Source: Escherichia coli | GTDB taxonomy: Bacteria; Pseudomonadota; Gammaproteobacteria; Enterobacterales; Enterobacteriaceae | Assembly: GCF_024502345.1 (NCBI RefSeq) | Contig: NZ_JALDNN010000001.1 | Direction: 5' to 3' (one strand) | DNA length: 64,000 nt | The notes under the pieces: model-generated | What the model was told of the DNA's origin: nothing | Database searches by the model: none | The model's input: the letters and a program-made list of their open reading frames with translations, nothing else | Shown: one piece after another, positions 1 to 64,000 of the stretch | How positions within the stretch are numbered: the first letter of the stretch is position 1 | Layout: the number at the start of each line of letters is the position of its first letter | Program-made: the position numbers and the translations under genes

Positions 1-461
1 GATAATCTCGGCGTAATGGACTTTTGCCACGCGAGAAACTGCCGCCACCATTGGGATGGTCGCCTGTCCGCCGCAGGTCACCATATTGACGTTCTGCTGA
101 TCAACGTTGGCTGCCAGATTCACCACCGGCACGCAGTAAGGACCGATTGCCGCGGGCGTCAGGTCGATCAGGCGGATGCCAGGTTTAACGGCACGTAGCG
201 CGGCGTCGTTCTTCACATGCGCGCCTGCACTGGTGGCGTCAAACACGATGTCGATATCGGCGAATTCCGGCATGGCGATAAGCCCTGTCACCCCTTCATG
301 GGTGGTGGCAACGCCCATGCGTCGAGCACGCGCCAGGCCATCAGATTCTGGATCGATACCAACCATCACAGCCATTTCCAGATGCACGCCGTGACGCAGA
401 ATTTTTATCATCAAATCGGTACCGATGTTGCCGGAGCCGATAATGGCGGCTTTACGCTTAC

Positions 462-463
<2 letters not shown>
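1..463 (-). CDS. mhpF: Acetaldehyde dehydrogenase (acetylating) MhpF, N-terminal part; gene continues beyond the window start
   Basis: Reverse complement of 443-463 encodes MSKRKAA; reverse complement of the window start encodes [47 protein letters not shown], matching MhpF. Start overlaps the mhpD stop. Confidence 0.9.
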
Positions 464-1280
<817 letters not shown>

Positions 1281-2147
1281 TTAAGGGCGTGTGAGGAAAT
1301 TCAGCACCAGTTGGTTAAAGGCATCCGCATGTTCCCACTGCGCCCAGTGCCCGCAGTCGCGGTAGATGTGCAGTTCAGAACCGGCAATCCCAGAAAGCAG
1401 GCGCAGACCGGCATCCATCGGCACAAAGCGGTCATTGCGTCCCCAGACAATCAGGGTCTGGGCTTTGATTTCACCCAGACGCGGGCTGAAATCCGGGAAC
1501 TGTTTCGGGTTGGCCTCCAGACTCTGGACAAAGTTTTCCAGGTGATCGCGACGCGACAGCATGTTATTCAGGCGCGCCTTAAACAACGCCTCGGTCAGGT
1601 CGCTGGTGTCGAAGACAAAGATCTCCATCATCAGCTTCAGGTTCTCGATGGTCGGCTCACGATACAGCTGATTCAGGCGCTTGATACCTTCGGTCGGCAT
1701 CGGGGTAAACAGGCTCATGCCGCCCGTTCCGCCGCCCATTAATACCAGTTTGCCCACGCGCTCCGGCCAGCTCAGGGTAAACGCCACAGCACTGTGACCG
1801 CCCATCGAGTTACCCAGCAGGTGGACTGTTTGAATATCCAACTGATCGACCACGCTTTTCAGGATGCGGGCGTTGAGATCGGATCGCGAACCGCGGTTAA
1901 CGATCCCATCGCTTTTGCCCCAGCCAGGACAATCCAGCAGGATCACCCGGTATCCGGCCTGTACCAACGGATCGATATTACGGCTGAAGTTTGCCCAGCC
2001 CGTCGCGCCAGGACCAGAGCCATGCAACAGCACGACGGTCTCATCGCCCTGCCCACAGTCATTGAAATGCACGCGTAGGGTTTCGCCTGCTTCCTGCACT
2101 TCCAGAAAACGACTGGTAGCGGCTTCGGTTTGCGGTTGGTAAGTCAT
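1281..2147 (-). CDS. mhpC: 2-hydroxy-6-ketonona-2,4-dienedioate hydrolase MhpC (alpha/beta hydrolase)
   Basis: ORF 1281..2162; start placed at MTYQPQTEA by homology; GNSMGG nucleophile elbow present. Alternative start at 2162. Confidence 0.88.
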
Positions 2148-2175
2148 GATGTTCTCCTGCATATTCAGTTCTGTT

Positions 2176-3129
2176 TTAGTTCTGTGTAGTGGCGCTCAGG
2201 GAGCCGAATCCGGCGATCCACTCCGGGATCGGGCGGTAATAACGGCCTTCGCTGCGCCAGTTGCCAAAAGCAGAAATGGCGGCAAAGGCGGCAAAGGCGG
2301 CAACCCAGGTTTTCACTTCGTGCGTTGATTTGCCCGCCATCGCGGACAGCTCTTCGTTACTGACCGCGTCCAGCCCCTGCAAACGCCCCTGCTCAAGCAG
2401 GGACATAAAACGGTTATCCCAGACAGGGTTAAGCGGGTGTAGCGTGTTTTGATCGACCACAAACTTCTCGGCGGCGCTGATCACCCGCTGCTGGCGCAGC
2501 TCGCGCTCGTTTTCAGGTAACTGTTTGCCACTGCCGAGCAGGCGGTCACGCATATGGGCATCAGCCTTCGCCAGCTCCGGTACCGGCGGCTGATGCGATA
2601 GCCCGCCGGAGCCTAAAAACAGCACGCGCTTATTCAGCGAGCTGGCGAAACGGCCAATCGCTTCACCGAGCATGCGGGTACGCTGAAAGCCCGGCAGCGG
2701 CGTTGCGACGCCGTTAATAAACACTGGCAGCACCGGCACCTTATCCAGGCCGCCGAGCAAAAACTCCAGCGGCTGCGCGAAGCCATGATCGACCTGCATG
2801 TTGTAGGACACGGCGAGATCGATACCGCTTTTCATTACCGCGTGGGCGCAGGCTTCAGCCAGATCTGTCGGCACCGGTAATTCCCCCGCCGCGCTACCAA
2901 AATCGCCGATCGCCGTAGCGCCAACGCCTAAACAGAACGGCGGCATCACGTCGTAGGAAAATCCGTTGTAGTGATCGGGGGCAAACAGCACGACCAGTTC
3001 AGGTTCGAACGCCGCAATACGTGCCCGAGCGCTGGCGATCACGCCATTAACCTCGTCGAGCACAGCCTGTGCCGGGTCGACATAGCCCACCAGCGGCGAG
3101 TGGGAAAGACAGTGAAGATAAGCGTGCAT
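2176..3129 (-). CDS. mhpB: 3-carboxyethylcatechol 2,3-dioxygenase MhpB (extradiol dioxygenase)
   Basis: ORF 2176..3147; start placed at [19 protein letters not shown] by homology to MhpB. Confidence 0.9.
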
Positions 3130-3130
3130 A

Positions 3131-4515
3131 TCAGGCAACCTTTTCAACAGGAATGTCGGCAGTAGCGCGAGTGAGCGTCATCACCGACGCCAGTTTATTC
3201 AGGGTGCTGCCCAGGGTTTGCGGAATGGCGATGGCGGCCACGAAGCGGTCCGGACGCATGACTACCAGCGCGGCGTTGTGCTGGGCAAACCACGCGCGCA
3301 GGCGGTTTTGCGTATCGCCTATGCGGGTAACGCCGTCGTGGTTATCCTGATCGGTATGTATCTGCGTATCCGGCACGACCTGGATAAAACGCGTCCCCAG
3401 CGCCTGCCACTGTTGGATCTGCGCCTCGCTCATGCCCCATAGTGGGTTACAGCCCCAGCCAATCACCGCAAAATTCGGTCCGATGACGTTGTCGAGCAAC
3501 GTCACTTCGCCCGATTCCAGCGTCACCTTCGGCTGGATAAACATCTTGCCGACCGGTGAAGTTTTCGCGTCGCCTTCACGCACCAGCGCCCCGGCGTGGT
3601 ACTGCGGCATCGGCTTAAACCGCATTTCAAGGAAGTAGCGTTTGACCGGCGGAATATAGTTCAACAGCCAGGAAACCCCATCGCGTACCGCGCCGTGCCA
3701 GCGTTTGGGCGGCGCAAGTACGTTGCCAGCGGTCACGGAGAGGTCGATCATCGCTTTGGCGTGGTCGCGGCGTTCCTGCTGGTAGGTATCCAACAGCGCA
3801 TCGTCGGCTTTACCGTTAATCACCAGCGCCAGTTTCCATGCCAGGTTGAAAGCATCGCGCATGCCGCTGTTGTATCCCTGACCCTGCCAGACCGGCATAA
3901 TGTGCGCCGCATCGCCCGCCAGCAGCACGCGGTCAATACGAAAACGTTCGGCCAGACGAGCATTATGGGTATACACGCGCTGGCGGATCAGCTCGACGTT
4001 GTCCGGGTTCGGCAGCACTTTGCTCAGTAACTGGCGCATATTCTGCGGCTCGCTAAGCTGCGCTTCGGTTTCCCCCGGCATAACCATAAACTCAAAACGG
4101 CGCACCGCGTGCGGCAGCGCGGCAGAGACATACGGGCGCACCGGATCGCAGCATAAATACACATGCGGCGTGCTGAGCGGATCGTTGGCGATATCCACCA
4201 CAATCCACTGATTCGGCGCGGTTTTACCTTCAAACGGCACGTTCAGAGAACGTCTGACGTTGCTGCCGCCGCCGTCGCAGGCCACCAGCCACTGAGCCTT
4301 CACCGTTTCACGTTGACCGTCTGGCGCTTTCAGATTTAGCGTCACTTCGCCGTTTTGTTGGCTGAAGGCCTCCAGCTCGCGGGAGAACAGGCAGCGCACG
4401 TTGGGAAAACGCGACAACCCTTCCAACATCACCGCGTCCACCTGCGGCTGAATAAACGCATTACGACGCGACCAGCCAAATTCGTCGGTCATCGGCTGGA
4501 TATCAGCAAAGCAAC
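3131..4515 (-). pseudogene. mhpA: 3-(3-hydroxyphenyl)propionate hydroxylase MhpA, 5'-truncated; about 100 N-terminal codons (FAD-binding region) replaced by IS30
   Basis: ORF begins at internal [19 protein letters not shown]; the reading frame runs directly into the IS30 left end at 4516. Confidence 0.85.
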
Positions 4516-7838
<3,323 letters not shown>

Positions 7839-8055
7839 AATTTAACCTTCATTTGATGTTGAATTGAACATATCAAAATCAGGCAATTACACAAATATAT
7901 GTACAGGCTCGCACCTGGGCTTGCCTGACTGACCGCAGGCCGGCGACGACAAGGTGGAAAAGTTCGGCGTGTGGCTCTGGCGGCAACGATCCCGCGAAGG
8001 GCGGACGGTGCTTGAGCTGTTGAACGTAAGCATGCGGGCAAACCATCTTGCGCGA

Positions 8056-8430
8056 CTATGCCGGATGCCACCTATGCGGCAGCAGCTCTGCAATCTCACT
8101 AGCTCGCTGCGTCGGCAACCGTCTCAGCACATCCTTGAGATAGGCATACGGATCGTGCCCATTATTACGGGCCGACTGGATCAAACTCATGATCGCAGCA
8201 GCGCGCTTGAGCATGCGAACCCGCGCCGAGCATTTGAGAAGGCAACGGGATGAACGCTGGCTGGATAGCCGTGGTTTTCTGGGTAAGCAGGCGAATCCAT
8301 TTGTGGACGAGGTTGGCATTGAGGCTGTAGCCCAAGGCGATGTTTGCGATGGAGGCACCGGGTTCAGAACACTCCTGAATGACCTGGGCCTTGAAAGATT
8401 TGCTGTAGGTACGGCGCTGAGGGCGCATGG
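8056..8430 (-). pseudogene. IS66-family remnant: TnpA-like N-terminus fused to TnpC C-terminal tail, internally deleted
   Basis: MRPQRRTYSKSFKAQVIQECSEPGASIANIALGYSLNANLVHKWI (TnpA-like) and ...SLIQSARNNGHDPYAYLKDVLRRLPTQRASEIAELLPHRWHPA (IS66 transposase C-terminal signature) in adjacent frames. Confidence 0.6.
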
Positions 8431-8935
8431 AAAATCCGCTTGATGGGCCATGGCCTTCGGCGGCGGTGTCGGGAAGGTGTGTTGGCCGGACGGATACTGT
8501 TGAACTACGTTGTCTGGGGCAACGGAAGTGTTTCGGCCCGACTCTGGAACGCGATCCGCAGCGACGACTGGGCAATTCCGCACGTTGGCCTGAGCAGCCT
8601 CGGGGAAATCGTCGTCTGGGCGCGCCCAGACGAGTTTCCGCCAAGGAACATGCAGACAAGCAAGGGGCTGCGGGCACTCGGCTACAACGTGAGGATCGGT
8701 GTTTGATCGAGGCGCCTGTGGCACACGCAGGCTGAGGAGCCAGGCGCTGTCCATTGCCTGATCAGGCCGCCCCCCTGTGCCTTGCCTGAGCAGTTGACCT
8801 GCATCAATGGGGCGGGAGAACGCTGCACATTGCACTCTTGACTCCTGAAGTTTTTCATGGTAAGCCTAATATTACAAAGTATTGCAAGGATTTCCTTGGC
8901 CGGAACCGCAAAGCGACGCGATTGGAGAGGGTGAG

Positions 8936-9217
8936 ATGAAAGCGCACCTACAGGTGATTTTCACGCTCGATGAATTGGCTGCGTACTTGAAAGTCGGCAA
9001 GCGGACGCTTTATCGGCTCGCCGCACACGGGGAAATTCCGGCTTTCAAGGTGGGCGGGACGTGGCGGCTTCGTCAAAGTGAAATCGATCAGTGCATCAAT
9101 GATCAGACCCGAGCCGGAGCAAAGAAGGAGGTGATGCGCAAGCGTGAACAGCAGAAGTCATCCGAGCAGCCCGTGTCGCCTGGGCGCACTGCCCGTCGCA
9201 GCAGGCAAAGGGCTTGA
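8936..9217 (+). CDS. Helix-turn-helix DNA-binding protein (excisionase/MerR-like), LHR orf1
   Basis: MKAHLQVIFTLDELAAYLKVGKRTLYRLAAHGEIPAFKVGGTWRLRQSEIDQCI, an excisionase-type HTH; ATG at 8936. Confidence 0.75.
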   Translation: MKAHLQVIFTLDELAAYLKVGKRTLYRLAAHGEIPAFKVGGTWRLRQSEIDQCINDQTRAGAKKEVMRKREQQKSSEQPVSPGRTARRSRQRA

Positions 9218-9251
9218 GTAACTCGTTTTCCAATTTTTCTGGAGGTATGAC

Positions 9252-9821
9252 ATGGACATCGATTTCAAGAAGTTGGCTCCCTGGAACTGGTTCAAGAACG
9301 AGCAGCAAGAGCAGCAGACCGCCTCTTCCCTGCCGGTGCAGCGCAATGACCTGCCAGCGGCGAGCGGGCCAGTCAGCCCGATCCTGCAACTGCGTCGGGA
9401 AATCGACCGGCTGTTCGATGACGCATTCCGGGGCTTCGGTTTTCCGGCGTTGAACATGCCGCAGTGGCCATCCGATTGGTCGGGCATGCTGAAGCCGGCC
9501 CTGGACATCCAGGAAACCGACAAGCAGTACAAGATTGCCCTGGAAGTGCCCGGTGTCGAGGAGAAGGACATCCAGATCACCCTCGACAACGACGTGCTGA
9601 TGGTGCGTGGCGAGAAGCGCCAGGAACAGGAGAAGAAGGAAGGTGGCTTCCACCGTGTGGAGCGCTCCTACGGCAGCTTTCAGCGTGCCTTGAACCTGCC
9701 TGACGACGCCAACCAGGATTCGATCAAGGCATCGTTCAAGAACGGGGTGCTCACGGTCACGATCGACAAGCGCGAGGTCAGCGCGCCGAAGCAGGGACGC
9801 TCGATCCCGATCAACGGCTGA
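9252..9821 (+). CDS. hsp20: Small heat shock protein, Hsp20/alpha-crystallin family (LHR sHsp20)
   Basis: 189 aa with alpha-crystallin domain signature (...ALEVPGVEEKDIQITLDNDVLMVRGEKRQEQ...GVLTVTIDK); GGAGG RBS upstream. Confidence 0.9.
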   Translation: MDIDFKKLAPWNWFKNEQQEQQTASSLPVQRNDLPAASGPVSPILQLRREIDRLFDDAFRGFGFPALNMPQWPSDWSGMLKPALDIQETDKQYKIALEVPGVEEKDIQITLDNDVLMVRGEKRQEQEKKEGGFHRVERSYGSFQRALNLPDDANQDSIKASFKNGVLTVTIDKREVSAPKQGRSIPING

Positions 9822-9926
9822 CGTCGCCGGCTCGTTCGTCACAAGAAAAACCCGTCCCGAGACGAGGTGTCGCGGCTCGCGATGCCTCGTCGCCTCAACC
9901 TTTTCAACCTTCTAAGGAGCATCAGC

Positions 9927-12809
9927 ATGGCCAGAAAACAATGCCAGGTCTGCGGCCAACCCGCCACCGTGCGGGTGGAAGCCAATCTCAACGGTCGTCA
10001 CAGCACCATGCTGTTGTGCGACGACCATTACCGGCAATTAGTGCGCCAGCAAAAGCGCACCGTTTCGCCGCTGGAAGCCTTGTTCGGTTCGCGCAGCGGC
10101 CTGTTCGAGGACTTCCTCGGCAGTGACTTCTTCCGCATCGGCGACGACGCGACGCCAGTTGCCGCCGATACCGATGACGTGGTCGATGCCTCGTTTGGCG
10201 AGCCCGCCGCCGCAGGTTCGGGTGCGCCGCGCCGTCGCGGCAGTGGGCTGGCCAGCCGCATCAGCGAACAGTCGGAAGCCTTGTTGCAGGAGGCCGCCAA
10301 ACACGCTGCCGAATTTGGCCGCTCCGAGGTGGATACCGAACATCTGCTGCTGGCGCTGGCCGACAGCGACGTGGTCAAGACCATCCTGGGTCAGTTCAAG
10401 ATCAAGGTCGATGACCTCAAGCGGCAGATCGAGTCTGAGGCCAAGCGCGGGGACAAGCCCTTCGAGGGCGAGATCGGCGTGTCGCCGCGCGTGAAGGATG
10501 CGCTCAGCCGCGCCTTCGTGGCCTCCAATGAACTCGGTCATTCTTATGTCGGTCCAGAGCATTTCCTGATTGGTCTGGCCGAGGAAGGCGAAGGGCTGGC
10601 CGCCAACCTGCTGCGCCGCTACGGCCTGACGCCGCAGGCGCTGCGCCAACAGGTCAGCAAGGTGGTCGGCAAGGGCGCCGAGGATGGACGCGCTGAGACG
10701 CCGACCAACACGCCCGAGCTGGATAAATACTCGCGCGACCTCACCAAGATGGCGCGCGACGGCAAGCTCGACCCGGTGATCGGCCGCGCGCAGGAGATCG
10801 AAACCACCATCGAGGTGCTGGCCCGGCGCAAGAAGAACAACCCGGTGCTGATCGGCGAGCCGGGTGTGGGCAAGACCGCCATCGTCGAAGGGCTGGCGCA
10901 GCGCATGGTGGCGGGTGAAGTGCCCGAGACCTTGCGCGACAAGCGCCTGGTGGAACTCAACATCAACGCCATGGTGGCCGGCGCCAAATATCGCGGCGAG
11001 TTCGAGGAGCGCGTGCAGAAGGTGCTGAAGGAGGTGACCGAGCACCAGGGCGAGCTGATTTTGTTCATCGACGAGGTGCACACCATCGTCGGTGCCGGCC
11101 AGGGCGGTGGCGAAGGCGGGCTGGACGTGGCCAACGTATTCAAACCGATGATGGCGCGCGGTGAACTCAACCTGATCGGCGCCACGACGCTGAACGAGTA
11201 CCAGAAATACATCGAGAAGGATGCCGCACTGGAGCGGCGCTTCCAGCCGGTGACGGTGCCCGAGCCGACGGTGGCCCAGACCATCATGATTCTGCGCGGC
11301 CTGCGCGACACCTTCGAGGCGCACCACAAGGTCAGCATCTCCGAGGACGCGATCATCGCGGCGGCCGAGTTGTCCGACCGCTACATCACGGCGCGCTTCC
11401 TGCCGGACAAGGCGATCGACCTGCTCGACCAGGCGGCCGCGCGCGTGAAGCTGTCGGCCACGGCCCGGCCGGTGGCCGTGCAGGAGCTGGAGTCCGAACT
11501 GCACCAGCTGCGGCGTGAACAGGATTACGTGGCCGCGCGCAAGCAGTACGACCAGGCCGCCGAGCTCGGCAAGCGCATCGAAGCCAAGGAGACCGAGCTC
11601 AAGAAGCTCGTCGAGAACTGGGAGCGGGAGCGGGCCTCCGGCAGTGCAGAGGTCAAGGCGGAACACGTGGCGCAGATCGTCTCGCGCCTGACCGGCATCC
11701 CTGTCAACGAGTTGACGGTGGAAGAGCGCGAAAAGCTGCTGCACTTGGAACAACGGCTGCACGAGCGCCTGGTGGGACAAGACGAGGCGGTCCGTGCCGT
11801 GGCCGATGCCGTGCGGCTGTCCCGCGCCGGCCTGCGCGAAGGCAGCAAACCGGTGGCTACCTTCCTGTTTCTGGGCCCGACCGGGGTGGGCAAGACCGAG
11901 CTCGCCAAGGCATTGGCCGAATCGATCTACGGCGATGAGCACGCCCTGTTGCGCATCGACATGTCGGAATATGGCGAACGCCATACCGTGGCGCGGCTGG
12001 TGGGCGCGCCTCCGGGCTATGTCGGTTACGACGAAGGCGGTCAGCTCACCGAGAAGGTGCGGCGCAAGCCCTACAGCGTGCTGCTGCTCGACGAGATCGA
12101 GAAGGCACACCCTGACGTCTACAACATCCTGCTGCAAGTGTTCGACGACGGTCGCCTCACCGACGGCAAGGGCCGGGTGGTGGATTTCACCAACACCATC
12201 ATCATCGCCACGTCCAACCTGGGTTCGGACATCATCCAGCGACGGCTGAAGGCGCGTGGGGCGGCCGACGAGGAGTACGAAAAGACCAAGGCCGAGGTCA
12301 TGGACGTGCTGCGCGGCCACTTCCGGCCCGAGTTCCTCAACCGCATCGACGAGATCATCGTCTTCCATGCGCTGGGTAAGGAGGAGATCCGCCACATCGT
12401 CGGCCTGCAGCTCGATCGCGTGGCGCGCAGCGCCGCCAGCCAGGGCGTGACGCTCACTTTCGATCAGACGCTGATCGACCATTTCGCGGAAGAAGGCTAC
12501 AAACCCGAGTTCGGTGCGCGTGAACTCAAGCGCCTGATCCGCAGCGAGCTGGAAACTGCGCTGGCGCGCGAGATGCTCGGTGGCGGCATCGGCAAGGGCG
12601 ATCACGCCAGCGCACGCTGGGACGACAAGGCCGAACGCGTGGTGTTCGAACGCAAAGAGCCACTGCAGACCCCGGCCGAGCCGGAGCAGCCGGATGCCGC
12701 GAAGGCGACCGAGCCGGAGCAGCCGGATGCCGCGAAGGCGACCGAGACGCCGCACGGCGACGCTGGCAAAGGCTCGCGCAAGAAGAAGTCGGCGAGCGAC
12801 GCATCTTGA
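9927..12809 (+). CDS. clpK: ClpK/ClpG-type AAA+ disaggregase (Clp ATPase with N-terminal zinc-ribbon-like CxxC..CxxH)
   Basis: [36 protein letters not shown]-terminus; two AAA+ modules (GEPGVGKT..., [15 protein letters not shown]...); AAGGAG RBS before ATG 9927. ORF-track start at 9867 is a less likely upstream start. Confidence 0.92.
12678..12743 (+). repeat. Perfect 2 x 33-bp tandem duplication inside the clpK 3' region (encodes [11 protein letters not shown] twice)
   Basis: GAGCCGGAGCAGCCGGATGCCGCGAAGGCGACC occurs twice in direct succession, in frame. Confidence 0.9.
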
Positions 12810-13000
12810 TGGCGGGCGAGGCTGCCGTGTCCGACCCCAAGGGCCTGGCATGGGCAGCCTCCCTGGCCTCGATCGCGGTGGCGTTCGTGGCCGCGGGTCA
12901 CGCGGTCGTCTACAAGCGTGATCCGCGGTCGACCACGCCGTGGGGGCTGCTCATCAGCGGCGGCACTGCCCTCCCGCTCGCTGGCCATCCGTTTGCGTGA
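12809..13000 (+). CDS. Small hypothetical hydrophobic protein between clpK and the ftsH-like gene (speculative)
   Basis: 63-codon ORF starting at ATG overlapping the clpK stop; hydrophobic; may be a GC-rich frame artifact. Confidence 0.3.
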   Translation: MAGEAAVSDPKGLAWAASLASIAVAFVAAGHAVVYKRDPRSTTPWGLLISGGTALPLAGHPFA

Positions 13001-13060
13001 CGGTGCGGCCCGTCTGTTCACCTGATCCTCTGGCAACTCGACTTTCGAGGAACACAGCCC

Positions 13061-14788
13061 ATGGAAAAAAAGAATCAATGGAATACCGGCTACTGGATCG
13101 TTGCCCTCCTGCTGTTGTTGAGTTTGCAGAGCTACTGGCAGACGGCGAAAACCGTCGAGCCGGTGCCCTACAGCGAGTTCGAGAAGGCGCTGGCCGAGGG
13201 GCGCGTGGCCGAAGTGCTGGTGTCGGATCGTACGGTGACCGGGCGCCTGAAGTCGCCGGACAGCCGGGGCAAGACGACGATCGTGGCAACGAGGGTCGAA
13301 CCCGATCTTGCCGATCGCCTGTCGAAGTACGACGTGCCCTATGCCCGCGTGTTGGAGAGCACCTGGCTGCGCGATGTGCTGTCGTGGATCCTGCCAGCGG
13401 TAGCCTTCTTTGGCGTCTGGTTCTTCCTGTTCCGCCGCTTCGCCGAGAAGCAGGGCATGGGCGGGTTTCTCAACATCGGTAAGAGCCGCGCCAAGGTGTT
13501 CGTGGAAAAGAACACCGGTGTGACGTTCGCCGATGTCGCGGGGGGGGATGAGGCCAAGGCGGAGCTGGTCGAGATCGTCGATTTCCTGAAGAATCCGCAG
13601 GACTATGGCCGTCTCGGGGCGCGCATTCCCAAGGGCGTGTTGCTGGTCGGCCCACCGGGCACCGGCAAGACATTGCTGGCCAAGGCTGTTGTCGGCGAGG
13701 CGGCGGTGCCCTTCTTCTCCATCTCCGGATCAGAGTTTGTCGAGATGTTCGTCGGCGTGGGTGCGGGCCGCACGCGCGGCGTCGGCGGCCACGACGAGAG
13801 CGAGCAGACCCTCAACCAACTGCTCACGGAGATGGACGGCTTCGACAGCTCGGTCGGGCTGATCATCCTCGCCGCCACCAACCGCCCCGAAATCCTCGAC
13901 CAGGCTCTGCTGCGTGCCGGCCGCTTCGACCGCCAGGTGCTGGTGGACCGGCCCGACAAGAAGGGGCGGCTGGACATCCTGAAGGTTCATGTCAAGAAGG
14001 TGACGCTGGCCCAGGATGTAGACCTCGAACAGGTAGCAGCACTGACCACGGGCTTTTCCGGCGCGGACCTCGCCAATAGGGTCAACAAGGCGGCGCTGGC
14101 GGCGAGGAGACGCCGTGCGTCCGCCGTGGAATTGCAGGACTTCACCGCGACCATCGAGCGCATCGTGGCGGGCCTGGAAAAGAAGAGCCGCGTGCTCAAT
14201 CCCAAGGAGCGGGAAACCGTGGCCCATCACGAGATGGGCCATGCGCTGGTGGCGCTGGCGCTGCCCGAAACCGACCCCGTACACAAGATCTCGATCATCC
14301 CGCGCGGCATCGGCGCGCTGGGCTACACCTTGCAGCGCCCCACCGAAGACCGCTTCCTGATGACGCGTACCGATCTCGAGCACAAGATCGCCGTACTGCT
14401 GGGCGGGCGTGCCGCCGAAAAGCTGGTGTTCGGCGAGTTGTCTACCGGGGCGGCGGACGATCTGGCGCGAGCCACCGACATCGCCCGCGACATGATCACC
14501 CGCTTTGGCATGGACGAGGGCCTGGGCTACATCGCCTTCGAGGCGCAGCGGCCCCGCTTTCTCGATACACCGGAACTGGCCCACGGCGGTTGCCGGGTGG
14601 CCGAATCGACCCAGGCGCGCATCGATCAGGCTATCCGCGACATCGTGATGGGCGTGTTCGAGCGCGCCTACCGGATTCTCGACATCTACCGCGCGGTGCT
14701 GGAGCGCTGCGCGCGCGAGCTGCTGGCGCGGGAAGCGCTCGACGAAAGCGATATCCGTCAATTGACTCAAGGACTTGTTCGGAACTGA
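13061..14788 (+). CDS. FtsH-like membrane AAA+ zinc metalloprotease paralog; Walker A and HEMGH present, Walker B segment apparently missing
   Basis: Two N-terminal TM segments, GPPGTGKT Walker A, HEMGH zinc site; [28 protein letters not shown] lacks the ~27-29 residues (including IIFIDEID) present in E. coli FtsH at that position. Confidence 0.85.
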
Positions 14789-14875
14789 AAACAGTAGTAG
14801 GTGCCATTCAGAGTAAACCGACGGCTCTGTTCAGTGCGTCATCCAATTCGTCGGCATTGTTCAAGGAGAACCGAT

Positions 14876-15334
14876 ATGTCTGCATTGACTCCGTGGGACC
14901 CCTTCCGGGAACTGGATGAATTGCAAAACCGCCTGGCGACGATGTTCGGACGAATACCCCAGCGACAGGGCGCCCGTACCGGCAACGAAGCCATGACCAC
15001 GGCGGACTGGGCACCAATGGCGGACATCAGCGAGGATGAGAACGCATTCCTCCTCAAGCTGGATCTGCCGGAGGTCCCCAAGGATGCCGTGCGCGTCAGC
15101 GCGGAAAACGGTGTGCTCACCATCAGCGGCGAGCGCAAACTGGAAAAAGAGGAGCAGGGCAAGAAGTTCCACCGCATCGAACGTGCGTATGGCCGCTTTG
15201 TGCGCAGCTTTGTCTTGCCTGACAACGTTGATCCGACCAAGGTGACGGCTTCCATGAAAGACGGCGTACTGGAAGTGCGGCTTGTCAAGGCCGAGCAAGC
15301 CAAACCGAAACAGATTGAAATCTCAGTCAACTAA
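14876..15334 (+). CDS. Small heat shock protein, Hsp20 family (second LHR sHsp)
   Basis: MSALTPWDPFRELDELQNRL...GVLTISGERKLEKEEQGKKFHRIERAYGRF...; AAGGAG RBS before ATG 14876. Confidence 0.9.
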   Translation: MSALTPWDPFRELDELQNRLATMFGRIPQRQGARTGNEAMTTADWAPMADISEDENAFLLKLDLPEVPKDAVRVSAENGVLTISGERKLEKEEQGKKFHRIERAYGRFVRSFVLPDNVDPTKVTASMKDGVLEVRLVKAEQAKPKQIEISVN

Positions 15335-15356
15335 CTTCAATCAGGAGCCCAAGATC

Positions 15357-16271
15357 ATGAATATCAAACAGCCACAATACACCTTCTCCGCACTTGCCCT
15401 GGCGGTCGTCGTCGGACTGAGCGGACCGGCTCTGGCCCAATCGGCGGCAGGTTCTAGCCCAGGTGCTGCAGCCCCCTCTGCCGCATCCAAGGCGGCACAG
15501 CCACAAGTAGATGACAAGGCCGCCCGGGAAGCCGATAAAAAGCGTGCCGAGCTCACTCAAGACGCCATCACGGCGCTCACCAAGACCCAGGAGGCTTTGA
15601 CCCTCCTTGATGCAAAGAAGACCAAGGAGGCGCTTGCTGCGCTGGAACTGGCCAGCGGAAAGCTGGAACTGGTATTGGCACGTGACGCCAAACTTGCTTT
15701 GGCGCCGGTCGATGTACGCGTCATCACCCACGATATCCACGCCAACGTGGAATCGGTAAAGAAAGCGGTCAAGTTGTCTCGGGAGTTGTTGGGTGATGGC
15801 GAGGTGCAAAAGGCCCGGCCCATCGTTGCCAATCTGGCCAGCGAAATCGTAATCCAAACCGACAACCTTCCGATGGCAACGTACCCGGCAGCGATCAAGT
15901 CGGCCGCACGGCTCATCGACAGCGGCAAGATCGACAACGCCAAAGCGGAACTCGCCCGAGCACTGAACACGCTGGTGGTGACCTCGGTCGCCTTTCCTCT
16001 GCCCGTGCTACGGGCCGAAGCCGCGATGGCAAAAGCTGAAAAGCTGGCCGAGACCGACAGGCGCGATGCCAAGCAGAACGAGGAGCTCAGCACCTTGCTG
16101 TCGTCCGTGCGCACGGAGATCGAGATGGCGCAGATCCTGGGTTATGGCAAGAAGGCGGACTTCAAACCCATTTTCGATCAGGTGAAGTCCATTGAGCAAA
16201 AGTCGGCTGGTGGCAAAAGCGGCAAGGGATGGTTCGACGAGTTGAAGACGCGCATCCAAAAGCTGTTTTGA
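15357..16271 (+). CDS. yfdX: YfdX-family protein 1, with N-terminal signal peptide
   Basis: MNIKQPQYTFSALALAVVVGLSGPALAQ signal peptide then YfdX-like helical repeats; ATG at 15357 after AGGAG. Confidence 0.85.
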   Translation: MNIKQPQYTFSALALAVVVGLSGPALAQSAAGSSPGAAAPSAASKAAQPQVDDKAAREADKKRAELTQDAITALTKTQEALTLLDAKKTKEALAALELASGKLELVLARDAKLALAPVDVRVITHDIHANVESVKKAVKLSRELLGDGEVQKARPIVANLASEIVIQTDNLPMATYPAAIKSAARLIDSGKIDNAKAELARALNTLVVTSVAFPLPVLRAEAAMAKAEKLAETDRRDAKQNEELSTLLSSVRTEIEMAQILGYGKKADFKPIFDQVKSIEQKSAGGKSGKGWFDELKTRIQKLF

Positions 16272-16373
16272 GGTGATGAAGGGGCTGACTGCTCTGTCGG
16301 TCAGTCTCGCGATGTTCGCATTCAGCCCCAACAGATTCGCCTATTTTCACTATCTCATACGAGGCATATCACC

Positions 16374-17261
16374 ATGAATGAGCAAACACCGAATCCCAAT
16401 GCGACGAACGAAGGAATAAACGAACAAGCCGCGGTAAGCAGCCTTCCTGTCAGTCCAGAGTCCAAGCCTGAAGTCGTCACGGAGGTACAGCCTGAGGTTC
16501 AGAAAGAAACGGACTCGCAGGCGGCAGACAAACGTAAACAAGTCCTCGATGAGGCAGTCTCGGCCTTGTCGCTGACCAAATCAGCGCTGGCCGCACTTGA
16601 CGGCAAGGACACTGCACGCGCATTGGCAACGCTGGCCGAAGTGACGGGAAAGCTGGAGCTGATCGTCGCGCGCGAACCCACGCTCGCCCTGGCCGGCGTT
16701 GATGTGCGCACCATCGTGCACGACTTGTTCGCCAACACGGAAACCATTGAGGCGATGACCGACGAGGCGCTGGATGCCCTCAAACATGGCGAGGTGCAAC
16801 AGGCTCGCCACGTGCTGGCTTTGCTGGCCAGTGAAATCGTGATCACGGTCACCAACATCCCTTTGGCGTCCTATCCCGCAGCCGTGAAGGCAGTCGTGCC
16901 GCTGATCGATCAGGGCAAGATCGAAGAAGCCAAAGCCGCGCTGCAGTCAGCGCTCAGCACGCTGGTCGAGGAGCGCAGCGTGCTTCCGCTGCCCGTCCTG
17001 CGTGCGAAGCTGCTCCTGAAGCGCGCCGAGCCTCTGGTAGAAGATGGTCAGCGCAGCGAAGCATCCAATGAGCGCCTGGAGACATTGTTGAACGAAGCCC
17101 GGCAGCAGTTGGAAATGGCAGAACTGCTGGGCTATGGAAAAAGGAAGGACTTTGAGCCCCTGTACGCTGAACTCAAGAAAATCAAGGAAAAGACGGGAGG
17201 GGGAGGCTTCGGAAAAGGCTGGCTCGATGAAGTCAAGGCAAAACTGTCCAGGTTGTTCTGA
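16374..17261 (+). CDS. yfdX: YfdX-family protein 2; no signal peptide in this frame
   Basis: Paralogous to the preceding gene over the C-terminal ~230 aa; N-terminus MNEQTPNPNATNEG is hydrophilic. Confidence 0.8.
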   Translation: MNEQTPNPNATNEGINEQAAVSSLPVSPESKPEVVTEVQPEVQKETDSQAADKRKQVLDEAVSALSLTKSALAALDGKDTARALATLAEVTGKLELIVAREPTLALAGVDVRTIVHDLFANTETIEAMTDEALDALKHGEVQQARHVLALLASEIVITVTNIPLASYPAAVKAVVPLIDQGKIEEAKAALQSALSTLVEERSVLPLPVLRAKLLLKRAEPLVEDGQRSEASNERLETLLNEARQQLEMAELLGYGKRKDFEPLYAELKKIKEKTGGGGFGKGWLDEVKAKLSRLF

Positions 17262-17269
17262 AACCGCTG

Positions 17270-17296
17270 GAGAGGGGGCGCATAGTGCCCCCTCTC
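17270..17296 (+). terminator. Rho-independent terminator after yfdX2
   Basis: Perfect 10-bp GC-rich inverted repeat GAGAGGGGGC / GCCCCCTCTC with 7-nt loop, followed by a T-rich tract. Confidence 0.7.
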
Positions 17297-17350
17297 TTGT
17301 CCCATGAGTGTTTGATTTTTTATTTTGTATAGATCTTTAGGAGATATTGC

Positions 17351-17962
17351 ATGAACACAGACACCATCACCGATTCCAGTGCGGATGACCCCACCAAAGC
17401 ACTGTGTTCGCTTAGCCAAAATTGGTGGCTTTTTGTGCTGCGCGGTGTCTTGGCATTGATTTTTGCAGCCCTCGCGTTCTGGATGCCACAATCGGCTCTG
17501 TTGGCCATGACCATCATGTTCGGCGCATTTTCCTTGGTCAATGGCGCGTTCAACTTGTTTGCAGCGGTGCGCCATATCCAGAAAAAAGAGCGCTGGGGCT
17601 GGTTGTTGTTCAGCGGCATTGTCGGCATACTTACGGGCGTCGTCGTCCTGGTTGCTCCTTGGGTCGCCACGATAGTCTTGGCTTCTTTTTTATGGGCTAG
17701 CGTGGGCTTCTGGGCGATTTTCACCGGTGTGCTGGAGATATCTGCCGCCGTTCGGCTGCGTCGGGAAATCAAGGGTGAAATCTGGCTTGCCCTCAGTGGA
17801 CTGCTCTCGATTATCCTTGGTGCTATCGTCTTGTGGATATTTTTTACCCGTCCGGTCGAGTCATTCGTGGCCGCAGGCTGGCTGTTGGGTTTCCATGCGG
17901 CAGTCTATGGCGTCACGCTTTTGTTCTTGAGTTGGAGTCTTCGCAAAACGCGCCTGGGGTAA
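17351..17962 (+). CDS. hdeD: HdeD-like acid-resistance membrane protein
   Basis: 203 aa with multiple TM segments, HdeD-family-like. Confidence 0.8.
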   Translation: MNTDTITDSSADDPTKALCSLSQNWWLFVLRGVLALIFAALAFWMPQSALLAMTIMFGAFSLVNGAFNLFAAVRHIQKKERWGWLLFSGIVGILTGVVVLVAPWVATIVLASFLWASVGFWAIFTGVLEISAAVRLRREIKGEIWLALSGLLSIILGAIVLWIFFTRPVESFVAAGWLLGFHAAVYGVTLLFLSWSLRKTRLG

Positions 17963-18041
17963 GAGCGTGCCAAACCAAAATCTATGGATATGAGCATCCT
18001 CGATTCATGCCTCCATAGAAATGACATCGAAGGAGTCATAC

Positions 18042-19187
18042 ATGCAGATACAATATAGCTATCGAGCTATCGACAAAGAGTTTCATGAACCTTGGCAGAG
18101 AGCTTTGGGAAATGTGATCGAGCACGCCCTCAAGCCATTGCTCGACAAACACACTAAAGATTCAGCGCGACTTCAAATCGTCCTTGATCGCGACAAGATC
18201 AAGCGGCAATTTCTGGCCAGTGGCTATATGCACCTGCCCGGCAAAAAGATTGTCAGCGTTACTGCATCACATGACGAGCTGACGCCCCTCGCGCAGATGC
18301 TCGCACAGTCGTTGTTCCGTCAGGCCAAGAAGCATTTTGACCGACTGCATGCTCAGGATCAAATCAAGCGCAAAGCACGACGCGAGCGCTTGCGCGAGCT
18401 CAAGGTGCGGATTGCCGCAAAACCCGCATCAGCCGCCCATGAGGCCGAGGTGACCCGAATGCCTCTACTGTCGAAACTTGAGGCTGTCGCAAGGCGTGAG
18501 CTGGCTTATCTGCGGGCCGTCGGCGATTTACCGCGCGATTATCCGACGCTGCGCGACGTGGTGGATGAAGCGATTGTCCGAGCTAAGGTGGAATGGCAAT
18601 CCGTGCCGGGGGAAAAAGAGGCTTACACCGGTCTTTTGAAGCATCTGTTCGCCGTCCTGGATAACGAAGTGGCAAGCAGCCGGCAATTTGGCGAATTCGT
18701 TTCTCTGGACGCGCCGGTCGAACCGGATGCCCAAGACGTGGCCGAGGCCATGGTGGAAGAGGAAATCTTCGAATTTTATCAGCACGATGACACACTCAAG
18801 CTGGCCGATATTTTCGCTGGCAGTCAGCATCCCGATGTCGCAACGATCGCGGAACAGGAGGAGCTGATTGATCGGTCGAGCGAGTTCGCTTTTGCATTTG
18901 ACCTGCTGAAGGACATGCCGCGTTTGTGGCGGCGCATTTTTCTGCTTATCCGTGTGGACGGGCTGAATGCCAGCAGCGTCTCTGAAATCCTGCTGATTCC
19001 TAGTAAGGAAGATGCTGTCCAAAGGTGGCTCATGCAGGCCGAAGCATTCATCGCTGCTCATCTGGAAGAGGCCGGAGTAAGCAAAAACGGGAACGATTGG
19101 CTCCAAGGCGTTGATTGGCCGGCATTGTCTGTGACCCGAAGCGAGGCAGCCTCACTGTGGTCCAAGGAGGCGAACCATGAAGAATGA
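18042..19187 (+). CDS. Hypothetical protein, unknown function (LHR orf11 position)
   Basis: ORF 18021..19187; ATG 18042 preceded by GGAG; no recognisable motifs; GC content lower than neighbouring LHR genes. Confidence 0.6.
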   Translation: MQIQYSYRAIDKEFHEPWQRALGNVIEHALKPLLDKHTKDSARLQIVLDRDKIKRQFLASGYMHLPGKKIVSVTASHDELTPLAQMLAQSLFRQAKKHFDRLHAQDQIKRKARRERLRELKVRIAAKPASAAHEAEVTRMPLLSKLEAVARRELAYLRAVGDLPRDYPTLRDVVDEAIVRAKVEWQSVPGEKEAYTGLLKHLFAVLDNEVASSRQFGEFVSLDAPVEPDAQDVAEAMVEEEIFEFYQHDDTLKLADIFAGSQHPDVATIAEQEELIDRSSEFAFAFDLLKDMPRLWRRIFLLIRVDGLNASSVSEILLIPSKEDAVQRWLMQAEAFIAAHLEEAGVSKNGNDWLQGVDWPALSVTRSEAASLWSKEANHEE

Positions 19188-19617
19188 TCTTCACCTCGTC
19201 TGCCCGCATTGCCAGTCCATCAACCGCGTACCGACTGCGAAGCTATCGGAACATCCCAACTGTGGCCGCTGCCAGCAGCCCTTGTTCACGGGCGAGCCCA
19301 TCGAGTTGACCACGGCGACGTTCTCGCGCCACGTGGAGCGCAGCGATCTGCCGCTGCTGGTCGATTTCTGGGCGCCATGGTGCGGGCCGTGCAAGATGAT
19401 GGCGCCACAGTTCCAGCAAGCGGCGCACCAGCTCGAACCGACGATCCGGCTGGCGAAGGTGAATACCGAGGCTGAGCCCCACCTGGCCGCGCAGTTCGGT
19501 ATCCGCAGCATCCCGACGCTCGCCCTGTTCCAGGGTGGGCGGGAGATCGCCCGTCAGGCCGGCGTGATGGGCGCGCAGGACATCGTGCGCTGGACGTCGA
19601 CGCAAGTGGGACGCTGA
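19177..19617 (+). CDS. trx: Thioredoxin, TrxC-like, with N-terminal zinc-finger extension
   Basis: CPHCQ...CGRCQ N-terminal motif plus WCGPC active site. Confidence 0.9.
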   Translation: MKNDLHLVCPHCQSINRVPTAKLSEHPNCGRCQQPLFTGEPIELTTATFSRHVERSDLPLLVDFWAPWCGPCKMMAPQFQQAAHQLEPTIRLAKVNTEAEPHLAAQFGIRSIPTLALFQGGREIARQAGVMGAQDIVRWTSTQVGR

Positions 19618-19620
19618 CCG

Positions 19621-21336
19621 ATGCAGGGCTTGCTCGGCACTACGCTAATCCTGCTGGCGGCTTGCAGCCTGGCGGCGATGGCGACGGCGGCGTTCAGAGT
19701 GCCCGCCTTGCTGGGGTATCTCTCTGTCGGCGTTGTACTGGGCCCCTCAGTCATCGGCGTGATCGCGCCGGGGGAGACGCTGAGCTTTCTGTCCGAGCTG
19801 GGCGTGGCGCTGCTGTTGTTCATGGTCGGACTGGAATTCTCCCTCGGAGACTTCTGGCTCGCCCGCAGGACGGTGCTGATGGCGGGCGCTCTGCAGATGA
19901 TCGCCGTGGCCCCGCCGCTGATCCTGCTATTGATGTGGCTGGGGCAGCCCGGCCAGAGCGCCGCGCTGCTCGGCACTGCGGCGGCCATGTCGTCCACGGC
20001 GCTGGTCAGCCGACAACTGGCCGACCAAGGCGAGCTCACCACCCGCCACGGACGCAGTGCCATCGCCGTGCTGGTCTTTCAGGACCTGGCCAGCGTGCCC
20101 CTGCTGGCCTTGCTGGCGATCTGGGCGCGCGGCGACTCGCCGAAGATCGAGCATGTGCTGCTCGAAGTATTCGGTGTGCTGCTGCTGTTCGCGGCAGCGG
20201 CCCTCGCCTCGCGCCGTCTGTTGCATGGCCTGCTGGGCTGGGTGGCGCGGCGGGGCCACGAGGAATCGTTCGTGCTCGTCTCCTTGTGCGTGGTGGTGGC
20301 CGCCGCCGCCGCTGCGCACGCGGTCGGCGTATCTGCCGCCCTGGGGGCCTTCCTCGCCGGGATGGTGCTGGGCGAGAGCGACTTCCGGCACCACATGGAA
20401 AGCCACCTCAGGCCGTTTCGCGATGTGTTGTCGGGCGTGTTCTTCGTGACCATCGGCCTGCAACTGGACGCAGCACAGATTCTTTCGGCACCGCTGGCGG
20501 TGCTGGCGTGGCTGGTGGTGCTGGTACCGGTCAAGATCCTGCTCAATACACTGGCCTTGCGGGCGACGCGCCTGTCCGCCCTCGATGCCTGGCGCACGGG
20601 CATAGCGTTGGGGCACGGCGGCGAGTTCGCCCTGCTGTTGTTGGGCACGGTCTTGCAGCAGCATCTGATCCCCGCGACCGTCGTCCAACCCATGCTGGTC
20701 GCGCTGGTGCTCAGCATGGCCCTGGCACCGCTACTGATCCGCCATCACGATGTACTTGCCCGGTTCTTGAGCCGCACCGGCGGCGTCATTCAGCCACCCC
20801 AGGCTGAAGAAGTCGAGATCGCCGCGCAGACGACGCGATATCGAGACCATGTCATCATTTGCGGCGCGGGCGAGCTTGGCCTGACAGTCAGCGAGATTCT
20901 TCGCCACGCCGGCGTGGCGCATCTGCTGCTGGAGGCGGACGCGCAGAAGGTCGAGGCCGCGCGTGCCGCCGGCGCGCCGGTGTTCCATGCCGATGCCAGT
21001 CGGCCCGATACCTTGCTGGCTGCCGGCTTGACGCATGCACACTTGGTGGTGCTGACGTTCGCCCATGCCCAGCAAGCGTTGCGCATCGCCCAGGCGATTG
21101 CCGAGCACCGTCCGGCGCTGACCTTGTGGGTGTCATGCAGAAGTACGACCGCGGCCGATGCATTTCGCGCCATGCCCAACGTGCGCGTGTATCAGCAATC
21201 CTTTGCCGCAGCTATTGGGCTGGCGGAACAGGTGATGTCGACGCTTGGCATGTCGACCGAGCTGATTGAAGGACACATCAGCGCAATGCGCCGCCGTCTC
21301 GACAGCAGCCGTTTTCCAGGGAGTTCATCGTCATGA
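19621..21336 (+). CDS. kefB: KefB-like monovalent cation:proton antiporter (CPA2 family) with C-terminal TrkA-N/KTN domain
   Basis: Multi-TM N-terminal domain; C-terminal VIICGAGELG Rossmann-type KTN motif. Confidence 0.85.
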   Translation: MQGLLGTTLILLAACSLAAMATAAFRVPALLGYLSVGVVLGPSVIGVIAPGETLSFLSELGVALLLFMVGLEFSLGDFWLARRTVLMAGALQMIAVAPPLILLLMWLGQPGQSAALLGTAAAMSSTALVSRQLADQGELTTRHGRSAIAVLVFQDLASVPLLALLAIWARGDSPKIEHVLLEVFGVLLLFAAAALASRRLLHGLLGWVARRGHEESFVLVSLCVVVAAAAAAHAVGVSAALGAFLAGMVLGESDFRHHMESHLRPFRDVLSGVFFVTIGLQLDAAQILSAPLAVLAWLVVLVPVKILLNTLALRATRLSALDAWRTGIALGHGGEFALLLLGTVLQQHLIPATVVQPMLVALVLSMALAPLLIRHHDVLARFLSRTGGVIQPPQAEEVEIAAQTTRYRDHVIICGAGELGLTVSEILRHAGVAHLLLEADAQKVEAARAAGAPVFHADASRPDTLLAAGLTHAHLVVLTFAHAQQALRIAQAIAEHRPALTLWVSCRSTTAADAFRAMPNVRVYQQSFAAAIGLAEQVMSTLGMSTELIEGHISAMRRRLDSSRFPGSSSS

Positions 21337-21830
21337 AATCAACACGCCTTAACCCATTTCAGGTCTTACGTGACCAATTGGCCATCATGAGTTTTTACGA
21401 GCGCTTCGAGCAGGTCGTCGCGCTCGTGCTGTCGGCGGTGATCGCCGTCATCATCGTGGTGTCGCTGTTCCAGCTCATCTCCATCGTCTTCACGCTGCTG
21501 GTTCTAGATGCCTTCAATCCCCTGGACCACGAGGTATTCCAGAGCGTGTTCGGCATGATCATGACGCTCTTGATCGCGATGGAGTTCAAGCATTCCATCG
21601 TGCGCGTGGCGCTGCGTCGGGACAGCATCATCCAGGTCAAGACGGTGGTCCTGATCGCGCTGATCGCACTCTCCCGCAAGTTCGTGATCCTCGACTCCAA
21701 CGCGAGCCCCGCAAAGATAGCCGCGCTGGCTAGCGCCACGCTGGCTCTGGGTGCGACCTACTGGCTGCTGCGCAAGCGCGGCGACCGCGCCGCCGAGACC
21801 TCTGAGCATGACCCGTCATCATCCCAGTGA
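21333..21830 (+). CDS. psiE: PsiE-family membrane protein (phosphate-starvation-inducible E-like)
   Basis: 165 aa, four hydrophobic segments, PsiE-like. Confidence 0.7.
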   Translation: MKSTRLNPFQVLRDQLAIMSFYERFEQVVALVLSAVIAVIIVVSLFQLISIVFTLLVLDAFNPLDHEVFQSVFGMIMTLLIAMEFKHSIVRVALRRDSIIQVKTVVLIALIALSRKFVILDSNASPAKIAALASATLALGATYWLLRKRGDRAAETSEHDPSSSQ

Positions 21831-22773
21831 TCCGCGCACGGCGCTCTTGCAACACCGCTGGCTCAACCGCCTGCAGACCGGGCTGTTGGTCCTGACCCTG
21901 GTCGGGATCGCAGCCGCAGCAGGGAGACTGCCGTTTGGGGAAGGCTGCCTGTGGCTCGCGCTGTTTGCCATTGCAGGTGCGTTGCTGCTGGAACCGGTAG
22001 CCGCGTCGGCGCTGAGCTTGCGCCTGTACCGCGTACGGGCCTTGCACCCGCAAGAAGCCCACAAGATGTGGGCCCTATTGCGCGAGCTGCCCGCCCGTGC
22101 CGGTTTGCCCGCCACGCCGGTGCCGCACTATGTGCCCAGTGCCGTCGTCAACGCCTTCGCCACCGGATCGAAGCAGGAGGCATCGATCGCCCTCACCGAT
22201 GGCCTGCTGCGCAGCCTGAGCCCACGCGAGCTGGCGGGTGTGCTCGTGCACGAGGTCGCGCACATCGCTAATGAGGATCTGCGTGTCATGGGGCTGGCGG
22301 ATTCCGACAGTCGCCTCACGAGCCTACTGGCCCTTATGGGACAGATCGCGATCCAGCTCAGCCTGCCCGCGCAGCTGGTTGGCGCGGCGGAGGTCTATTG
22401 GCCTGGTCTATTGTTATTGGCCGCATCGCCCCAGCTGGCCCTGCTCGCACAGCTCGGCTTGTCTCGCGTGCGTGAGTTCGACGCTGACCGCCTTGCGGCG
22501 GAACTGACTGGCGACCCGCAGGGGCTGGCGTCCGTGCTGGCAAAAATCGAGCGGGTCAGCCGCTCCTGGCGTGCCTGGCTATGGCCGGGATGGGGCAATC
22601 CCGAGCACTCCTGCTTGCGTACGCGTCCGGCAACGCAAGAGCGCATTGCACGCCTGCTGACGTTGGCGCCTGGGCCAGCATCAGCGTTGCCACTCCGCGC
22701 GCCCCATTTTTTGCCGGAATCCGCTTTGGCGACGCGCCCACCGAGCTGGCGCCCGAGCGGGCTGTGGCGCTGA
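21808..22773 (+). CDS. Zinc metalloprotease, M48/HtpX-like
   Basis: HEVAHIANED zinc-binding motif with N-terminal TM segments; start placed at MTRHHPSDPR (ATG 21808), overlapping the psiE end. Confidence 0.75.
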   Translation: MTRHHPSDPRTALLQHRWLNRLQTGLLVLTLVGIAAAAGRLPFGEGCLWLALFAIAGALLLEPVAASALSLRLYRVRALHPQEAHKMWALLRELPARAGLPATPVPHYVPSAVVNAFATGSKQEASIALTDGLLRSLSPRELAGVLVHEVAHIANEDLRVMGLADSDSRLTSLLALMGQIAIQLSLPAQLVGAAEVYWPGLLLLAASPQLALLAQLGLSRVREFDADRLAAELTGDPQGLASVLAKIERVSRSWRAWLWPGWGNPEHSCLRTRPATQERIARLLTLAPGPASALPLRAPHFLPESALATRPPSWRPSGLWR

Positions 22774-22797
22774 TTGCCCATCAACAGGAGACGTCTC

Positions 22798-23949
22798 ATG
22801 GCCTATCTCGACCCGTACCAACGCCCCGCGCCGGACCGCTTCGTCCGGCGCGGGCTCTTCATCACCGCCTGCATTGCCGCGCTCATGCTGCTGTGGCAGT
22901 TTCTGCCCGCCATCGAGGCATGGTTCAGTCCGCGCGAGGCAGCAGAACGCACCGTGATGGCGCGTGGCGATCTGGCGGCGGACGAGAAAACCACCATCGA
23001 ACTGTTCGAAAAATCGCGCGCCTCGGTGGTCTACATCACCACCGCGCAATTAGTACGCGATGTCTGGACGCGCAACGTGTTCTCCGTGCCGCGCGGCACT
23101 GGCTCGGGCTTCATCTGGGACGACGCCGGCCACGTCGTCACCAACTTCCACGTCATCCAGGGCGCGTCCGAAGCCACCGTCAAACTGGCCGACGGCCGCG
23201 ACTACCAGGCCGCGCTGGTGGGGATGAGCCCCGCGCACGACATCGCCGTGCTCAAGATCGGCGTCGGTTTCAAGCGCCCGCCGGCCGTGCCGGTCGGCAC
23301 CAGTGCCGACCTCAAGGTGGGTCAGAAGGTGTTCGCTATCGGCAACCCCTTCGGCCTGGACTGGACGCTCACCACAGGTATCGTCTCCGCGCTCGACCGC
23401 TCGTTGCCGGGAGAAGCGGGCGGCCCGGCCATCGATCACCTGATCCAGACCGACGCCGCCATCAACCCCGGCAATTCCGGTGGCCCGCTGCTCGATTCGG
23501 CTGGGCGGCTGATCGGAATCAATACCGCCATCTACAGTCCGTCTGGCGCCTCGGCCGGCATAGGCTTTGCGGTGCCGGTCGATACCGTCATGCGCGTGGT
23601 GCCGCAACTCATAAAGACCGGCAAGTACATCCGTCCGGCACTGGGCATCGAGGTGGATGAGCAGATCAACGCGCGTCTGCAGGCGCTGACCGGCAGTAAG
23701 GGCGTATTCGTATTGCGCGTGACGCCGGGCTCGGCGGCGCACAGGGCCGGGCTCGTCGGCGTCGAGGTCACCGCAGGCGGCATCGTGCCCGGCGATCGCG
23801 TTATCAGCATCGACGGTATCGCCGTCGACGACGTCACCACATTACAGGCCCGGCTAGACGACAAGAACGTTGGAGATGTTGTGGTCTTGTTAGTGGAGCG
23901 GGCCGGCAAGACTCGCGAGATGCTTGTGGAACTACAACCGGGAGTTTGA
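22798..23949 (+). CDS. degP: DegP/HtrA-family periplasmic serine protease with one PDZ domain
   Basis: Trypsin-like core (VVTNFHVI...DIAVLKI...GNSGGPL) followed by a PDZ-like C-terminus; ATG 22798 after CAGGAG. Confidence 0.88.
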   Translation: MAYLDPYQRPAPDRFVRRGLFITACIAALMLLWQFLPAIEAWFSPREAAERTVMARGDLAADEKTTIELFEKSRASVVYITTAQLVRDVWTRNVFSVPRGTGSGFIWDDAGHVVTNFHVIQGASEATVKLADGRDYQAALVGMSPAHDIAVLKIGVGFKRPPAVPVGTSADLKVGQKVFAIGNPFGLDWTLTTGIVSALDRSLPGEAGGPAIDHLIQTDAAINPGNSGGPLLDSAGRLIGINTAIYSPSGASAGIGFAVPVDTVMRVVPQLIKTGKYIRPALGIEVDEQINARLQALTGSKGVFVLRVTPGSAAHRAGLVGVEVTAGGIVPGDRVISIDGIAVDDVTTLQARLDDKNVGDVVVLLVERAGKTREMLVELQPGV

Positions 23950-24173
23950 TGGAAAGTGGGTCATGGATCTGCACAGCGAAGCAGCCAAGCGACTTCAGCC
24001 TTGCGCCGAACTACGAGCCCTAGCTAGGGATGGTCTGAAGTAGCCCTGTATTTCCGGCTGACTTCAGCCACTGCTGATTTTGAAAGCGGTGAACCGATCA
24101 AAAACGATCGGATCACCCGCTCATTTCGGTGCTTTCAGCCGTCGCGAGCACCTTGCGACGGCCATTTTCCGCA

Positions 24174-24770
24174 TTACAGGCGCACCTCTCCTGCGCTTGC
24201 CAGCAAATGTCGGCGGGCCATCCATAGGTTCGACAGGGCAAACAGCGTCACCAGTTGTGCAGTGTTCCTCACCAGCCCTCGGAAACGTACCTTGGTGTAG
24301 CCGAACTGCCGCTTGATCACGCGAAACGGGGGCTCTACCTTCGCTCGCACTTGCGCCTTGGCCTTCTCGATCTTGCGCTTGGCTTTGTACAGGGCGCTGC
24401 GTTTATCGAGCATCTTGTAGGTGCTGCGGCGTGCTGCGACCTGCCAGATCACTTCTCGGTCGGCATGCTCGGAGCGCTTTTCGACGCCGGTGTAGCCGGC
24501 ATCGGCGCAGACGACGTTCTCGTCGCCGTGCAGCAGCTTGTCGACCTGGGTGACATCCGCCACGGTGGCTGCCGTGCCCACCACGCTGTGTACCAGCCCC
24601 GATTCATCATCAACGCCGATGTGCGCCTTCATGCCAAAGTAATACTGGTTCCCCTTCTTGGTCTGGTGCATTTTCGGGTCGCGCTTGCCGTCCTGGTTCT
24701 TGGATGAACTGGGCGCGTGGATCAGCGTGGCATCGACGATAGTCCATCTTGATAATATCGGGCCGCTCAA
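24174..24770 (-). pseudogene. IS5-family (DDE_Tnp_1) transposase, N-terminally truncated fragment
   Basis: ...HIGVDDESGLVHSVVGTAATVADVTQVDKLLHGDENVVCADAGYTGVEKR... parallels the IS5 InsH core; first ~130 codons absent. Confidence 0.75.
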
Positions 24771-24911
24771 CGCTCGGGTACCAGGAGGTGACGGACCCGT
24801 ATACCAAAGAAAAATACTTTGAGTACGCCCATGACGGCAAACTGATGGGGCAGCTACTGATACCCTCGAACCCTGACAATCAGGAATAAAACAACGACAA
24901 AGGAGACAAGA

Positions 24912-25379
24912 ATGACAATACTTTCACTAAGTCGGTTTATGCTGGCGGGTGTACTGCTCGCGAGCTTTAATGCCTCTGCTATCCCGGGGTTCTGGCAGCA
25001 GGGTTACGGTCAGGGCAATACGGAATACAGCGTGACCGAAGCCAGCGGAAAGACGTTTACCATCAACTGCACAGGGAACCCGGACCAGAATGGTTTCTAT
25101 CAGCATTCAGTCTTTCTTACCCTTGCCGATGACAAGATGGTCAGTTCGCACGATGACGACACTACTATCACCGTAGTGATGGATCACCAGCAGTACATTA
25201 TTCCGTCCAGCCTGGGCTGGCGTAACGGCGATAACGCCTGGTTTGACTTCATCAGCAATATCTCTGAGGCCGGGCAGTTCGACGTCTACGTCAATGACCA
25301 CAAAGCAGGGACCTTCACTGCGGACCGGAAGAACACTGAGAAAGTTCTGTCCACTCTCGGAGACTGCAGCAACGACTGA
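24912..25379 (+). CDS. Hypothetical secreted protein (signal peptide); position corresponds to ykfB of the K-12 CP4-6 prophage
   Basis: [23 protein letters not shown] signal-like N-terminus; 155 aa; symbol not assigned because only synteny and length support it. Confidence 0.6.
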
Positions 25380-25455
25380 TAGTAGTATCTTCCCCAGCAA
25401 ATCCACCCCGACAGCTAGCAGGCTGCCGGGGTTTTCTTTTATCAGGAGCCCGAAA

Positions 25456-25695
25456 ATGACCCAATCCGTGTTGCTGCCACCGGGGCCTTTCACCCGGAGA
25501 CAAGCGCAAGCGGTCACTACCACGTACAGCAATATCACACTCGAAGACGACCAGGGCAGTCACTTCCGTCTGGTGGTTCGTGATACTGAAGGCCGGATGG
25601 TCTGGCGGGCATGGAACTTTGAGCCGGATGCCGGTGAAGGTCTTAACCGCTATATCCGCACCTCAGGCATCCGTACAGACACGGCCACCCGCTGA
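25456..25695 (+). CDS. ykfF: DUF905-family small protein (YkfF/YfjW-like)
   Basis: [79 protein letters not shown]; AGGAG RBS. Confidence 0.65.
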
Positions 25696-25792
25696 TCGCG
25701 AAGCATTTACCCGCATTCACCTCCCCGAACACACTTTATATCCCCATACGCCAGCCATCGCCGCTGGCGTTTTTATTGACGGAGACATACCC

Positions 25793-26251
25793 ATGACAAC
25801 ACAGACGCAGCACGACCTCGCACCCGCTAACCAACCCGAATTTGAACTGACCGTCACGCCGGTCCCCGATGAACAGCGTATCGATTTCTGGCCACAGTAC
25901 TTTGGCGCTATCCCGCAGTGGCTACTCCTGGAGCCGCATATCTTCGCCTGGATGGACCGCTTCTGTGAGGGCTACAGCGGTGGTATCTGGTCGTTCTACA
26001 CCCTCAGCAATGGCGGCGCATTTATGTCCCCCGAGCCTGACAACGATGAGACATGGCGTCTGTTTAACTGCCTGAACGGTAACGATGCCCAAATGAGTGC
26101 AGAAGCAGCAGGTATTGCTGTCTGCCTGATTGCGTATAGCCACCATGCCTGCCGTACAGAATGTGACGCGATGACCGCACACTATTACCGCCTGCGGGAG
26201 TATGCCATGCAACATCCAGAGGCTCACGCCATTCTGCGTATTATCGACTGA
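25793..26251 (+). CDS. yafX: Antirestriction protein, KlcA/ArdB family (YafX/YfjX-like)
   Basis: 152 aa; ...IWSFYTLSNGGAFMSPEPDNDETWRLFNCLNGNDAQMSAEAAGIAVCLIAYSHH... typical of the family. Confidence 0.75.
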   Translation: MTTQTQHDLAPANQPEFELTVTPVPDEQRIDFWPQYFGAIPQWLLLEPHIFAWMDRFCEGYSGGIWSFYTLSNGGAFMSPEPDNDETWRLFNCLNGNDAQMSAEAAGIAVCLIAYSHHACRTECDAMTAHYYRLREYAMQHPEAHAILRIID

Positions 26252-26266
26252 CCGAAGGAGCAACAG

Positions 26267-26743
26267 ATGAAACAGCTTTCCTTTTTACCCGGCGAGATGA
26301 CGCCACAGGACCGGCGTCTCATTCAGCGGGCGCTCAGGGCTCTGGACCGCCACCTGCATGAGCCCGGCGTAGCCTTCACCTCTACCCACGCCGTACGTGA
26401 ATGGCTGCGACTGCATATGGCCGCGCTTGAGCGGGAAGAGTTCCGGGTGTTGTATCTGGACAACCAGAATCAGTTGATTGCCCATGAAACGCTCTTCACC
26501 GGCACGATTAACCGCACCGAGGTGCATCCCCGGGAGGTGGTCAAACGTGCTCTGCACTTCAACGCGGCGGCGGTGATACTCGCGCATAACCATCCTTCCG
26601 GCGAGACGACACCTAGCCAGGCCGACAAAACCCTCACGCAGCGACTGGTTCAGGTGCTTCAGCTGGTGGATATCCGTGTCCTTGACCATCTGATTGTCGG
26701 TGGCAGGCAAATCTATTCGTTCGCAGAACACGGTCTGCTTTGA
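26267..26743 (+). CDS. ykfG: RadC-like JAB-domain protein (YkfG/YeeS/YfjY family)
   Basis: HNHPSGETTPSQADKTLTQRL JAB/MPN-type motif. Confidence 0.75.
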   Translation: MKQLSFLPGEMTPQDRRLIQRALRALDRHLHEPGVAFTSTHAVREWLRLHMAALEREEFRVLYLDNQNQLIAHETLFTGTINRTEVHPREVVKRALHFNAAAVILAHNHPSGETTPSQADKTLTQRLVQVLQLVDIRVLDHLIVGGRQIYSFAEHGLL

Positions 26744-26751
26744 GGTATTAC

Positions 26752-26973
26752 ATGAAAATTATCAGTAAACGCAGGGCAATGACGATATACCGCCAGCATC
26801 CTGAGTCCCGAATCTTTCGCTACTGCACCGGCAAATACCAGTGGCACGGTAGCGTCTGTCATTACACCGGCAGGGACGTTCCGGATATCGCCGGAGTCCT
26901 CGCGGTATACGCCGAACGCCGCCAGGACCGCAATGGGCCCTATACCTGCCTGATGAGCATCACCCTGAACTGA
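26752..26973 (+). CDS. ykfH: DUF987 protein (YkfH/YeeT family)
   Basis: MKIISKRRAMTIYRQHPESRIFRYCTGKYQWHGSVCHYTGRDVPDIAGVLAVYAERRQDRNGPYTCLMSITLN. Confidence 0.75.
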   Translation: MKIISKRRAMTIYRQHPESRIFRYCTGKYQWHGSVCHYTGRDVPDIAGVLAVYAERRQDRNGPYTCLMSITLN

Positions 26974-26991
26974 CAATAGTGGAGAACTGTA

Positions 26992-27671
<680 letters not shown>

Positions 27672-28052
27672 ACATTGCGTACAACCTTCCCGATTTACAT
27701 TTCTGAACTTCCTCCCTTGTTTACCTATTGCGTAATGCGCCTGCTACTACCCGGCAGGCGCGTTATCTTTTTACGGACAAACAATCATGCAACCAGAAGT
27801 TGAAGTATTAACCGATCATAATGAGCTAATTTGTTCGAGCTTTATTGAACACATTGCCAACACATTAAATTTAGGAGTGGTGTACAACTAAACCTGCAGC
27901 CAAGGATGTATAGTGAGCGAAGCCCTATCAGGCCTTTTTGGTCAGTAGATAAGATTGATCTTCGTTGATAGAATTTACTTACACCAGCTGTTACATTAAG
28001 ATAATTTTTTGGTGGGAGAATGATAAGATCTTACGTAACAATTTGATTTTAA

Positions 28053-28068
28053 TGGTGCGATAATAGGA
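28053..28068 (+). repeat. Degenerate direct repeat of the thrW 3' end; putative distal att site of the thrW island
   Basis: TGGTGCGATAATAGGA versus TGGTGCCGATAATAGGA at 58981-58997 (one-base deletion), same orientation; lies ~380 bp from the ykfI-like gene end. Confidence 0.55.
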
Positions 28069-28249
28069 ACATAACACACCACATATAACCATTGATAAAC
28101 ATACATATTTTCTTGTTTCATCTTTATAAATGCCCCCTTTTGTGCCCCCGCCTTGGTTTTCATACGACTCGATGAGCCTTTCATCGAGTCGTTAATCTCA
28201 CCAATTTCTTCACAGACCGTGCAAACCTTCTCAGCTCTTTAAGCCCCCC

Positions 28250-28618
28250 TCACTGACGCGATCGGCTAAGAACAATATTACTTACTTCCCGATAAGAACA
28301 ACTGTTCATTAATCCGCATGCTTTCCTGGCATGAAGGATATCTGTCACGGTCAGATATGGCGCTTGTTCCTGTGAGGAAAATCCACTGCGATCGATACGG
28401 ACTAACTCATACTTCTCCACCAGAAAGTTGATAGCATTAGCCAGGGTGATACCGGCATCGATATGTTCCTGTATGACGGTTTCATCACAGAAAGGTGTAT
28501 CGTTTAGCGTCAGGCCATAATGCTGTTCCAGCAGACGACTAAGTAACATTTGCCAGATAGTCACGGGCGATAGGCATGGCTTCGCCGCCCGCATATTTTT
28601 TGCAGGTTGAAATTTCAT
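28250..28618 (-). CDS. Type IV toxin, CbtA/YpjF family (second, diverged copy)
   Basis: ...[67 protein letters not shown]... Confidence 0.8.
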
Positions 28619-28638
28619 TTTTTCTCTCGTGAAAGTAA

Positions 28639-28956
28639 TTAACGTTGAGTGGGATAAACGGCGATGTATACGTAGCCGCAGCTGCCAAGGGTATCGGCTT
28701 CGCAGGTAAAACCGTCGTGGTACAGGGTGACGCTGTGGGCATGACGAGGATTCAGTTCACCGGAGGTCAGCATCAATTCCATCTGGCTGATAAAGTGCGG
28801 GAAAGTTTCATCCAGTTTCCGGCATTCGGCGTCACTGAATTGACCGGTGTTGCTGGCCCGGTCAGCCAGATAATGCAGCCGGTTCCCTTCTTGCACAAGG
28901 CGGGCTCCCAGGCGCGGCGTGATATCCCGCTGCAGGCCCCATGTGATGTTACTCAT
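28639..28956 (-). CDS. Type IV antitoxin, CbeA/YfjZ family (second copy)
   Basis: [42 protein letters not shown]...; paralog of 26992-27309. Confidence 0.8.
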
Positions 28957-28975
28957 TGATAAACCTCTTTTATTT

Positions 28976-29197
28976 TCAATTCAGGGTGATGCTCATTAGA
29001 CAGGCATAAGGCCCGTTGCGATCCTGGCGGCGTTCGGCGTATATCGCCAGCACACCGGGAATGTCAGGAACCACCTTACCGGTGTAATGACAGACACTGC
29101 CATGCCACTGGTATCTGCCAGTGCAGAATCGAAAAATGCGGGAGGCCGGATGCTGACGGTAAATCGTCATTGCCCGGCGTTTACTGATAATTTTCAT
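28976..29197 (-). CDS. DUF987 protein (YeeT family, second copy)
   Basis: MKIISKRRAMTIYRQHPASRIFRFCTGRYQWHGSVCHYTGKVVPDIPGVLAIYAERRQ... Confidence 0.75.
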   Translation of the reverse strand: MKIISKRRAMTIYRQHPASRIFRFCTGRYQWHGSVCHYTGKVVPDIPGVLAIYAERRQDRNGPYACLMSITLN

Positions 29198-29205
29198 GTC
29201 ATACC

Positions 29206-29688
29206 TCAAAGCAAACCGTGTTCAGCGAACGACAATATCTGCGTGCCACCGACGATGAGATGGTCAGGCACACGGATATCAACGAGCTGAAGCGCCTGCA
29301 CCAGACGCTGCGTGACAGCTTTATCAGCCTGACTGGGTGTGGTGTCACCGGAAGGGTGGTTATGCGCAAATAACACTGCTGCCGCATTGAAATACAGGGC
29401 CCGCTTGACCACCTCACGGGGATGAACCTCGGTGCTGCTGATGGAACCGGCAAACAGGATTTCGTGGGTAATCAACTGGTTCTGCTGGTTCAGGTACAGC
29501 ACCATAAACTCTTCGCGCTCCAGTCCCGCCATTTTCAGTTTCAGCCAGTCACGGGCAGCCTGAGTGGAGGTGAATGCCACACCTGTTTCTCGCAGGTGTC
29601 GGTCAAGCAGCGTTAAAGCGCGTTTTACCGTGCGTTGTGCGGCCAATGGAAGTGCCGTAGCCTGTGGGATAAGTGACTGTTCCATCAT
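29206..29688 (-). CDS. RadC-like JAB-domain protein (second copy)
   Basis: HNHPSGDTTPSQADKAVTQRL motif; paralog of 26267-26743. Confidence 0.75.
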   Translation of the reverse strand: MMEQSLIPQATALPLAAQRTVKRALTLLDRHLRETGVAFTSTQAARDWLKLKMAGLEREEFMVLYLNQQNQLITHEILFAGSISSTEVHPREVVKRALYFNAAAVLFAHNHPSGDTTPSQADKAVTQRLVQALQLVDIRVPDHLIVGGTQILSFAEHGLL

Positions 29689-29696
29689 AAGTATCC

Positions 29697-30587
29697 TTAA
29701 TCAATAATGCGCAGAATGGCGCTGGATTCAGGGTGCTGCAGAACGTAATCCCGCAGGCGGTAATAGTGTTCAGTCATGGCATTGCATTCGGTGCGACAGG
29801 TGTGATGGCTGTATTCAATCAGGCAGACAGTGATACCTGCGGCTTCCGCGCTCATTTGCGCACTATTGCCGTTCATGCCGTTGAACAGGTGCCATTTATC
29901 GTCACCGTCAGCATCAGGGGCCATAAACGCTCCGCCATTGCTGAGCGTATAAAAGGACCAGATACCGAAAGTCATCTCCGACTGGCTGCCGAAGCGAACT
30001 CCGGCGCGGATATGCTGTGCGCTACCGTCACCAAAGTTCACGTAGCCTCCATTGTCATGACCGTTATTCAGGGACAGCCCCTGCCAGATATACTGAAGCT
30101 GCGGCTCCAGTATCAGGCCATTGGTCACACTGAACGGCAGACCCGTTTCCAGCGAACCCAGCCAGCCCCAGCCGTGGGTAGCGAAACTGTCTGCATCAGA
30201 CGTCGCTTTCAGGTTATGACGGGAGCCCTGAGCCACCACATCTGTCCACAGGCCGCTGGCGGCATGCACGGCGGTCAGATAACCGCCCAGGCTGTACACA
30301 TCATCACGGGCACTCCCGGCACGGGAGCGGTCATCGTCTTTTATATCAACAGAAGAATGTCCCGCTGCACCATACACACCGGCTTTCAGCGAAGAGTTGC
30401 TCAGCAAGTCGCCGCCCAGTTGTACAAAGCCGTAGCTGCCGCTGCTTTCCGGTATCGCACCCTGCGCAATTCCGCCGTTATTTTCATGCCCCATATGACC
30501 ACCCTGGATGCGCCCCCAGACTCCGCTGCCACCTTTGACCGCGCTGCGCTGGTTGTAGCTACCTGCCAGTGCGCGGTCATAGTCCAT
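29697..30587 (-). pseudogene. Chimeric ORF: autotransporter beta-barrel-like fragment (Ag43/Flu-like) fused in frame to the C-terminal ~87 aa of a KlcA-family antirestriction protein
   Basis: N-terminal ~200 aa with beta-barrel-like alternating aromatics (YGFVQLGGD, GGYLTAVHAASGLW) ending ...GSQSEMTFG, then IWSFYTLSNGGAFMAPDADGDD... matching the KlcA paralog from its residue ~66. Confidence 0.6.
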
Positions 30588-30646
30588 GCTCTGCGCAAAC
30601 AGCGAAGCATAAAGAGCAACTTCAGCACGATAGCCAGCTTCGCTGG

Positions 30647-31012
30647 TCAGATACCCACAGCTTCACCCGCCAGACAGGGCGCGTCGTTGCAGTTCAGCAG
30701 CAGGCTGACCAGTCGACGGTCCAGCCCCGGAAACAGATCGGCTACACCTGTACGATGAGCGAAGGTCAGCACATCCAGCTCGGCCTGCGCACCACTCACG
30801 CCCGTCCGCAGGCGGTAACAACCGTTGCTACATTCAAGATCCAGATACATCAGCCGTTCGCGAAAATCGCGGTACAGAGTACGAGCAGATACACCAAACT
30901 CTGCTGTCAGCCTGCGCATATTCAGCGTTTCACCTGCAACGAGGCGACTGATAATCAGCGACAGCCTGATCGCCAGCCTGTCGTGGCGGCGCTCTGTCTG
31001 TGTCATTATCAT
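30647..31012 (-). pseudogene. HTH transcriptional regulator fragment (N-terminal domain of a YfjR-like regulator), C-terminally truncated
   Basis: 121 aa with [26 protein letters not shown], similar to the N-terminus of the WYL regulator at 37105. Confidence 0.55.
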
Positions 31013-31232
31013 TTCTCCATACGAGTTAACTGACTGAAAGGGTTATGATTCTAAAGAAGGGGTCTGACAGGGTATGTCCGGGGCAATAACTATTTTTCGA
31101 TGGACAGGAAGCCACTGCTCACTGGGTAAGCCGGGGTTTTTGTTCAATTAATCAGCAATACAAGAAGAGGTGAATTGACAGGGCATGTCATTCTTTAACG
31201 AGGCATTAACTTTTCAGATGCAGAATCTGAAT

Positions 31233-32060
31233 TTAAACAGACTGAAACTGTGACAACATCGTTTCCGCCATCACCCACAGCGCACGGTTGAGTTTTACGT
31301 CCCCGTCAATGCCACGCACCGCACGGGTATGCGTTCGCCCGCCTTTAGCATTACGTCCACTAAGCCCGCCCTTAATCAGGTTTTCCTGTACACGCTGATA
31401 AGTGGTCCACAGATCATTGCTCTCATCCTGCCAGCGGCGTGGGGAGAGTATCTGCGATTCATTAACAGGCTGGTGGTCCTCACCAAAGCGATACGTAAGC
31501 GCTGCTTTAGCAAGTGCCTGCTGCGCAGGTGGCGGTAGCATCAGAGACTGCATGGCATCGCGTTTCTCTTCCACCCGGTCAAAAATCCCAAGCACTTCAT
31601 AAGCCCCTTCAATCACCTGACTCACCACATCACCTTTGTGTGGTACCCGCACCTCACCAAACGACTCACCGCAGACAAGCCCGTTCTGACACACCGCACG
31701 AAATAATCCCGGCAGCATTTGATACGAACTGGTGCCATCATGAGAGTTAAGCAGAATGATTTCCGGCACCTGTTTACCTGTAATTTGCCCCTCCCGACGC
31801 AGGCGAAGCATGTGCTTGGTGTGTTCCCGACGCCCCGGGTCACGCACGCGGGTCTGACAGGCAAAGAATGGCTGAAAGCCTTCGCGCTGCAGGTTGTCCA
31901 GCAGGGATATGGTTGGAATATAGGTATAACGTTCGCTGCGGGATTTGTGTTTGTCCTGACTGAAAACGCTGGGCACCACACGAAACAGCTCTTCACGGGT
32001 TAACGGACGGTCACGACGGATAAGATTTGCTGCGCCAAAGCGCGAAGCCAGACGGGTCAT
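31233..32060 (-). CDS. DUF932-family protein (YfjQ/YkfB-like, CP4-type island core gene)
   Basis: Start placed at MTRLASRFGAANLIRRDRPLTREELFRVVP; recognised as YfjQ-like. Confidence 0.7.
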   Translation of the reverse strand: MTRLASRFGAANLIRRDRPLTREELFRVVPSVFSQDKHKSRSERYTYIPTISLLDNLQREGFQPFFACQTRVRDPGRREHTKHMLRLRREGQITGKQVPEIILLNSHDGTSSYQMLPGLFRAVCQNGLVCGESFGEVRVPHKGDVVSQVIEGAYEVLGIFDRVEEKRDAMQSLMLPPPAQQALAKAALTYRFGEDHQPVNESQILSPRRWQDESNDLWTTYQRVQENLIKGGLSGRNAKGGRTHTRAVRGIDGDVKLNRALWVMAETMLSQFQSV

Positions 32061-32149
32061 AAGCAGACTCCTAATAACGGAAAACAATAATAGAAAGCCC
32101 TGCCGCACAGGCGACAGGGCTCATGGAATAAAAGGTTGGAATTAAATGC

Positions 32150-33013
32150 TCAGAAGAAGAAATCCCAGACAGCACGGGCCACTGATACCACGGTGGTGCG
32201 CATGGCCTGAATGATGGTCCGCACCGGAGTCGGTATCAGTGGGAAAGTACTCACCGTATCCAGCACCGCACCGATAGTTTCACCAAAATCAACGCGCGCT
32301 TTTTCCTGGACTACTGTTGTGCGAAAGGGAGGCTGCAGTTGCGCGACCACCGGGCTGCTGGCCTCGCGCGGCAGGCAGCGAATCATTCTCTCCGCCATTG
32401 TTCGTAATCCCCATTTAGCCCGGACCGATACGGCACATACAGGATGAACAGGCTGGAACAATTCATGCAGCAGGCAAATTTTACGGCTAATGTTTTGCTT
32501 CTGCTCTATGGATAAGTAACCGCCACCGCAAGTGGGTTCGGTCTTGTCCGACTGACTAATAACAAACAGCACCTTATGCCGGTATGACTCACCAATTATC
32601 TGATGATAAAAATGCTCATCCACCGCCAGCGCCCGATCATCGGCCTTGATCAGCCACAGCACCAGGTCGAGCCGGGGAAGCTGATCACGGTACAGCCCGG
32701 CATACTCGCTATCGCGTGCACTACTTTCCCCTACGCCGGGCAGGTCCACCAACGTCATAACGCGCTCGCCAACCTGAAGGCGAAAGCGCAGAGGTTCCCG
32801 GGTACAGGCCACCACATCGCTGACAGGCGATACCTCACCAGCAAACAGGGCATTGCAAAGGCTACTTTTGCCTGCTCCCGTTTTACCCATAATACCTATG
32901 ACCGGTTCATACTCAGTTATCTGTCTTATTTGTTGCAATAAATGCTCAGTAACCCATTCAGGTAATCCAGATACCGGTTTTAGCAAAGAAGAATAACCGT
33001 ATTTATTTTTCAT
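32150..33013 (-). CDS. P-loop GTPase, YfjP/YeeP/YkfA family
   Basis: GIMGKTGAGKSSLCNALF Walker A/G1, DLPG G3-like motif. Confidence 0.8.
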   Translation of the reverse strand: MKNKYGYSSLLKPVSGLPEWVTEHLLQQIRQITEYEPVIGIMGKTGAGKSSLCNALFAGEVSPVSDVVACTREPLRFRLQVGERVMTLVDLPGVGESSARDSEYAGLYRDQLPRLDLVLWLIKADDRALAVDEHFYHQIIGESYRHKVLFVISQSDKTEPTCGGGYLSIEQKQNISRKICLLHELFQPVHPVCAVSVRAKWGLRTMAERMIRCLPREASSPVVAQLQPPFRTTVVQEKARVDFGETIGAVLDTVSTFPLIPTPVRTIIQAMRTTVVSVARAVWDFFF

Positions 33014-33103
33014 AACACCACCCTCTTATTGATAATAAAAAGGCAGCTTACATAACTGCCTTTTTTAATCCTTCATAGGGATGATATATATCTAAAAAAA
33101 CAT

Positions 33104-34018
33104 TCAGCGTGGATTAAATTTTTGTTTCCATGCCAGATGAATAGCAAATTCAATGACTCTGGCATTTGAGATCCCTTCTCTAACAGATATATCACGAAGC
33201 TTATCATGAGTCTCCTGAGAAATGATCACGTTAAGGGCTTTATTTTTATCTGCGCGTTTCTTCTCTCGACTTTTCTGTGTGCTCAATGCACTTTTAAATT
33301 TTCTTATGAATAGTTCTTTTTCTGCTTCAGTCCTAAAAACATCCTCACGCCAGATAAAATATGACGCATAACAATATGCGATTTTTTCTTCTATTCCTTC
33401 AGCATGCCGATATTTTTGCAAGGTAACATTATTTTCCTGCAAATAATTCAGCAACCAGTCAATGGTCACCCCTGCTTTCCCATTGACATCAGAAAATAAA
33501 TTTTTCTTTGTGATTAATTCATTCCACGCATTATGTAATTTTAGGATGTATTGTCTGGTGTTTCCTTCAGAAATGCTTTTTACAACTTTATCTTTGATAA
33601 GCCGCACCCGAAGATTATGGACTGGTGGAATATCGAATCCTAAAGTGAATGGTTCATTTAACAGCGAATTTTCTGCCTGAACAGGGAATGTGTCTGTATA
33701 GGGTGCACAACTTAGGGTTACCTGTTCTTGATCTGTTTTACAAAGTAACCAGTAACTAGCCCTGGAATCTGTGGTGAACCATTCAAGCTCATCTTCACAT
33801 GGAATCTCTTTTTTAGCCTCAACCCGGGTGTTATTGATAAAAATATCTACTTCTCTTTCGGAACCTTTATTCCCACTCAATAATAAATTGCGCACTCTCT
33901 TTTCATAGTTTGCAAGATTTGCTTCGGACGACTCAGGAGGAATATCAATCTCGAATTTCTTTAATTTAAAGTACAAAAATAAAATGAGATTCCTTTCATC
34001 ATAAAATGAAACCACCAC
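33104..34018 (-). CDS. Hypothetical protein with C-terminal ribbon-helix-helix-like segment; unknown function
   Basis: 304-codon low-GC ORF, GTG start after AGGGGG; no internal Met; C-terminal NVIISQETHDKLRDISVREGISNARVIEFAIHLAW resembles a CopG/Arc-type RHH. Confidence 0.5.
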   Translation of the reverse strand: MVVSFYDERNLILFLYFKLKKFEIDIPPESSEANLANYEKRVRNLLLSGNKGSEREVDIFINNTRVEAKKEIPCEDELEWFTTDSRASYWLLCKTDQEQVTLSCAPYTDTFPVQAENSLLNEPFTLGFDIPPVHNLRVRLIKDKVVKSISEGNTRQYILKLHNAWNELITKKNLFSDVNGKAGVTIDWLLNYLQENNVTLQKYRHAEGIEEKIAYCYASYFIWREDVFRTEAEKELFIRKFKSALSTQKSREKKRADKNKALNVIISQETHDKLRDISVREGISNARVIEFAIHLAWKQKFNPR

Positions 34019-34431
34019 TACCCCCTTGTCACTACGTGATTATAGGTACAAAAATGCCCATTTTTGCACATTAACTCAATGAGTTATTGTTGATAACGTG
34101 TATACGGTCACGAAAATTTGGCTTCTTGAGGACTGGGGGGATAGCAGAGGGGAAGAAGTAAAAGAACTATTTGGGTTCTGGATTACAAAGGGATATAAAA
34201 CTCTAAGCGTAAATATAAACAGATTGAAATATCCATAACGAATTATGAAAAACCTTACTGCTTTATATGCATGAAGAGGGACATTTCAATTTCCAGAATC
34301 ACTTAAAAGGCTCATTATATTTTTTACATAACAACCGGTTGTTATGCCTGAACGCGAACTCAATTCCAAATTGAGCTCTGCCACACTAATAACAACCGGA
34401 GAATCTAATATGATAACTGAAACACTATTAA

Positions 34432-35626
<1,195 letters not shown>

Positions 35627-35650
35627 TTAACTGAAGACAAATTAGTTGAC

Positions 35651-35815
35651 ATGTTATTTATCACCACCCTAACTGGATTAACTGACAAGTGGTTCTATAA
35701 ATTAATTAAAGATGGTGAATTTCCAAAACCTATTAAGCTAGGGAGAAGTTCTCGCTGGTTACAGAGTGAAGTTGAAAATTGGTTAAGAGAACGAGTTAAA
35801 GCATCGCGAAGCTGA
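35651..35815 (+). CDS. alpA: AlpA-family prophage transcriptional regulator (small HTH)
   Basis: MLFITTLTGLTDKWFYKLIKDGEFPKPIKLGRSSRWLQSEVENWLRERV, AlpA-like; the IS5 right end lies 25 bp upstream of this start. Confidence 0.7.
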   Translation: MLFITTLTGLTDKWFYKLIKDGEFPKPIKLGRSSRWLQSEVENWLRERVKASRS

Positions 35816-36184
35816 AATGAAATTACGCCCATGCCCCCAATCGGACTGCATGTTTATATCATAAATATCATTATATAACCCACATGTTAACTTCGGAGTA
35901 AAAATAAATGATCACCAGCTAATAAAATCACACCTTGCATGACACGCATTAAAATTAACGCCCCGGATTGGTAATATATACAACAATATACAACGCATCC
36001 AACCATCAACACACTCATCCATTGCAAGTATATAAACAACAATAGTCAATACACTCTGCACATATACACGCCCCCACAAATCAAACTAACAAGCATTCAA
36101 ATCAAAACCATAAATCACCATTTAATTACCTCATCAACCCAAGGTAAGAAACAACCCTAGATACTATACAGACAATAGGAATTT

Positions 36185-36799
36185 ATGATGCTTAATGATA
36201 TTTATCTTGATCAACGTCATGCCCCATTCAATACAATGTATCTGCAACGGATGCTTCGCGTGATTAATAACGCTACAGCACAATACCCACGAACAATGGT
36301 TGTCCGTGTAGACCTACGACTTCCTGATAACCACGATGAATGTAAGGCTGGTCTTATCTCTCGATTTATAGAATCGCTTAATGCAAAGATTGAAGCACGA
36401 TATCGAAGCAAACTAAAGCAGGGTATTCGATGCTACCCATGTCATTTACGTTACGCCTGGGTCCGAGAGGTTGGAGAAGTAAACAAGAAGTCTCATTACC
36501 ACATGGTACTCTTTGTGAATAAAGATACTTTCAACGGGTTAGGGGTGTACGGTGAAGATGGAACTGGATTAGCCAGCCTGATACAGGCAGCCTGGCTAAG
36601 TGCCTTACAGTTGAGCCCTCCCACCGGATATCGAACGCTGGTACATATCCCGGACAACCCATTGTATTACCTGGACGTCAATAATTTAGACTACAAAACG
36701 GTTTACGATAAACTCACTTTCAGGCTGAGTTATTTTGCGAAAGAGCGCACCAAATCATACAGCCGGAATGAACGCTCATTTGGCTGCAGCCAGTCCTGA
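36185..36799 (+). CDS. YagK/YfjJ-family protein (inovirus Gp2-like domain)
   Basis: 204 aa; position after alpA as in CP4-57; family assignment from memory of YfjJ-like sequences. Confidence 0.55.
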   Translation: MMLNDIYLDQRHAPFNTMYLQRMLRVINNATAQYPRTMVVRVDLRLPDNHDECKAGLISRFIESLNAKIEARYRSKLKQGIRCYPCHLRYAWVREVGEVNKKSHYHMVLFVNKDTFNGLGVYGEDGTGLASLIQAAWLSALQLSPPTGYRTLVHIPDNPLYYLDVNNLDYKTVYDKLTFRLSYFAKERTKSYSRNERSFGCSQS

Positions 36800-37034
36800 G
36801 ACAAAACAAACTAAGTCTATAAAGATTTTTTCAGCCTGGCTCTAATCGACTGAATCTCAGCATACTCCGCTTTTGAAGCCTTGACACGTCAGTTGTTCTT
36901 TCACCTCTGAGTGGCTACTCGCGACTGCCTGCAGGAGACTGATTATGTTATTGACCGCAAAATCCATTAACTGACTTTTCGACTTAATCTCCTTAAGTTA
37001 TGTGAGAAATTTGCCGATATGAAAACATGATCCC

Positions 37035-37071
37035 CCAGTCGCTACTGACATGCCCTGTCAGTAGCGACTGG
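37035..37071. promoter_or_regulatory. Perfect 16-bp inverted repeat with 5-bp spacer, 34 bp upstream of the WYL regulator start; candidate operator
   Basis: CCAGTCGCTACTGACA-TGCCC-TGTCAGTAGCGACTGG; not followed by a T-tract, so unlikely to be a terminator. Confidence 0.5.
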
Positions 37072-37104
37072 TAATCTCAAGGAAAAATTACAAGGAGAAC
37101 GCGC

Positions 37105-45900: not shown

Positions 45901-48900
45901 CGCATCATACTGCCAGCGGAATAACTCTCTTCGTCAATACGGCTCTCGCTGTACGCTTACCCATCTAGAGAGGTTTCAGGTGATTATCGATGTCAGAAGA
46001 CTGAATGATTCAGTCGTTTACTTTGAGATAGATCAGAGGTTTTTCACTACCTGTGTTCATCACATGGCTACGAATAGTAGAATCCAAGCATAAATTAACG
46101 CTTAGAAAAGTTGAGCTCATGAGATTCCACCCTGAAGGGCCTTCCATACCCGATATCCTCTTAGAACGCTGTGATACAGGTCGAGTTGTATTTCTCTGTG
46201 GCGCTGGGGTTTCATTACCTTCAGGGATGCCAAGCTTTGTAGAGCTTACCCAGCATGTAATTGAATACTTTGACCCACCACACGATTCAGAAATCATGGC
46301 AGCATTTCGCCCATGGCTTCACGACCAATCTTCAGCTAATGTCCCTCTCGACCAAATTTTCAACCTCCTACATCTGGAATATGGCAAGGATGAGGTGAAT
46401 GCTTTGGTATCAAAGCGTCTGGGGACTGCAAGAACTGATATAGAGATTGGACGTGAGCATGCCCTGATTAAAAGAATTTCCTCAAATCAGAGTGGTGTCC
46501 CACAGATTGTCACAACGAACTTTGACCGACTGTTCGAGGATAACCAAGCGCAAGATAATCTAACTCGATATGTGCCGCCAGCTTTCCCAAATCTGAATTT
46601 CGGTTCGACAATTGAGGGAATAACATATCTTCACGGCCGCCTGGTCGACGAAAATGCTGTAAACCATCCTTATGTGCTGAGCAGTGCAGACTTTGGAAGA
46701 GCATATCTTTCAGAAGGATGGGCGACCAATTTTATTAAGCTTCTTCTGGAACGATACATCGTTGTTTTGGTCGGTTATCAGGCAGAAGACCCACCAGTTA
46801 AATACCTCCTTCAGGGTCTCAATCATGATGGCCAGTATGATCGTTCCAGACTTTATGCATTTGATCGCGGCCTTGCCGAGGATATCGAAGCCAAATGGCG
46901 TGACAGAGGAGTTACAGCCATAGCCTATTCCGATCATCCAGCTCTTTGGAAGACTTTGGAAGCATGGGCTGAGCGAGTAGATGATCCACGTCGATGGCGA
47001 GCTTCTATTATCGCTAAAAGCCAGCAAGATCCGAAAGTTCTAGCACCGTATGAACGTGGTCAACTTGCCCATATACTTCGCACTACACAAGGTGCGAAAT
47101 TGTTCTCTGAAGCTGTTCCTCTTCCCCATCCAGAGTGGCTTTGTGTGATGGATGCAAATATTCGGTCAGCCAAACAGAAGAAAAGATACTACGAACTTGA
47201 TGACAATGATGCAGAGACCTTCGATCCACAAGAAGCTTATGGGCTTGATGACGATCTGCAAGATATCGCTGATGATGAACGTAAACGTGGAGTGAGTAAC
47301 GATAATCTCCTTGAATGGCGCGACGAAGATGATAACCCGTCAGATTACCATCGCTTGGCTGGATGTTTGGAGACAATGCCGAAACGATTGAGCCATCTCA
47401 TGGTCTGGTTCTGCAAATCTCTTGATAGCCCCGTGATGGCTTGGTGGGCTATCCGAAAAATCAGTATTCATCCTCTACTACTACAAAATATTGAACGCAA
47501 TATTGAGCATTCAACATCAATCCACAAACGCGCTCGTCAACTGTGGGGCTTAATTCTTGAACATCATAAAGATCCCCGCAATCGTCGTTATGACGTCGAT
47601 TGGTACGACTTAAAAGCTCGAATTACAAAACAAGGCTGGACAGCTGGTGTCTTACGAGAATTTCGTAGGGTAATGACACCCCGATTGGAAAAGAAGTTGC
47701 CGTATGGATTGGGTGAAGTCAGACCGCCAAGCGGCTCCTGGGAGGAAATTCAGTTCAGCGAATTTGGCCAATTTGAAGTTGTGTTCACCGAAAGACATGA
47801 TGACGATTTAGACGTACCTGACAATGTATTACTACAAGTATTTAATGCCTTAGAAGCGCAAATAATAACTGCCTCCGGAATGTTAGAGGATATTGATACG
47901 CACTACTTTCCAAGCCCAAGTTGTTATCCAGAACGTGCGGTTGAAGGAGAAGAACATTTCGCGAAAGGTGCGGAGGTATTAACTTGGTTTGTCCAACTTT
48001 TAGACCGAGTTGTTATGAAGTGGCCAGAATTGGCTAAGGCATACGTAACAACTTGGCCAGTTAAGGAGCCATTTTTCTTCCGAAAGCTTAGACTTTATGC
48101 ATTCAGTAAAAAAGGCGTCTTTGAGGCTGACCGTGTTGCCGAAGAGCTTTTGTCTTTGGATCAAAGTGGATTTTGGGACACAAATATTACCCGCGAACTT
48201 CTTTTTCTGCTCACTGATCGTTGGGAAGAATTCTCGCAAGAAAATCAGAATCGAATTATAGAGCATATATTAACCGGCCCGAACCATTTACTTTATTTGT
48301 CTGAGGAAGACATTCCAAAAGAAAGAGAGATATTAGCAGCTAGATACGCTCGTTATCTCGAACTAAACGGCTGTAAAGTAACCACTATTCATCGTGACCA
48401 ACTAACTGCGATGATTAAAAGAATTCCTGACTGGAATGATGGCTGGGCTACATCTGTTGTCATCAATTGGGGTTCACGGACAGGTTGGGTTCGTACAGAC
48501 GAAAAGCCAGATATAATCTTAGATCTTCCAGCAAACGAAATAATCCCAAAAGTAAAAGAGATACTTAAACGAGAGGATGATAGCTTTACTAGTAGGCAAC
48601 CCTTTGTCGGATTGATAAAAGAAAATCCGCGTAAAGCTTTGTCTGCACTCGCTATTGCAGGGAGAGGCGGTGATTACCCTAAGGAATTTTGGTCGCCAAT
48701 GATAAGTGAGTTACCTATAGATCTTAAACCAAGGGTGAGACGAGTATTCCTGAACCGAATTGTGCGATTGCCAGTTACAGCTTTGGTCGAGTTACGACAT
48801 ACATTAAGTAACTGGCTTGAACAAAATTTAGCTGCGACTCTTGAATTTGATGAGGATCTCGGGTGGGCAGTTTACGATCATGTCATAGCAGGCATACTGA

Positions 48901-49333
48901 GTGGTGGCGCCAGTGCAATACGGAGTAGTTTCGGAGAAGTTATCCGGAATGGAGAAGTTGTAATACAGTCTCGCCGCACGTTCAGTCATGCAATCAATGG
49001 TCCTGTCGGTAAATGTACTCAAGCGCTTTTTCAAGCAATGCCAAGTGAAGAGAAAAAAGCTGGTTCGCTTATTCCTTACTCTATTAAGTCTCGTATTGAA
49101 CATCTTTTTACTGCACCAGGAGAAGGAGCGGACCACGCTATAGCTATAACGTCTCGCAATCTAAATTGGCTAATGTTTGTTGATCCTGCATGGGTAAAGG
49201 AATGGCTTATACCCCTTTTGGATTTAAAACATCCTGCAGCAGAACCAGTATGGAATGGTTATCTTCAGTGCAATGCTATGCCTTCAATTGCAGTAGCTGA
49301 ACTTATTAAACCAGCTTTTCTTAACCTTATCCC

Positions 49334-50390
49334 GGCTTTGTTGAATAAATCAGATTTCGGGTAAGTCTCCCCCGTAGCGGGTTGTGTTTTCAGGCAATAC
49401 GCACGCTTTCAGGCATACCTGCTTTCGTCATTTTGTTCAGCGCTCGTACCAGGGCCATAGCCTCTGCAACCTGACCATCGTAGTCACGCAGTGTCAGTGA
49501 ACCCCCGAACAGCTGTTTTACCCGGTACATCGCCGTTTCCGCTATCGAGCGACGGTTGTAATCTGTTGTCCATTTCCACCGCGCATTACTCCCGGTCATT
49601 CGCTGATTAGCCACTGCACGGTTACGGTCTGCATATTCACCGGGCCAGTAACCCGCACCTTTTCGGGGAGGGATAAGCGCGCTGATTTTCTTACGCCGCA
49701 GTTCATCGTGACATAGCCGGGTATCGTAAGCGCCATCGGCGGCGGCTGACCTGATTTTCCGGTGGGTTTGCCGGATTAACCCGGGGAAGGCCTCTGAGTC
49801 CGTAACGTTGTTCAGCGACAGGTCAGCGCAGATGATTTCATGTGTTTTACTGTCAACGGCGAGATGCAGCTTACGCCAGATACGGCGGCGTTCCTGGCCA
49901 TGCTTTTTGACTTTCCACTCGCCTTCACCGAAGACCTTCAGCCCGGTGGAATCAATTACCAGGTGTGCGATTTCACCCCGGGTGGGCGTTTTGAAACTGA
50001 CATTAACCGACTTTGCCCGCCTGCTGACACAGCTGTAATCCGGGCAGCGTAGCGGAACGTTCATCAGAGAAAAAATGGAATCAATAAAGCCCTGCGCAGC
50101 GCGCAGGGTCAGCCTGAATACGCGTTTAATGACCAGCACAGTCGTGATGGCAAGGTCAGAATAGCGCTGAGGTCTGCCTCGTGAAGAAGGTGTTGCTGAC
50201 TCATACCAGGCCTGAATAGCTTCATCATCCAGCCAGAAAGTTATGGAGCCACGGTTGATGAGGGCTTTATTGTAGGTGGGCCAGTTGGTGATTTTGAACT
50301 TTTGCTTTGCCACGGAACGGTCTGCGTTGTCGGGAAGATACGTGATCTGATCCTTCAACTCAGCAAAAGTTCGATTTATTCAACAAAGCC
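49334..50390 (-). mobile_element. IS903-group element, copy 2, inverted relative to copy 1, with 9-bp TSD CCTTATCCC
   Basis: Same terminal repeats as copy 1; CCTTATCCC at 49325-49333 and 50391-50399. Confidence 0.92.
49390..50358 (-). CDS. IS903-type transposase (copy 2)
   Basis: 322-codon ORF with translation identical to 38097-39065. Confidence 0.92.
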   Translation of the reverse strand: MKDQITYLPDNADRSVAKQKFKITNWPTYNKALINRGSITFWLDDEAIQAWYESATPSSRGRPQRYSDLAITTVLVIKRVFRLTLRAAQGFIDSIFSLMNVPLRCPDYSCVSRRAKSVNVSFKTPTRGEIAHLVIDSTGLKVFGEGEWKVKKHGQERRRIWRKLHLAVDSKTHEIICADLSLNNVTDSEAFPGLIRQTHRKIRSAAADGAYDTRLCHDELRRKKISALIPPRKGAGYWPGEYADRNRAVANQRMTGSNARWKWTTDYNRRSIAETAMYRVKQLFGGSLTLRDYDGQVAEAMALVRALNKMTKAGMPESVRIA

Positions 50391-51152
50391 CCTTATCCCT
50401 TGGATCGAATCTCTTTCTTGGGAAAAAGATTATTCAGTTCGAGCTTCGCAATGGCTTGGCTTAATGAGAATGTTTCACCCTGATGAGCCCTCCAGTCCTT
50501 CCAGGAATGAAATGCGCTCCATATTACGAGCATTATCTGACGAGGCTCGAAATCGTTTTATTTCCTGGTTAGGATTGGTCGGGCAGAAAAACGAGAGTGG
50601 CTGGGTTAAGTATGTGATCCCATTAATCAGAGAGGACTGGCCCAAAGAACGCCAATATAGAACCACGAGCTCTGTAAAAGCATGGATTGGTTTACTTGAC
50701 GATACTGGCGATAAGTTTCCGGAGGTTTACGATTCAGTAAAAACATACTTAGTACCAATCGAGACAATTGATCATTTGTTCTACAGATTCACTCGGGAGC
50801 TCGGTGGTAAAGGAGCAATTGCAGCTATTTTTCCAGAAACCACGCTTGATTTAATGGACAAAATAACACCACTGATATTCACGCGTACATCAGGAGAGCT
50901 GCAGAAGATTCTTGAGCTAATTGAAGATACAGATACAAGTCTGATCAAGGATTCTCGGTACTTACGGCTTATTGCACTGGTTGAGAAAAATTAGCATTTA
51001 TGGTTTTTTACCGTTGTTGATTACTCAGCAACACTTTTCGACATGCCGTAGCGCTTATCGCCTGTTCTTGACTAAGATGAGAAGCAGGCGTTAAAGTTTG
51101 GTTAAAGGAGAACCTCTAACCATTCCTTCTGGAAGAAATAATCTTTGGAGTA

Positions 51153-51875
51153 TTATTGAAATTGCTCAAATATACCATGCAACCCAATAAATTTTATTTT
51201 TAGTGCAGGATCATGCCTTAGAACAGTCTCAAGTGAGTTCCGCTCATAAATTATTGATTGTGCTTGTATTGAGCCGTTCCATGAAGGCAAAAGCAGTAAA
51301 GCAGATGTTTCCAAATCAATACCCCACCAATCGTTAACATAGCAATTTAAAAAATCAACAAGAGCCTTAATCGCAATAAAAGCATCTTTTTCGGTATATG
51401 TTTCAGGATCGAGGGATATACCTGATATATTACTTTTAGCTTGCTCGGAATTAATATTAGACTGGTGTTGATAAGCAATTTTTCCTTCACCCGGTTTAGT
51501 TTCTATTGTATCAGTGAAAATTTTAATCTTAGGATGCACCAATGCATTTCGTTGTGCTATTAATTCTTTTATTATTTGTGTTTGAGTGGTTCCACGAGGT
51601 AAAGACATGTCTTTATGCCATTGAAGAGTATAGTCAAATTTATCAAGTGAAGAGAACCTGTCAATTTGATCTTTTAACTTTTGCGTTATTTCTATAGAAG
51701 ATAAAAATGAGTTAGCTGCAGCCTCAATAGCGTAGTTAATTGAAAGTACACTTGATTTGGCAAGTGTTTTTTTGATGTGTGATTTTTTTGTTGCAGCTGA
51801 TAATTCATAAAGAGTTATTGCATCAGAAAAAAGCTCAAAAAAGCTGTTCTTGGTTATTTCAACTTTTCTTTTCAC
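51153..51875 (-). CDS. P3: hypothetical ~240-aa protein with possible HEPN-type R-x4-H motif
   Basis: ORF 51153..51881; ELIAQRNALVHP contains R-x4-H; start uncertain (TTG at 51881 or GTG at 51875). Confidence 0.55.
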   Translation of the reverse strand: MKRKVEITKNSFFELFSDAITLYELSAATKKSHIKKTLAKSSVLSINYAIEAAANSFLSSIEITQKLKDQIDRFSSLDKFDYTLQWHKDMSLPRGTTQTQIIKELIAQRNALVHPKIKIFTDTIETKPGEGKIAYQHQSNINSEQAKSNISGISLDPETYTEKDAFIAIKALVDFLNCYVNDWWGIDLETSALLLLPSWNGSIQAQSIIYERNSLETVLRHDPALKIKFIGLHGIFEQFQ

Positions 51876-51965
51876 ACGCAACCCTCTGCATAAAAAAATA
51901 AAATCATATAGACAGAATACAATTTCCTATAATCTTTATATTCTACTAATTGTGGATATAAATGG

Positions 51966-53438
51966 CTATCGAGAATAAGAACTGGGTTTAGGAAAACCAC
52001 CTCTGACGACGACAACAACAATTGCAACTTGAGATTGACCTGTTGGATGAGTGAATACTTCAATATCATCCTCTATTACTCCCACCGGCGCTGATTTTGA
52101 CGTTGATTCCAGAACAACCAAAATACCGATACGCTTACCTAATCCAATGGCATAAGCTGCTGTTTGATCGAAATATTTTTGAAAATCCTTGGGAAAAAGA
52201 ACCTTATTATTTTCAACTTTTAGTTCTATCGAAATGTCTTCAAATGTGAGATCCGTTATCCCGCCAGCAGCCTCTGGATGGCCTTGTAATTTCTCGCCAA
52301 TCTCATTCCTACTTCTAAGCATTTCGGCTATTTTACGCTGAAATTTTTGCTCTGATGTGCCAGCAATAAATAAACTAGCTTTAAGAGCTTGTGCTGCAAC
52401 ATTTCCTAAGCCGCCAAGTATAACCATTGTATTAGCAATGTCATCTGAGTGTAATCCAGGGAAAGCTCGTAATATGTTACGAATTTTTATAAGATGCCTA
52501 TCGACGTTTGAAAATCCAGTTAATGGAGCTTGAGCGGAATCACTCCCTTCAAGTAGTAAGCGCCTATGTCCTACGATAGCAATATTTTGGCAATTACTTA
52601 AATTGTCAAACTCGGCAGCATATAGGAATTCGTAAGGTCTCGAGCCAAATGAATTTGCCACTTCCAAGACGACACGACCGATCCCCTTCAGTGTGAAGGG
52701 GCCTTCCCCCTCTGGTTTCTCAAATCTAAAATCAGGCAACCAGTCTCGCTCACGAGCATCAATTGTCACTGGCTTTAATGAGAGGAAATTTGCACTTTTT
52801 GGCCAATTTGAAACCCTGACCTCTATGTTAAGGTCATAAGCCGTACCCGGCTTAAGATAATTCCATTGCTGAGCTGGTTCCCCATCAATATCAAACTTTA
52901 GAAATGCAACTGTCGATTCTTGTGTTTTATTCTCTTTTGTCCCTTTACTAGATATTCCTTGCCTAATCCCCTCAATATTTTTATCGCGAAGATTTGCGAA
53001 TAAGAGTAGTGGCAATGACCAGCTTGTTAACTGGTCTTGTATTTGTTTTAATGAATCTAATTTACTGATTGAACGGACTTGCTCTATAAATTCATTAAAT
53101 TGTTTGTTCTCCGAGAGACTCGTCGTCATGTCGATCTCTGATGCTTTTAATTGTGCTGAATTTAAAAACCTTTGAGCATCAGTCTCAGCATTACGTATAG
53201 CATGTTTCCACTCAGCTAGAGTTACAAATATAGTCATTGCTATATAATATGCACGATATTGATCTTCAACATATCCCTGACCGAGCTCATCGAGCGTTTC
53301 ATTGAGCTTTTGACACGCTTCTTTAAGTTTCACCAAGTCATTCGGAATGGACTTGAGTGCACCATCCAACGCTGCTGCAATCTCAACCCTCGGAGAAAAA
53401 GCTTGGCGGAAAATCTCGAAATTTGGCTCGTTCTTCAT
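51966..53438 (-). CDS. P2: hypothetical ~490-aa protein with possible PD-(D/E)xK-like nuclease core near the C-terminus
   Basis: ORF 51966..53480; C-terminal GGITDLTFEDISIELKVEN...GILVVLE resembles a D...ExK core; any in-frame Met start overlaps the P1 3' end by at least 56 nt. Confidence 0.55.
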   Translation of the reverse strand: MKNEPNFEIFRQAFSPRVEIAAALDGALKSIPNDLVKLKEACQKLNETLDELGQGYVEDQYRAYYIAMTIFVTLAEWKHAIRNAETDAQRFLNSAQLKASEIDMTTSLSENKQFNEFIEQVRSISKLDSLKQIQDQLTSWSLPLLLFANLRDKNIEGIRQGISSKGTKENKTQESTVAFLKFDIDGEPAQQWNYLKPGTAYDLNIEVRVSNWPKSANFLSLKPVTIDARERDWLPDFRFEKPEGEGPFTLKGIGRVVLEVANSFGSRPYEFLYAAEFDNLSNCQNIAIVGHRRLLLEGSDSAQAPLTGFSNVDRHLIKIRNILRAFPGLHSDDIANTMVILGGLGNVAAQALKASLFIAGTSEQKFQRKIAEMLRSRNEIGEKLQGHPEAAGGITDLTFEDISIELKVENNKVLFPKDFQKYFDQTAAYAIGLGKRIGILVVLESTSKSAPVGVIEDDIEVFTHPTGQSQVAIVVVVVRGGFPKPSSYSR

Positions 53439-55956
53439 ATTCTTTCTCCAACTCAGCCGTAAGACCATTCCATTTTTCAATTAAGTCATTATAGGGTTCG
53501 CAAACACTTATGGCATGTTCAATGCTAGCTGCTTCTGTAACTAAAGCAGCCTTAAGTTTCCATTGTGTATTTCTTTCATCATTTGGAATTTCTTCCAGTA
53601 GTTCCTTTAAACAAACATTTGCAGTTACGTTATCACCACACTTGCTTAACGCAGCCACGTACACTAATGCTTCAATAAATTGTTGAGGTTTAAATGGTTT
53701 CAGAGCATTGAATGCTTTTTGGAGATCGTCTTTACAATTTCGAAGCTCATCATGTGGCGCTCTTAATATCACTGAGATGCAGTCATCAATAGAAATACTG
53801 CGAGTATACTCATCCTGAATTGCTTTGAGTGCGACTTTGACAAAACCGGGAATATCATCAAAATGAAAACGCAATCGATTGATAGCATCATAAAGTGCAC
53901 TTCCTTCTAAAATTAATAATATATTAGAAAGAAGCAATCCAATTTTCCCCTTTCTCTCTTCATCTGATAAGCAAAGAGAAGAAAAAACGTCAATGCATTC
54001 TACAATGAAATTATCTTTTTTATCTTGTTGAATATAATAGCAAATTAGATTCCATAGCCGGGATCTCACAAGTCCCCGTTTCTCCTCAGGAAAAGATCTA
54101 CGGCTCAAAGCGCGAACAGCATACTGATGCACCATAACATATTGATCTAATAGCAAGACTGAATATGCTTCGAAGAATAAATCTGGGAAATTCTTCACTA
54201 AATCATAGGGAACATTTTCCCACGCTTGTACGGCACGTGCTCGAATCAATGTACTCTCATCCATAAGAGCACGATACCAATCGGAGAGCACTAGTGTTAG
54301 GCTGTCAATACCAGTTAATAACTTAGAAACATGGGCAATCATGTTCCCACGCATTTGAGTTTGTTCTTCTGGTAAGCTTCTATAGAGATGAAGAAAATCA
54401 TCGATTCCTTCACTCCCTCTAGATTTAGCTCCAATCGCAGCCCATTCAATCAATGCACCCTGTAAGCCATCAATAGCATTACGCTTATTACTTTTATCTA
54501 AATGATCTAGAAAACTCTCATTTATTTCTATGATTTTTTCTTTATTCAACGCCTCAAATTTCTCGCTTAGCGTTGCAGCCGCTCCGATCAAATCGTCAAA
54601 ATTATCAACTGCAAGCTCAGCAAATTCGTCCCAAGAGTGTCTAAAGAATTGTCCTGCATCATCCATGCTATCCTCTGGATTTTCCACAGCAGCCCAGAGC
54701 AAACGCCTAAAAGCTATTTTTTGTGTCTTTCCTGTTTTACTTTTTTTTCTATAGTTATTTCGCAGTACAGATCTGTAAGCTCTATTGGCCTCATGTCTCC
54801 CAATATCATCTTTGTCAGCAAGATAGGATTGAATAACTTTATCGCTTTCATCGGGAAATCTATCTAAGTATTTCGTAGCAGCCTCCCGAAGAAAGAAAAG
54901 AATGCTGCTATCTCTCCGCTCCTCCGGGAGTAGAGTCCGTCGACGCATCAGCTTAGCAAATATACTTCTAATATGTCTTAGAAGCAGCTCATCATCATCC
55001 GATGCAATAATTATCTCAATAGCAAATTGAAATTTTCCCCGGTGAGTATCTTTTATGTATTCATCAACAACATCACAGATATCAGCTTGTCTTTTTTTAA
55101 AAAGTGACTGAATGGGGCCTTTATTAAGTACTTTTCGCTCAAATGTGCCAATCATCATTCCAGGAGGAGATTCAACAGCCATTCTAACAAAGTGGTAAAG
55201 GACTTTTAAGAAATCATCTTCAGATAGATTCTCTGCTTCCAAGAGGATTGCTTCTATAGCTAGTGGACAATATTCGAAGTTGTTTATTAAATATACTGAA
55301 ATTGCCAGTTTTTCCGCTTGTGATAATTCAGTTCTTATTAAAGCTTTTGCTGCTGGCATTGAATATGGTAATTTCTCATGTAACACTGCAGGCAACAAGT
55401 GTTCAATTATTTTACTTGTAAATGTCTCAGGTGCCAGATTAGCAAGTTGTTCCAAACGGGGATCGTTGTTCTCTATATCCTCTTGATCGAGTTCATCAAG
55501 CAAATCAAGCACAAACGTTTCTTCTAGAGTAAGTGAAAGACGTAATACTGCTCGTTCTTGTTGTCTATTGAGCTGCTTCTGCTTTCTCTGCCTTTCTTCT
55601 TCTTTGCGAGCCAAATTTCGTTCTTCGGCAGATTTTTCTCTTGGGCCTACAAACTCTAAAATATTGGGAAATCCCACCGGAACCCGTTGATTACAATGTT
55701 TACAGTTCTGTTTATAGAAGCTGTAAACCGAGTCTTCCAGCAGCCAGCTAAGCATTGAACTTTGCTTAACAAATTTGCATTGAACTCCCATGTGACCAAT
55801 GGGTAACCCTGTTTCAGCCTCAATCATGCCTCTCCCCTCTGATCGAATGAATTCAGAGTGAGAACACCAGTTACTAAGTAGGTGTACAGCACGGAGATTT
55901 CGTTGACCAGCTTCGATTGCCTCTTCAAATCTTTTTTTATCTTCAAAATCATCCAT
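53383..55956 (-). CDS. P1: hypothetical 857-aa largely helical protein with N-terminal Cys/His cluster
   Basis: ATG start MDDFEDKKRFEE; N-terminal C-x-H...C...C-x2-C arrangement (NWCSHSE...GVQCKF...QNCKHCNQ), then a basic coiled-coil and long helical region; low GC. Confidence 0.65.
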   Translation of the reverse strand: MDDFEDKKRFEEAIEAGQRNLRAVHLLSNWCSHSEFIRSEGRGMIEAETGLPIGHMGVQCKFVKQSSMLSWLLEDSVYSFYKQNCKHCNQRVPVGFPNILEFVGPREKSAEERNLARKEEERQRKQKQLNRQQERAVLRLSLTLEETFVLDLLDELDQEDIENNDPRLEQLANLAPETFTSKIIEHLLPAVLHEKLPYSMPAAKALIRTELSQAEKLAISVYLINNFEYCPLAIEAILLEAENLSEDDFLKVLYHFVRMAVESPPGMMIGTFERKVLNKGPIQSLFKKRQADICDVVDEYIKDTHRGKFQFAIEIIIASDDDELLLRHIRSIFAKLMRRRTLLPEERRDSSILFFLREAATKYLDRFPDESDKVIQSYLADKDDIGRHEANRAYRSVLRNNYRKKSKTGKTQKIAFRRLLWAAVENPEDSMDDAGQFFRHSWDEFAELAVDNFDDLIGAAATLSEKFEALNKEKIIEINESFLDHLDKSNKRNAIDGLQGALIEWAAIGAKSRGSEGIDDFLHLYRSLPEEQTQMRGNMIAHVSKLLTGIDSLTLVLSDWYRALMDESTLIRARAVQAWENVPYDLVKNFPDLFFEAYSVLLLDQYVMVHQYAVRALSRRSFPEEKRGLVRSRLWNLICYYIQQDKKDNFIVECIDVFSSLCLSDEERKGKIGLLLSNILLILEGSALYDAINRLRFHFDDIPGFVKVALKAIQDEYTRSISIDDCISVILRAPHDELRNCKDDLQKAFNALKPFKPQQFIEALVYVAALSKCGDNVTANVCLKELLEEIPNDERNTQWKLKAALVTEAASIEHAISVCEPYNDLIEKWNGLTAELEKEYEERAKFRDFPPSFFSEG

Positions 55957-57322
55957 TTAGATAACACCCTTATAAGGAACATGTACTCATCTAAAATGCT
56001 GTTACCGGATTATTATACCTAAAACAATGAATGCTGTGTATTATGAAATGTGATATAAGTCAATTAGTTACATATAAAAACCAACTCACATCCAAAAGGA
56101 TAGTATTTCGAGGTTTGTAGCATCATTAAATGTGAACTTATTTATCGCCCCCTCAAGTTAACTAATAAATAAGTTATAATTTACATATACTTCTGGAATT
56201 TAGAAACCTTATATCTAATAGTTGAGTAAGTTAATAATCAACATGAGTGTGATTCATAAAAAAAATAATTATTATTTTCAGCCCCTCCATTATGGAGGAG
56301 CAATAATAGTATAGTTTTCCTGTATTCCTAACGATCCAGTTAGGCTTAGAGAAATCTAATTATGAAGCACTCCTGAGAGCAACCCTTCCAACTTTATCAA
56401 TATAATCCGCATACCACTGCATCATCTCTCTCCTGCCTTCCAAATACAGCGCATGGTTGTACGTCCCGCGAATCGCATTCTTATCGACATGCGCAAGCTG
56501 GGTTTCAATCCATGCGGTATTGAACCCTTCCTCATGCAAAATCGTACTCATCGTGTGGCGGAAACCATGCCCCGTTACCTTCCCCGTGTACCCAATCCGC
56601 TTAAACACCTGATTAATACTCGCTTCGCTCATTGTTTTGCGGGGATCATTCCTCCCAGGAAACACCAGAGGATATTGCCCAGACATCACTTTGAGCTGCT
56701 GTACGATCTCCAGCGCTTGGGTAGAGAGGGGCACCAGGTGAGGCCGTTTCATCTTCATGCGCTCTGCAGGTATTTCCCACACCGCTTTTTCAAGATCAAA
56801 CTCACTCCAGAAAGCACCTCGAAGCTCACCGGTGCGAACCCCCGTAAGGATCAGCAAACGTGCGGCAAGAACAACCAGCGGGCTGCCTGTATAGCCAGAA
56901 AGAGCTTTAAAGAAATCTGGTAACTCCTCAACGGTAAGGAAGGGATAATGCTTCGATTCATGCCCTGACATCGCGCTGGTTAGATCCGCAGCCGGATTGT
57001 ATTCCGCACGACCGGTAACTATGGCGTAGCGAAAGACTTCGCTGCAGCGCTGGCGAACTTTCTTGGCCTTCTCTGTCGCACCACGGCTTTCCATTCGACG
57101 CAGTACATTCAACAGAACAAGAGGCTTAATTTCATTGACTGGCTGCTGACCGATATAGGGAAAAATATCTTTATTTAAAGCTTCGATAATGTCCGATGCA
57201 TACCCTTCTGACCATCTGCTCACCTTCGTACCGTGCCACTCAAGCGCCACAGACTGGAACGTATTATGATCTTACCCAGCAATAGTGGACACGCGGCTAA
57301 GTGAGTAAACTCTCAGTCAGAG

Positions 57323-64000: not shown

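Follow-up and report, generated by a model that had tools for sequence, protein, structure and literature searches.

Genes in the 8936-23949 block

We analyzed a 64,000-nucleotide stretch of Escherichia coli DNA (the window) and found that positions 8936-23949 hold 15 ORFs, all open and all on the plus strand. The block begins at the start codon of orf1 and ends at the stop codon of a degP-like gene. Based on HMM matches and RefSeq names, the genes form three modules (protein homeostasis, envelope stress, and oxidative stress) in the order published for LHR, a heat- and chlorine-resistance island. The gene content and order proposed in a sequence-only reading of this DNA were confirmed by NCBIfam, Pfam, and RefSeq names, and every gene is named alike in the RefSeq annotation under the 99.8% matches described below.

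The core orf1(dna)-sHsp20-clpK/clpG is contiguous. orf1 (8936-9217) encodes a 93-aa excisionase/MerR-like helix-turn-helix regulator (TIGR01764, 52 bits compared to a cut-off of 28.8), and sHsp20 (9252-9821) encodes a small heat-shock holdase of 189 aa (Hsp20-family HMM; RefSeq name hsp20). Each is 98.9% identical to its counterpart in AW1.7. clpK (9927-12809) encodes a 960-aa allele of the ClpG-type stand-alone disaggregase that scores 2132 bits, above the curated equivalog cut-off of 1900 (NF033606). Its C-terminal tail has an 11-residue tandem duplication, that is, a 33-bp repeat at 12673-12738 (TRF: 2.2 copies, 100% match). This allele, WP_000101612.1, is the same in S43 and EC2001. clpK is followed by orf4 (12809-13000; RefSeq WP_001295707.1), a 63-aa hypothetical with no family match in NCBIfam, then by ftsH-GI (13061-14788) and by sHsp-GI (14876-15334), which encodes a second small heat-shock protein (152 aa, Hsp20 HMM matches) that is 100% identical to that of AW1.7.

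Upstream of orf1 is a conserved 87-aa hypothetical ORF (8443-8706, plus strand; WP_024191650/WP_001295708 in RefSeq copies). It had no NCBIfam match and is 95.6% conserved even in a tLST2-like Klebsiella plasmid. There is also a promoter-like stretch (8837-8873, plus strand), with TTGACT/CCTGAA as a -35-like element and TAATAT ending 63 nt before the ATG. This stretch is conserved across variants, other chromosomal copies have an identical promoter region, and a published promoter lies 63 bp upstream of orf1 (PMC8290217). Because a sigma-70 consensus scan called no promoter upstream of orf1, we base the assignment on the literature and on the conservation of the stretch, and regard 8837-8873 as a candidate promoter.

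Three genes for envelope proteins come next. yfdX1 (pscA; 15357-16271) encodes a periplasmic YfdX-family protein (Pfam YfdX, E = 8e-34) that is 99.7% identical to that of AW1.7. Its paralogue yfdX2 (pscB; 16374-17261) is 99.0% identical to AW1.7; it had no NCBIfam match and is named by the RefSeq label of the matching CDS and by partial DNA similarity to yfdX1 (~68% over 230 bp), not by an HMM. hdeD-GI (17351-17962) encodes a membrane protein with two DUF308 repeats (Pfam, E = 6e-14 and 8e-9) and is 99.5% identical to AW1.7. Downstream of orf11 are trx-GI (19177-19617), for a TrxC-type thioredoxin (NF008229, 156 bits compared to a cut-off of 125), and kefB-GI (19621-21336), for a CPA2 K+/H+ antiporter (KefC/KefB and CPA2 HMM matches; 99.6% identical to AW1.7). 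psiE-GI (orf14; 21333-21830) has a weak PsiE match (E = 3e-6) and is 100% identical to AW1.7. orf15 (21808-22773) encodes an M48/HtpX-like zinc metalloprotease, named HtpX in RefSeq, with matches to HtpX HMMs (E ~1e-35) that are under the curated cut-offs. The last gene, degP-GI (22798-23949), encodes an S1C (HtrA/DegP-type) serine protease (TIGR02037, E = 5e-85) that is 99.2% identical to AW1.7.

In earlier descriptions, orf11 (18042-19187, 381 aa) resembled no protein of known function, and the sequence-only reading listed it as hypothetical. Pfam searches of its relatives and Foldseek point instead to a recognizable two-domain architecture, in which an HPF/RaiA-like domain at the N-terminus (about residues 1-100) is connected by a long helical linker to a probable ECF-sigma/PhyR-sigma-like domain at the C-terminus. 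At E<=0.001, 17 of 41 relatives matched Sigma70_r4_2, 15 of 41 PhyR_sigma-like, and 8 of 41 Ribosomal_S30AE; the window protein alone scored only E = 0.065 for Sigma70_r4_2. In an AlphaFold model (pLDDT 78), the N-terminal ~95 residues have the predicted beta-alpha-beta-beta-beta-alpha fold of HPF/RaiA (YfiA), and Foldseek matched them to HPF/YfiA structures (4hei, 2rql, 3tqm, and 6h4n) with probability 1.00, target TM-scores of 0.75-0.85, and rmsd of 2.3-3.1 A. The C-terminus gave weaker matches, to SigW, SigH, and AlgU (E of 0.01-0.1).

Identity of the island and the lesion in ftsH-GI

The block is collinear with, and 98-99.8% identical to, the AW1.7 plasmid, S43 (CP010237), and the islands of 118 E. 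coli genomes, and the alignment thus bears out the match to LHR/tLPQC proposed earlier. Among 5,426 complete E. coli genomes, those 118 (2.2%) have a match that spans 80% or more of the query, in agreement with the published prevalence of ~2-2.6% (PMC5383660; PMC12603250). The best full-length matches in complete E. coli genomes were 99.7-99.8% identical with 100% coverage. PMC12603250 assigns a variant when identity to a reference variant is 90% or more and coverage is 80% or more; here the values were 99.8% and 100% against many E. coli genomes, and 98.3-99.1% against AW1.7 over ~94% of the island.

The GC content over 8936-23949 is 62.2% (published value for the island, 62%; PMC5383660), compared to 46.5% in the right flank (island DNA, 24782-58900), ~48-58% in 1-kb windows of the left IS nest, and 58.4% in the mhp genes farther left. 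The earlier claim that GC is far above that of the flanks is correct on the right; on the far left the contrast is only moderate. The foreign base composition (about 61-62% GC) is accompanied by flanking mobile elements: IS66, IS256, IS3, and IS30 on the left and IS5 on the right.

The tLST1 of S43 is like that of the window in gene set, gene order, left IS nest, truncated Citrobacter-type mhpA, and right IS5 fragment, and its 960-aa ClpK and 575-aa FtsH are identical to those in the window. The window differs from S43-type copies by an IS30 at the mhpA' joint, found in only some copies, and by a private 4.4-kb deletion. The IS nests of S43 and EC2001 carry a group II intron and IS110, and the window has neither. 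LHR1 of AW1.7, the functionally tested reference, is collinear with the block at 98.3% and 99.1% DNA identity, except for 880 bp of ftsH. It has the same 13 functional genes in the same order (the proteins are 98.4-100% identical), and the upstream hypothetical ORF and downstream IS5 fragment are also alike. In contrast to the window, AW1.7 has lost another 880 bp of ftsH (window positions 13696-14575), leaving a 212-aa stub, its ClpK is 949 aa without the 33-bp duplication, and its promoter region differs by 8 bp. In the complete AW1.7 genome, LHR1 is on a 75.8-kb plasmid beside IS26 and Tn3.

Based on these results, we conclude with a probability of about 95% that the 15-kb block, foreign in origin, is a full and standard chromosomal LHR (now tLST1) at its usual site. 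We are just as sure of its type: in the 2025 nomenclature it is E. coli tLST1 (CP010237/S43 type), and AW1.7 LHR1 is its close sister. Naming differs between papers, and the S43-type island is tLSTa in PMC8407380 and tLST1 in PMC12603250. The island itself is already known; its exact type has been published as a reference, and finding it here brings nothing new.

There is hardly any chance that the block is a different variant, that is, LHR2/tLST2 or the Pseudomonas-type tLPQC/tLST3a. The presence of an FtsH-family ORF might suggest this, since some papers list FtsH as absent or truncated in tLST1 (PMC8290217). Those variants (E. coli FAM21805 plasmid, Klebsiella plasmids, and P. aeruginosa clone C) share the three-module design and homologous core genes, with ~95% DNA identity in the envelope module. 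However, identity is only 84-86% in modules 1 and 3, including to the tLST2-like Klebsiella plasmid, and they carry cls, a fuller ftsH, an insertion splitting orf11, and a diguanylate cyclase gene. We found no cls after clpK, no MscS/orfA-D insertion within orf11, and no GGDEF gene after kefB (between kefB and psiE) in 8936-23949; the tLST2-like Klebsiella plasmid L005 has all three. In addition, the alleles are those of S43, and it is a shorter ftsH lesion that defines the E. coli tLST1 type (PMC12603250).

The window contains exactly such a lesion. ftsH-GI, listed as FtsH-like in the sequence-only reading, is a 575-aa open frame with a match to the FtsH family. It has an 81-bp in-frame deletion (joint at ~13771-13781) that takes out the Walker B segment (AIIFIDELD; alignment gap over AIIFIDELDAL). 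The gap was seen relative to an intact 610-aa Agrobacterium homologue and a 602-aa E. coli-plasmid allele, and an alignment to FtsH in the PDB splits there. Walker A (GPPGTGKT), the SRH arginines (RAGRFDR), and HEMGH are retained. With Walker B gone, the motif set of a functional FtsH (AAA+ zinc metalloprotease) is incomplete, and the gene is defective. The protein is identical to WP_000412528.1 of S43; it has the short lesion only, without the extended deletions of AW1.7, tLST1a, and tLST1b.

It seems very unlikely that the island is a decayed, non-functional remnant, recognizable but conferring no resistance, similar to the truncated tLSTt forms that are frequent on plasmids of Klebsiella. 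Loss of Walker B is in keeping with decay, as are the relaxed constraint on ftsH-GI and orf11 (dN/dS) and the position of the island among dead IS elements, and most of 1,442 plasmid matches, largely from Klebsiella, span only the orf1-sHsp20-clpK part. Against this, no ORF is interrupted, and clpK, kefB, sHsp-GI, and degP have mostly low dN/dS, indicating purifying selection. Both ftsH-GI and orf11 have been reported to be dispensable, and tLST1 with a truncated ftsH still gives full resistance (PMC8290217). Deletion of sHsp20, clpK, sHsp-GI, pscA, pscB, hdeD, or kefB lowers heat or chlorine resistance of MG1655 lacZ::LHR (PMC8407380); all seven genes are intact in the window and 98.8-100% identical to the functionally tested genes of AW1.7.

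Closely related copies of the island have their ftsH-GI disabled by at least four distinct changes. This repeated loss fits a dispensable, or possibly harmful, role in Enterobacteriaceae.

Flanks and chromosomal site

The transposase fragments that had been noted on both sides of the block are real. On the left is an IS66-family remnant (8056-8428, minus strand) consisting of a transposase C-terminal stub (8056-8220) and a TnpA-like accessory ORF (8165-8428), with NCBIfam matches to IS66_ISRel24_TnpA (E = 1e-18) and transpos_IS66 (E = 1e-6). Homology to Raoultella/Klebsiella plasmids starts inside this remnant, at 8113. On the right is a truncated ISPa16-like IS5-family element (24028-24743, minus strand) with a transposase remnant (24174-24749; transpos_IS5_4, E = 4e-64). 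The element is 89% identical to P. putida ISPa16 (24023-24743), begins where homology to distant tLST variants stops (24027), and accompanies the island in Enterobacteriaceae. Both remnants belong to a unit shared with Raoultella and Klebsiella plasmids. Between the island and a truncated mhpA is an IS nest (4516-7838; NCBIfam transposase matches and RefSeq annotation of identical DNA) with an IS30 that has its own inverted repeats (4516-5736), an ISEc52-like IS3 fragment (5737-6642), and an IS256 fragment (6651-7838).

The insertion had been called context-specific. This is true of the right joint, the 4.4-kb deletion just past the IS5 fragment, which is unique among the 5,426 complete genomes. 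It is not true of the left joint (truncated mhpA, ISEc52', IS256', IS66', LHR), which is common to 89 complete genomes, or of the plasmid-shared IS66 and IS5 remnants. The mhp flank is not the native operon but Citrobacter-derived: the genes are 82.7% identical to the native operon and 98% identical to Citrobacter portucalensis, and are next to mmuP within the thrW (CP4-6-like) island. In AH04, the lac region (the normal place of native mhp) is separate, ~30 kb away.

These findings make it highly improbable that the island inserted alone into the strain's native mhp operon by a recent, strain-specific transposition. The unique right junction and the IS30 copy, present at the mhpA' joint in only some genomes, are what such an event might leave. 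The widely shared mhpB-mhpA'-IS-LHR joint and the origin and place of the mhp genes argue against it. So do two negative results: we found no inverted or direct (terminal) repeats or target duplication bracketing the island, and no E. coli genome with an uninterrupted Citrobacter-type mhpA.

The copy has no transposition genes of its own. It is carried as cargo of the thrW island, amid dead IS elements, and is joined on its left to the truncated Citrobacter-derived mhpA. Within E. coli it most likely spreads by inheritance and by homologous recombination involving large segments of the chromosome. Boll et al. reported movement of LHR1 to MG1655 within a region of ~700 kb (PMC5383660). For the entry of the block into E. 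coli, a possible though doubtful route is that the island was first joined to mhpA in a Citrobacter chromosome and then reached the thrW island of E. coli as a single Citrobacter-LHR block.

Proposed function and implications

The module functions and the list of needed genes come from the literature. If expression is as assumed from sequence identity, the island products would be constitutive and rise in stationary phase, and the cell would be pre-loaded with protein-quality-control machinery. In the cytoplasm, sHsp20 and sHsp-GI would act as holdases for unfolding proteins, which ClpK, a ClpG-type AAA+ disaggregase that works alone, would extract from aggregates. YfdX1 and YfdX2 (PscA and PscB) and HdeD-GI would protect envelope proteins, and Trx-GI, KefB-GI, PsiE-GI, the M48 protease, and DegP-GI would handle oxidative and chlorine damage. 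We predict that the source strain survives at 60 C and in chlorine.

orf11 can now receive a domain description. It is possible, though we think it doubtful, that orf11 is an island-encoded HPF/RaiA plus ECF-sigma/PhyR-like sigma-mimic regulator; we score this jointly with the more modest reading that the Citrobacter-LHR block was joined before it entered E. coli. If true, orf11 could connect ribosome-pool status during stationary phase or stress to island transcription or to the freeing of a host sigma factor.

The mhp genes at the flank reveal the chromosomal site to be a piece of Citrobacter DNA lying within the thrW island, and ~2% of complete E. coli genomes have the same type of island at the same site. 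The island marks E. coli that survive pasteurization-like heat (60 C) and chlorine, and its presence here predicts a phenotype relevant to food safety and disinfection.

Identity and variant type of the island

We found that the DNA at 8936-23949 is the heat-resistance locus (LHR, or tLST1), which the sequence-only reading had identified correctly. It is a well-known element in its usual place. The ends proposed there hold: 8936 is the ATG of a small HTH gene and 23949 is in the stop codon of the gene for a DegP-like protease. The interval contains 15 ORFs, all of them on the + strand and all open. Profile searches (NCBIfam, Pfam) also bore out the gene content proposed earlier, with matches to an excisionase/MerR-type HTH protein, a first Hsp20, ClpK (2132 bits, where the equivalog cut-off curated by NCBI is 1900), an FtsH-family protein (13061-14788), a second Hsp20, a YfdX protein (yfdX1; Pfam E 8e-34), HdeD (with two DUF308 repeats at significant scores), a TrxC-type thioredoxin, a CPA2 antiporter of the KefB/KefC type, a relative of PsiE (a weak match), an M48/HtpX-like protease and an S1C/HtrA protease. 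The NCBIfam scan had no match for yfdX2, which was recognized from the RefSeq label on matching DNA and from partial DNA similarity to yfdX1. RefSeq names under the matching DNA are clpK, hsp20, hsp20-GI, yfdX1, yfdX2, hdeD-GI, trx-GI, kefB-GI and psiE-GI.

The contrast in GC content noted before is clear on the right, where the island (62.2%) adjoins the rest of the thrW island (46.5%); the mhp genes at the far left have 58.4% GC. We confirmed the bracketing transposase fragments, with IS66 stubs (TnpA-like and transposase) at 8056-8428 and an IS5-family stub at 24174-24749. We used 8800-24100 as a megablast query against 5,426 complete E. coli genomes. There were full-length matches at 99.7-99.8% identity, and matches spanning 80% or more of the query occurred in 118 genomes (2.2%), at 235 chromosomal and 47 plasmid places. 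This agrees with the published prevalence in E. coli of ~2-2.6% (PMC12603250; PMC5383660).

We made the comparison with a reference LHR that had been proposed in the sequence-only reading, using the functionally tested LHR1 of AW1.7. The two are collinear, with 98.3% identity over 8316-13695 and 99.1% over 14576-24570, and their 13 functional proteins are 98.4-100% identical. The sole gap in the alignment is 880 bp of ftsH that are missing from AW1.7. In the complete AW1.7 genome, LHR1 is on a 75.8-kb plasmid. S43 (CP010237), a reference sequence in two papers (one of them PMC8407380), has the same arrangement as the window, and its ClpK (960 aa) and FtsH (575 aa) proteins are identical to those encoded here. 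A 2025 survey sets tLST1 apart from the plasmid-borne tLST1_AW1.7 and finds tLST1 to be all but restricted to E. coli, with one case in Raoultella terrigena (PMC12603250); that Raoultella plasmid is the best plasmid match of the island in the window. For the CP010237 type, Zhu et al. 2021 use the name tLSTa (PMC8407380). That is, the names conflict between papers.

LHR2/tLST2 and tLST3a were ruled out, as the island has no cls, no orf11 insertion and no diguanylate cyclase gene. We compared it to a tLST2-like Klebsiella plasmid. Modules one and three (protein homeostasis and oxidative) were only 84-86% identical. In contrast, the envelope module (14790-18621) was ~95% identical, flanked by modules at ~85%. 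GC content falls to 53-54% across hdeD-GI and orf11 (17000-19000). The uneven identity points to exchange of modules among variants, and the pattern fits the mosaic history described for them (PMC8407380).

A Citrobacter-type flank and the travelling unit

The window begins with mhpF' mhpD mhpC mhpB mhpA' (1-4515, - strand), and the left joint reads mhpB, truncated mhpA, ISEc52', IS256', IS66', LHR. The insertion between mhp and a thrW-associated island had been regarded as specific to this context. On the left side it is not: the joint was found, at 80% or greater query coverage, in 89 complete E. coli genomes and is the standard chromosomal site.

Nor is the neighbouring mhp DNA E. coli's own operon. 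These genes are 82.7% identical to the K-12 operon, and mhp identity across E. coli is bimodal, with 105 records at 99% or above and 4,814 at 80-90%. The ~105 E. coli records with this type of mhp invariably end at the same truncated mhpA. The truncated MhpA protein is 100% identical to that of Citrobacter portucalensis A60, 97-91% identical to that of other Citrobacter and 90% identical to that of Escherichia. In the comparison genome AH04, the 8.9-kb stretch from mmuP to mhpA', which includes mhpT and mhpE, has 98.1% DNA identity to C. portucalensis. The flank is thus DNA of the Citrobacter freundii complex, 98% identical to C. portucalensis A60. We also compared mmuP-mmuM in CP4-6 of K-12 (locus positions 17150-19150) to the same Citrobacter contig (locus positions 15380-17380). 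They were 98.7% identical, and the homology begins exactly at the IS5A boundary. Because mmuP and mmuM of K-12 are Citrobacter-like, K-12 may have arisen by deletion from a longer cargo block of Citrobacter origin, one that still includes mhp in LHR carriers.

The order mhp, island, thrW could be read as the product of a ~70-kb deletion that removed lac and mhpR. We rejected this reading, because mhp here is a second, Citrobacter-type copy adjoining mmuP. It is also countered by AH04, in which lacZYA, like the cyn, cod and prp genes, is intact ~30 kb further on. Based on the mmuP homology and the separate lac region of AH04, the LHR lies inside the thrW-associated, CP4-6-like island, attached to a patch of Citrobacter chromosome, and its position is between the ykfA-like GTPase gene and mmuP. 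None of the E. coli genomes searched had an empty site, that is, an uninterrupted Citrobacter-type mhpA-mhpR, so the joint had a single origin, either in Citrobacter or in an E. coli that was an early carrier.

Homology to distant variants (tLST2-like Klebsiella and Acinetobacter plasmids) extends from 8326-8756 to 24027, and homology to the Raoultella plasmid extends from 8113 to 24743. Most of the Klebsiella plasmid matches share the left end at 8113. The island therefore takes the IS66 remnant, an 87-aa hypothetical ORF and the IS5 fragment along when it passes from one genus to another, and these are not features of the insertion in the window. The IS5 fragment resembles ISPa16, with 89% identity to a P. 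putida element, and starts exactly at the end of the island proper. A repeat search found no inverted or direct terminal repeats and no target duplications around the island; it returned only the repeats of an IS30 element and a tandem repeat in clpK.

That IS30 element is complete (4516-5736, with 26-nt terminal inverted repeats) and sits precisely where truncated mhpA meets the ISEc52 fragment. It is present in some carriers (N9, EC2001) and absent from others (AH04, S43). The group II intron of EC2001 and S43 is absent from the window. The repeat in clpK is a perfect 33-bp tandem duplication (12673-12738) that adds 11 residues to the C-terminal tail of ClpK (960 aa instead of 949 aa). Among E. 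coli carriers both alleles are in circulation, and the duplication is a known allele. To the right of the IS5 stub, at 24779-24781, the window lacks 4,386 bp that are present in Z226-5 and other carriers. This deletion takes out the ykfA-like GTPase gene, yafZ, a yfjR-like gene, ypjK and part of yafY, and joins the IS5 stub to yafY' via a 3-bp microhomology (TAC). The resulting joint is absent from all 5,426 complete E. coli genomes.

The rest of the thrW island starts with two CP4-like modules in opposite orientation (24779-34431), with ykfI-yafW and cbtA-type toxin-antitoxin pairs at ~81-84% DNA identity. The nearest genome has an Ag43 autotransporter gene, of which a 693-bp internal piece is left here (29963-30655). 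Further on are a candidate defence protein, PDC-M09B (41292-42737; E 2e-213), and a Dsr1-like SIR2 anti-phage gene (46053-50994) broken by an IS5-family element at ~49333-50391, which is also found at 38064-39122. Another defence candidate, an Olokun-like OloB/OloA pair (51966-55956; E 5e-58 and 3e-77), lies in a stretch of 34-40% GC. The tyrosine integrase gene (56360-58856) is split by an IS3-family insertion (57267-58524) and adjoins thrW (58981-59056, - strand). The thrW island is probably immobilised.

Lesions in ftsH-GI and the domains of orf11

The 575-aa FtsH-GI aligned to solved FtsH structures in two pieces. Compared to intact homologues (610 aa, from an Agrobacterium plasmid; 602 aa, from an E. 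coli plasmid), it is short of 27 residues, among them the Walker B box AIIFIDELD, and keeps Walker A, the arginine fingers and HEMGH. In the DNA, 11 bp at 13771-13781 replace 92 bp, which shortens the gene by 81 bp and preserves the frame. When FtsH-GI was used as a protein query, most of what came back was identical 575-aa E. coli entries; the intact alleles came from a DNA search with the ftsH region.

Closely related copies carry different lesions. The window and the E. coli chromosomal type share the 81-bp deletion, and the Raoultella plasmid has a second in-frame deletion of Walker B (32 codons, with different borders). The AW1.7 plasmid has lost a further 880 bp (window 13696-14575), the gene has a frameshift in the TUM14664 chromosome, and the Klebsiella tLST2-like plasmid has it in two fragments. 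At least one plasmid keeps the intact 602-aa gene. Among five tLST1 copies, dN/dS for ftsH-GI was 0.59-0.87, a measure that rests here on few substitutions and separates only relaxed from constrained evolution. Based on the varied lesions and dN/dS, we infer that ftsH-GI has been disabled repeatedly and is drifting. This agrees with the report that a truncated ftsH leaves tLST1 as protective as tLST2 (PMC8290217).

The product of orf11, left as hypothetical in the sequence-only reading and placed by a 2021 review below 30% identity to anything with a known function (PMC8290217), has a predicted domain architecture that is recognisable, HPF/RaiA-like followed by ECF-sigma-like. The protein alone gave a marginal Sigma70_r4_2 match in Pfam, and a PDB sequence search with it found nothing significant. 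Only a family-wide Pfam scan and fold comparison were informative. Among 41 aligned relatives (E<=0.001), 17 matched Sigma70_r4_2, 15 PhyR_sigma-like and 8 Ribosomal_S30AE (HPF/RaiA). In an AlphaFold model (mean pLDDT 78), the first ~100 residues matched solved HPF/YfiA structures (probability 1.0, target TM-score 0.75-0.85), and the remainder had weaker matches to ECF sigma factors such as SigW, SigH and AlgU. In some pipelines, relatives already bear the label "RaiA / sigma-24" or "RNA polymerase sigma factor". orf11 is split in tLST2, is absent from the list of genes whose deletion alters resistance (PMC8407380), and had dN/dS indicating relaxed constraint, from which we do not claim positive selection.

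Expected heat resistance of the source strain

The mechanism is taken from published work and transferred to this island by sequence identity. The island proteins are produced during growth and increase in stationary phase. The promoter has been placed 63 bp upstream of orf1 (PMC8290217), and the window has TTGACT/CCTGAA followed by TAATAT, whose last base is 63 nt before the ATG. This stretch is conserved across variants and identical to that in other chromosomal copies. A sigma-70 consensus scan called nothing upstream of orf1 (its total matches were at chance level), so the promoter is one that we infer. Rfam scans, run with gathering thresholds on the whole window and with E<=1 on 8000-25000, found only thrW and no RNA thermometer or other known RNA in the island.

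With the roles published for the three modules (PMC8290217), sHsp20 and sHsp-GI would act as holdases on unfolding proteins, and ClpK, an autonomous disaggregase of the ClpG type, would dissolve aggregates. YfdX1 and YfdX2 (PscA and PscB) would protect the envelope together with HdeD-GI, and Trx-GI, KefB-GI, PsiE-GI, the M48 protease and DegP-GI would make up the chlorine/oxidative module. Deletion of sHsp20, clpK, sHsp-GI, pscA, pscB or hdeD reduces heat and chlorine resistance, and deletion of kefB reduces chlorine resistance (PMC8407380). All seven genes are intact in the window. Among the five tLST1 copies, dN/dS was 0.04-0.37 for clpK, 0.06-0.41 for kefB, 0 for sHsp-GI and 0.14-0.30 for degP in most comparisons (one pair gave 1.06, on four substitutions). 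That is, clpK, kefB, sHsp-GI and degP in most comparisons are under purifying selection.

The by-products are modest, and we did not find them stated in the literature on the island surveyed here: a flank of Citrobacter type, an ftsH-GI disabled repeatedly and independently, and the domain architecture of orf11. Based on the intact resistance genes and purifying selection, we expect high heat resistance in the source strain. The island is of little interest as a discovery, and its practical interest is in the prediction of phenotype.

Follow-up and report, generated by a model that had tools for sequence, protein, structure and literature searches.

The window analysed here is a 64-kb stretch of Escherichia coli DNA (64,000 nucleotides), and all coordinates refer to it. 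The gene clpK (clpK1 or clpG_GI type, here as a two-unit allele) lies on the + strand at 9927-12809 and encodes a protein of 960 aa, as placed by the open reading frame, RefSeq, Pfam and NCBIfam. The open frame itself spans 9867-12809; the RefSeq start of the matching clpK is the ATG at 9927, and RefSeq calls the identical sequence in E. coli 504239 clpK, also with 960 aa. The Pfam domains are, in order, Clp_N, AAA, AAA_lid_9, AAA_2 and ClpB_D2-small. The NCBIfam model for ClpK (NF033606) matches over its full length with 2132 bits (cutoff 1900); with the model for the core-genome ClpG (NF033607) the window protein reaches 1301 bits, below its cutoff of 1900. NF033606 has 949 positions, corresponding to the form of the protein with a single copy of the repeat discussed below. 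The sequence can be read as the domain order of ClpK, i.e. N1 (Cys-rich, with LLCDDHY in the N-terminus), N2 (Clp_N), an AAA1 whose M domain is short, AAA2, D2-small and, last, the C-terminal extension (CTE). By family model, domains and locus we assign the gene as a ClpK (ClpG_GI) stand-alone disaggregase. The experimental evidence for autonomous, DnaK-independent disaggregation comes from ClpK and ClpG homologues in the literature, the window allele being assigned by its sequence. In this clpK1 allele a short tract at 10715-10742 derives from clpK2 by gene conversion, and a published clpK2-specific primer site lies within it. A long antisense open frame opposite clpK (10038-12851) is taken as a by-product of the high GC content.

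Directly 5′ of clpK is an sHSP20 gene (9252-9821, + strand; Pfam HSP20 and RefSeq) in an operon context. The Pfam matches along the locus are HTH_17, HSP20, ClpK, FtsH and HSP20, so that the order HTH-sHSP20-clpK is present, and the near-identical locus in RefSeq further includes sHSP20-GI, yfdX1/2, hdeD-GI, trx-GI, kefB-GI, psiE-GI, htpX and a DegP-like protease. The surroundings of clpK are the heat-resistance locus (LHR) of the LHR1 type, also called tLST. We note that the FtsH of this LHR1 is without the Walker B block, and that a defence island occupies 41-56 kb of the window. On the 3′ side of clpK an ORF of 63 aa (12809-13000, + strand), a hypothetical protein in RefSeq, is placed by its similarity to cls as a remnant of the N-terminus of cardiolipin synthase. 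Its ATG overlaps the clpK stop codon (TGATG), and it is 64% identical over 53 aa to the cls of an LHR2-type locus (L017). Such orfA remnants are present in LHR1 (Boll et al. 2017).

Close to the 3′ end of clpK, positions 12678-12743 consist of two successive copies of GAGCCGGAGCAGCCGGATGCCGCGAAGGCGACC with zero mismatches, in frame with the gene on the + strand. The unit is 33 bp in length, and its translation is a peptide of 11 residues that is encoded twice in the window allele. Unit 1 (12678-12710) and unit 2 (12711-12743) are of the same sequence, and both are placed on the + strand by direct sequence, by Tandem Repeats Finder (TRF) and by translation. TRF reports the span 12676-12746 with a period of 33, 2.2 copies, 100% matches and a score of 142. 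The periodicity continues for 5 bp beyond the two units as the pentamer CCGAG, which is found at both outer borders (12676-12680 and 12742-12746) and at the junction (12709-12713), so that the full periodic span (12676-12746, + strand) is bounded by CCGAG, the motif that borders the unit in single-copy alleles. This is the sole tandem array with a score of at least 60 in the 64-kb window, and with the base composition of clpK about 2 × 10^-12 perfect adjacent 33-mers would be expected by chance in 64 kb. The initial annotation had described a perfect in-frame duplication of 2 × 33 bp at this position, in an acidic, low-complexity tail. The duplication is borne out by sequence, translation and TRF. 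The description of the tail is apt for the repeat, given the charge of the unit and a tail composed to 94% of P, E, A, K, D, T, S, G and Q, whereas the end of the tail is a basic KKK patch.

The repeat lies within the CTE, i.e. aa 914-960 of ClpK (12666-12806, + strand), which is downstream of the Pfam D2-small match and is predicted to be disordered, both by AlphaFold2 and from the literature on this extension. In an AlphaFold2 model of aa 760-960, built with a 34-sequence alignment, the D2-small domain has pLDDT values of 85-96 up to the strand RVVFERK, and aa 914-960 (model residues 155-201, including both units) have values below 50 and are without secondary structure. The prediction is thus of an intrinsically disordered tail. 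Each unit adds 11 residues, including two prolines, and a net charge of -2, equivalent to -12 per hexamer. Measured from the last strand, the tail changes from 40 aa with a net charge of 0 (one unit) to 84 aa with a charge of -8 (five units). One paper mentions that changes 'accumulate at the highly charged C-terminus'.

It had also been predicted that the copy number would vary between LHR variants. Comparison of clpK alleles across LHR-positive genomes revealed a variable rather than a fixed repeat, with 1, 2, 3, 4 and 5 exact units in the DNA. In loci for which the DNA was fetched, and in which all units are exact, there is one copy in AW1.7 and BKQWHE (949 aa), two in the window, 504239 and EcPF16 (960 aa), three in KL53, 730V1 and 22AR0118 (971 aa) and four in FAM21845 (982 aa). 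A protein of 993 aa (WP_097511014.1) has five, and 5.0 exact units are present in the DNA of two assemblies, GCA_002521615.1 being a five-copy example. The clpK lengths in RefSeq, 2850, 2883, 2916 and 2949 nt, accordingly differ by steps of exactly 33. Outside the repeat the proteins with one to four copies that were compared are identical, save for A556T in the window and two substitutions in EcPF16. Since the repeat changes by whole units of 33 bp (a multiple of 3), the clpK frame is kept and the downstream 63-aa ORF is untouched.

The abundance of the forms was estimated by constructing proteins with 0-7 units on one ClpK background and looking up the exact sequences in ~15 billion proteins. 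The one- and two-unit forms were each found on at least 1000 contigs, the three-unit form on 228, the four-unit form on 21 and the five-unit form on 2, these counts mirroring sequencing effort rather than population frequency. The 0-, 6- and 7-unit forms of the same background were not found in this look-up, and the window's own A556T protein was found on 17 contigs. A protein search with the last 141 aa gave mostly gene fragments; it was used for the diversity of the tail, and the counts were taken from the exact look-up instead. At the level of DNA, a search of 5,426 complete E. coli genomes with a 601-bp query around the repeat gave 144 records, in which the matched span was either 601 or 568 bp, i.e. 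33 apart. Queries of 2.2 and 3.2 units were used to sort 120 repeat-carrying records from these genomes. Four copies were assigned to one record (FAM21845), three copies to three records (KL53, 730V1 and 22AR0118), two copies to about 61-65 and one copy to about 51-55, so that two or more units are present in roughly 65-69 of the ~120. On plasmids, two or more units were found in just 2 of 1001 repeat-region records, both of them E. coli plasmids (CP060076 and CP061756). In the other ~999 alleles on plasmids, for the most part from Klebsiella, the unit is always single, and expansion is therefore not universal. When one genome per species was scanned, first for a junction between two units and afterwards for the single-copy arrangement, there were 0 matches each time; the island is an accessory element that seems to be missing from the representatives, or the patterns were too strict.

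With the repeat collapsed to a single unit, eleven alleles were compared across a stretch of 4,068 bp that takes in the HTH gene at one side and the small ORF following clpK at the other. There are 37 variable sites among them. Over this length FAM21845 (four copies) has no difference from either of the five-copy assemblies. KL53 (three copies) has one private SNP relative to these three, and the other three-copy alleles, 730V1 and 22AR0118, are one SNP from FAM21845. Three SNPs are common to 504239 (two copies) and BKQWHE (one copy). The two-copy state occurs on three distinct haplotypes (the window, 504239 and EcPF16), and the three-copy state is seen both with G and with A at site 9796. The most parsimonious history on this small tree of 11 alleles would require about five single-unit changes. 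In qualitative terms, the repeat thus appears to change on the point-mutation timescale of the surrounding 4 kb, although the alleles were picked for their diversity of copy number, so that the ratio of repeat changes to SNPs appears inflated, and clpK is a gene with active recombination.

Duplication of the same segment is also found outside the E. coli alleles. In a diverged ClpK lineage of Acinetobacter and Alishewanella the homologous unit is GAGCCTGAGAAGCCCGATGCCGCGAAGGCGGCC, and the tail ends ...ETPPSDASKPARKKK... The GAGCCTGAGAAGCCCGATGCCGCGAAGGCGGCC-type unit has one copy on a plasmid of Acinetobacter nosocomialis (L012). Two short contigs (~590 bp each), one from A. baumannii (L015) and the other from Alishewanella (L016), carry it doubled, in the same register as in E. 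coli. The two copies in these contigs differ by one nucleotide, and since both carry bases specific to the lineage the duplication was separate from that in E. coli. The unit of the LHR2-type clpK is diverged and single. The tail also undergoes other changes of length; a Klebsiella ClpK of 931 aa has 54 nt missing between two GGCGA motifs, and some clpK alleles double KPAR in the tail.

The array has the two properties of a variable number tandem repeat (VNTR), i.e. head-to-tail copies (2.2, at 100% identity) and a copy number that varies between homologous alleles. We consider it well supported that the ClpK CTE contains a coding minisatellite, an in-frame VNTR seeded by microhomology and changed in whole units by slippage, with effects that are most likely neutral or nearly so. 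In single-copy alleles the unit has a CCGAG on either side, at a spacing of 33 bp, and in the Acinetobacter-type lineage the microhomology at the borders is longer (GGCCGAG); a first duplication mediated by microhomology classically starts from such an arrangement. The ancestral state would have been a single 33-bp unit between the 5-bp direct repeats CCGAG, and misalignment of these microhomologies during replication may have generated the first duplication. Once two perfect units were present, slipped-strand mispairing (or unequal exchange) would add or remove whole units, and such gain and loss could give the series of one to five copies in E. coli LHR1. All the units in the E. coli alleles with two to five copies are perfectly identical, consistent with recent, repeated events. 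That the repeat is slippage-prone, as originally suggested, we infer from the whole-unit differences on identical 4-kb haplotypes, the CCGAG flanks and the independent duplication in the diverged lineage.

Two further possibilities were considered and set aside. Folding of two units gave z = -2.7 on the + strand and z = -0.5 on the - strand, with z = -1.0 for a single unit; the signal for hairpin-driven instability is weak and strand-dependent, and it is not invoked. The repeat does not behave as a phase-variation or contingency locus, the unit being 33 bp (11 codons) and all alleles being complete ORFs of 949-993 aa.

The length variants might instead arise mainly by homologous recombination, i.e. 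by unequal crossing-over, whether of sister chromosomes or of two LHR copies, followed by shuffling of alleles, and not by replication slippage. Recombination between LHR copies does occur, as the clpK2 conversion tract in the window allele demonstrates an exchange of sequence between clpK copies, and many E. coli have two LHRs (PMC5383660). Copy-number states could thus shift between haplotypes with no new slippage events, and the occurrence of the three-copy state with both bases at site 9796 would be in keeping with this. However, a homology of 33-66 bp is short for efficient RecA-dependent exchange, and the LHR2-type clpK, with its one diverged unit, is no donor of extra units. Moreover, the four- and five-copy alleles are the same elsewhere, so that one unit is the sole event separating them. 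We regard recombination as an unlikely main source of the variants, though one that deserves to be taken seriously.

We turn to the consequences for the protein, where slippage-driven variation that is neutral or nearly so is the reading we prefer. Neutrality is proposed because the tail lacks structure and disaggregation can largely do without it. The CTE of ClpG and ClpK has been described as 20-40 residues, rich in Pro and Lys and disordered, with a role stated as unresolved (Katikaridis et al. 2021, J Biol Chem, PMC8024975). In that study a deletion mutant of ClpG_GI without the extension (dCTE) was essentially intact in disaggregation in vitro and in protection from lethal heat, and gave weaker complementation of dnaK103 cells at 41 °C. 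The latter result speaks against neutrality, as does the tail's net charge, which is 0 with one unit and -8 with five. It could be supposed that the number of acidic, proline-rich units sets some functional property of ClpK, for example how far its six tails extend around the AAA2 ring or how charged they are, its autoregulation, or its contacts with partners or aggregates, and that the different lengths are maintained by selection where there is exposure to heat, as in dairy or meat processing. The reduced complementation of dnaK103 indicates some role of the tail in vivo, and the charge added to the hexamer by each unit, the origin of the four-copy prototype FAM21845 from raw-milk cheese, the doubling of the homologous unit in a second lineage, and the failure to find a 0-copy form in the exact protein look-up would all be compatible with such adaptive tuning. 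Against this, the dCTE protein keeps its activity in vitro and its protection from lethal heat, and heat resistance is documented (PMC5514686) both with one copy (AW1.7) and with four copies (FAM21845). The two- and three-copy alleles come from mixed sources (human urine and stool, beef, mussels, seawater and cheese), and abundance drops steeply with copy number, as stepwise mutation would give. Overall we think adaptive tuning improbable. Its strongest form, that the repeat is a natural tuning knob whose range of tail charge (0 to -8 per subunit) modulates the activity, stability or partner contacts of ClpK in vivo, with different lengths favoured in different heat- or chlorine-exposed niches, is to our minds highly improbable; if it were true, the recurrent duplication in two lineages would reflect selection, beyond a mutational hotspot alone.

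Assemblers sometimes collapse or expand short tandem repeats, but it is exceedingly improbable that the differences are artefacts of assembly or sequencing, as even five units (165 bp) are no longer than the scale of a read, the variants are seen in numerous complete genomes obtained independently, that of FAM21845 by PacBio among them, the three-, four- and five-copy proteins recur on separate contigs in the numbers given above, and the steps are all exactly 33 bp with error-free units.

The clpK repeat is thus a real and ordinary length polymorphism of the slippage type, an in-frame coding VNTR in a non-globular region. The clpK gene, the island and the disordered tail are already known, and public databases list each length variant under an accession of its own. 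In the full text searched, which includes few subscription journals and so leaves a prior mention elsewhere possible, we found no description of the repeat or of its variation. The paper on the FAM21845 genome gives its clpK as 96.6% identical to that of AW1.7, with no reason given. This figure is exactly 2850/2949; FAM21845 has three extra units and no other difference, so that the extra units explain the whole of the published value. The importance of the polymorphism is modest, more practical than conceptual, and it should not surprise a specialist. ClpK proteins of 949, 960, 971, 982 and 993 aa represent one length-polymorphic gene, and this bears on annotation, on allele calling and on screens of food and clinical isolates for the LHR or clpK that use identity thresholds, the curated model being that of the 949-aa form. 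The repeat could provide a cheap marker by PCR size for the subtyping of LHR1 in source tracking, and the alleles constitute a natural isogenic series of tail lengths (40-84 aa) with which the role of the ClpK/ClpG CTE might be probed.

A close known counterpart is the CTE of ClpG and ClpK itself (PMC8024975), which is of the same family and in the same place after D2-small, is Pro/Lys-rich, charged and predicted to be disordered, and is unneeded for disaggregation in vitro. The published extensions have 20-40 residues and no repeat is mentioned. By contrast, the tails of E. coli LHR1 attain their 40-84 aa by means of a perfect 11-residue repeat that is polymorphic within one species.

Yeast Hsp104 has an acidic C-terminal tail, and like that of ClpK it is a disordered acidic extension that comes after a disaggregase's second AAA+ module. 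The two are unrelated in sequence. We know of no copy-number polymorphism in the Hsp104 tail, nor, to our knowledge, has the ClpK tail a known partner.

In the phase-variable contingency loci of Neisseria and Haemophilus, frameshifts caused by simple-sequence repeats turn genes on and off. The likeness to clpK lies in repeat-mediated hypermutability within a gene, which for clpK we infer. The 33-bp units of clpK, unlike those repeats, never shift the frame, and the five alleles are full-length with no on/off switching.

In Staphylococcus aureus the 24-bp Xr repeats of spa are an in-frame coding VNTR and the basis of spa typing. The clpK repeat differs in that it lies in a cytosolic chaperone on a mobile island, whereas spa encodes a surface protein, and in that its range is small (1-5) and its units are identical, so that there is no diversity of unit sequence to type. 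In other respects the two are alike. Both have a unit that is a multiple of three, gain and lose whole units, and are situated in a non-globular region; and in both the copy number changes quickly relative to nearby point mutations, for clpK in a qualitative sense, which makes it a possible typing marker.

The clpK gene of the window contains a segment at 10709-10742 that, from the pattern of its third-codon positions, is a short gene-conversion tract in a clpK1 allele, with LHR2-type clpK2 as the donor. Six consecutive third-codon sites that are diagnostic between clpK1 and clpK2 (10715, 10718, 10721, 10724, 10727 and 10742) have the clpK2 state, and the diagnostic sites flanking the tract at 10694 and 10760 have that of clpK1. 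The comparison covered 10 further alleles, of clpK1 or from Klebsiella, and all of them lack the clpK2 tract. The A556T change (11592), by which this ClpK differs from alleles otherwise identical outside the repeat, is likewise in the clpK2 state. Note that the tract includes an exact binding site for the clpK2-specific primer clpK2_R (Boll et al. 2017). The site for clpK2_F is not present in this gene, so despite the clpK2_R site the clpK2-specific PCR of these authors should be negative on the clpK1 allele of the window.

Other small changes are found in the tail of ClpK. Two C-terminal fragments (P0007 and P0057) read KPARKPARKKK where relatives have KPARKKK, a 12-nt in-frame micro-duplication, and the C-terminal extension thus looks like a general hotspot of small in-frame indels. 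The complete genomes of E. coli PRO_A-1422-6M-A_ESBL and cS108a (hits H137 and H138) have a two-unit allele with one point difference within the 71-bp periodic span (98.6% identity), so that some two-copy alleles are, judged by this substitution, old enough for divergence to have begun. The 931-aa ClpK encoded on Klebsiella pneumoniae plasmids (loci L008 and L009) has a single repeat unit, and its tail has lost 18 residues by a 54-nt in-frame deletion between two GGCGA microhomologies, which also removes the CCGAG on the right-hand side of the unit. More than one unit was found in no non-E. coli plasmid record, including all 978 from Klebsiella.

We note separately that the window contains a defence island of low GC content (39-46%) at about 41290-55960, adjoining proA/proB (59.2-61.6 kb). 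Within it, a PDC-M09B candidate occupies 41292-42737, and the 840-aa ORF after this candidate had no match. The island also encodes a Dsr1-type SIR2 protein (46053-49364) and, on the minus strand, Olokun OloB/OloA (51966-55956). For other ORFs, 322 and 242 aa long, neither Pfam nor PADLOC gave a match.

The ftsH gene of the locus of heat resistance (13061-14788, plus strand) encodes the 575-aa LHR1 form. Compared with the 609-aa FtsH of the LHR2-type locus L017 (90% identity), it lacks a 26-residue block that includes Walker B, together with four further residues; the HEMGH protease motif is retained. The protein is probably ATPase-dead. This short form predominates in E. coli (>1000 contigs). 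The gene is unstable, varying between LHR1 copies (L001, L004, L006 and L007 were compared): it is frameshifted in 504239, encodes products of 548 aa in 730V1 and 572 aa in EcPF16, and is broken in AW1.7 by the known 901-bp deletion. This instability suggests that ftsH of LHR1 is decaying in E. coli.

Between clpK and ftsH lies an ORF (12809-13000, plus strand) with a 63-aa product annotated as a 'hypothetical protein'. The ATG of this ORF and the stop codon of clpK overlap in the sequence TGATG. By its similarity to the cardiolipin synthase of an LHR2-type locus (64% identity over 53 aa), it is an N-terminal remnant of that gene, which in LHR2-type loci is located between clpK and ftsH. The presence of cardiolipin synthase gene remnants in LHR1 has already been stated by Boll et al. 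2017.

Follow-up and report, generated by a model that had tools for sequence, protein, structure and literature searches.

The ftsH_GI gene of the LHR1/tLST1 island poses the question of whether an FtsH-like protein that has lost its Walker B segment can still be a protease, or is instead the product of a gene in decay. In the window (the whole 64,000-nt stretch of E. coli DNA that was analysed) this allele occupies positions 13061–14788 and forms an ORF of 1728 nt encoding 575 aa, with an in-frame Walker-B deletion; it lies on the plus strand, like all features given below. A GAGGAA Shine-Dalgarno sequence lies upstream of its ATG. The window allele is annotated as a normal protein without a pseudogene call by PGAP, and the RefSeq name for WP_000412528.1 and its variants is FtsH/Yme1/Tma-family metallopeptidase, with no defect flag. 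Against the NCBIfam model TIGR01241 (cut-off 600) the protein scored 664.5 bits in two stretches, which is above the cut-off, yet 115 bits under the intact allele (779.2 bits).

Much of the protein is retained. Translation, Pfam searches and motif coordinates confirmed the statement of the initial annotation that Walker A, both transmembrane (TM) helices and the HEMGH motif are intact. Pfam recognized FtsH_ext, a split AAA domain, AAA_lid_3 and Peptidase_M41. FtsH_ext (aa 11–94) is periplasmic and flanked by the two TM helices, which are hydrophobic segments at aa 10–26 (13088–13138; helix 9–29 in the AF2 model) and aa 106–124 (13376–13432; AF2 helix 102–130). In the ATPase module, Walker A (GPPGTGKT, aa 197–204; 13649–13672) and pore loop 1 (MFVG, aa 229–232; 13745–13756) are intact, as are the sensor-1 Asn and the second region of homology (SRH) with the arginine fingers (ATNRP...RAGRFDR, aa 271–291; 13871–13933), in which N274, R275, R285, R288 and R291 are invariant alignment columns. 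The zinc-binding HEMGH (aa 390–394) is encoded at 14228–14242, Peptidase_M41 is complete (aa 377–568, model positions 1–191 of 191), and D467, within the conserved GAxxD motif, is invariant in the alignment.

Walker B itself has been deleted in frame from the island ftsH. Relative to the intact LHR2/tLST2 FtsH (609 aa, L003), nt 720–809 (90 nt) are absent from the window ORF, which removes aa 240–265 and 268–271 (PIGG), 30 residues in all; by alignment to 7vhp, the loss relative to E. coli K-12 FtsH is about 29 residues. The in-frame loss including the Walker B aspartates was thus correctly recognized at the outset, but its size had been put slightly low, at 27–29 residues. A Walker B motif that had merely shifted in position was ruled out, as regular-expression searches of the whole 575-aa protein for hhhhD[DE] and hhhD[DE] returned no match. 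The Pfam AAA match (PF00004) is likewise in two pieces, with model positions 49–73 missing. The elements that are gone are the C-terminal half of helix alpha2, strand beta3 with Walker B (AIIFIDE) and four residues of the pore-2 loop, and the scar of the deletion lies at aa 235–244 (13763–13792), as located by DNA alignments and repeat offsets.

The structural models agree with this anatomy. In the intact homologue AF2 placed a helix at 233–247 and a strand at 251–256, with mean pLDDT values of 84 (residues 231–240), 95 (241–250) and 96 (251–260). For the deleted protein the beta3 strand was absent, pLDDT fell below 50 at residues 233–243 and 246–248, and the model was a four-stranded sheet with a disordered junction; the two runs reveal which elements are missing and are no proof of misfolding. 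From what is known of AAA+ biochemistry, a module without the Walker B Asp/Glu and without the inner strand of its beta5-beta1-beta4-beta3-beta2 sheet would not hydrolyse ATP, and would probably be unable to fold or hexamerise normally. The suggestion in the initial annotation that normal ATP hydrolysis is impossible is therefore supported as a structural inference, with half of alpha2 and the whole of beta3 gone in addition to Walker B. FtsH proteolysis of folded substrates requires ATP-driven translocation, and for this reason the 575-aa protein is predicted to be inactive as FtsH.

In the sequence, the loss resolves into two deletions, one of 78 nt and one of 12 nt, each lying between direct repeats that are short and GC-rich. 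The GC-rich stretch from pore loop 1 to helix alpha3 is dense in such repeats, and direct repeats were found at exactly +78, +12 and +105 nt. One slippage or illegitimate-recombination event may have joined CGCG(T/C)GCGCG(A/G)C copies 78 nt apart, with its junction at about 13765/13766, and a second may have joined TCGGCGGCC copies 12 nt apart, with its junction inside TCGGCGGCC (13782–13790). Together the two events would account for the loss of half of alpha2, part of the pore-2 loop and the Walker B strand beta3. Among the alleles this segment is a hotspot for indels, with twofold and threefold RDL duplications, the PIGG deletion, VRDLFEQAR>VCELAR, IDELD>ID and an FID duplication.

The deletion is shared by a large number of E. 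coli strains. Matches to the 1728-nt gene at 99% identity or more were present in 99 E. coli complete-genome records, the best being single ungapped alignments at 99.8% identity. The exact window protein is found in public databases (P0001), and the most frequent 575-aa variant (P0011) is on at least 1000 contigs. An 81-nt probe for the exact junction retrieved no plasmid record covering it, and in the collections searched the 575-aa allele is chromosomal in E. coli. The Walker B segment was kept in only 34 of the 142 E. coli records with ftsH_GI sequence. In several genomes, e.g. ECONIH4, 0H26 and 2273-PO3, the 575-aa allele occurs together with an intact LHR2 ftsH.

The gene lies within an LHR1/tLST1 island of the order HTH-hsp20-clpK-(cls remnant)-ftsH-hsp20GI-yfdX1-yfdX2-hdeD-orf11-trx-kefB-psiE-htpX-degP, flanked by IS elements, and the gene coordinates in the window are identical to those of the annotated loci of E. 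coli Z226-5 and ECONIH4 (99.8% nucleotide identity for ftsH). Between clpK and ftsH there is a 192-nt ORF annotated as hypothetical (12809–13000), which blastn against L003 identified as a remnant of cls (cardiolipin synthase). In that comparison the 5' part of 12781–13070 matched the end of clpK and the start of cls (77%), and the 3' part the end of cls and the start of ftsH (83%). In LHR2 cls is intact; the remnant shows the same reductive history of this island segment as ftsH.

The closest known relatives are PaFtsH2, the FtsH_GI of the tLSTa (TLPQC-1) island in P. aeruginosa clone C, and the FtsH of LHR2/tLST2 islands on E. coli plasmids, which is near-identical to it. The window allele is orthologous to LHR2 FtsH (94% amino-acid and 90.8% nucleotide identity) and shares with PaFtsH2/LHR2 the operon position clpK-[cls]-ftsH-hsp20GI-yfdX, the TM/periplasmic domain, Walker A, the pore loop, the SRH and HEXXH. 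However, PaFtsH2 and LHR2 FtsH have both Walker A and Walker B intact, and the window allele further differs from them by A211V, L340R and R247S at conserved positions. In vitro, PaFtsH2 forms hexamers and is active both as an ATPase and as a protease (PMC10850787). The core E. coli FtsH (HflB) belongs to the same family and has the same domain order, with an end-to-end alignment to 7vhp and about half of its residues identical to the window protein; it is essential and has the Walker B sequence IIFIDEID, which the window protein lacks.

Sister islands carry additional lesions. A second crossover register, GVGAARVRGIGG, was found in G3/10, Z142-1 and 14EC017, and Raoultella NCTC9997 has an independent 105-nt deletion in ftsH. 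The junction types are distinct and internally consistent, and occur in different lineages. Among tLST1 islands there are 9-nt indels, including a 9-nt deletion directly after HEMGH, and the ftsH of pAR0468 has an 11-nt deletion. AW1.7 and the majority of the Klebsiella/Enterobacter plasmids sampled have a 991-nt out-of-frame internal deletion, and in the complete AW1.7 assembly only an 827-nt remnant of ftsH is left. The AW1.7 gene belongs to the same island type, and there, too, FtsH_GI is concluded to be neither intact nor needed for heat resistance; the window allele, the common chromosomal form in E. coli, differs from it in that its 90-nt deletion is in frame. A further frameshift hotspot is a G8 homopolymer in the VAGGDE codons (13540–13547), where the LHR2 allele reads GGCGTCG; its length is G9 in E. 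coli C, G7 in SL124 and G10 in 14EC017, although part of these differences may be homopolymer errors of long-read assemblies. Of 38 Walker-B-deleted E. coli copies sampled, 27 retained an open ORF, and in the other 11 (about 29%) the length was not a multiple of three. PGAP flagged as frameshifted every copy that was fetched (E. coli C, which has the G9 tract, Z142-1 and 14EC017).

The level of constraint was compared with that of clpK (9927–12809), the upstream operon neighbour, which encodes the ClpK/ClpG disaggregase and served as a control gene under purifying selection. For ftsH, dN/dS was 0.07–0.09 between tLST1 and LHR2 alleles and 0.25–1.0 within tLST1, and for clpK it was 0.04–0.28. 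Between the window and ECONIH4, ftsH had 0 synonymous and 3 nonsynonymous differences, against 9 synonymous and 1 nonsynonymous in clpK. The polymorphism N/S ratio was 1.4–1.7 for ftsH versus 0.29–0.64 for clpK (Fisher p = 0.005–0.011). The ftsH values are under the approximately 2.9 expected at full neutrality, and some constraint on the gene is possible, although older inherited polymorphism could also explain them. High N/S at the same shallow divergence was also seen for the LHR genes orf11, HTH and hsp20, and the test of ftsH against all other genes pooled was borderline (p = 0.05 and 0.13), so that the contrast depends chiefly on clpK and kefB.

Among 120 575-aa proteins there were 112 distinct amino-acid variants. 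In the cytoplasmic part the per-site rate was flat across FtsH-family conservation classes (chi2 p = 0.58), a distribution that stands without a good functional control and in which rare variants may partly represent sequencing error. Variants at invariant residues included G197S (Walker A), N274D and R275H (sensor-1 region) and G393S (HEMGH), and A211V, at a position invariant across the family, is fixed in the 575-aa allele. The tLST1 alleles of intact length (602–608 aa) were considered as a functional control and rejected, as they showed the same flat pattern and common substitutions at invariant sites (D158Y, P190T, F218C and R305S). The LHR2 alleles form one 90% cluster (P0121, 1671 members) and were unusable as a variant control. 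The pattern in the intact-length alleles suggests that the entire tLST1 ftsH clade is relaxed.

These data indicate that the tLST1 ftsH_GI is probably a dispensable gene undergoing pseudogenisation, predicted to be without FtsH activity. Its main lesion happens to preserve the frame, which would explain why the gene still reads as an ORF. It may persist in the middle of the clpK...degP operon, whose selected functions would not need it, and may hitchhike with the island through E. coli while gathering more damage. Of the three readings offered in the initial annotation, that of a decaying gene is supported by the lesions, frame breaks, variants, N/S ratios and the AW1.7 remnant, whereas the protease-only and hetero-oligomer readings gained no support.

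Published work on these islands is consistent with dispensability. The cloned AW1.7 LHR is sufficient for full, extreme heat resistance (Mercer 2015, PMC4563881), strains with tLST1 and with tLST2 have comparable heat resistance, and the tLST1 ftsH has been called 'truncated' (both in the review by Kamal et al. 2021, PMC8290217). In vivo, even intact PaFtsH2 has been characterised as a 'silent' enzyme (PMC10850787). Taken together, the evidence points not to a novel type of protease but to a decay of the tLST1 ftsH that has already been noted in general terms. There is no mention of ftsH in the main texts of Boll 2017 and Mercer 2015, the term 'truncated' was found only in the 2021 review, and no description of a Walker-B-specific lesion was found in the literature on Walker B and the LHR/tLST ftsH. 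New here are only the exact anatomy of the Walker B loss and the indel hotspot.

It is unlikely, though conceivable, that inactivation of FtsH_GI was positively selected in Enterobacteriaceae and that the lesions record selection and not neutral decay, for example because the enzyme hydrolyses ATP fast, at a cost and largely to no purpose, or because it disturbs the essential host FtsH. At least five different lesions are either concentrated in the ATPase core or take it out, the neighbouring cls has been deleted as well, few E. coli records retain the Walker B segment, and PaFtsH2 hydrolyses ATP about 9-fold faster than FtsH1 while remaining 'silent' in vivo (PMC10850787). However, the same species, and frequently the same cell, stably maintains an almost invariant intact LHR2 allele, and therefore intact FtsH_GI is not obviously toxic. 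Local direct-repeat density and the G8 tract are sufficient to explain the clustering, and the 575-aa allele owes its high frequency to the expansion of a single island lineage rather than to recurrent events. Whether by adaptive loss or by neutral decay, the product would be non-functional.

A retained function is very unlikely. The 575-aa protein would then be made and inserted into the membrane, where it could act as an ATP-independent M41 peptidase or holdase, or modulate or poison the host FtsH or a co-resident LHR2 FtsH_GI by co-assembly. The in-frame lesion, the Shine-Dalgarno sequence, the very wide distribution of the allele and the intact TM helices, Walker A, pore loop, arginine fingers and full M41 domain would all fit such a product, as would the genomes in which it occurs beside an intact LHR2 ftsH. 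In E. coli, FtsH mutants with defective ATPase activity can have dominant-negative effects. Hetero-oligomers of FtsH1 and FtsH2 are known in P. aeruginosa (PMC6629908). On the other hand, folding and hexamer assembly appear doubtful from the models, because a core beta-strand is gone and not merely catalytic residues. Frame-breaking lengths have been added to the deletion in almost a third of the sampled copies, residues of Walker A, sensor-1 and HEMGH vary as often as variable sites, and the phenotype is still conferred by the cloned AW1.7 LHR, although AW1.7, like the majority of the Klebsiella/Enterobacter plasmids sampled, is missing some 1 kb of ftsH.

It is highly improbable, in particular, that selection keeps the frame and that an ATPase-dead FtsH with an intact protease motif co-assembles with the host FtsH or a co-resident FtsH_GI, tuning RpoH, LpxC and membrane-protein turnover. 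If true, such a selected, ATPase-dead modulator would be a natural dominant-negative AAA+ protease subunit. It would also be the mirror image of the plant FtsHi pseudo-proteases, which are natural FtsH homologues that have lost one of two catalytic activities (PMC8197885) and have been proposed to belong to an ATP-hydrolysing chloroplast import motor. In those proteins it is the zinc protease site that was lost, whereas the window protein has lost the ATPase core and kept the protease motif, and shows no sign of conservation after the loss.

An error of sequencing, assembly or ORF calling can be dismissed as practically impossible: a GC-rich, repeat-rich region can provoke assembly or polishing errors, but the 99 complete-genome records come from many laboratories, the same protein is on at least 1000 contigs, and distinct, internally consistent junction types occur across lineages.

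The interpretation of ftsH_GI as a decaying gene has a modest practical bearing on how these islands are read. To conclude from annotation that LHR1-positive E. coli possess two FtsH proteases would mislead. The slippage-prone segment from the pore loop to alpha3 and the G8 tract provide alleles that could mark tLST island lineages. The results suggest that tLST1 arose by reduction from an ancestor resembling tLSTa/tLST2, and they support the view that the heat, chlorine and pressure resistance conferred by tLST1 is independent of FtsH_GI and cls.

The ORF at 13061-14788 (+) proposed in the initial annotation is real: it encodes a 575-aa protein, and its translation holds the junction string quoted there. 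The reference for comparison was the intact LHR2/tLST2 FtsH of the E. coli plasmid pECO-cbb3 (609 aa, 90.8% nt identity). Aligned to it, the window ftsH lacks reference nt 720-809, and the protein lacks residues 240-265 (26 residues) and 268-271 (PIGG). The Pfam AAA model matched as two fragments that leave out model positions 49-73, and NCBIfam TIGR01241 matched over two stretches with 664.5 bits (cut-off 600), 115 bits under the intact protein. A motif search found no hhhhD[DE] or hhhD[DE] elsewhere in the whole window protein, and Walker B is therefore deleted, not displaced; the suspected loss is thereby borne out and a shifted motif ruled out. Walker A, both TM helices and HEMGH are intact, as had also been claimed, together with the MFVG pore loop and sensor-1/SRH. 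By homology, the protein belongs to the FtsH family, although one defining catalytic feature is lost.

AlphaFold2 models of the window and intact proteins were built from alignments containing the same 67 diverse FtsH homologues. The intact protein showed a helix (233-247) and a strand (251-256), with mean pLDDT of 84 (231-240), 95 (241-250) and 96 (251-260). In the window protein, pLDDT was below 50 at residues 233-243 and 246-248, and four strands were left in the AAA core (192-196, 218-220, 269-273 and 289-294). Comparison of the two models indicates that the lesion takes out a strand from inside the AAA+ sheet as well as the catalytic acidic residues.

The 90-nt loss is the sum of a 78-nt deletion between copies of CGCG(T/C)GCGCG(A/G)C and a 12-nt deletion between exact copies of TCGGCGGCC, both pairs being short direct repeats. 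The 1728-nt gene was matched at >=99% identity by 99 E. coli complete-genome records, the top matches being ungapped single alignments (99.8%); public databases contain the exact window protein, and at least 1000 contigs carry the most frequent 575-aa variant. The complete-genome matches and the contig count rule out an artefact. The window-type junction was not found among PLSDB plasmids.

Sister islands carry other ftsH lesions. Another E. coli lineage (G3/10, Z142-1 and 14EC017) shows the 90-nt loss in an alternative crossover register (GVGAARVRGIGGHDEREQ) and a 9-nt deletion immediately 3' of the HEMGH codons. In Raoultella terrigena NCTC9997, 105 nt were lost independently between repeats spaced at exactly this distance, the protein sequence resuming at TLNQ. 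Klebsiella pIncHI1B plasmids keep Walker B and have VRDLFEQAR changed to VCELAR, and further alleles show two or three copies of RDL, a PIGG deletion, IDELD reduced to ID, or an FID duplication. In strain AW1.7 and most sampled Klebsiella/Enterobacter plasmids a 991-nt out-of-frame deletion leaves an 827-nt remnant, and E. asburiae pAR0468 shows an 11-nt deletion together with losses at the 3' side. Of the 142 E. coli records that contain ftsH_GI sequence, just 34 keep the Walker B segment, and almost all of these have the LHR2 allele.

Of 38 Walker-B-deleted copies sampled from across the E. coli matches, 11 had a length not divisible by three. A G8 homopolymer in the codons VAGGDE (13540-13547, +) is common to all tLST1-type alleles and varies in length (G9 in E. 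coli C, G7 in SL124, G10 in 14EC017), while the LHR2 allele reads GGCGTCG there; this tract could be a genuine hotspot of slippage, or its variation could come in part from homopolymer errors in long reads. PGAP flags the gene as frameshifted in these three strains and in Z142-1, where a single nucleotide is missing from another part of the gene.

Four database proteins of 579 aa from E. coli or Shigella sonnei (P0182, P0220, P0227 and P0229) show an LHR2-type backbone flanking the same 30-aa Walker-B deletion. The junction is unmutated in P0182 (GRARG...HDEREQ) and of the window type in the others (GRTRG...HDESEQ), which suggests either that co-resident LHR1 and LHR2 copies underwent gene conversion or that the deletion arose more than once.

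Low dN/dS between tLST1 and LHR2 alleles (0.07–0.09) indicates that ftsH was strongly constrained in the past. Within tLST1, the values were 0.25–1.0 for ftsH and 0.04–0.28 for the control gene clpK. Between the window and ECONIH4, ftsH differs by 0 synonymous and 3 nonsynonymous changes, compared with 9 and 1 in clpK. Across nine islands, synonymous/nonsynonymous polymorphisms numbered 24/41 in ftsH against 36/23 in clpK (p=0.011) and 128/122 in all other genes pooled (p=0.05, just borderline, with N/S also high in some other LHR genes at such shallow divergence); for the seven Walker-B-deleted E. coli islands only, p was 0.005 and 0.13, respectively. The N/S of ftsH is lower than the ~2.9 expected at full neutrality. 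Among 120 distinct 575-aa proteins there were 112 different substitutions, including G197S (Walker A), N274D and R275H (sensor-1 region) and G393S (HEMGH), and the cytoplasmic substitution rate per site was flat over FtsH-family conservation classes (0.225, 0.148, 0.23, 0.198; chi2 p=0.58).

The 'intact-length' tLST1-type proteins (602-608 aa; database proteins P0122–P0240), from Klebsiella, Yersinia, Enterobacter and Citrobacter, were tried as a control. Those keeping Walker B have D158Y, P190T, A207T, F218C and R305S as common substitutions at residues at least 95% conserved across FtsH, and in-frame helix alpha2 indels (RDL duplications, VCELAR) also occur. These alleles showed the same flat pattern with common substitutions at invariant sites, and therefore provide no functional control; the relaxation appears to extend to the entire tLST1 ftsH clade.

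The window ftsH is thus probably a degenerate, ATPase-dead allele. Slippage between direct repeats would have produced it, and it would since have hitchhiked in an operon whose selected functions do without FtsH_GI, while still gathering damage. The decaying-gene option of the initial annotation is supported by the many lesions, the secondary frameshifts and the relaxed constraint relative to clpK. Adaptive loss of FtsH_GI, with an equally dead product, is improbable, as the intact LHR2 allele coexists stably in the same species, often in the same cells. Hetero-oligomers can form between FtsH1 and FtsH2 (PMC6629908), but an ATP-independent or hetero-oligomer role kept by the 575-aa protein is very improbable given the secondary frameshifts, the substitutions at catalytic residues and the larger ftsH deletions in other islands.

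The island, of the LHR1/tLST1 type, lies in the E. coli chromosome beside the mhp operon, with IS elements at its flanks, in the order HTH-hsp20-clpK-small ORF-ftsH-hsp20GI-yfdX1-yfdX2-hdeD-orf11-trx-kefB-psiE-htpX-degP, with the gene coordinates of the annotated loci in E. coli Z226-5 and ECONIH4. The 'hypothetical' 192-nt ORF between clpK and ftsH (12809-13000, +) joins the 5' end of the cardiolipin synthase gene cls directly to its 3' end, whereas cls is intact in LHR2; the two parts of the ORF resemble the start and end of LHR2 cls, indicating a ~1.2 kb internal deletion. This remnant parallels the ftsH damage, and suggests that tLST1 descended from an ancestor containing cls.

At the 3' end of clpK, a 33-nt unit is repeated perfectly in tandem (2.2 copies; 12676-12746, +), coding for an 11-residue stretch close to the C-terminus of ClpK. 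Klebsiella, PCP06021 and 14EC017 have a clpK of 2850 nt, the window and ECONIH4 one of 2883 nt, and FAM21845 one of 2949 nt, and these steps in multiples of 33 nt, taken from lengths and not aligned loci, are consistent with copy-number variation of the repeat. At the start of hdeD-GI (17351-17390, +) changes cluster inside six codons (window MNTDTITDSSAD, ECONIH4 MNTDTNANSNAD, Klebsiella MNTDTIANSNAD), the remainder being nearly identical. Downstream of LHR in Z226-5 (equivalent to window ~24000-49000, with the same LHR gene coordinates) are IS fragments and a CP4-57-like island with GTPase, DUF932, WYL, antirestriction and RadC genes and YkfI/YafW and CbtA/YeeU toxin-antitoxin pairs, then an Ag43-family autotransporter and arsC/arsB; these are ordinary mobile-element genes, the window having been compared there in part.

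Cloning of the 14.5-kb AW1.7 LHR showed that it suffices for extreme heat resistance (Mercer et al., PMC4563881), and the complete AW1.7 assembly has only the 827-nt ftsH remnant. In that assembly (locus L009, NZ_CP072541.1) the LHR is on the 66.9-kb plasmid pAW1.7_2, whereas the 2015 paper, reporting no plasmid >14 kb in any of its E. coli strains, placed it by implication on the chromosome (PMC4563881). In contrast to the window protein, the intact PaFtsH2 of the P. aeruginosa clone C tLSTa island possesses both Walker motifs (A and B) and works in vitro as a hexameric ATPase and protease, yet was termed a 'silent' enzyme in vivo (PMC10850787).

A literature search found no published description of the in-frame Walker-B deletion itself. 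The tLST1 FtsH_GI gene was described as 'truncated' in the 2021 tLST review (PMC8290217), which also gives tLST1 and tLST2 strains a similar level of heat resistance. The degenerate state of tLST1 ftsH is already known in general terms; only detail is new, namely the precise make-up of the common chromosomal allele, the hotspot for indels and the several distinct lesions. The window protein should not be taken for a working FtsH, and, judged from the sequences, loss of function may extend to the entire tLST1 ftsH clade of enterobacteria.

Follow-up and report, generated by a model that had tools for sequence, protein, structure and literature searches.

A signal peptide-like short open reading frame upstream of yfdX2 in the Escherichia coli locus of heat resistance is probably coincidental

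The window analyzed here, a stretch of 64,000 nucleotides of Escherichia coli DNA (GCF_024502345.1, NZ_JALDNN010000001.1), represents the E. coli locus of heat resistance (LHR, or tLST). A short open reading frame (ORF) of 33 codons that ends on the start codon of yfdX2 is, with a probability of about 0.85, there by coincidence within the transcribed yfdX1-yfdX2 spacer and not as a displaced signal peptide. A previous reading of the same DNA, the sequence-only reading, had offered two explanations for this ORF, a frameshifted native N-terminus of YfdX2 or coincidence. The former is refuted by the lack of any indel in ten other LHR copies and by a clade of leaderless relatives sharing 43 to 60% identity with YfdX2, and the latter is supported at the probability given above. 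Since YfdX2 belongs to an old subfamily of proteins without a signal peptide, the short ORF is best regarded as something other than its frameshifted start. The evidence comprises the geometry of the ORF, the absence of indels, the leaderless clade and its synteny, a noncoding pattern of substitutions, and a predicted hairpin in the spacer.

According to this explanation, yfdX2 would be translated from ATG 16374 by means of the GAGG Shine-Dalgarno sequence 9 nucleotides (nt) upstream. The product would have 295 residues, with the first 32 or so being polar, acidic, and predicted to be disordered and the YfdX fold following them. The YfdX2 subfamily would have been kept in tandem behind a YfdX1-type gene encoding a signal peptide and mostly ahead of an HdeD/DUF308 gene, and the hairpin formed by positions 16281 to 16292 and 16318 to 16329 would be a real element of the spacer that acts on the polycistronic mRNA.

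Gene organization of the yfdX1-yfdX2 region

Many E. coli chromosomes with annotated yfdX1 and yfdX2 match the region from 15900 to 16900 (about 1 kb) at 100% identity, and 121 E. coli records with at least 99% identity across the yfdX1-yfdX2 stretch carry the same annotation. In an identical RefSeq copy, the genes are arranged as a frameshifted ftsH, hsp20-GI, yfdX1, yfdX2, hdeD-GI, and orf11, and the window has in common with E. coli LHR copies the order sHSP-GI, yfdX1, yfdX2, hdeD-GI, orf11, and trx. The yfdX2 gene of these copies is the same as that of the window, without any difference, and the sole discrepancy is the periplasmic label that the literature attaches to its product. The order yfdX1-yfdX2-hdeD is the same in loci L008 and L010 to L018, subject for L008 to the observation on its upstream gene given below. 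The features of the region are listed in Table 1.

Table 1. Features of the yfdX1-yfdX2 region, with positions counted from the first nucleotide of the window
Feature	Position	Strand	Description
yfdX1 (pscA)	15357..16271	+	304 aa, YfdX family; RefSeq annotation of identical copy
yfdX1-yfdX2 intercistronic spacer	16272..16373	+	102 nt; ungapped alignments; length invariant across LHR variants
Short ORF, 33 codons	16276..16377	+	Probably a chance ORF, neither gene nor relic N-terminus
Inverted repeat, 5' arm	16281..16292	+	GGGGCTGACTGC; 12 nt, GC-rich
Inverted repeat, 3' arm	16318..16329	+	GCATTCAGCCCC
GAGG Shine-Dalgarno sequence of yfdX2	16361..16364	+	9 nt 5' of ATG 16374; invariant in all variants
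yfdX2 (pscB)	16374..17261	+	295 aa, leaderless YfdX-family protein
hdeD-GI (DUF308 membrane protein)	17351..17962	+	Third gene of the conserved yfdX1-yfdX2-hdeD module

The stop codon of yfdX1 is TGA 16269 to 16271 and the start codon of yfdX2 is ATG 16374 to 16376. The two genes share a reading frame, and in this haplotype the 34 codons that separate them are all sense codons. In the yfdX2 frame, no start codon occurs from the yfdX1 stop to ATG 16374, and the translation, GDEGADCSVGQSRDVRIQPQQIRLFSLSHTRHIT, is nonhydrophobic. The open shared frame from 16269 to 16376 is probably accidental, and a TAG at 16332 to 16334 lies in it in six of the eight spacer haplotypes. A fusion of YfdX1 and YfdX2 by read-through was considered and ruled out because of this in-frame TAG in most haplotypes.

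The short ORF and its resemblance to a signal peptide

The 33-codon ORF MKGLTALSVSLAMFAFSPNRFAYFHYLIRGISP opens at ATG 16276 (start, MKGLTALSVSLAMFAFS...) and stops at TGA 16375 to 16377, which overlaps the yfdX2 ATG in the motif ATGA, exactly as the sequence-only reading had described. It starts 5 nt past the yfdX1 stop and thus spans the spacer almost exactly, and a GTG at 16273 would lengthen it by one codon. The ORF lies one base off the register of yfdX2, and it would take a -1 shift to pass into the frame of that gene. A GAGG lies only 2 nt ahead of ATG 16276, versus 9 nt ahead of ATG 16374.

Signal peptides were assessed by the best 10-residue Kyte-Doolittle window in the N-terminus, together with the net charge before it and the absence of charged residues within it, a rule that is crude and not equivalent to SignalP. 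YfdX1, whose N-terminus carries a Sec-type signal peptide (MNIKQPQYTFSALALAVVVGLSGPALA/Q), scored 2.9, the short ORF 2.13, and YfdX2 1.02. The leader of YfdX1 noted earlier thus stands, and YfdX1GI is described as SignalP 5.0 positive in PMC8067161, where a predicted leader is reported for YfdX1GI only. It was likewise correct that YfdX2 as called has no signal peptide, since its N-terminus (MNEQTPNPNATNEG...) is net negative and falls short by the hydrophobicity rule. The signal-peptide look of the short ORF held up in part. Its n- and h-regions are present, with K2 followed by the uncharged stretch GLTALSVSLAMFAFS (peptide segment, MKGLTALSVSLAMFAFSPNR). However, no small-x-small (AXA-type) cleavage site was found past the hydrophobic stretch, with Pro directly after 'AFS', and the hydrophobic core is not conserved among LHR copies. 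The remainder of the ORF reads NRFAYFHYLIRGISP up to the stop, out of frame with yfdX2.

The same thresholds were matched by 8 of the 358 ATG-initiated ORFs of at least 30 codons in the window (about 2%) and by 4 of the 185 with 30 to 60 codons, and 0.3% of the ORFs in shuffled sequence reached them. At a rate of about 2%, several signal peptide-like ORFs are expected per 64-kb window. The resemblance is therefore real but cheap, and the short ORF is conspicuous only by its position beside a leaderless paralog. Its hydrophobic codons are explained by the hairpin region being read in one frame. The ORF was annotated as a gene in no copy examined, and its peptide was not found in a collection of 15 billion proteins. 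Comparison of the spacer and the short-ORF peptide with signal-peptide regions of YfdX proteins gave similarity no greater than that of shuffled controls, and no slippery heptamer of the form X XXY YYZ was detected in the ORF frame within 16276 to 16377.

Comparison of the spacer among LHR copies

The copies compared included six annotated variants, from E. coli LHR2 plasmids, from plasmids of Klebsiella pneumoniae, Acinetobacter baumannii, and Brucella anthropi, and from a chromosome of E. coli with an identical copy, plus five metagenome or metagenome-assembled genome (MAG) loci (L010 to L014) with YfdX2 proteins 88 to 89% identical to that of the window. Local nucleotide identity among the LHR variants goes down to about 85 to 93%. 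The distance from the yfdX1 stop to the yfdX2 start is 102 nt in every LHR copy examined (ten others and the window), and all 11 aligned copies are ungapped, with no indel in the spacer. The nucleotide alignment proposed in the sequence-only reading, in search of an indel between 16320 and 16374, gave none. Nearly all of the 120 nearest homologs of YfdX2 (88 to 100% identity) have 295 residues, MNEQT opens every full sequence read among them, and no longer, leader-bearing YfdX2 was found among the homologs. The constant length of the ungapped spacer, the nearly constant length of the proteins, and their MNEQT starts together indicate that there is no indel to repair. The other LHR copies share the frame arrangement of the window, and their YfdX2 is predicted to be leaderless and, by extension, probably cytoplasmic.

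The substitutions within the short ORF among the haplotypes comprise eight amino acid changes, one nonsense change, and three silent changes, a ratio typical of unselected sequence. The amino acid changes include L4P and L7P/L7R, which fall inside the putative h-region, as well as F16V and S17G, and a hydrophobic core is not maintained among the LHR haplotypes. Codon 26 is changed from TAT to the stop codon TAA in Brucella and in one Klebsiella copy. ATG 16276 is invariant among the variants. Variable sites make up 12 of the 102 spacer positions (12%), compared with 23 to 31% of the third codon positions of the flanking genes, which indicates that something constrains the spacer.

Features of the YfdX2 protein

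YfdX2, read from ATG 16374 as (M)NEQTPNPNATNEGINEQAAVSSLPVSPESKPEVVTEVQPEVQK, and YfdX1 are paralogs sharing 48% identity. Both belong to Pfam family PF10938, with E values of 5.8e-34 for YfdX1 and 5.6e-39 for YfdX2, the latter at 134 bits over residues 64 to 201 and above the gathering score (cutoff, 26.6). An NCBIfam scan was negative for YfdX1, YfdX2, and the short-ORF peptide, which implies that the RefSeq name 'YfdX2' was not derived from NCBIfam HMMs. The AlphaFold model of YfdX2 has a pLDDT of 82.6 and a pTM of 0.72. In this model, residues 1 to 24 have a pLDDT below 50, residues 1 to 32 are without secondary structure, and the first helix begins at residue 33, with no hydrophobic helix.

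A fold search with the model returned YfdX crystal structures as all of the top nine PDB matches (3DZA, 6UXT, 6A09, and 6A02), with E values of about 1e-7 against the core YfdX structures, a probability of 1.00, and TM scores of 0.55 to 0.63 on the target. Searches of PDB sequences with YfdX2 by phmmer and by profile gave no match, the similarity being too low, and the connection to the solved YfdX structures came from the fold comparison alone. The core-genome YfdX proteins of E. coli, Salmonella Typhi (STY3178), and K. pneumoniae (PDB 3DZA, 6A02/6A09, and 6UXT) share PF10938 with YfdX2 and are described in the cited papers as having a predicted signal peptide and being likely periplasmic, with solved chains of 160 to 180 residues. 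Unlike them, YfdX2 has 295 residues, a C-terminal helical extension of about 90 residues, and a disordered acidic N-terminus without a leader. YfdX2 is reported to be highly expressed (PMC8067161). According to PMC8407380, strains deleted for pscB (yfdX2) are less resistant to heat and chlorine, and resistance returns when pscB is supplied on a plasmid, which indicates that yfdX2 is functional.

A leaderless YfdX2 clade and its synteny

A HMMER scan of 1.84 billion representatives revealed that most YfdX relatives of about 300 residues carry a signal peptide. The nearest relative of YfdX2 outside the LHR (P0123, 52% identity) has none, and a search from it recovered a clade (P0271 to P0292 and P0336) sharing 43 to 60% identity with YfdX2, with about 23 clustered relatives. 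The named members are from a Marinobacter sp. and Magnetococcales MAGs, and the others are metagenome or assembly sequences. Their N-termini (MSDEKETQ..., MNDENKT..., and MMSDQPQTT..., of the pattern M-[SN]-[DE]) are polar and acidic and lack a hydrophobic core. Each member of the leaderless clade scores better against YfdX2 than against YfdX1, whereas relatives with a signal peptide score equally well or better against YfdX1. In the alignment, the leaderless proteins are without the columns of the YfdX1-type h-region, and both types realign from ...PEPKS..VQPxV on. P0123 groups with YfdX2 as its sister in a neighbor-joining tree, which is star-like and was used for that pairing only. The remaining leaderless proteins, which are scattered, may represent independent losses or miscalled starts.

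The gene order around these homologs resembles that of the LHR. In L015/L016 (a JGI metagenome contig and the NCBI assembly encoding the Marinobacter-named protein) and in L017/L018, a small heat shock protein (sHsp) gene is followed by a yfdX with a signal peptide, a spacer, a leaderless yfdX2-like gene, and a DUF308/hdeD gene. The Magnetococcales MAGs (L019/L020) have the same sHsp gene, signal-peptide yfdX, spacer, and leaderless yfdX2-like gene, with no DUF308 gene after them. The 2.4-kb contig L007 contains only a signal-peptide/leaderless pair and a short partial gene. Its upstream gene product shares 50% identity with YfdX1 versus 52% with YfdX2, which leaves orthology ambiguous; for L007 it is a conserved architecture that is claimed and not strict one-to-one orthology with YfdX1. 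The spacers of these distant pairs are 76, 79, and 84 nt long in L015 to L020 and 204 nt long in L007, and no bridging or signal peptide-like ORF was found in them (four independent pairs). The leaderless YfdX2-type subfamily, as defined here, has a polar or acidic N-terminus, is closer to YfdX2 than to YfdX1, and is encoded directly 3' of a yfdX with a signal peptide. The leaderless form thus appears to be the native and ancient state of the YfdX2 subfamily.

Two other loci are arranged differently. In L008 (1 to 850), a leaderless yfdX2-like gene (P0183) is followed by DUF308, orf11-like, PLD/cardiolipin synthase-type, and Na/H exchanger genes, and upstream of P0183 lie, as judged by eye, an apparent transposase remnant and an apparent truncated small heat shock gene, in place of a yfdX1-type gene. 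In L009 (102 to 2008), the order is reversed, with a leaderless yfdX (P0181) overlapping a yfdX of 336 residues, followed by ftsH and a clpG/clpK-like gene. Given L009, more than one event may have created or rearranged the pairing of yfdX genes.

A hairpin in the spacer

A repeat search identified the inverted repeat in the spacer (12 nt, 92% complementary, with a 25-nt loop), which is a perfect 12-bp stem in LHR2, where the 3' arm is GCAGTCGGCCCC. The hairpin (16281 to 16329) starts 10 nt past the yfdX1 stop and appears in minimum-free-energy folds of the spacer. The folding z score of the window spacer relative to shuffled sequences was -2.0 with flanks and -2.4 alone, and those of the distant spacers were -3.1 (L007), -2.4 (L015), and -5.8 (L017). 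Strong GC-rich hairpins are present at the corresponding place in nonhomologous spacers, at 1168 to 1234 in L007 and within the spacers of L015 (3422 to 3500) and L017 (3425 to 3500), in each case beginning no more than about 60 nt past the upstream stop, and L019 has only a weak one. Among the LHR copies, one pair changes from U-A to C-G via a C·A intermediate, and the 97% of cells that are paired was equalled by 105 of 500 shuffles and is not significant. An Rfam scan of the spacer matched no family, and what fell below the threshold was archaeal snoRNA noise. Around the yfdX2 start, the minimum-free-energy structure varies with the flanks included. A pairing of the bases after the yfdX1 stop with the Shine-Dalgarno sequence of yfdX2, seen in spacer-only folds of the window, L015, and L017, was rejected because the Shine-Dalgarno sequence pairs locally once flanks are added.

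The hairpin is not a canonical terminator. No U-tract follows it in the window or in the distant spacers, the 25-nt loop and the location of the nearest T-run (16344 to 16347), 14 nt past the stem, do not fit an intrinsic terminator, and a scan of the + strand found no promoter-like or terminator-like site in the spacer. Intercistronic stem-loops, such as the REP-type and malE-malF-type mRNA stabilizers, set the relative expression of genes within operons. The spacer hairpin resembles these in being GC-rich, in lying just past the upstream stop without a U-tract, and in recurring in nonhomologous spacers. It shows no sequence relation to REP elements and no Rfam match. It is likely an mRNA-level element, which may serve as a barrier to degradation or processing or as a modulator of yfdX2 translation.

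Alternative explanations for the short ORF

A recent indel that split a signal peptide off yfdX2, or an error in the sequencing of this copy with the same effect, would agree with an ORF with signal peptide-like n- and h-regions abutting the gene and with the signal peptides of most YfdX relatives of about 300 residues. However, the 10 other LHR variants are without a single indel, 121 E. coli records at least 99% identical carry the same annotation, no cleavage motif occurs in either frame, and the leaderless gene is functional. In addition, the TAG at 16332 to 16334 in six of the eight haplotypes means that only a very late frame junction could work, and this explanation has almost no probability. 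The same holds for a recoding event, in which a programmed -1 frameshift or read-through of the yfdX1 UGA would give a minor YfdX2 isoform with a signal peptide. The common frame of yfdX1 and yfdX2, with no stop between them in this haplotype, would permit the read-through, but this TAG would interrupt it in most haplotypes, the L007 spacer carries in-frame stops, and the ORF frame contains no slippery heptamer. The possibility that the ORF is the decayed coding region of an ancient leader lost from YfdX2 is slightly better placed and still very improbable. The two genes are paralogs (48% identity) from a family that ancestrally bears a signal peptide, but the spacers of relatives (76 to 204 nt) hold no such ORF, and no residual likeness to any signal-peptide coding region was detected. 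The leader was lost before the split from relatives at 43 to 60% identity, a divergence at which DNA free of selection is expected to have reached saturation, which makes the short ORF very unlikely to be a relic of it.

Translation of the short ORF is unlikely, though less so than any of the above. Ribosomes terminating on yfdX1 would reinitiate at AUG 16276, translate through the hairpin, and stop at the UGA over the yfdX2 AUG, which would couple yfdX2 to yfdX1, and the hydrophobic 33-residue peptide could act by itself. The ORF does span the spacer nearly exactly, starting 5 nt past the yfdX1 stop and ending in an ATGA overlap, and its ATG is invariant in a constrained spacer, so its translation would be compatible with the sequence. 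Against this, the peptide shows no conservation (L4P, L7P/R, and TAA at codon 26), its Shine-Dalgarno spacing is 2 nt and yfdX2 has a well-spaced one of its own, the four independent distant yfdX pairs have no counterpart, and the ORF has never been called as a gene. The overlap of the short-ORF UGA with the yfdX2 AUG is like that of trpE-trpD-type coupling, but the known cases of ATGA coupling involve a real, conserved upstream gene, whereas the peptide of the short ORF is unconserved and absent from related loci. Slightly less probable again is the specific form of this model in which the relay unwinds the 12-bp hairpin and hands ribosomes to yfdX2, with the peptide being a by-product or a small membrane factor of the LHR lineage. 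The coincidental reading frame remains the preferred explanation, and no change of annotation is needed for the short ORF.

Location of YfdX2 and implications

PMC8407380 and PMC8290217 call both proteins periplasmic and rename YfdX2 as PscB ('periplasmic stress chaperone', with YfdX1 as PscA). In the available parts of the two papers, the label rests on the predicted signal peptide of YfdX generally, and no localization experiment for YfdX2 was found described. From its sequence, we infer that YfdX2 is cytoplasmic. It is the 'periplasmic' label of YfdX2/PscB, and not the gene model, that finds no support in the sequence, and by sequence an export signal is present on YfdX1/PscA only. The heat resistance island matters to food safety and hospital hygiene, and the "cell-envelope module" of the literature consists of two periplasmic chaperones (PscA and PscB) and HdeD. 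Should YfdX2 indeed reside in the cytoplasm, the action of the module would extend to both sides of the inner membrane, and the mechanistic schemes now drawn for chlorine and heat protection would have to be revised.

Other features of the locus

The ftsH copy of the LHR (13061 to 14788) is an ORF of 575 residues here and is annotated as 'frameshifted' (a pseudogene) in the identical RefSeq copy, and on LHR2 plasmids ftsH is intact with 609 residues. PMC8407380 describes orf4 to orf6 as truncated and dysfunctional. The G+C content is 58 to 65% over roughly 8 to 24 kb (8001 to 24000), compared with 39 to 50% from 32 kb on, which fits the LHR as a horizontally acquired island. In L012 to L014, identity to the window is 97 to 100% across yfdX1, the spacer, and nt 1 to 150 of yfdX2 but only 85% across nt 451 to 888 of yfdX2, and LHR2 has the opposite pattern. 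This mosaic divergence (15357 to 17261 compared with L010 to L014, L002, and L003) suggests recombination breakpoints inside yfdX2.

Follow-up and report, generated by a model that had tools for sequence, protein, structure and literature searches.

Convergent CbtA/CbeA-type toxin–antitoxin cassettes at the Escherichia coli thrW locus as a probable by-product of serial island integration

A 64,000-nucleotide stretch of the Escherichia coli chromosome, here called the window, contains two type IV toxin–antitoxin (TA) cassettes that meet tail to tail: cassette A, the plus-strand copy, and cassette B, the minus-strand copy (all coordinates are those of the window; Table 1). This pair very probably arose as a by-product when islands integrated one after another at the E. 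coli thrW tRNA gene, which is listed as an island hotspot (PMC7545054) and belongs to those used most in this species. The cassettes would face each other because a second island (island B) entered thrW beside an older CP4-6-type island (island A). The window covers the chromosome at thrW-proA-proB-phoE-crl, and its core flank is matched in 5289 E. coli genomes.

Table 1. Features of the two islands and their flanks in the window
Feature	Position	Strand	Basis or remark
IS5-family transposase fragment	24174..24770	-	ORF; separates heat-resistance locus from island A remnant
Deletion junction D1	24779..24781		blastn vs Z226-5 and E. coli C; junction sequences
ykfB, CP4-6 gene	24912..25379	+	annotated ykfB in matching loci
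ykfF, DUF905	25456..25695	+	Pfam PF06006, E 4e-43
yafX, antirestriction (KlcA/ArdB-type), cassette A	25793..26251	+	PF03230, E 2e-39; yafX in matching loci
ykfG, RadC-like JAB protein, cassette A	26267..26743	+	PF04002, E 5e-48; 99% to K-12 YkfG
ykfH, DUF987, cassette A	26752..26973	+	PF06174, E 4e-40
yafW, CbeA-family type IV antitoxin, cassette A	26992..27309	+	PF06154, E 2e-49; 99% to K-12 YafW
ykfI, CbtA-family toxin, cassette A	27330..27671	+	PF06755, E 2e-68 (1-112 of 112); 99% to K-12 YkfI
CP4-6 thrW-proximal spacer	27672..28050		identical to ykfI-thrW spacer of E. coli C and K-12
Terminator-like hairpin 3′ of ykfI	27732..27766	+	consensus scan; regional hit number not above shuffled background
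Distal att repeat, island B	28051..28068		AATGGTGC-GATAATAGGA, thrW 3′-end copy minus one base
Perfect hairpin, 12 bp stem / 5 nt loop	28164..28192		in last 180 bp of island B
CbtA-family toxin, 122 aa, cassette B	28250..28618	-	PF06755, E 1e-56 (1-111 of 112)
CbeA-family antitoxin, cassette B	28639..28956	-	PF06154, E 1e-52; 88% to YfjZ
DUF987, cassette B	28976..29197	-	PF06174, E 1e-37
RadC-like JAB protein, cassette B	29206..29688	-	PF04002, E 1e-44; 92% to K-12 YfjY/LfgB
Ag43 beta-domain fragment–antirestriction in-frame fusion	29697..30587	-	PF03797 + PF03230, one ORF
WYL/YfjR-like regulator, C-terminally truncated, island B	30647..31012	-	ORF; cut by D3
DUF932 protein, island B	31233..32060	-	PF06067, E 1e-53; annotation of matching locus
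YeeP/YkfA-type GTPase, island B	32150..33013	-	Pfam MMR_HSR1; annotation of matching locus
P4-type tyrosine integrase, split, island B	56360..58856	-	Pfam Phage_int_M + Phage_integrase
Proximal att repeat AATGGTGCCGATAATAGGA	58979..58997		overlaps thrW 3′ end
thrW, tRNA-Thr(CGU)	58981..59056	-	ARAGORN; then proA, proB, phoE, crl

Five Pfam families, Antirestrict, RadC, DUF987, CbeA_antitoxin and CbtA_toxin, are common to both strands (E 1e-36 to 1e-68). The inverted homology runs from 25982 to 27629 on the plus strand and from 28319 to 29966 on the minus strand, where a gapped alignment of 1657 columns (18 with gaps) gives 78.0% identity. In a repeat search over 12 kb it appears as three collinear inverted arm pairs of 639, 637 and 266 nt at 77–81% identity, far above chance; background pairs at chance level within this interval are just 20–27 nt long. 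The proteins of the two copies are 76–89% identical overall, with about 89% for DUF987, 83.8% for the antitoxin, 77.5% for antirestriction (C-terminal 89 aa only), 76.9% for RadC and 76.0% across the first 104 aa of the toxin. The longest identical run between the arms is 28 bp, and the near-identity that is the hallmark of a recent inverted duplication or palindromic amplification was not found. The first-pass annotation had called the copies clearly diverged and had proposed pairwise identity as the check, and the comparison bears it out. Its ORFs lie where it had placed them, and both peptides that it quoted were found (26992, +; 28956, -). Its claim that the same five families recur in mirror order holds for the Pfam content of both strands but not for intact genes, the fifth minus-strand gene being an Ag43–antirestriction deletion fusion. 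The span that it marked also takes in ykfB and ykfF (24912–25695), which have no counterpart in the minus-strand copy.

Both cassettes have the features of type IV TA modules. In each cassette the antitoxin gene directly precedes the co-oriented toxin gene, with a 20-nt gap (27309 to 27330; 28639 to 28618), and ykfI/yafW and ypjF/yfjZ are likewise spaced by 20 nt (PMC5371832). Both toxins match the CbtA_toxin family over its full length and have phenylalanine at position 65, within ...(V/I)NFLVEKY..., a residue described as the FtsZ-interaction determinant of the toxin (PMC5624674). The antitoxins match the CbeA_antitoxin family, and that of cassette B also matches the YeeU/YfjZ sequences. [quoted passage not shown] However, CP4-44 CbtA/CbeA are only 57–65% identical to the proteins of both cassettes, CbeA is extended at its N-terminus, the antitoxin and toxin genes are 88 nt apart instead of 20 nt, and the cassettes of the window lack yeeR and yeeW.

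In K-12 paralogues, to which the experimental evidence is confined, the toxin blocks growth via FtsZ/MreB, and rescue by the antitoxin involves no binding to the toxin (PMC5371832, PMC5624674). Also among K-12 paralogues, any of the antitoxins YafW, YfjZ and CbeA neutralises all three toxins, YkfI, YpjF and CbtA, which amounts to full cross-neutralisation (Wen 2017; PMC5371832). Since the antitoxin targets the cytoskeletal proteins and not the toxin, antitoxins A and B would each be expected to cover both toxins. The toxins of both cassettes are presumed to be active.

By its sequence, cassette A is identified as the CP4-6 module yafX-ykfG-ykfH-yafW-ykfI, and its TA pair specifically as YkfI/YafW. 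Toxin, antitoxin and RadC are 99% identical to those of the K-12 module, which also shares ykfB and ykfF upstream, the 20-nt antitoxin–toxin spacer and a 382-bp spacer toward thrW. The Pfam search found no family for the ykfB product. In E. coli C and K-12, cassette A occurs at 99–100% identity with an intact thrW 382 bp from ykfI, and it lies directly against thrW in these two strains and in ~450 other complete genomes; ~447 complete genomes match the A-side half at 99% or more. The K-12 module touches thrW, while cassette A in the window no longer does, because island B lies between. By blastn, the spacer matches E. coli C and K-12 at 99.4–99.9%, running up to 28068. The E. coli C match ends at this position, inside the tRNA 3′ end, and the tRNA is intact there in E. 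coli C. Unlike K-12, the window has lost the upstream GTPase-to-yafY block and carries the heat-resistance locus upstream, as does E. coli C.

Island B is a separate 30.9 kb island (28069–58978) whose P4-type integrase adjoins thrW. It is bracketed by an att direct repeat in which 18 of 19 nt match, and the left copy, which derives from the thrW 3′ end, sits between the toxin genes of the two cassettes; the locus is thus a junction of two island ends, as had been proposed. Island B has the features looked for in a CP4-family island: an integrase adjoining a tRNA, a distal repeat of the tRNA 3′ end, and presence/absence polymorphism among strains. An Enterobacter island end shows 92% conservation of the stretch 28049–28208.

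The att repeats bear on whether the two ends were joined by inversion of a chromosomal segment or by homologous recombination between islands that lay at two different loci. E. coli genomes have several paralogous CP4-type islands that are possible substrates for inverted recombination, and in the genomes with a match the number of matching places has a median of 2 and a maximum of 9. However, direct repeats of the thrW 3′ end flank island B, the integrase side of the island adjoins an intact thrW in normal proA-proB-phoE synteny, the A side retains the exact ykfI–thrW spacer up to the att core, and strain PSJ-29 has the same island B in thrW. Such an origin, contradicted by the att repeats, the thrW synteny and the location in PSJ-29, is very improbable.

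Cassette B can be classed as a YpjF/YfjZ-like pair that ends a defence-gene island. Its sequence places it closest to the CP4-57 module (RadC 92%, antitoxin 88%) and not to CbtA/CbeA proper (57–65%). The antitoxin also matches the PDB entries 2EA9/2JN7 (YfjZ; E ~1e-60, with 9e-61 for 2EA9) and 2H28 (YeeU; E 3e-42) in sequence. Gene order and the 20-nt spacer are the same as in the CP4-57 operon yfjX(lfgA)-yfjY(lfgB)-ypjJ-yfjZ-ypjF, and both modules occupy the integrase-distal end of a tRNA-integrated island. The two differ in several respects. The toxin of cassette B is 71% identical to YpjF, as it is to YkfI (57% to CbtA), and has 122 aa rather than 109 aa, with a CbtA-like C-terminal tail; island B lies at thrW and CP4-57 at ssrA; and Ag43 precedes the module in island B, as in CP4-44 but unlike CP4-57. 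Moreover, in the window cassette B has lost the promoter region, and what is left of its first gene is part of a fusion.

The fusion ORF encodes 296 aa, of which residues 23–213 are a fragment of the Ag43 autotransporter beta-domain and residues 208–296 (29966–29697) the antirestriction domain. It was created by deletion D2 (junction 29963–29966), which removed 655 bp relative to strains Z226-5 and PSJ-29, and is a deletion fusion and not a new protein. D2 took the 5′ end of the first gene of cassette B and the intergenic region, the equivalent of which holds the operon promoter in CP4-57 (PMC10846083). For this reason, cassette B may lack expression or depend on read-through alone for it.

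Both islands have decayed in the window: there are three deletions, five IS elements have inserted, and the integrase is split. On the A side, D1 removed 4386 bp relative to Z226-5 and E. coli C at a TAC microhomology, with the loss of the GTPase, DUF932, yfjR, ypjK and most of yafY. The position matching the adjacent IS5 fragment is annotated "IS5 family transposase, incomplete" in both of these strains. In island B, D3 (junction 30651–30655) removed 2234 bp relative to Z226-5 and PSJ-29 and cut the WYL regulator, of which no Pfam match is left in a Pfam search; its homologue in Z226-5 has 687 bp and is annotated as a WYL domain protein. The integrase is interrupted by a 1256 bp IS3-family element (57268–58523), which separates a C-terminal part (56360–57250) from an N-terminal part (58491–58856), whereas that of PSJ-29 is intact (1197 bp). 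Island B is therefore predicted to have lost the ability to excise.

The two islands occur separately and together in other genomes. E. coli C and K-12 have island A and lack island B. PSJ-29 has island B alone at thrW (99.7–100% identity); this strain lacks CP4-6, and the TA end of its island adjoins yagP'/paoD. Z226-5 and Z226-6 have both islands, undeleted, with the identical junction. This distribution bears on an old inverted duplication of one cassette inside one island, followed by divergence in place. Such an event would fit the collinear 1.65 kb arms in mirror order, with the same gene order and antitoxin–toxin spacing, but the counterparts of the arms, at 99% identity or more, each live without the other arm (A in E. 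coli C and K-12, B in PSJ-29), which also upholds the first-pass view that there was no recent inverted duplication. In addition, the CP4-57 module is closer to cassette B than cassette A is (RadC 92% vs 72%, antitoxin 88% vs 84%), and the arms are separated by an att repeat derived from thrW. The single-island genomes refute this duplication, and its probability is negligible.

The junction of the window occurs in only 3 of 5426 complete genomes. Paralogous repeats are well known to cause misassembly, and compared with its nearest relatives the window shows three unusual deletions, so an assembly artefact that fused two paralogous island ends was considered. However, the complete genomes of Z226-5 and Z226-6 contain the junction (27250–28700) as one unbroken match at 99.9%, and an analogous one exists in the unrelated strain CAVP773, which has island A and a different thrW island with nickel/cobalt cargo, also tail to tail. 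Moreover, the join lies at the att core, outside the repeated segments, and the arms, at 78% identity and without an identical run above 28 bp, differ too much to mislead an assembler. There is only a very slight chance that the junction is artefactual.

Serial integration would account for the locus as follows. Island A, with its heat-resistance locus, would be the older, its conserved terminal operon yafX-ykfG-ykfH-yafW-ykfI aimed at thrW. Island B would later have entered the thrW 3′ end via its own P4-type tyrosine integrase. Its layout is canonical: tRNA, integrase, cargo, GTPase, DUF932, WYL, Ag43, antirestriction, RadC, DUF987, antitoxin and toxin. With this layout, insertion at thrW would set its far TA end against the TA end of island A, the two toxin genes then being separated by a copied thrW 3′ end. 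Both islands would have decayed afterwards through deletions, IS insertions and splitting of the integrase. From the nesting of the att copies we infer that A arrived before B, an order that carries no date.

Accretion at tRNA hotspots has the same elements, namely successive site-specific integration at one tRNA, duplicated att cores and presence/absence polymorphism. The usual product is head-to-tail, whereas the window is convergent, which follows from the resident CP4-6-type island having its TA end toward the tRNA. That CP4-6-type islands put the TA end and not the integrase beside thrW is an unusual orientation, and it counts against serial integration.

It is unlikely that the convergent, cross-protecting cassettes act as a unit, whether through mutual antitoxin cover or through recombination or conversion between the arms. 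In the first case, mutual cover could lift the addiction that protects each island and so permit decay on both sides. The three deletions stop short of the antitoxin and toxin genes in both islands, and these ORFs are still full length in both cassettes. In the second case, the 1.65 kb homeologous arms could occasionally recombine or convert, yielding a flipped centre of 0.7–2 kb and chimeric toxin or antitoxin alleles. Because identical runs never exceed 28 bp, recombination between the inverted arms should have low efficiency, and no inversion or conversion products of the arms were seen. Cassette A of CAVP773 has a mosaic patch at 91–96% identity in its antitoxin–toxin part, which shows that exchange occurs somewhere within this TA family. 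The neighbouring cassette of CAVP773 itself was rejected as the source of the patch.

The tail-to-tail arrangement is ordinary, already known and explained, and for paralogues of like divergence the literature has largely settled the functional questions raised by the first-pass annotation. The practical value lies in the correct annotation of cassette A, cassette B and the 296 aa fusion ORF, with little significance beyond annotation. The locus provides a natural series of island accretion at thrW, from A alone and B alone to A and B together and A and B decayed, which shows how paralogous type IV TA modules can become convergent.

The open reading frames (ORFs) listed for 22-34 kb include small genes in two sets, the second mirroring the order of the first. 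The plus-strand set, cassette A (yafX-ykfG-ykfH-yafW-ykfI, 25793-27671), and the minus-strand set, cassette B (28250-29966), both carry the Pfam families Antirestrict, RadC, DUF987, CbeA_antitoxin, and CbtA_toxin, and their proteins are 76-89% identical in pairwise comparison. A repeat search returned three collinear pairs of inverted arms with 77-81% complementarity (table); the other inverted pairs within that 12 kb measure just 20-27 nt, which is the chance level. Merged by gapped alignment, the arms span 1657 columns at 78.0% identity with 18 gap columns, and no perfect run between them exceeds 28 bp. The first-pass annotation had described two diverged, convergent copies of a CbeA/CbtA toxin-antitoxin (TA) cassette at a junction of two island ends, with no recent inverted duplication. 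Both peptides it quoted are found in the ORFs, and the arms prove to be diverged, at nucleotide and protein level, rather than near-identical. Its statement that the same five families recur in mirror order holds for the Pfam domains but not for the fifth ORF of cassette B (29697-30587), which is a fusion.

Cassette A is the orthologue of the experimentally studied K-12 system. It corresponds to the CP4-6 module, encodes proteins 99% identical to those of K-12, and has ykfB and ykfF upstream. Cassette B is nearest to the CP4-57 module: its RadC is 92% identical to YfjY/LfgB, and its antitoxin is 88% identical to YfjZ and matches PDB 2EA9 (E 9e-61). Identity is lower for its toxin (122 aa), at 71% to YkfI and YpjF and 57% to CbtA, and a PDB sequence search with this toxin gave no match. 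The gap between antitoxin and toxin genes is 20 nt in both cassettes (yafW-ykfI in cassette A). Scanning 24700-31300 for promoter and terminator consensus sequences yielded counts no higher than shuffled background, with one plausible hairpin 3′ of ykfI, and an Rfam scan of 24000-34000 at E≤1 returned zero RNA families.

The window is the thrW region of the E. coli chromosome, because its sole tRNA is tRNA-Thr(CGU) (58981-59056, minus strand), followed by proA, proB, phoE, and crl, and because the flank at 58900-64000 is matched in 5289 of 5426 complete E. coli genomes at 95-99.3%. Two direct repeats (table) enclose 28069-58978, the 30.9 kb island B, and a tyrosine integrase, interrupted by a 1256 bp IS3-family element, adjoins thrW. 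A 382 bp spacer separates ykfI from thrW in both E. coli C and K-12, and the former matches the window from 24779 to 28068, ending within the 3′ end of the tRNA. Within the last 180 bp of island B lies a perfect hairpin (28164-28192) with a 12 bp stem and a 5 nt loop (ACGACTCGATGA-GCCTT-TCATCGAGTCGT), and the stretch around it is 92% conserved at an Enterobacter island end. Since it lacks a T-run it is not a canonical terminator, and it may be a recombination arm site. Farther upstream, window 1-24000 is a locus of heat resistance with high GC (58-67%), which precedes the CP4-6-type remnant, an order shared with E. coli C. It contains ClpK, FtsH, sHSP20-GI, YfdX, KefB-GI, PsiE-GI, HtpX, and a DegP-like protease, and at least 80% of it is present in 77 complete E. 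coli genomes.

Coordinates of repeats, inverted arms, deletion junctions, and insertions in the window
Feature	Position	Detail
Inverted arm pair 1	26991-27629/28319-28957	Repeat search
Inverted arm pair 2	26342-26978/28971-29607	Repeat search
Inverted arm pair 3	25982-26247/29701-29966	Repeat search
Distal repeat	28051-28068	Reads AATGGTGC-GATAATAGGA
Proximal repeat	58979-58997	Reads AATGGTGCCGATAATAGGA; overlaps thrW 3′ end
D1 (deletion)	24779-24781	4386 bp lost; island A GTPase-to-yafY block
D2 (deletion)	29963-29966	655 bp lost; 5′ end of cassette B antirestriction gene, intergenic region, Ag43 3′ end
D3 (deletion)	30651-30655	2234 bp lost; Ag43 5′ part and WYL 3′ end
IS insertions, island B	34432-35626, 38065-39121, 39488-40849, 49334-50390, 57268-58523	

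Genomes with one island and with two both exist. PSJ-29 carries island B alone at thrW, at 99.7-100% identity and without CP4-6, in the order thrW, intact integrase, cargo, GTPase, DUF932, WYL, Ag43, antirestriction, RadC, DUF987, antitoxin, toxin, and yagP′/paoD. Z226-5 and Z226-6 have island A as well as island B, and their junction matches that of the window at 99.9%. CAVP773 has island A, the presumably older CP4-6-type island, beside a different thrW island with nickel/cobalt cargo, likewise with toxin facing toxin. The A-side half of the junction is found in about 447 complete genomes at ≥99%, and the full junction in 3 of the 5426. Enterobacter and Citrobacter genomes also contain the island B terminus (att core and roughly 160 bp), with a single TA cassette after it. 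An exact search with the island end and att core gave two such single-cassette ends, in Enterobacter sp. Cy-643 and Citrobacter freundii M-21, and no second convergent cassette was found in the DNA fetched for these two.

Given the att repeats, the integrase at thrW, and the single- and double-island genomes, the convergent pair is the expected outcome when a canonical island enters thrW next to a resident CP4-6-type island that has its TA end toward the tRNA. The junction of two island ends is thus upheld by the thrW-derived repeats, by PSJ-29, E. coli C, and K-12 with single islands, and by Z226-5 and Z226-6 with both; thrW integration and its att scars explain the arrangement. In K-12 (L007, 2872-37206), it is the TA end of CP4-6 that adjoins thrW, with intF at the opposite end; island B and CP4-57 are oriented the other way round. 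K-12 CP4-6 also has an orphan CbeA-family antitoxin, yagB, which suggests that it is a composite of more than one island.

The region has also decayed. Outside the differences, the window is 99.8-100% identical to Z226-5 and PSJ-29, relative to which it has three deletions, D1 to D3, present in 0 complete E. coli genomes; the D3 junction did not turn up in an exact-match search of GTDB representative genomes. All three junctions join at TACC, with microhomologies of TAC, TACC, and ATACC, and the 9-mer CAGATACCA occurs at two of the left breakpoints. The chance of the same 3-mer at three junctions is roughly estimated at 2e-4, and possible sources include a single complex template-switching event and a break with site preference. 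In addition, a 240 bp deletion relative to PSJ-29 (45648-45654) lies in an arsC/arsB remnant, with ATA microhomology and the left site GGATAC.

The ORF at 29697-30587 (minus strand, 296 aa) is a deletion product. It is a fusion, because an Ag43 autotransporter beta-domain fragment and a nearly complete antirestriction domain (positions 6-92 of 92) share one reading frame, and it could pass for a novel two-domain protein. The region equivalent to the D2 loss is the operon promoter in CP4-57 (PMC10846083), so expression of cassette B is uncertain.

Five IS insertions, set against the 99.8-100% identical PSJ-29 copy of island B, suggest recent IS activity in this strain. They comprise one IS5-like element, two 1057 bp IS903-like elements with 9 bp target duplications, one 1362 bp element, and the IS3-family element that splits the integrase. 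The cargo at 40702-55956 looks like a defence island, with PDC-M09 A/B (A truncated by an IS), a Dsr1-like SIR2 protein cut by an IS903-like element (1103 aa versus about 1291 aa in PSJ-29), an Olokun-like OloA/OloB pair (857 and 504 aa), and an 840 aa protein without a Pfam family.

RecA homology requirements and mismatch-repair barriers limit exchange between diverged sequences. Recombination between the arms should therefore be rare at 78% identity with identical runs of at most 28 bp. All three genomes with the junction share one orientation and no inverted isomer was seen, which is weak negative evidence, and no conversion tract was seen in the window or in CAVP773. In CAVP773, cassette A agrees with that of the window at 100% in its yafX-ykfG part, but a mosaic patch of 91-96% identity covers its antitoxin and toxin genes (L003, 19744-20300). 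This patch is just 81-91% identical to the adjacent cassette B of CAVP773, so it was not copied from there; it gives evidence that alleles are exchanged within the family.

Their families class both pairs as type IV systems. Toxins of the CbtA family bind FtsZ and MreB, and CbeA stabilises the filaments instead of binding the toxin (PMC5624674). Both toxins retain F65, which is required for FtsZ interaction in CbtA, YkfI, and YpjF (PMC5624674), and a 20 nt antitoxin-toxin gap has been reported for ykfI/yafW and ypjF/yfjZ (PMC5371832). YafW, YfjZ, and CbeA each neutralise YkfI, YpjF, and CbtA (Wen et al., PMC5371832). The two antitoxins share 84% identity with one another and 84-99% with YafW and YfjZ, which were among those tested, so cross-protection between the two cassettes would be expected. 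The convergent pair was correctly observed but is ordinary, with nothing novel about it, and all of its components belong to known, annotated families.

Follow-up and report, generated by a model that had tools for sequence, protein, structure and literature searches.

The window analysed here is a 64,000-nucleotide stretch of Escherichia coli DNA (contig NZ_JALDNN010000001.1, assembly GCF_024502345.1). On its minus strand, positions 29697 to 30587 hold an open reading frame of 296 amino acids whose product matches WP_072215940.1 exactly, a protein named "antirestriction protein [Escherichia coli]" in RefSeq. The intact RadC-like JAB gene at 29206 to 29688 (minus strand) lies directly downstream and is the first gene of a retained RadC-DUF987-antitoxin-toxin module that has lost its native upstream spacer. 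On the upstream side, the same strand carries a truncated WYL/YfjR-like regulator at 30647 to 31006, comprising residues 1 to 119 of 228 with D29N as the sole substitution and with the WYL domain gone. An intact paralogous antirestriction gene, the yafX of a CP4-6-like island, is found on the plus strand at 25793 to 26251. Between the two antirestriction loci, CbtA-type toxin/YeeU-type antitoxin modules at 27267 to 27671 (plus strand) and 28250 to 28618 (minus strand) are arranged tail to tail, each with RadC and DUF987. The two modules are approximately 78 to 83% identical in DNA and together constitute an extensive, imperfect inverted repeat around 27.7 to 28.2 kb.

A preliminary description of this DNA had proposed that the 296-codon frame is an in-frame chimera of an autotransporter beta-domain and the C-terminal half of a KlcA antirestriction protein, with a switch between ...SEMTFG and IWSFYTLSNGG.... 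Pfam, NCBIfam and alignment to the parent genes all agreed with this structure. The Pfam autotransporter beta-domain was matched at amino acids 23 to 213 (profile positions 1 to 193 of 255, E = 2.8e-23), and the Antirestrict domain PF03230 was matched at amino acids 208 to 296 (profile positions 6 to 92 of 92, E = 6.4e-36), the latter scoring 122.8 bits against a gathering cut-off of 25. In the 948-position NCBIfam model of the Ag43/Cah adhesins, NF033177, amino acids 1 to 208 of the chimera aligned to positions 630 to 842. The chimera scored 319.8 bits in this model, below the cut-off of 1200, whereas the parent Ag43 scored 1289.5 and passed it.

Both halves could be traced to their sources residue by residue. 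Residues 1 to 208 were 100% identical to residues 634 to 841 of a 947-amino-acid Ag43/Cah protein translated from the undeleted parent locus, and the full-length family member WP_115626798.1 contains the same residues at 634 to 841. Residues 208 to 296 were identical to residues 66 to 154 of the island's own ArdB/KlcA-type antirestriction protein of 154 amino acids. The second half had previously been matched to the paralog at 25793; its assignment to the C-terminal half of a KlcA-type protein holds, but its source is the island's own gene, and the paralog is identical at only 69 of the 89 residues (78%). The proposed switch point was exact, with the codon for Gly208 formed by bases common to both sides, and the ATG of the chimera corresponds to the internal Met634 of Ag43. 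Since the halves match intact genes at 100% identity, chance is excluded as the origin of the composite structure.

The undeleted locus was sought by megablast of window positions 29600 to 31100 against 5,426 complete E. coli genomes. It was present in three chromosomes, those of strains Z226-5, Z226-6 and PSJ-29, at 99.8 to 100% identity, in each case as two pieces matching at 100% and spaced 659 bp wider than in the window. The fused arrangement itself was present in 0 of the 5,426 genomes. The Z226-5 locus (L001) was used as the reference for alignment of the window. Its minus-strand gene order is GTPase, DUF932, a WYL-domain regulator of 228 amino acids, Ag43/Cah (947 amino acids), antirestriction protein (154 amino acids), RadC, DUF987, YeeU-type antitoxin and CbtA-type toxin. 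The parent Ag43 contains an ESPR at amino acids 6 to 51, seven AIDA stretches, the autochaperone AC_1 at 498 to 602 and a beta-domain covering profile positions 1 to 253 of 255, and it ends in ...LKVAF.

Against this reference, the window aligned as three consecutive blocks: positions 27001 to 29966 with L001 6402 to 9367 (99.97% identity), 29963 to 30655 with L001 10023 to 10715 (100%) and 30651 to 34431 with L001 12950 to 16730 (99.84%). The first block includes the 3' part of the antirestriction gene, codons 66 to 154 plus stop, at 29697 to 29966 on the minus strand. The middle block is a retained internal piece of Ag43/Cah of 693 bp (minus strand). It spans a portion of the linker and roughly three quarters of the beta-barrel, without the signal peptide, the passenger or the C-terminal beta-signal.

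The fusion had been attributed to a single deletion joining two island genes. A deletion that does so was confirmed and its breakpoints were mapped on the intact locus, but it is accompanied by a second, larger one. At junction 1 (29963 to 29966), 659 bp were lost across the 4-bp microhomology TACC, and the region L001 9368 to 10022 is gone. This deletion takes out the last 106 codons of Ag43, a 140-bp spacer and the first 65 antirestriction codons, in agreement with the reported absence of the KlcA N terminus, and leaves the two genes joined in frame. At junction 2 (30651 to 30655), 2,239 bp were lost across the 5-bp microhomology ATACC. The lost sequence comprises Ag43 codons 1 to 610, a 72-bp spacer that contained a terminator-like hairpin, and codons 120 to 228 of the regulator, and the TGA stop of the regulator fragment was formed exactly at the junction. 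The regulator fragment, given earlier as 30647 to 31012 and taken as a sign of local decay, thus owes its truncation to the second deletion. The 41-mers spanning junctions 1 and 2 are GCGTATAAAAGGACCAGATACCGAAAGTCATCTCCGACTGG and GCCAGCTTCGCTGGTCAGATACCCACAGCTTCACCCGCCAG, respectively. Up to each microhomology, the flanking sequence is 100% identical to the parent. When deletion ends were drawn at random in the parental sequence, a microhomology of exactly 4 bp arose in 1.2% of simulations and one of exactly 5 bp in 0.4%, so both deletions appear to have been microhomology mediated. Neither junction was found in any of the 5,426 complete E. coli genomes, and junction 2 was also absent from the JGI metagenomes in an exact scan. 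No intermediate with a single deletion was found among the 5,426 complete genomes and 10 carrier contigs.

Further deletions relative to Z226-5 were seen elsewhere in the window. A third lineage-specific deletion, of 4,389 bp with the microhomology TAC at 24779 to 24781, has left the CP4-6-like island without GTPase, DUF932, yfjR, ypjK and the greater part of yfjS/yafY; its junction adjoins a truncated IS5-family transposase fragment and was found in none of the 5,426 complete genomes. A fourth, of approximately 247 bp with the microhomology ATA, lies at 45648 to 45650 in the region of arsC and an ArsB fragment. The motif TAC(C) occurs in all three of the junctions at 24779 to 24781, 29963 to 29966 and 30651 to 30655, and the simulated chance of three junctions having a common 3-mer was about 0.003, a post hoc estimate. 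In addition, the 8-mer CAGATACC is common to the left flanks of both Ag43 deletions, such that a direct 8-bp repeat bounds the 693-bp Ag43 piece.

The consequences for the product were considered for each half separately. The chimera contains no signal peptide or ESPR, starting as it does at parental Met634, and neither AIDA repeats nor an autochaperone were found in it by Pfam. Its beta-barrel is incomplete, the last quarter (106 residues, including the terminal Phe of ...LKVAF) being gone. For the antirestriction half, the paralog at 25793 to 26251 aligned over its full length to the structures of ArdB (2WJ9, E = 3.6e-71) and KlcA (2KMG, E = 1.3e-23), and alignment to these two structures placed the chimera junction at about KlcA residue 52. 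KlcA folds as one rigid globular domain built from five helices and five strands, in which helix 2 bears R29, R33, R43 and R44, while E47 and R48 lie in the loop preceding strand B (PMC2836571). Mapped onto this fold, the junction falls after helix 2, and the chimera lacks the elements ahead of strand B, namely strand A with helices 1 and 2. This first third of the fold includes the conserved residues R18 and E35 and the greater part of the arginine cluster. Because a translated product would have no signal peptide and would lack the final 106 residues, terminal Phe included, it would probably be incapable of secretion and barrel insertion, and the single-domain KlcA fold would not be expected to form because strand A and helices 1 and 2 are missing. 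With neither export and a barrel nor a KlcA fold, neither adhesin nor antirestriction activity would therefore be expected, and the product is most likely non-functional.

Signals for expression of the chimera were likewise sparse. No good Shine-Dalgarno sequence was found upstream of its ATG (...TTTGCGCAGAGCATG), and the GGAG-ATG start region of the parent antirestriction gene has been lost in the window. A simple sigma-70-like scan of positions 29100 to 31400 detected no promoter-like site on the minus strand, which is weak negative evidence. In the parent, three strong terminator-like hairpins flank Ag43 (L001 12607 to 12577, 9663 to 9636 and 9603 to 9584), one after the regulator gene with a 13-bp stem and two between Ag43 and the GGAG-ATG of the antirestriction gene. 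All three are deleted in the window, where no terminator-like site remains from the regulator fragment through the chimera, RadC and DUF987 to the toxin-antitoxin pair. With the hairpins deleted, read-through from the regulator promoter is possible and, with no promoter-like site found near the chimera, any transcription of it would have to come from such read-through.

The island that carries the chimera is integrated beside tRNA-Thr/proA at thrW, and its parent copy also encodes, among others, an integrase, a SIR2-family protein and AlpA. Compared with the parent copy, the island in the window has acquired five IS insertions and has undergone further deletions. An IS5 element of 1,195 bp (34432 to 35626), with a TTAA target duplication, is inserted seven codons into alpA, and an open reading frame at 35612 to 35815 restarts at a TTG inside the end of this element. 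Two IS903-like copies of 1,057 bp each, at 38065 to 39121 and 49334 to 50390, have 9-bp target duplications. The latter copy splits the large gene of the SIR2 family. This candidate defence gene encodes 1,210 amino acids in Z226-5 and is represented by an open reading frame of 1,103 amino acids in the window. An IS110-family element (39488 to 40849, 1,362 bp) and an IS3-like element (57268 to 58523, 1,256 bp) were also identified, the latter in the integrase gene adjacent to thrW. At the other end, positions 1 to 24000 constitute the locus of heat resistance, which adjoins the decayed CP4-6-like island and contains clpK, an ftsH-like gene, sHSP20-GI, yfdX1/2, hdeD-GI, trx-GI, kefB-GI, psiE-GI, an htpX-like gene and a protease gene. 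This segment was found at 99.8% identity in 77 complete E. coli genomes.

At least 23 contigs, drawn from NCBI, ENA and Logan, encode the sequence of WP_072215940.1; GCA_050022275.1 and GCA_001484085.1 are examples of carrier assemblies. Both junctions were identical in all 10 carrier contigs that were read, and in 9 of these the 119-amino-acid regulator fragment was called just upstream. Identical junctions across contigs indicate one clone or lineage. The protein search yielded no diverged full-length homologue; the sole full-length matches were identical copies with the same junctions. The remaining matches were partial Ag43 proteins and a few chimeras, the longest of about 515 amino acids, and the 947-amino-acid parent was not among the matches listed, so that a single-deletion intermediate of 929 amino acids may have escaped this search. 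The 75-amino-acid members of the 90% cluster of the chimera were rejected as unrelated to the deletion, their context being CP4-57-like with YfjT, ArsB fragments and a large AIDA autotransporter.

Among the chimeras recovered, P0105, P0108 and P0117 break in Ag43 at about residue 884 and continue in an antirestriction protein at about residue 98, while P0104 breaks at ~812 and continues at antirestriction residue ~99. In P0098, the break at ~884 is followed by the CbeA antitoxin. As in the window, the 3' part of Ag43 is in each case joined to a downstream island gene, with other breakpoints and alleles. The different alleles and junctions point to independent deletion events, and the pattern reflects recurrent decay of the Ag43 module rather than a selected domain architecture. 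P0098, P0103, P0104 and P0105 reuse the breaks at ~811 to 812 and ~884, with antirestriction, CbeA and a third protein as partners. In the classical flu allele, these two positions are possible hot spots for deletion.

Taken at the level of known families, the chimera is a mosaic. In comparison with the Ag43/Cah adhesins (NF033177; flu/agn43 of CP4-44-type islands), its residues 1 to 208 equal residues 634 to 841 of a full-length member at 100%, and the Ag43-derived piece lies where the gene is usually found in such islands, with the regulator on one side and the antirestriction/RadC/toxin-antitoxin module on the other. Lacking the ESPR, AIDA repeats, autochaperone and last ~106 barrel residues, it is a gene fragment and not a member of the family. 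Its C-terminal 89 residues are alike to ArdB/KlcA proteins (PF03230; 2WJ9, 2KMG; yafX/yfjX) and pass the Pfam cut-off, whereas the N-terminal 65 residues of such proteins are replaced by 207 residues of barrel fragment. A comparable truncation in a cryptic-prophage island is that of yeeR in CP4-44 of K-12 (PMC6480617).

Considered together, the sequence comparisons make it very probable that the chimera is a non-functional relic of two microhomology-mediated deletions in a thrW-integrated island. The ancestral minus-strand order would have been a WYL/YfjR-like regulator, Ag43/Cah, the ArdB/KlcA-type gene, RadC, DUF987 and the CbeA/CbtA pair. The 659-bp (TACC) and 2,239-bp (ATACC) deletions would then have excised the bulk of Ag43 and fused what was left to the genes on either side, the frame being kept by chance at the 659-bp deletion to give an open reading frame running from Ag43 Met634 into antirestriction codon 66. 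The alignment shows directly what the parental sequence was, where the breaks lie, that the join is in frame and which domains were lost, and local decay is pervasive around the chimera. The earlier reading of the frame as a pseudogene accords with the missing domains, the internal Met start and this context, and the N-terminal part did prove to be Ag43. That the fusion arose as an assembly or sequencing artefact has a negligible probability: the region does lie between two inverted, ~80% similar island modules able to confuse assemblers, but the identity of the junctions in 10 contigs of independent origin (NCBI, ENA and Logan) argues against it, as does the 100% match of the flanks to the parent up to the microhomologies. 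A working new gene, in which the chimera itself, or something shorter translated from within it, is active in antirestriction or as a dominant negative, is very unlikely. In its favour are the in-frame join, the open reading frame intact in all copies, the RefSeq entry as a normal protein and the PF03230 match itself, in which most of the conserved sequence remains; loss of the terminators could also permit read-through transcription. These points are outweighed by the loss of the first ~52 KlcA-equivalent residues from a single rigid domain, by an N-terminal stretch of 207 amino acids that is an incomplete, cytoplasmic beta-barrel fragment likely to misfold, and by the want of an RBS or promoter signal. 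Moreover, the copies are all identical and so offer no evidence of selection, and the other chimeras differ in their junctions.

How the two deletions arose is a separate matter. Both may stem from one complex template-switching event, in which the nascent strand left twice after CAGATACC and re-annealed downstream, a possibility that we consider real but clearly the less favoured. Both left breakpoints end in this 8-mer and TACC lies inside both microhomologies; all the contigs that were read have both junctions, with no intermediate among the 5,426 complete genomes or 10 contigs; and the third deletion, in the neighbouring island, is also at TAC, with the post hoc chance of a common 3-mer at ~0.003 as above. 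Against this, the motif was spotted post hoc and the arsC deletion uses ATA, the co-occurrence of the junctions is expected anyway if the carriers are one clone, and two deletions in succession, in a gene that was dead already, would be no less simple. We regard as improbable the broader proposal that the deletions were something other than random decay, arising instead from breakage or polymerase pausing at a specific sequence or from a single complex template switch. On this proposal, loss of the three hairpins would also have put the regulator fragment, reduced to its HTH part, into one uninterrupted transcription unit with the chimera, RadC, DUF987 and the toxin-antitoxin genes, and expression of the toxin module could be rewired.

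The chimera is thus best described as a fusion pseudogene produced by deletion in the ordinary decay of a genomic island, and the same kind of decay is known from other chimeras. The label "antirestriction protein" on WP_072215940.1 denotes a fusion of two fragments that is very probably inactive, and counts of antirestriction or autotransporter genes based on domain hits would miscount it. The two junction sequences provide a handy clonal marker for the carrier lineage. For E. coli, the locus offers a case, resolved to the base pair, of Ag43-bearing thrW islands eroding through microhomology deletions and IS insertions.

Follow-up and report, generated by a model that had tools for sequence, protein, structure and literature searches.

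The reading frame at positions 33104-34018 of the window (the whole 64,000-nucleotide stretch of DNA that was analyzed) encodes a protein that is probably an autoregulated transcription factor of the island in which it lies, with a large helical N-terminal part and a C-terminal domain predicted to be of the ribbon-helix-helix (RHH) type. According to this proposal, two C-terminal RHH domains would pair to form a dimer, the two-stranded ribbon of which would read the palindrome ATCAC-N3-GTGAY directly adjoining the -10 hexamer of the promoter from which the gene is transcribed, and the bound protein would then block RNA polymerase at its own transcription start, resulting in autorepression. The N-terminal part, composed of two helical modules of ~75 residues and a connecting helix, may serve higher-order assembly or the receipt of a signal. 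The gene would thus be a largely self-contained unit, equipped with its own promoter, a putative operator, and a terminator-like hairpin, and wedged between excision-/replication-type genes (alpA/yagK) and the leader of a backbone operon that runs from a GTPase gene to cbtA. Its product probably helps to set the expression state of the island.

The gene and its family

An uninterrupted open reading frame of 304 codons, beginning with GTG, occupies positions 33104-34018 on the minus strand, and all residue numbers given for domains refer to this mechanically delimited 304-aa frame. Two GTG codons adjoin each other at its 5' end. The second of them (34015-34013) is most likely the start codon, as indicated by three observations: (i) its spacing from the Shine-Dalgarno sequence AAGGGGG (34021-34027, minus strand) is 5 nt versus 2 nt for the first GTG, (ii) the ATG codon of the homologues aligns with it, and (iii) the PGAP annotation gives 303 aa in three E. 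coli genomes. The coding sequence (33104-34015, minus strand), delimited from the list of open reading frames, the PGAP annotation, the alignment of homologues, and dN/dS values, would then yield a protein of 303 aa. An earlier note on this DNA, which did not indicate the strand, had described a 304-aa protein with a GTG start and a good ribosome-binding site; the GTG codon, the Shine-Dalgarno sequence, and the 304-codon frame all stand, but the second GTG is the likelier start, and the likely product has 303 residues. The low GC content and the lack of internal Met residues that the note had pointed out were both confirmed, as the gene has 36.3% GC, versus 52.3% for the adjacent GTPase gene and ~50% for the flanks, and the only Met of the protein is the initiator.

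The dN/dS ratio was 0.19 in a comparison with a 93%-identical copy from Enterobacter and 0.10 between two other orthologues. The reading frame is therefore a real gene under purifying selection and not a chance one. That the frame is a decaying leftover without function in AT-rich DNA might be suspected from the low GC content, the GTG start, and the rarity of the subtype found in the window, which is present in only 3 of 5,426 complete E. coli genomes. This reading is, however, already contradicted by the dN/dS ratios of 0.1-0.2, by full-length conservation in ~55 clusters of proteins, by the conservation of the Shine-Dalgarno sequence, promoter, and palindrome alike, and by a confident helical AlphaFold model (pLDDT 79.5); moreover, a low GC content is typical of the gene in every locus examined (32-41%, versus 52-59% for the GTPase gene) and not of this copy alone. 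We consider a remnant to be next to impossible.

The protein had been taken for an orphan, which turned out to be incorrect. A search of 5.8 billion proteins retrieved 30 clusters with full-length matches (33-93% identity) that originate from Citrobacter, Enterobacter, Hafnia, Pectobacterium, Dickeya, Yersinia, Salmonella, and Klebsiella and are all named "hypothetical". An exhaustive HMMER scan of 1.84 billion representatives brought in Vibrio proteins and further members with lengths of about 290-335 aa, and a profile search resulted in 55 clusters from Enterobacterales and Vibrio that share the full ~300-aa architecture. The names given in databases to the family overall are "hypothetical", "RHH domain-containing", or "CopG family". 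Remote homologues that match over the full length occur in other E. coli islands as well: strains W24 and 873.10 carry, in the same slot, very divergent "hypothetical" proteins of ~305 aa that are only 15-17% identical but can be aligned with the family profile over their entire length (hhalign probabilities of 99.3% and 99.7%, E 4e-20 and 4.5e-27). A scan of 100,044 species-representative genomes with a pattern derived from a narrow alignment detected 7 loci, while tblastn found no homologue in phage records or on 72,556 plasmids. The K-12 protein YfjH (318 aa), encoded divergently from alpA in CP4-57, was considered as a further remote homologue and rejected (hhalign probability of 0.1%). 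No study of a gene of this family was found in the literature on island GTPases, yfjJ/yagK, and RHH proteins together with AlpA.

Domain architecture of the protein

The earlier note had perceived an RHH-like tail at the C terminus, and this observation was borne out by profile searches, structural comparisons, and modelling. The Pfam family PF10723 (RepB-RCR_reg) matched residues 253-294 with 21.7 bits, a score only just above the cutoff of 21. When 31 family members were scanned individually, 17 matched PF10723, five matched RHH_1, and four matched RHH_7, and for one or two distant members there were weak matches of the RelB, HicB, or CopG-antitoxin kind (E 0.004-0.14). PHROG 3180, named "Arc-like repressor", matched the tail with an E value of 3e-4, and the best PDB match of the family profile by sequence was the RHH protein ORF56 of pRN1 (E 0.18). 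In a Foldseek search of BFVD, short RHH, CopG, and HicB-tail proteins were the only credible matches. The AlphaFold model of the monomer has an extended segment (residues 259-267) followed by two helices (268-281 and 285-301), and the strand KALNVIISQ, in which hydrophobic and polar residues alternate, makes up together with these helices the RHH parts of ~45 residues.

Since an RHH strand needs a partner, two linked copies of residues 228-304 were modelled, joined by an artificial linker of 25 residues and supplied with an alignment of tandem copies of 32 homologues. In the resulting model, strands 32-40 and 134-142 form the only sheet, and each of them is followed by two helices. As these are the only strands and both are assigned to a sheet, they would pair with each other. 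The confidence of this artificial fusion is moderate, with a pLDDT of 70-81 in the RHH part and an overall mean of 62.8. Each copy thus adopts a strand-helix-helix arrangement, and the outcome that the earlier note had named as fatal to its proposal, i.e. a C terminus that does not fold as RHH, was not observed. Judged by these profiles and models, the C-terminal ~45 residues are an RHH fold, and the predicted DNA-binding domain spans residues 259-301 (33116-33244, minus strand), in agreement with PF10723, RHH_1, PHROG, ORF56 in the PDB, and the tandem model. It is preceded by a conserved basic helix (residues 231-258, ELFIRKFKSALSTQKSREKK; 33245-33328, minus strand), recognized from the alignments and modelled by AlphaFold as helix 231-258, in which the superfamily shows hardly any variation at F237, K249, and R251. 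RHH repressors, among them CopG, Arc, Mnt, MetJ, and ParD, are dimeric, and most of them autoregulate by binding to operators of palindromic or repeated sequence that lie over their promoters. Blocking of RNA polymerase in the manner proposed here is known from CopG, Arc, Mnt, and many RHH antitoxins.

Residues 1-230 are all-helical in the AlphaFold model and contain an internal duplication, as revealed by an hhalign comparison between the two halves of the family alignment (probability of 89%, E 2.2e-6, 75 columns). Based on hhalign and AlphaFold, the first repeat comprises residues ~27-102 (33713-33940, minus strand), its helices having a pLDDT of 84-93, and the second comprises residues ~126-200 (33419-33643, minus strand). 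Both end in a Trp-rich motif, which is ELEWFxxDxRASYWLL with the invariant W80 in repeat 1 and VTIDWLLNYL with the invariant W188 in repeat 2. The residues that are invariant or nearly invariant in the superfamily, namely W80, W165, W188, W223, F237, K249, and R251, look like core and basic-helix positions and not like a catalytic set. The earlier note could place no motif outside the tail, and the libraries agree with it, for neither Pfam, NCBIfam, PHROG, nor PADLOC contained a match to residues 1-230. Searches of the PDB by sequence, performed with the single sequence, the family profile, and an N-terminal-only profile, gave chance-level matches for this part (434 repressor, E 0.38; DsrC/TusE, E 0.7-1.4; Cas5c, E 0.07). 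When the N-terminal-only profile was used to look for other architectures, every match had the same ~300-aa architecture, so that the N-terminal domain was always accompanied by the C-terminal RHH domain and was never found alone or with another partner. Going by these searches, the N-terminal part would define a new domain, duplicated and helical throughout, to which nothing in Pfam, the PDB, or the phage protein libraries is related. The combination of this domain with a C-terminal RHH domain, at a fixed place in CP4-type islands, appears to be undescribed.

Among characterized proteins, Arc and Mnt of phage P22 have the same RHH fold, in line with the Arc-like PHROG match, and Mnt also joins its RHH domain to a second, tetramer-building domain. 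In Mnt, however, the RHH domain is N-terminal and is followed by a short coiled coil, whereas here it is C-terminal and comes after a large duplicated helical domain; furthermore, Arc and Mnt are phage proteins, while the tblastn search of phage records found no homologue of the protein described here. HicB antitoxins resemble it in the order of their parts, a larger N-terminal domain preceding an autoregulating C-terminal RHH domain, and a HicB-family tail is among the BFVD matches. Nonetheless, the N-terminal domain of HicB is of mixed alpha/beta structure and binds HicA, which is encoded next door, while the one found here consists of helices only and is unrelated, and no toxin gene lies alongside.

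These comparisons bear on the suggestion of the earlier note that the protein is an RHH-fused single-gene toxin-antitoxin or abortive-infection protein, in which an N-terminal toxin would be curbed via the RHH tail. Although RHH domains are common in antitoxins and the weak RelB, HicB, and CopG-antitoxin matches mentioned above point in this direction, no family of PADLOC-DB 2.0 was matched at E values up to 10, residues 1-230 match no toxin or enzyme family, and conservation is concentrated mainly on Trp, Phe, and other residues of the core type. Membership in a known toxin-antitoxin or defence family was accordingly rejected for want of a PADLOC match. The rnlAB toxin-antitoxin genes lie at the equivalent position elsewhere, and one Vibrio member precedes a gene pair encoding an AAA ATPase and an HNH protein; on the other hand, the gene keeps a stable place beside regulatory genes, unlike shuffled cargo, its N-terminal domain never occurs apart from the RHH domain, and no small partner gene is present. 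Neither an adjacent co-transcribed toxin gene nor a toxin domain, as found in type II systems, was seen, the downstream GTPase gene lying behind a hairpin and a T-run and the upstream alpA gene being divergent. The suggestion thus gained no support from PADLOC, from Pfam, NCBIfam, and PHROG, from the conserved residues, or from synteny, and we regard it as highly improbable.

Promoter, candidate operator, and leader hairpin

A perfect -10 hexamer, TATAAT, is located at 34039-34044 (minus strand), 23 nt upstream of the start codon. The accompanying -35 element is poor, which is why a consensus promoter scan missed the promoter of the RHH gene. In homologous loci, the aligned -10 hexamer reads TAAAAT, TAAATT, or GTAAAT. 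A palindrome of 13 bp, ATCAC-GTA-GTGAC (34028-34040), overlaps the end of the -10 hexamer by 2 bases and covers the expected transcription start. Such an overlap with the -10 and start of the gene's own promoter is the classic geometry of a repressor, and the palindrome is thus our candidate operator. In 8 aligned loci, the proteins of which are 32-93% identical, its TCAC and AGTGA segments are invariant, with a mean column identity of 57% in the alignment, and in two of these loci it is a perfect ATCACTnAGTGAT. The exact motif ATCAC-N3-GTGAY was present at the promoter of the RHH gene in 17 of 21 loci, in most of them as the sole copy in the fetched DNA, and the 64-kb window likewise contains a single exact site.

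The four loci that lack the motif belong to distant Citrobacter and Vibrio subfamilies, and the ribbon residues of the proteins encoded by loci without it are SLQVFID, VNVQFFL, or YNFVMG versus LNVxIS. The absence of the motif where the ribbon residues differ fits the assumption that the ribbon reads ATCAC-N3-GTGAY, though common descent of protein and promoter could give the same pattern. The palindrome itself could also belong to another conserved protein of the island, such as AlpA or the WYL regulator, or be a promoter feature retained through common descent, which is conceivable since the upstream regions are alignable. Two more palindromes, CAAAAATGGGCATTTTTG (34049-34066) and TAACTCATTGAGTTA (34072-34086), lie over the -35 element and upstream of it; they are lineage-specific, being found in the window and in loci L001, L002, and L015.

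A dimer bound to a palindrome over its own promoter is also the arrangement known from the copy-number repressors of the CopG, RepB-RCR_reg (PF10723), and CopB-RepA2 type, which share the RHH domain and provide the best sequence-profile match, and a Rep-like gene is found nearby here too. These repressors are, however, proteins of 45-90 aa that consist of the RHH domain alone and are plasmid-borne and co-transcribed with rep, whereas the present protein has 303 aa, including an extra domain of 230 aa, and is encoded on chromosomal islands, divergently from the Rep-like gene. While plasmid regulators of the PF10723 type have ~80-90 aa and reside in a plasmid rep region, only residues 253-294 match here, the NCBIfam RepA model scored 19.7 bits versus a cutoff of 87, and all loci of the family are chromosomal islands. 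Assignment of the protein to the CopB/RepB plasmid regulators was therefore rejected, as its size, its context, and the NCBIfam cutoff all speak against it.

The same match to RepB/CopB replication regulators might alternatively indicate an architectural accessory protein of mobility, like TraY, NikA, or TrwA, that marks an origin for YagK/YfjJ or for a helper relaxase. Recurrently, the gene directly adjoins a YagK/YfjJ gene containing a Rep ORF2/G2P-like region, but the REP_ORF2-G2P match of the YagK protein (26.8 bits) falls below the cutoff of 27.8, and no nick-site-like repeat array was seen. Backbone genes of the island (antirestriction, DUF932, RadC), which resemble genes of plasmid leading regions, would also be consistent with such a role, but no homologue was found on the 72,556 plasmids, and the palindrome overlaps the -10 and start of its own promoter, as expected for a repressor. 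An accessory role of this kind therefore seems improbable to us, and autoregulation remains the preferred reading.

Between the stop codon and the GTPase gene, RNAfold predicts a hairpin (33032-33066, minus strand) of the form GGCAG...CTGCC followed by TTTTTATTAT, which resembles an intrinsic terminator or an attenuator. Every homologous locus examined has an equivalent hairpin that is GC-rich and in most cases accompanied by a T-run. Directly after the stop codon there is a block of invariant alignment columns, AGATATATATCATCC (33079-33093, minus strand; consensus CAGAyAGATATTATC). Both this block and the hairpin also precede the GTPase gene in islands in which perR or non-coding DNA replaces the RHH gene, and homology between islands with and without the RHH gene begins exactly at the block. 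We conclude that the block belongs to the leader of the GTPase operon. A search of Rfam gave no meaningful match for the promoter and leader region.

Island setting and proposed regulatory role

The window is E. coli DNA, and its island sits at the thrW gene for tRNA-Thr(CGU), next to proA, proB, and phoE. Downstream of the RHH gene, and on the same strand, lies a gene for an island GTPase of the YeeP/YkfA/YfjP type (32150-33013, minus strand; 287 aa), assigned by a Pfam MMR_HSR1 match (2.8e-15) and by synteny. In PADLOC, it matched no more than a P-loop stretch of LeoBC. It is the first gene of a conserved backbone consisting of GTPase, DUF932, further genes, RadC, CbeA, and CbtA. The divergent neighbor on the other side is alpA (34410-35815, plus strand), which is split into two pieces (34410-34431 and 35631-35815) by an IS5 element (34432-35626) with the target duplication TTAA. 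The divergent alpA unit also includes a YagK/YfjJ-type gene (inovirus Gp2/Rep-like; 36185-36799, plus strand; PF11726, 2.6e-51; PF23343, 26.8 bits), a gene type that recurs as a neighbor of the family, including in Vibrio. The variable cargo proper of the island lies beyond alpA and comprises a WYL regulator, PDC-M09, and a SIR2 protein of the Dsr1 type. The island has taken four IS insertions and two deletions while the RHH gene is intact, an observation that speaks neither for nor against toxicity of the protein.

In all 20 enterobacterial loci fetched first, the family gene is located between alpA/yagK-type genes and the island GTPase gene. The order is a divergent alpA, often together with a yagK/yfjJ-type gene, a spacer of 400-600 bp, the RHH-family gene, the GTPase gene, and the DUF932 gene, with genes for antirestriction, RadC, CbeA, and CbtA following where the sequence is long enough. 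The gap between the family gene and the GTPase gene amounts to about 90-110 bp, and to about 1 kb in a Kluyvera locus (L016). This order is kept down to 21% protein identity (Citrobacter subfamily), so that the position beside alpA/yagK and the GTPase leader is fixed over a range of 21-93% identity. In four Vibrio islands, the family gene is near alpA, and three of these islands have a yagK-type gene directly beside it in divergent orientation, whereas the GTPase backbone is absent or arranged differently. Locus L026, which has a co-oriented helix-turn-helix gene, is an exception to the divergent arrangement.

The earlier note had placed the gene in a variable region, and the content of the slot does differ between islands. 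In CP4-57 of K-12 it holds rnlAB, as that note had correctly stated, just upstream of the GTPase gene yfjP; a CP4-6-type island has perR there; and in two further E. coli islands it consists of 1.2 kb of non-coding DNA, in which no decayed copy of the RHH gene was found. The position of the gene relative to alpA and the GTPase gene is, by contrast, fixed, precisely where the variable part gives way to the conserved backbone. Although RnlAB, PerR, and YfjH of K-12 are encoded at the same position, upstream of the GTPase leader or divergently from alpA, these proteins are unrelated to the RHH protein.

Beyond its own promoter, the protein may also control alpA/yagK or read-through into the backbone operon; however, a second copy of the operator turned up neither near alpA nor near the GTPase leader, which leaves control of the neighbors unsupported. 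A more far-reaching role would be that of a master repressor and sensor of the island, similar to Stl of the SaPIs or the repressors of phage-inducible islands. In this role, the RHH domain of the protein would silence the island, including the divergent alpA/yagK unit, until binding of a phage or helper-element protein to the fast-evolving N-terminal part brings about release. This role builds on autoregulation and is compatible with it. Divergence from excision or activator genes, which would be characteristic of a master repressor, was found in the enterobacterial loci, in loci L023 and L030, and in the four Vibrio loci, where alpA and/or yagK-type genes are divergent from the family gene. 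The RHH protein also diverges the fastest among the proteins of its neighborhood (32-56% identity, versus 67-79% for AlpA, 76-93% for DUF932, and 50-84% for the GTPase), and the islands carry defence cargo, i.e. McrBC and type I restriction-modification in loci L003-L006 and PDC-M09 and Dsr1 in the window. Like Stl and other island master repressors, the protein is thus island-encoded, divergent from excision or regulatory genes, and endowed with a variable part that would not bind DNA; Stl, however, has an N-terminal helix-turn-helix and no relation to it in sequence or fold. To our knowledge, derepression by a helper has not been documented for CP4-type islands. Phage mobilise related islands of Pseudomonas that are of the int/alpA/RadC/Gp2-like kind (preprint 10.1101/2024.08.29.610337). 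As the sole conserved palindrome belongs to the promoter of the RHH gene itself, some 380 bp away from alpA, and no homologue of the protein was found in phage records, we consider a master repressor with a sensor unlikely, even though it comes first among the alternatives, followed in decreasing order of probability by an origin or relaxosome accessory and by a toxin-antitoxin or abortive-infection protein.

CP4-type islands (CP4-6, CP4-44, CP4-57, and relatives) are widespread, the GTPase gene having been matched in 4,663 of 5,426 complete E. coli genomes, and they carry defence systems, adhesins, and toxin-antitoxin modules. With a predicted DNA-binding protein and a candidate operator, the RHH family offers a testable handle on the regulation of their backbone. 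If the protein merely autoregulates, it would be an ordinary addition to the RHH repertoire, and it would be of more interest if it proved to be a switch for these widespread islands. In the boldest version, to which we assign a rather slim chance, the protein would silence CP4-type defence islands, the RHH domain repressing alpA/yagK as well as its own gene and the helical domain serving as a receptor for a phage or helper protein. Infection would then trigger excision, replication, or transfer of the island, and the protein would represent a Gram-negative, RHH-based counterpart of the SaPI Stl repressor for a very widespread class of islands.

Conserved leader of the island GTPase gene

Between the gene for the ribbon-helix-helix (RHH) protein and the YeeP/YkfA/YfjP-type GTPase gene that opens the conserved island backbone, a leader was recognized on the minus strand (33032-33093) that is also present in five of the comparison islands (L022, L023, L024, L025 and L026), where it lies about 80 nt 5' of the respective GTPase genes. 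In this leader, a block of the sequence TTCAGAyAGATATTATCyC is followed by a GC-rich hairpin and then, usually, by a T-run. The element was found in all CP4-like islands examined, regardless of whether the RHH gene, perR or non-coding DNA lies upstream of it, and a search of Rfam with it gave no match. The leader could combine a promoter with an attenuator; alternatively, it could serve the backbone operon as a target for antitermination. The alignment of the regions upstream of the RHH gene (A3, eight loci) revealed a further conserved block about 60 nt 5' of the -10 hexamer of this gene (columns ~121-131; window region 34100-34110), which reads TACATGAAA in most of the aligned loci and TACACGTTA in the window.

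Cargo and damage of the island copy

On the far side of alpA (36185-49364), the cargo consists of a gene of the YagK/YfjJ (inovirus Gp2-like) type, a regulator with a WYL domain, PDC-M09 (A and B), which PADLOC designates a candidate defence system, another protein of 840 amino acids and a Dsr1-like SIR2 protein. E. coli PSJ-29 has a nearly identical island, and comparison with it showed that the copy in the window is heavily damaged (sites at 29963-30655, 38065-39121, 39488-40849 and 49334-50390). The genes for the Ag43 adhesin and the WYL (yfjR-like) protein are disrupted by deletions, which measure 656 bp and 2,235 bp. The PDC-M09A-like gene carries two IS elements and the Dsr1-type SIR2 gene one. 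The RHH, GTPase and DUF932 genes are undamaged. The window also holds a high-GC block (9000-27500; 58-67% GC) that is the locus of heat resistance, also known as the transmissible stress-tolerance locus, with clpK, kefB-GI, an FtsH-like protease gene and further genes. Copies in other E. coli genomes share 99.8% identity with this block, and 107 of the 5,426 complete genomes of this species contain 80% or more of it.

NTPase genes near Vibrio homologues

In Vibrio campbellii (L011, 9185-11097), the homologue of the RHH gene is followed by a gene pair encoding an AAA_15/AAA_21 ATPase and an HNH nuclease, and in V. cholerae (L027, 312-1298) an MMR_HSR1 GTPase is encoded on the other side of the yagK gene divergent from the homologue. 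These two arrangements hint that NTPase modules are recurrent near this gene family outside the enterobacterial backbone.

Follow-up and report, generated by a model that had tools for sequence, protein, structure and literature searches.

WYL-domain regulators are among the commonest switches found beside phage-defence systems. The two characterised defence-associated members, BrxR and CapW, are both repressors, and new ones are consequently annotated by analogy with them. In the stretch of Escherichia coli DNA analysed here, which has a length of 64 kb and is referred to as the window, a long perfect palindrome is located directly in front of a gene encoding such a regulator. This raises the question of what the palindrome is and, if it is the site of the regulator, whether binding would prevent transcription of the genes that follow or switch it on.

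A perfect palindrome upstream of a WYL regulator gene

The palindrome (CCAGTCGCTACTGACA-TGCCC-TGTCAGTAGCGACTGG) is an inverted repeat with arms at 37035-37050 and 37056-37071 that are complementary at 16 of 16 positions and separated by a 5-nt spacer, exactly as the initial annotation had described it. The end of the right arm (37071) is followed by 33 nt before the ATG of the regulator (37105). Among the inverted repeats of the window with a loop of up to 20 nt it is the longest perfect one, and the maxima in ten mononucleotide shuffles of the window reach 9-12 bp compared with the 16 bp of the real sequence. As a feature of the sequence it is both real and significant, and it can be placed in the known class of binding sites of WYL regulators. 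The protein encoded downstream consists of HTH_DeoR/HTH_11, WYL and WCX domains (Pfam), and its recognition helix is invariant in the regulator family, including both arginines (Table 1).

Two other kinds of element were considered and discarded. No second copy of the arm sequence is present in the 64-kb window with up to 3 mismatches allowed, and the intergenic region carrying the palindrome occurs in 19 of 5426 E. coli genomes, always in the same type of locus, which rules out a dispersed palindromic repeat of the REP or BIME kind. An intrinsic (Rho-independent) terminator is likewise ruled out: the stem is there (-29 kcal/mol), the T-tract that should follow it is absent on both strands, in agreement with the earlier remark on a missing U-tract, and a terminator scan of 36700-37200 returns zero sites.

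Table 1. Positions of the palindrome, the parts of the predicted promoter, the regulator gene and neighbouring features in the window
Feature	Position	Strand	Remarks
Second box CGGACA-taccc-TGTCAG-N10-TAGAAT	31048..31080	-	upstream of truncated YfjR-like WYL gene (30647-31012, minus strand)
Conserved upstream blocks TTAAG and TGCCGATAT	36993..37020	+	invariant in 8 orthologs; possible sigma-28-type promoter (hypothesis)
Full perfect palindrome	37035..37071	.	16-bp arms and 5-nt spacer TGCCC
Outer left arm CCAGTCGCT	37035..37043	.	pairs with 37063-37071; unconserved among orthologs, lineage-specific extension
Distal conserved half-site ACTGACA	37044..37050	+	about -40 to -34 from the predicted transcription start; kept in homologous loci
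Spacer TGCCC, 5 nt	37051..37055	+	family reading YNNCC on gene-proximal strand, asymmetric
Promoter-proximal conserved half-site TGTCAGT	37056..37062	+	about -28 to -22; positional equivalent of PafBC '-26 element' (PMC8635444)
Outer right arm AGCGACTGG	37063..37071	.	occupies the 9 nt from half-site TGTCAGT to -10 hexamer
Predicted extended -10 TGgTAATCT	37069..37077	+	hexamer TAATCT 37072-37077, 10 nt past TGTCAG; TG at 37069-70
Predicted transcription start	37084..37085	+	about 7 nt past -10 hexamer, deduced from -10 position
Shine-Dalgarno AAGGAG	37092..37097	+	7 nt before ATG
wHTH-WYL-WCX regulator, 292 aa	37105..37983	+	recognition helix S-E-R38-T-L-Y-R42-D
PDC-M09A 5' end, first downstream gene	38018..38064	+	cut by IS903B
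IS903B insertion, 1057 bp	38065..39121	+	9-bp target duplication
PDC-M09A middle fragment	39122..39487	+	
IS110-family insertion, 1362 bp	39488..40849	-	no target duplication
PDC-M09A 3' fragment	40850..41292	+	
PDC-M09B, 481 aa	41292..42737	+	
Third cluster gene, 840 aa	42774..45296	+	weakly similar to PDC-M09B

The inner box and its regulator

A scan of species-representative genomes with an alignment of 33 family members yielded 56 loci. The sequence ACTGACA-N5-TGTCAGT (with up to 2 mismatches) is found in about 20 copies in the 559 kb of fetched loci, nearly all of them 55-125 nt upstream of the point where the alignment of a WYL homolog starts, and the hosts include Enterobacter, Shewanella, Pseudomonas, Rivihabitans, Lelliottia, Providencia and three Anaerolineae (Chloroflexi) genomes. 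The association between box and regulator spans protein identities from 100% down to about 20-25%. It is also seen in all eight extra loci that were fetched by exact protein, from Hafnia, Citrobacter, Brenneria, Cronobacter, Pantoea, Pectobacterium and two metagenomic sources. A relaxed search of four further WYL homolog loci recovered ATGACA-N5-TGTCAG in one (L008) and CCGACA-N5-TGTCGT in another (L013), and the remaining two (L016, L017) are boxless even by this search.

The surroundings of the box differ from locus to locus. The gene upstream may encode an agmatine deiminase, a SRAP protein, an integrase, an MFS transporter, a flagellin or others, and the cargo downstream comprises PDC-M09A/B, an IetA-like ATPase, LeoA-like GTPases, a PDC-M40B-like protein or pairs of unknown proteins with about 470 and 1066 aa. 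The gene preceding the palindrome in the window encodes a Gp2-like protein, homologs of which are found by tblastn over the box-bearing loci in L001-L003 only. The unrelated upstream genes and the varied cargo imply that the site belongs to the regulator and not to the Gp2-like gene. Compared with E. coli G3/10 (L002), most of the Gp2-like gene (36165-36664) is 66-88% identical and the sequence from 36665 across the intergenic region into the regulator gene is about 100% identical, and this step in identity argues that the intergenic region travels with the WYL gene. The step is located inside the 3' end of the Gp2-like gene (36665-36799) and has the appearance of a recombination junction, at which a module of WYL gene and PDC-M09 genes would have been swapped into CP4-type islands.

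The part of the palindrome that is conserved is only the inner 19 bp, ACTGACA-N5-TGTCAGT. Among eight orthologs whose proteins are 72-100% identical, what stays invariant is the pair of core half-sites, the CC that closes the spacer, the T-A-...-T of the hexamer, the region of the start site (CAAGGAAAA) and the ribosome-binding site. Conservation does not extend to the outer 9 bp on either side. In a set of 41 unique sites the first three positions outside the 7-bp core show a symmetry of about 50%, which has dropped to near background by position 5 and stays there further out; symmetry that reaches 3-4 bp past the core would imply functional half-sites of about 10 bp, like those of BrxR. The perfect 16-bp arms are a lineage-specific extension common to the window and a Pantoea locus (L191), and four other loci (L059, L060, L192, L194) consist of the 7-bp core alone with no extension. 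The first reading of the palindrome as a regulator site is therefore supported for its inner 19 bp and unsupported for the outer 9 bp of each arm. Likewise the half-site does recur upstream of homologous regulators in unrelated contexts, as would be expected of their own site, and the palindrome is not absent from homologous loci. The conserved box is very probably the binding site of the adjacent WYL regulator.

Two smaller observations concern the layout of the sites. Extended arms are also found in L004, L007 and L193, with sequences that differ by lineage and are complementary within each; this pattern looks compensatory and exceeds the footprint expected of the protein. The spacer in turn is asymmetric with respect to the direction of the gene (Y-N-N-C-C), with the CC next to the promoter-proximal half-site and present at positions 4-5 in about 28 of the 41 sites.

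A fixed distance to the -10 element

In 13 of 18 loci a TAnnnT hexamer begins exactly 10 nt past TGTCAG, against a background of 0.0094 per position (binomial P=3.6e-23), and most of the remaining loci are off by one. The same N10 spacing is found in four of four extra orthologs when read by eye; the metagenomic loci were left out of these statistics because the pattern used to scan for them already demanded the -10. In the window the arrangement is TGTCAG (37056-61)-N10-TAATCT (37072-77). An independent mark of the hexamer comes from leaderless starts, since in 7 of 21 metagenomic WYL loci the N-terminus MRA[SD]RL begins 6-7 nt past the hexamer, which identifies it as a true -10. The box would thus span about -40 to -22, which puts the CA of the distal half-site and the spacer (CATGCC) where a -35 would have to be and makes such an element impossible there. 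A sigma-70 promoter scan of 36700-37200 finds zero sites. A TGn extension of the -10 occurs in 4 of the 18 loci, and most family members have neither a -35 nor TGn. Box and hexamer quite probably form a composite promoter that lacks a -35 and depends on stereospecific spacing. At some metagenomic sites a -10 is present on both flanks of the box, in the manner of divergent promoters.

As read from the sequence, the grammar of the half-site equals the published promoter grammar of PafBC, and the fixed N10 spacing between box and -10 is the new point. The PafBC-dependent promoters of mycobacteria (RecA-NDp), which work by sigma adaptation, have the consensus tGTCgg(N10)tA(N3)T and no -35, and their '-26 element' is read by R46 and R50 of PafB (PMC8635444). 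Half-site and spacing agree with those of the window, a -35 is missing in both, the architecture is wHTH-WYL-WCX in both, and the GTC is read in PafB by paired arginines four residues apart, to which R38 and R42 correspond here. PafBC differs in being a heterodimer that uses one half-site and needs RNA polymerase for DNA binding, whereas a full palindrome and a single regulator gene imply a homodimer in the present case. It also controls a DNA-damage regulon in place of a candidate phage-defence cluster, and the sequence similarity is marginal (E=5.5e-4).

DriD of Caulobacter and DdaA of Acinetobacter are homodimeric activators that respond to single-stranded DNA. The DriD site is ATACGACA-GTTAC-TGTCGTAT, in which R37 and R41 read the two guanines of G-x-C (PMC10853764); the box, always equally far from the -10, overlaps the position of the -35 in promoters without such an element (PMC13004042). 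The probe of a DriD-regulated promoter printed in the latter paper (labelled didA) contains TGTCGC-N10-CAATCT according to the reading made here. DdaA activates DNA-damage and defence genes and binds CGWCA-N5-TGWCG (PMC12392091); the defence genes under its control include CRISPR and restriction-modification genes. The inner core and the spacing are the same in all three (ACGACA-N5-TGTCGT for DriD, CGWCA-N5-TGWCG for DdaA and CTGACA-N5-TGTCAG here), and DriD also has a box in its own promoter. The differences are an outer half-site base that gives T-G-A-C here and C-G-A-C in DriD, a Tyr41 in place of Glu40 of DriD and a C-rich spacer (YNNCC) where DriD boxes are AT-rich. The regulator is furthermore about 35 residues shorter with an uncertain linker, the protein identity is only 17-22%, and its gene lies next to its cargo on a mobile island.

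BrxR and CapW repress BREX, CBASS and other defence islands. Their genes directly precede the defence genes, as the regulator gene of the window precedes candidate ones, and the promoter region of each regulator contains an inverted repeat whose arms are 5 bp apart; CapW is released by single-stranded DNA. Their sites were compared on the basis of pEFER DNA, which was read directly, and of positions quoted in papers. The E. fergusonii BrxR site (GAAACCTACTG-AAAAA-CAGTAGGTTGC, that is CTACTG-N5-CAGTAG) is located downstream of the -10 in pEFER with no TAnnnT at N10, the CapW sites lie over the -10, and the Acinetobacter BrxR site spans -51 to -27, overlaps the -35 and occupies the tip of a stem-loop predicted to be 70 bp long. 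Neither repressor has been reported to keep its box at a fixed distance from the -10.

At the protein level, a profile of the family compared with solved structures matches PafBC (E=5.5e-4), DriD (E=0.009-0.04) and BrxR of E. fergusonii (E=0.3), and CapW is unlisted. A phmmer search of the regulator against PDB chains gave zero matches and the N-terminal 77 aa alone nothing useful; by these searches the regulator does not group with the BrxR/CapW clade. Foldseek on an AlphaFold2 model (pLDDT 80) matches DriD best (1.7e-12), followed by PafBC (2.5e-11), BrxR (1.3e-8) and CapW (2.5e-8), with modest margins, and the linker that forms the three-helix bundle of DriD is modelled with low confidence (pLDDT 41-62).

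A homodimer of the regulator probably binds the two 7-bp half-sites, ACTGACA and TGTCAGT, at their 5-bp spacing, with R38 and R42 probably reading the G-x-C triplet of each as the arginines of DriD and PafB do. The WYL domain would sense a signal, probably single-stranded DNA arising from phage attack or DNA damage, and the dimer on its box, with TGTCAG exactly 10 nt upstream of TAATCT, would help RNA polymerase to start at a promoter without a -35. The outcome would be more transcription of the gene for the regulator itself and, where the locus is intact, of the PDC-M09 candidate defence genes that follow in the same orientation. Because the geometry of box and -10 is kept across phyla, the regulator would most likely work like DriD, PafBC and DdaA. 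We infer the direction of regulation from this likeness, and activation is favoured over repression with about an even chance of being the correct reading.

The upstream part of the intergenic region contains a further element that bears on the direction. TAAGTTAT-n11-GCCGATAT resembles the sigma-28/FliA consensus TAAAGTTT-n11-GCCGATAA (PMC2859248), and the conserved TAAG-N15-GCCGATAT could, on sequence grounds, be a second promoter with the box as a downstream roadblock. The TTAAG and TGCCGATAT blocks keep a fixed mutual spacing in the eight orthologs, in which the rest of the intergenic region has diverged, and their distance to the box varies from 14 to 42 nt. In the Pectobacterium ortholog the GCCGATAA is perfect and a flagellin gene adjoins.

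The main alternative is a repressor operator, as originally proposed, at which a ligand-free WYL dimer would block an overlapping or upstream promoter and leave on meeting single-stranded DNA, thereby derepressing its own and the PDC-M09 genes in the way of BrxR and CapW. The gene order is that of the two repressors, with the regulator first and the candidate defence genes behind it, the size of 292 aa is that of a repressor, and the site resembles those of BrxR, in which 5 bp separate half-sites of about 10 bp. The extended -10 of the window (TGgTAATCT) may be active without an activator, in which case a protein bound at -40 to -22 could equally repress. The Acinetobacter BrxR site also overlaps a -35, and a transcript from the sigma-28-like element would carry the box at about +7 to +43. 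Repression by simple occlusion does not, on the other hand, require the strict 10-nt spacing that is kept from Chloroflexi to Enterobacteria and that stereospecific contact with RNA polymerase would need. The box does not cover an otherwise complete -35/-10 promoter, since the -35 is absent and TGn is present only in the lineage of the window and a few others, so that most promoters of the family should be weak once derepressed. Half-site and spacing are those of an activator motif, the protein matches DriD and PafBC ahead of BrxR and CapW, by modest margins, and the E. fergusonii BrxR site differs in sequence and in position. Repression is accordingly a possible but less probable reading: the operator of the adjacent dimeric regulator is the part of the original proposal that stands, as the half-sites recur, and the repressor is the unproven and less likely part in view of the fixed N10 and the missing -35.

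A role of the palindrome as a hairpin is improbable, be it as a terminator or insulator without a U-tract against read-through from the Gp2-like gene, as a stem-loop in the 5'-UTR of a transcript begun further upstream or as a cruciform. The 37-nt RNA would be very stable (-29.0 kcal/mol for the plus and -29.9 kcal/mol for the minus strand), the outer 9 bp are complementary yet variable in sequence, and the Acinetobacter BrxR site likewise lies in a predicted stem-loop. What is conserved, however, is the specific sequence ACTGACA/TGTCAGT and not mere complementarity, the loci with only the 7-bp core would form a weak hairpin, the T-tract is absent and the predicted transcription start lies downstream of the palindrome, which leaves at most an added role for the lineage-specific extension. 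Rolling-circle initiators often act on hairpins, and the palindrome is found 236 nt downstream of the gene (36185-36799) for the 'inovirus Gp2 family' (YagK/YfjJ-like) protein, which could make it an origin-like hairpin or nick site of that protein. This reading is extremely improbable and was rejected, as the other box-bearing loci have no Gp2 homolog and the intergenic region goes with the WYL gene.

A tentative proposal, with somewhat below an even chance of being correct, concerns the WYL regulators of this clade that are found in defence islands, together with those resembling YfjR in CP4-type islands of E. coli: in the style of DriD and PafBC, and not of the repressors BrxR and CapW, they would activate transcription in response to single-stranded DNA. 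They would share one grammar, (C)TGACA-N5-TGTCAG-N10-TAnnnT without a -35, from Chloroflexi and Zixibacteria (before recA) to Enterobacteria. If this is true, infection or DNA damage would actively turn on candidate defence systems such as PDC-M09 instead of releasing them from repression. For an enterobacterial clade that is widespread, the 19-bp box with its fixed spacing to the -10 would then point to regulation in the direction opposite to that of BrxR and CapW. The rule ACTGACA-N5-TGTCAG-N10-TAnnnT may also serve, across many phyla, to predict which genes an uncharacterised WYL regulator controls and where their transcription begins; the YfjR-like genes of E. coli cryptic prophages are among the cases to which it could be applied.

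The island, the broken cluster and further sites

The region is an island similar to CP4-57 and CP4-6, with genes for a GTPase, a DUF932 protein (YfjQ), a YfjR-like WYL protein and Ag43 as well as antirestriction and YeeU-type genes. Its sequence shares 99.8-99.97% identity with E. coli PSJ-29 (L001) and about 97% with Enterobacter sp. R1 (L003). The intact reference has three genes behind the regulator in the same orientation, beginning 35 nt after it. PADLOC matches the products of two of them to PDC-M09A (E=2e-120) and PDC-M09B (E=3e-214), the defence role of both being that of candidates, and a literature search for PDC-M09 found nothing. In the window PDC-M09A is split by IS903B and an IS110-family element (Table 1). 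The candidate defence cluster is thus inactivated by two IS insertions with the regulator and its site intact, and the downstream operon of the original proposal is not intact here. The practical consequence of the mode of regulation is therefore small for this window. An IS5-family element further upstream (34432-35626) is a third insertion relative to E. coli PSJ-29.

A second box of the same composite form precedes the YfjR-like gene of the window, which has lost sequence to a deletion, compared with E. coli PSJ-29, and is truncated to 121 aa. Reports on YfjR describe binding that was undetected by ChIP-exo under standard conditions and a gSELEX target that consists of its own operon only, and neither result bears on whether YfjR activates or represses. 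About 110 nt upstream of the second box, at 31174-31192 on the minus strand, AATGACA-tgccc-TGTCAAT has the same TGCCC spacer as the main palindrome.

Outside the island, the metagenome scan gave 134 pattern matches, about half of which are without a recognisable downstream ORF or on short contigs, and many may be due to chance. Exact copies of ACTGACA-N5-TGTCAGT-N9-TAnnnT are located 49-86 nt upstream of recA in L093, L110, L116 and L173, the RecA of which is closest to that of Zixibacteria; the motif suggests a WYL-type, LexA-independent DNA-damage regulon in this group. The motif also precedes the genes of two protein families, which are possible members of the regulons of WYL regulators. 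One is a GST-like family of 202 aa, found in five loci (L085, L091, L108, L134, L183). The other is an alpha/beta-hydrolase-like family of 265 aa, found in eight (L118, L153, L154, L159, L160, L171, L172, L180), and in L153 its gene is divergent from the WYL gene with the box common to both.
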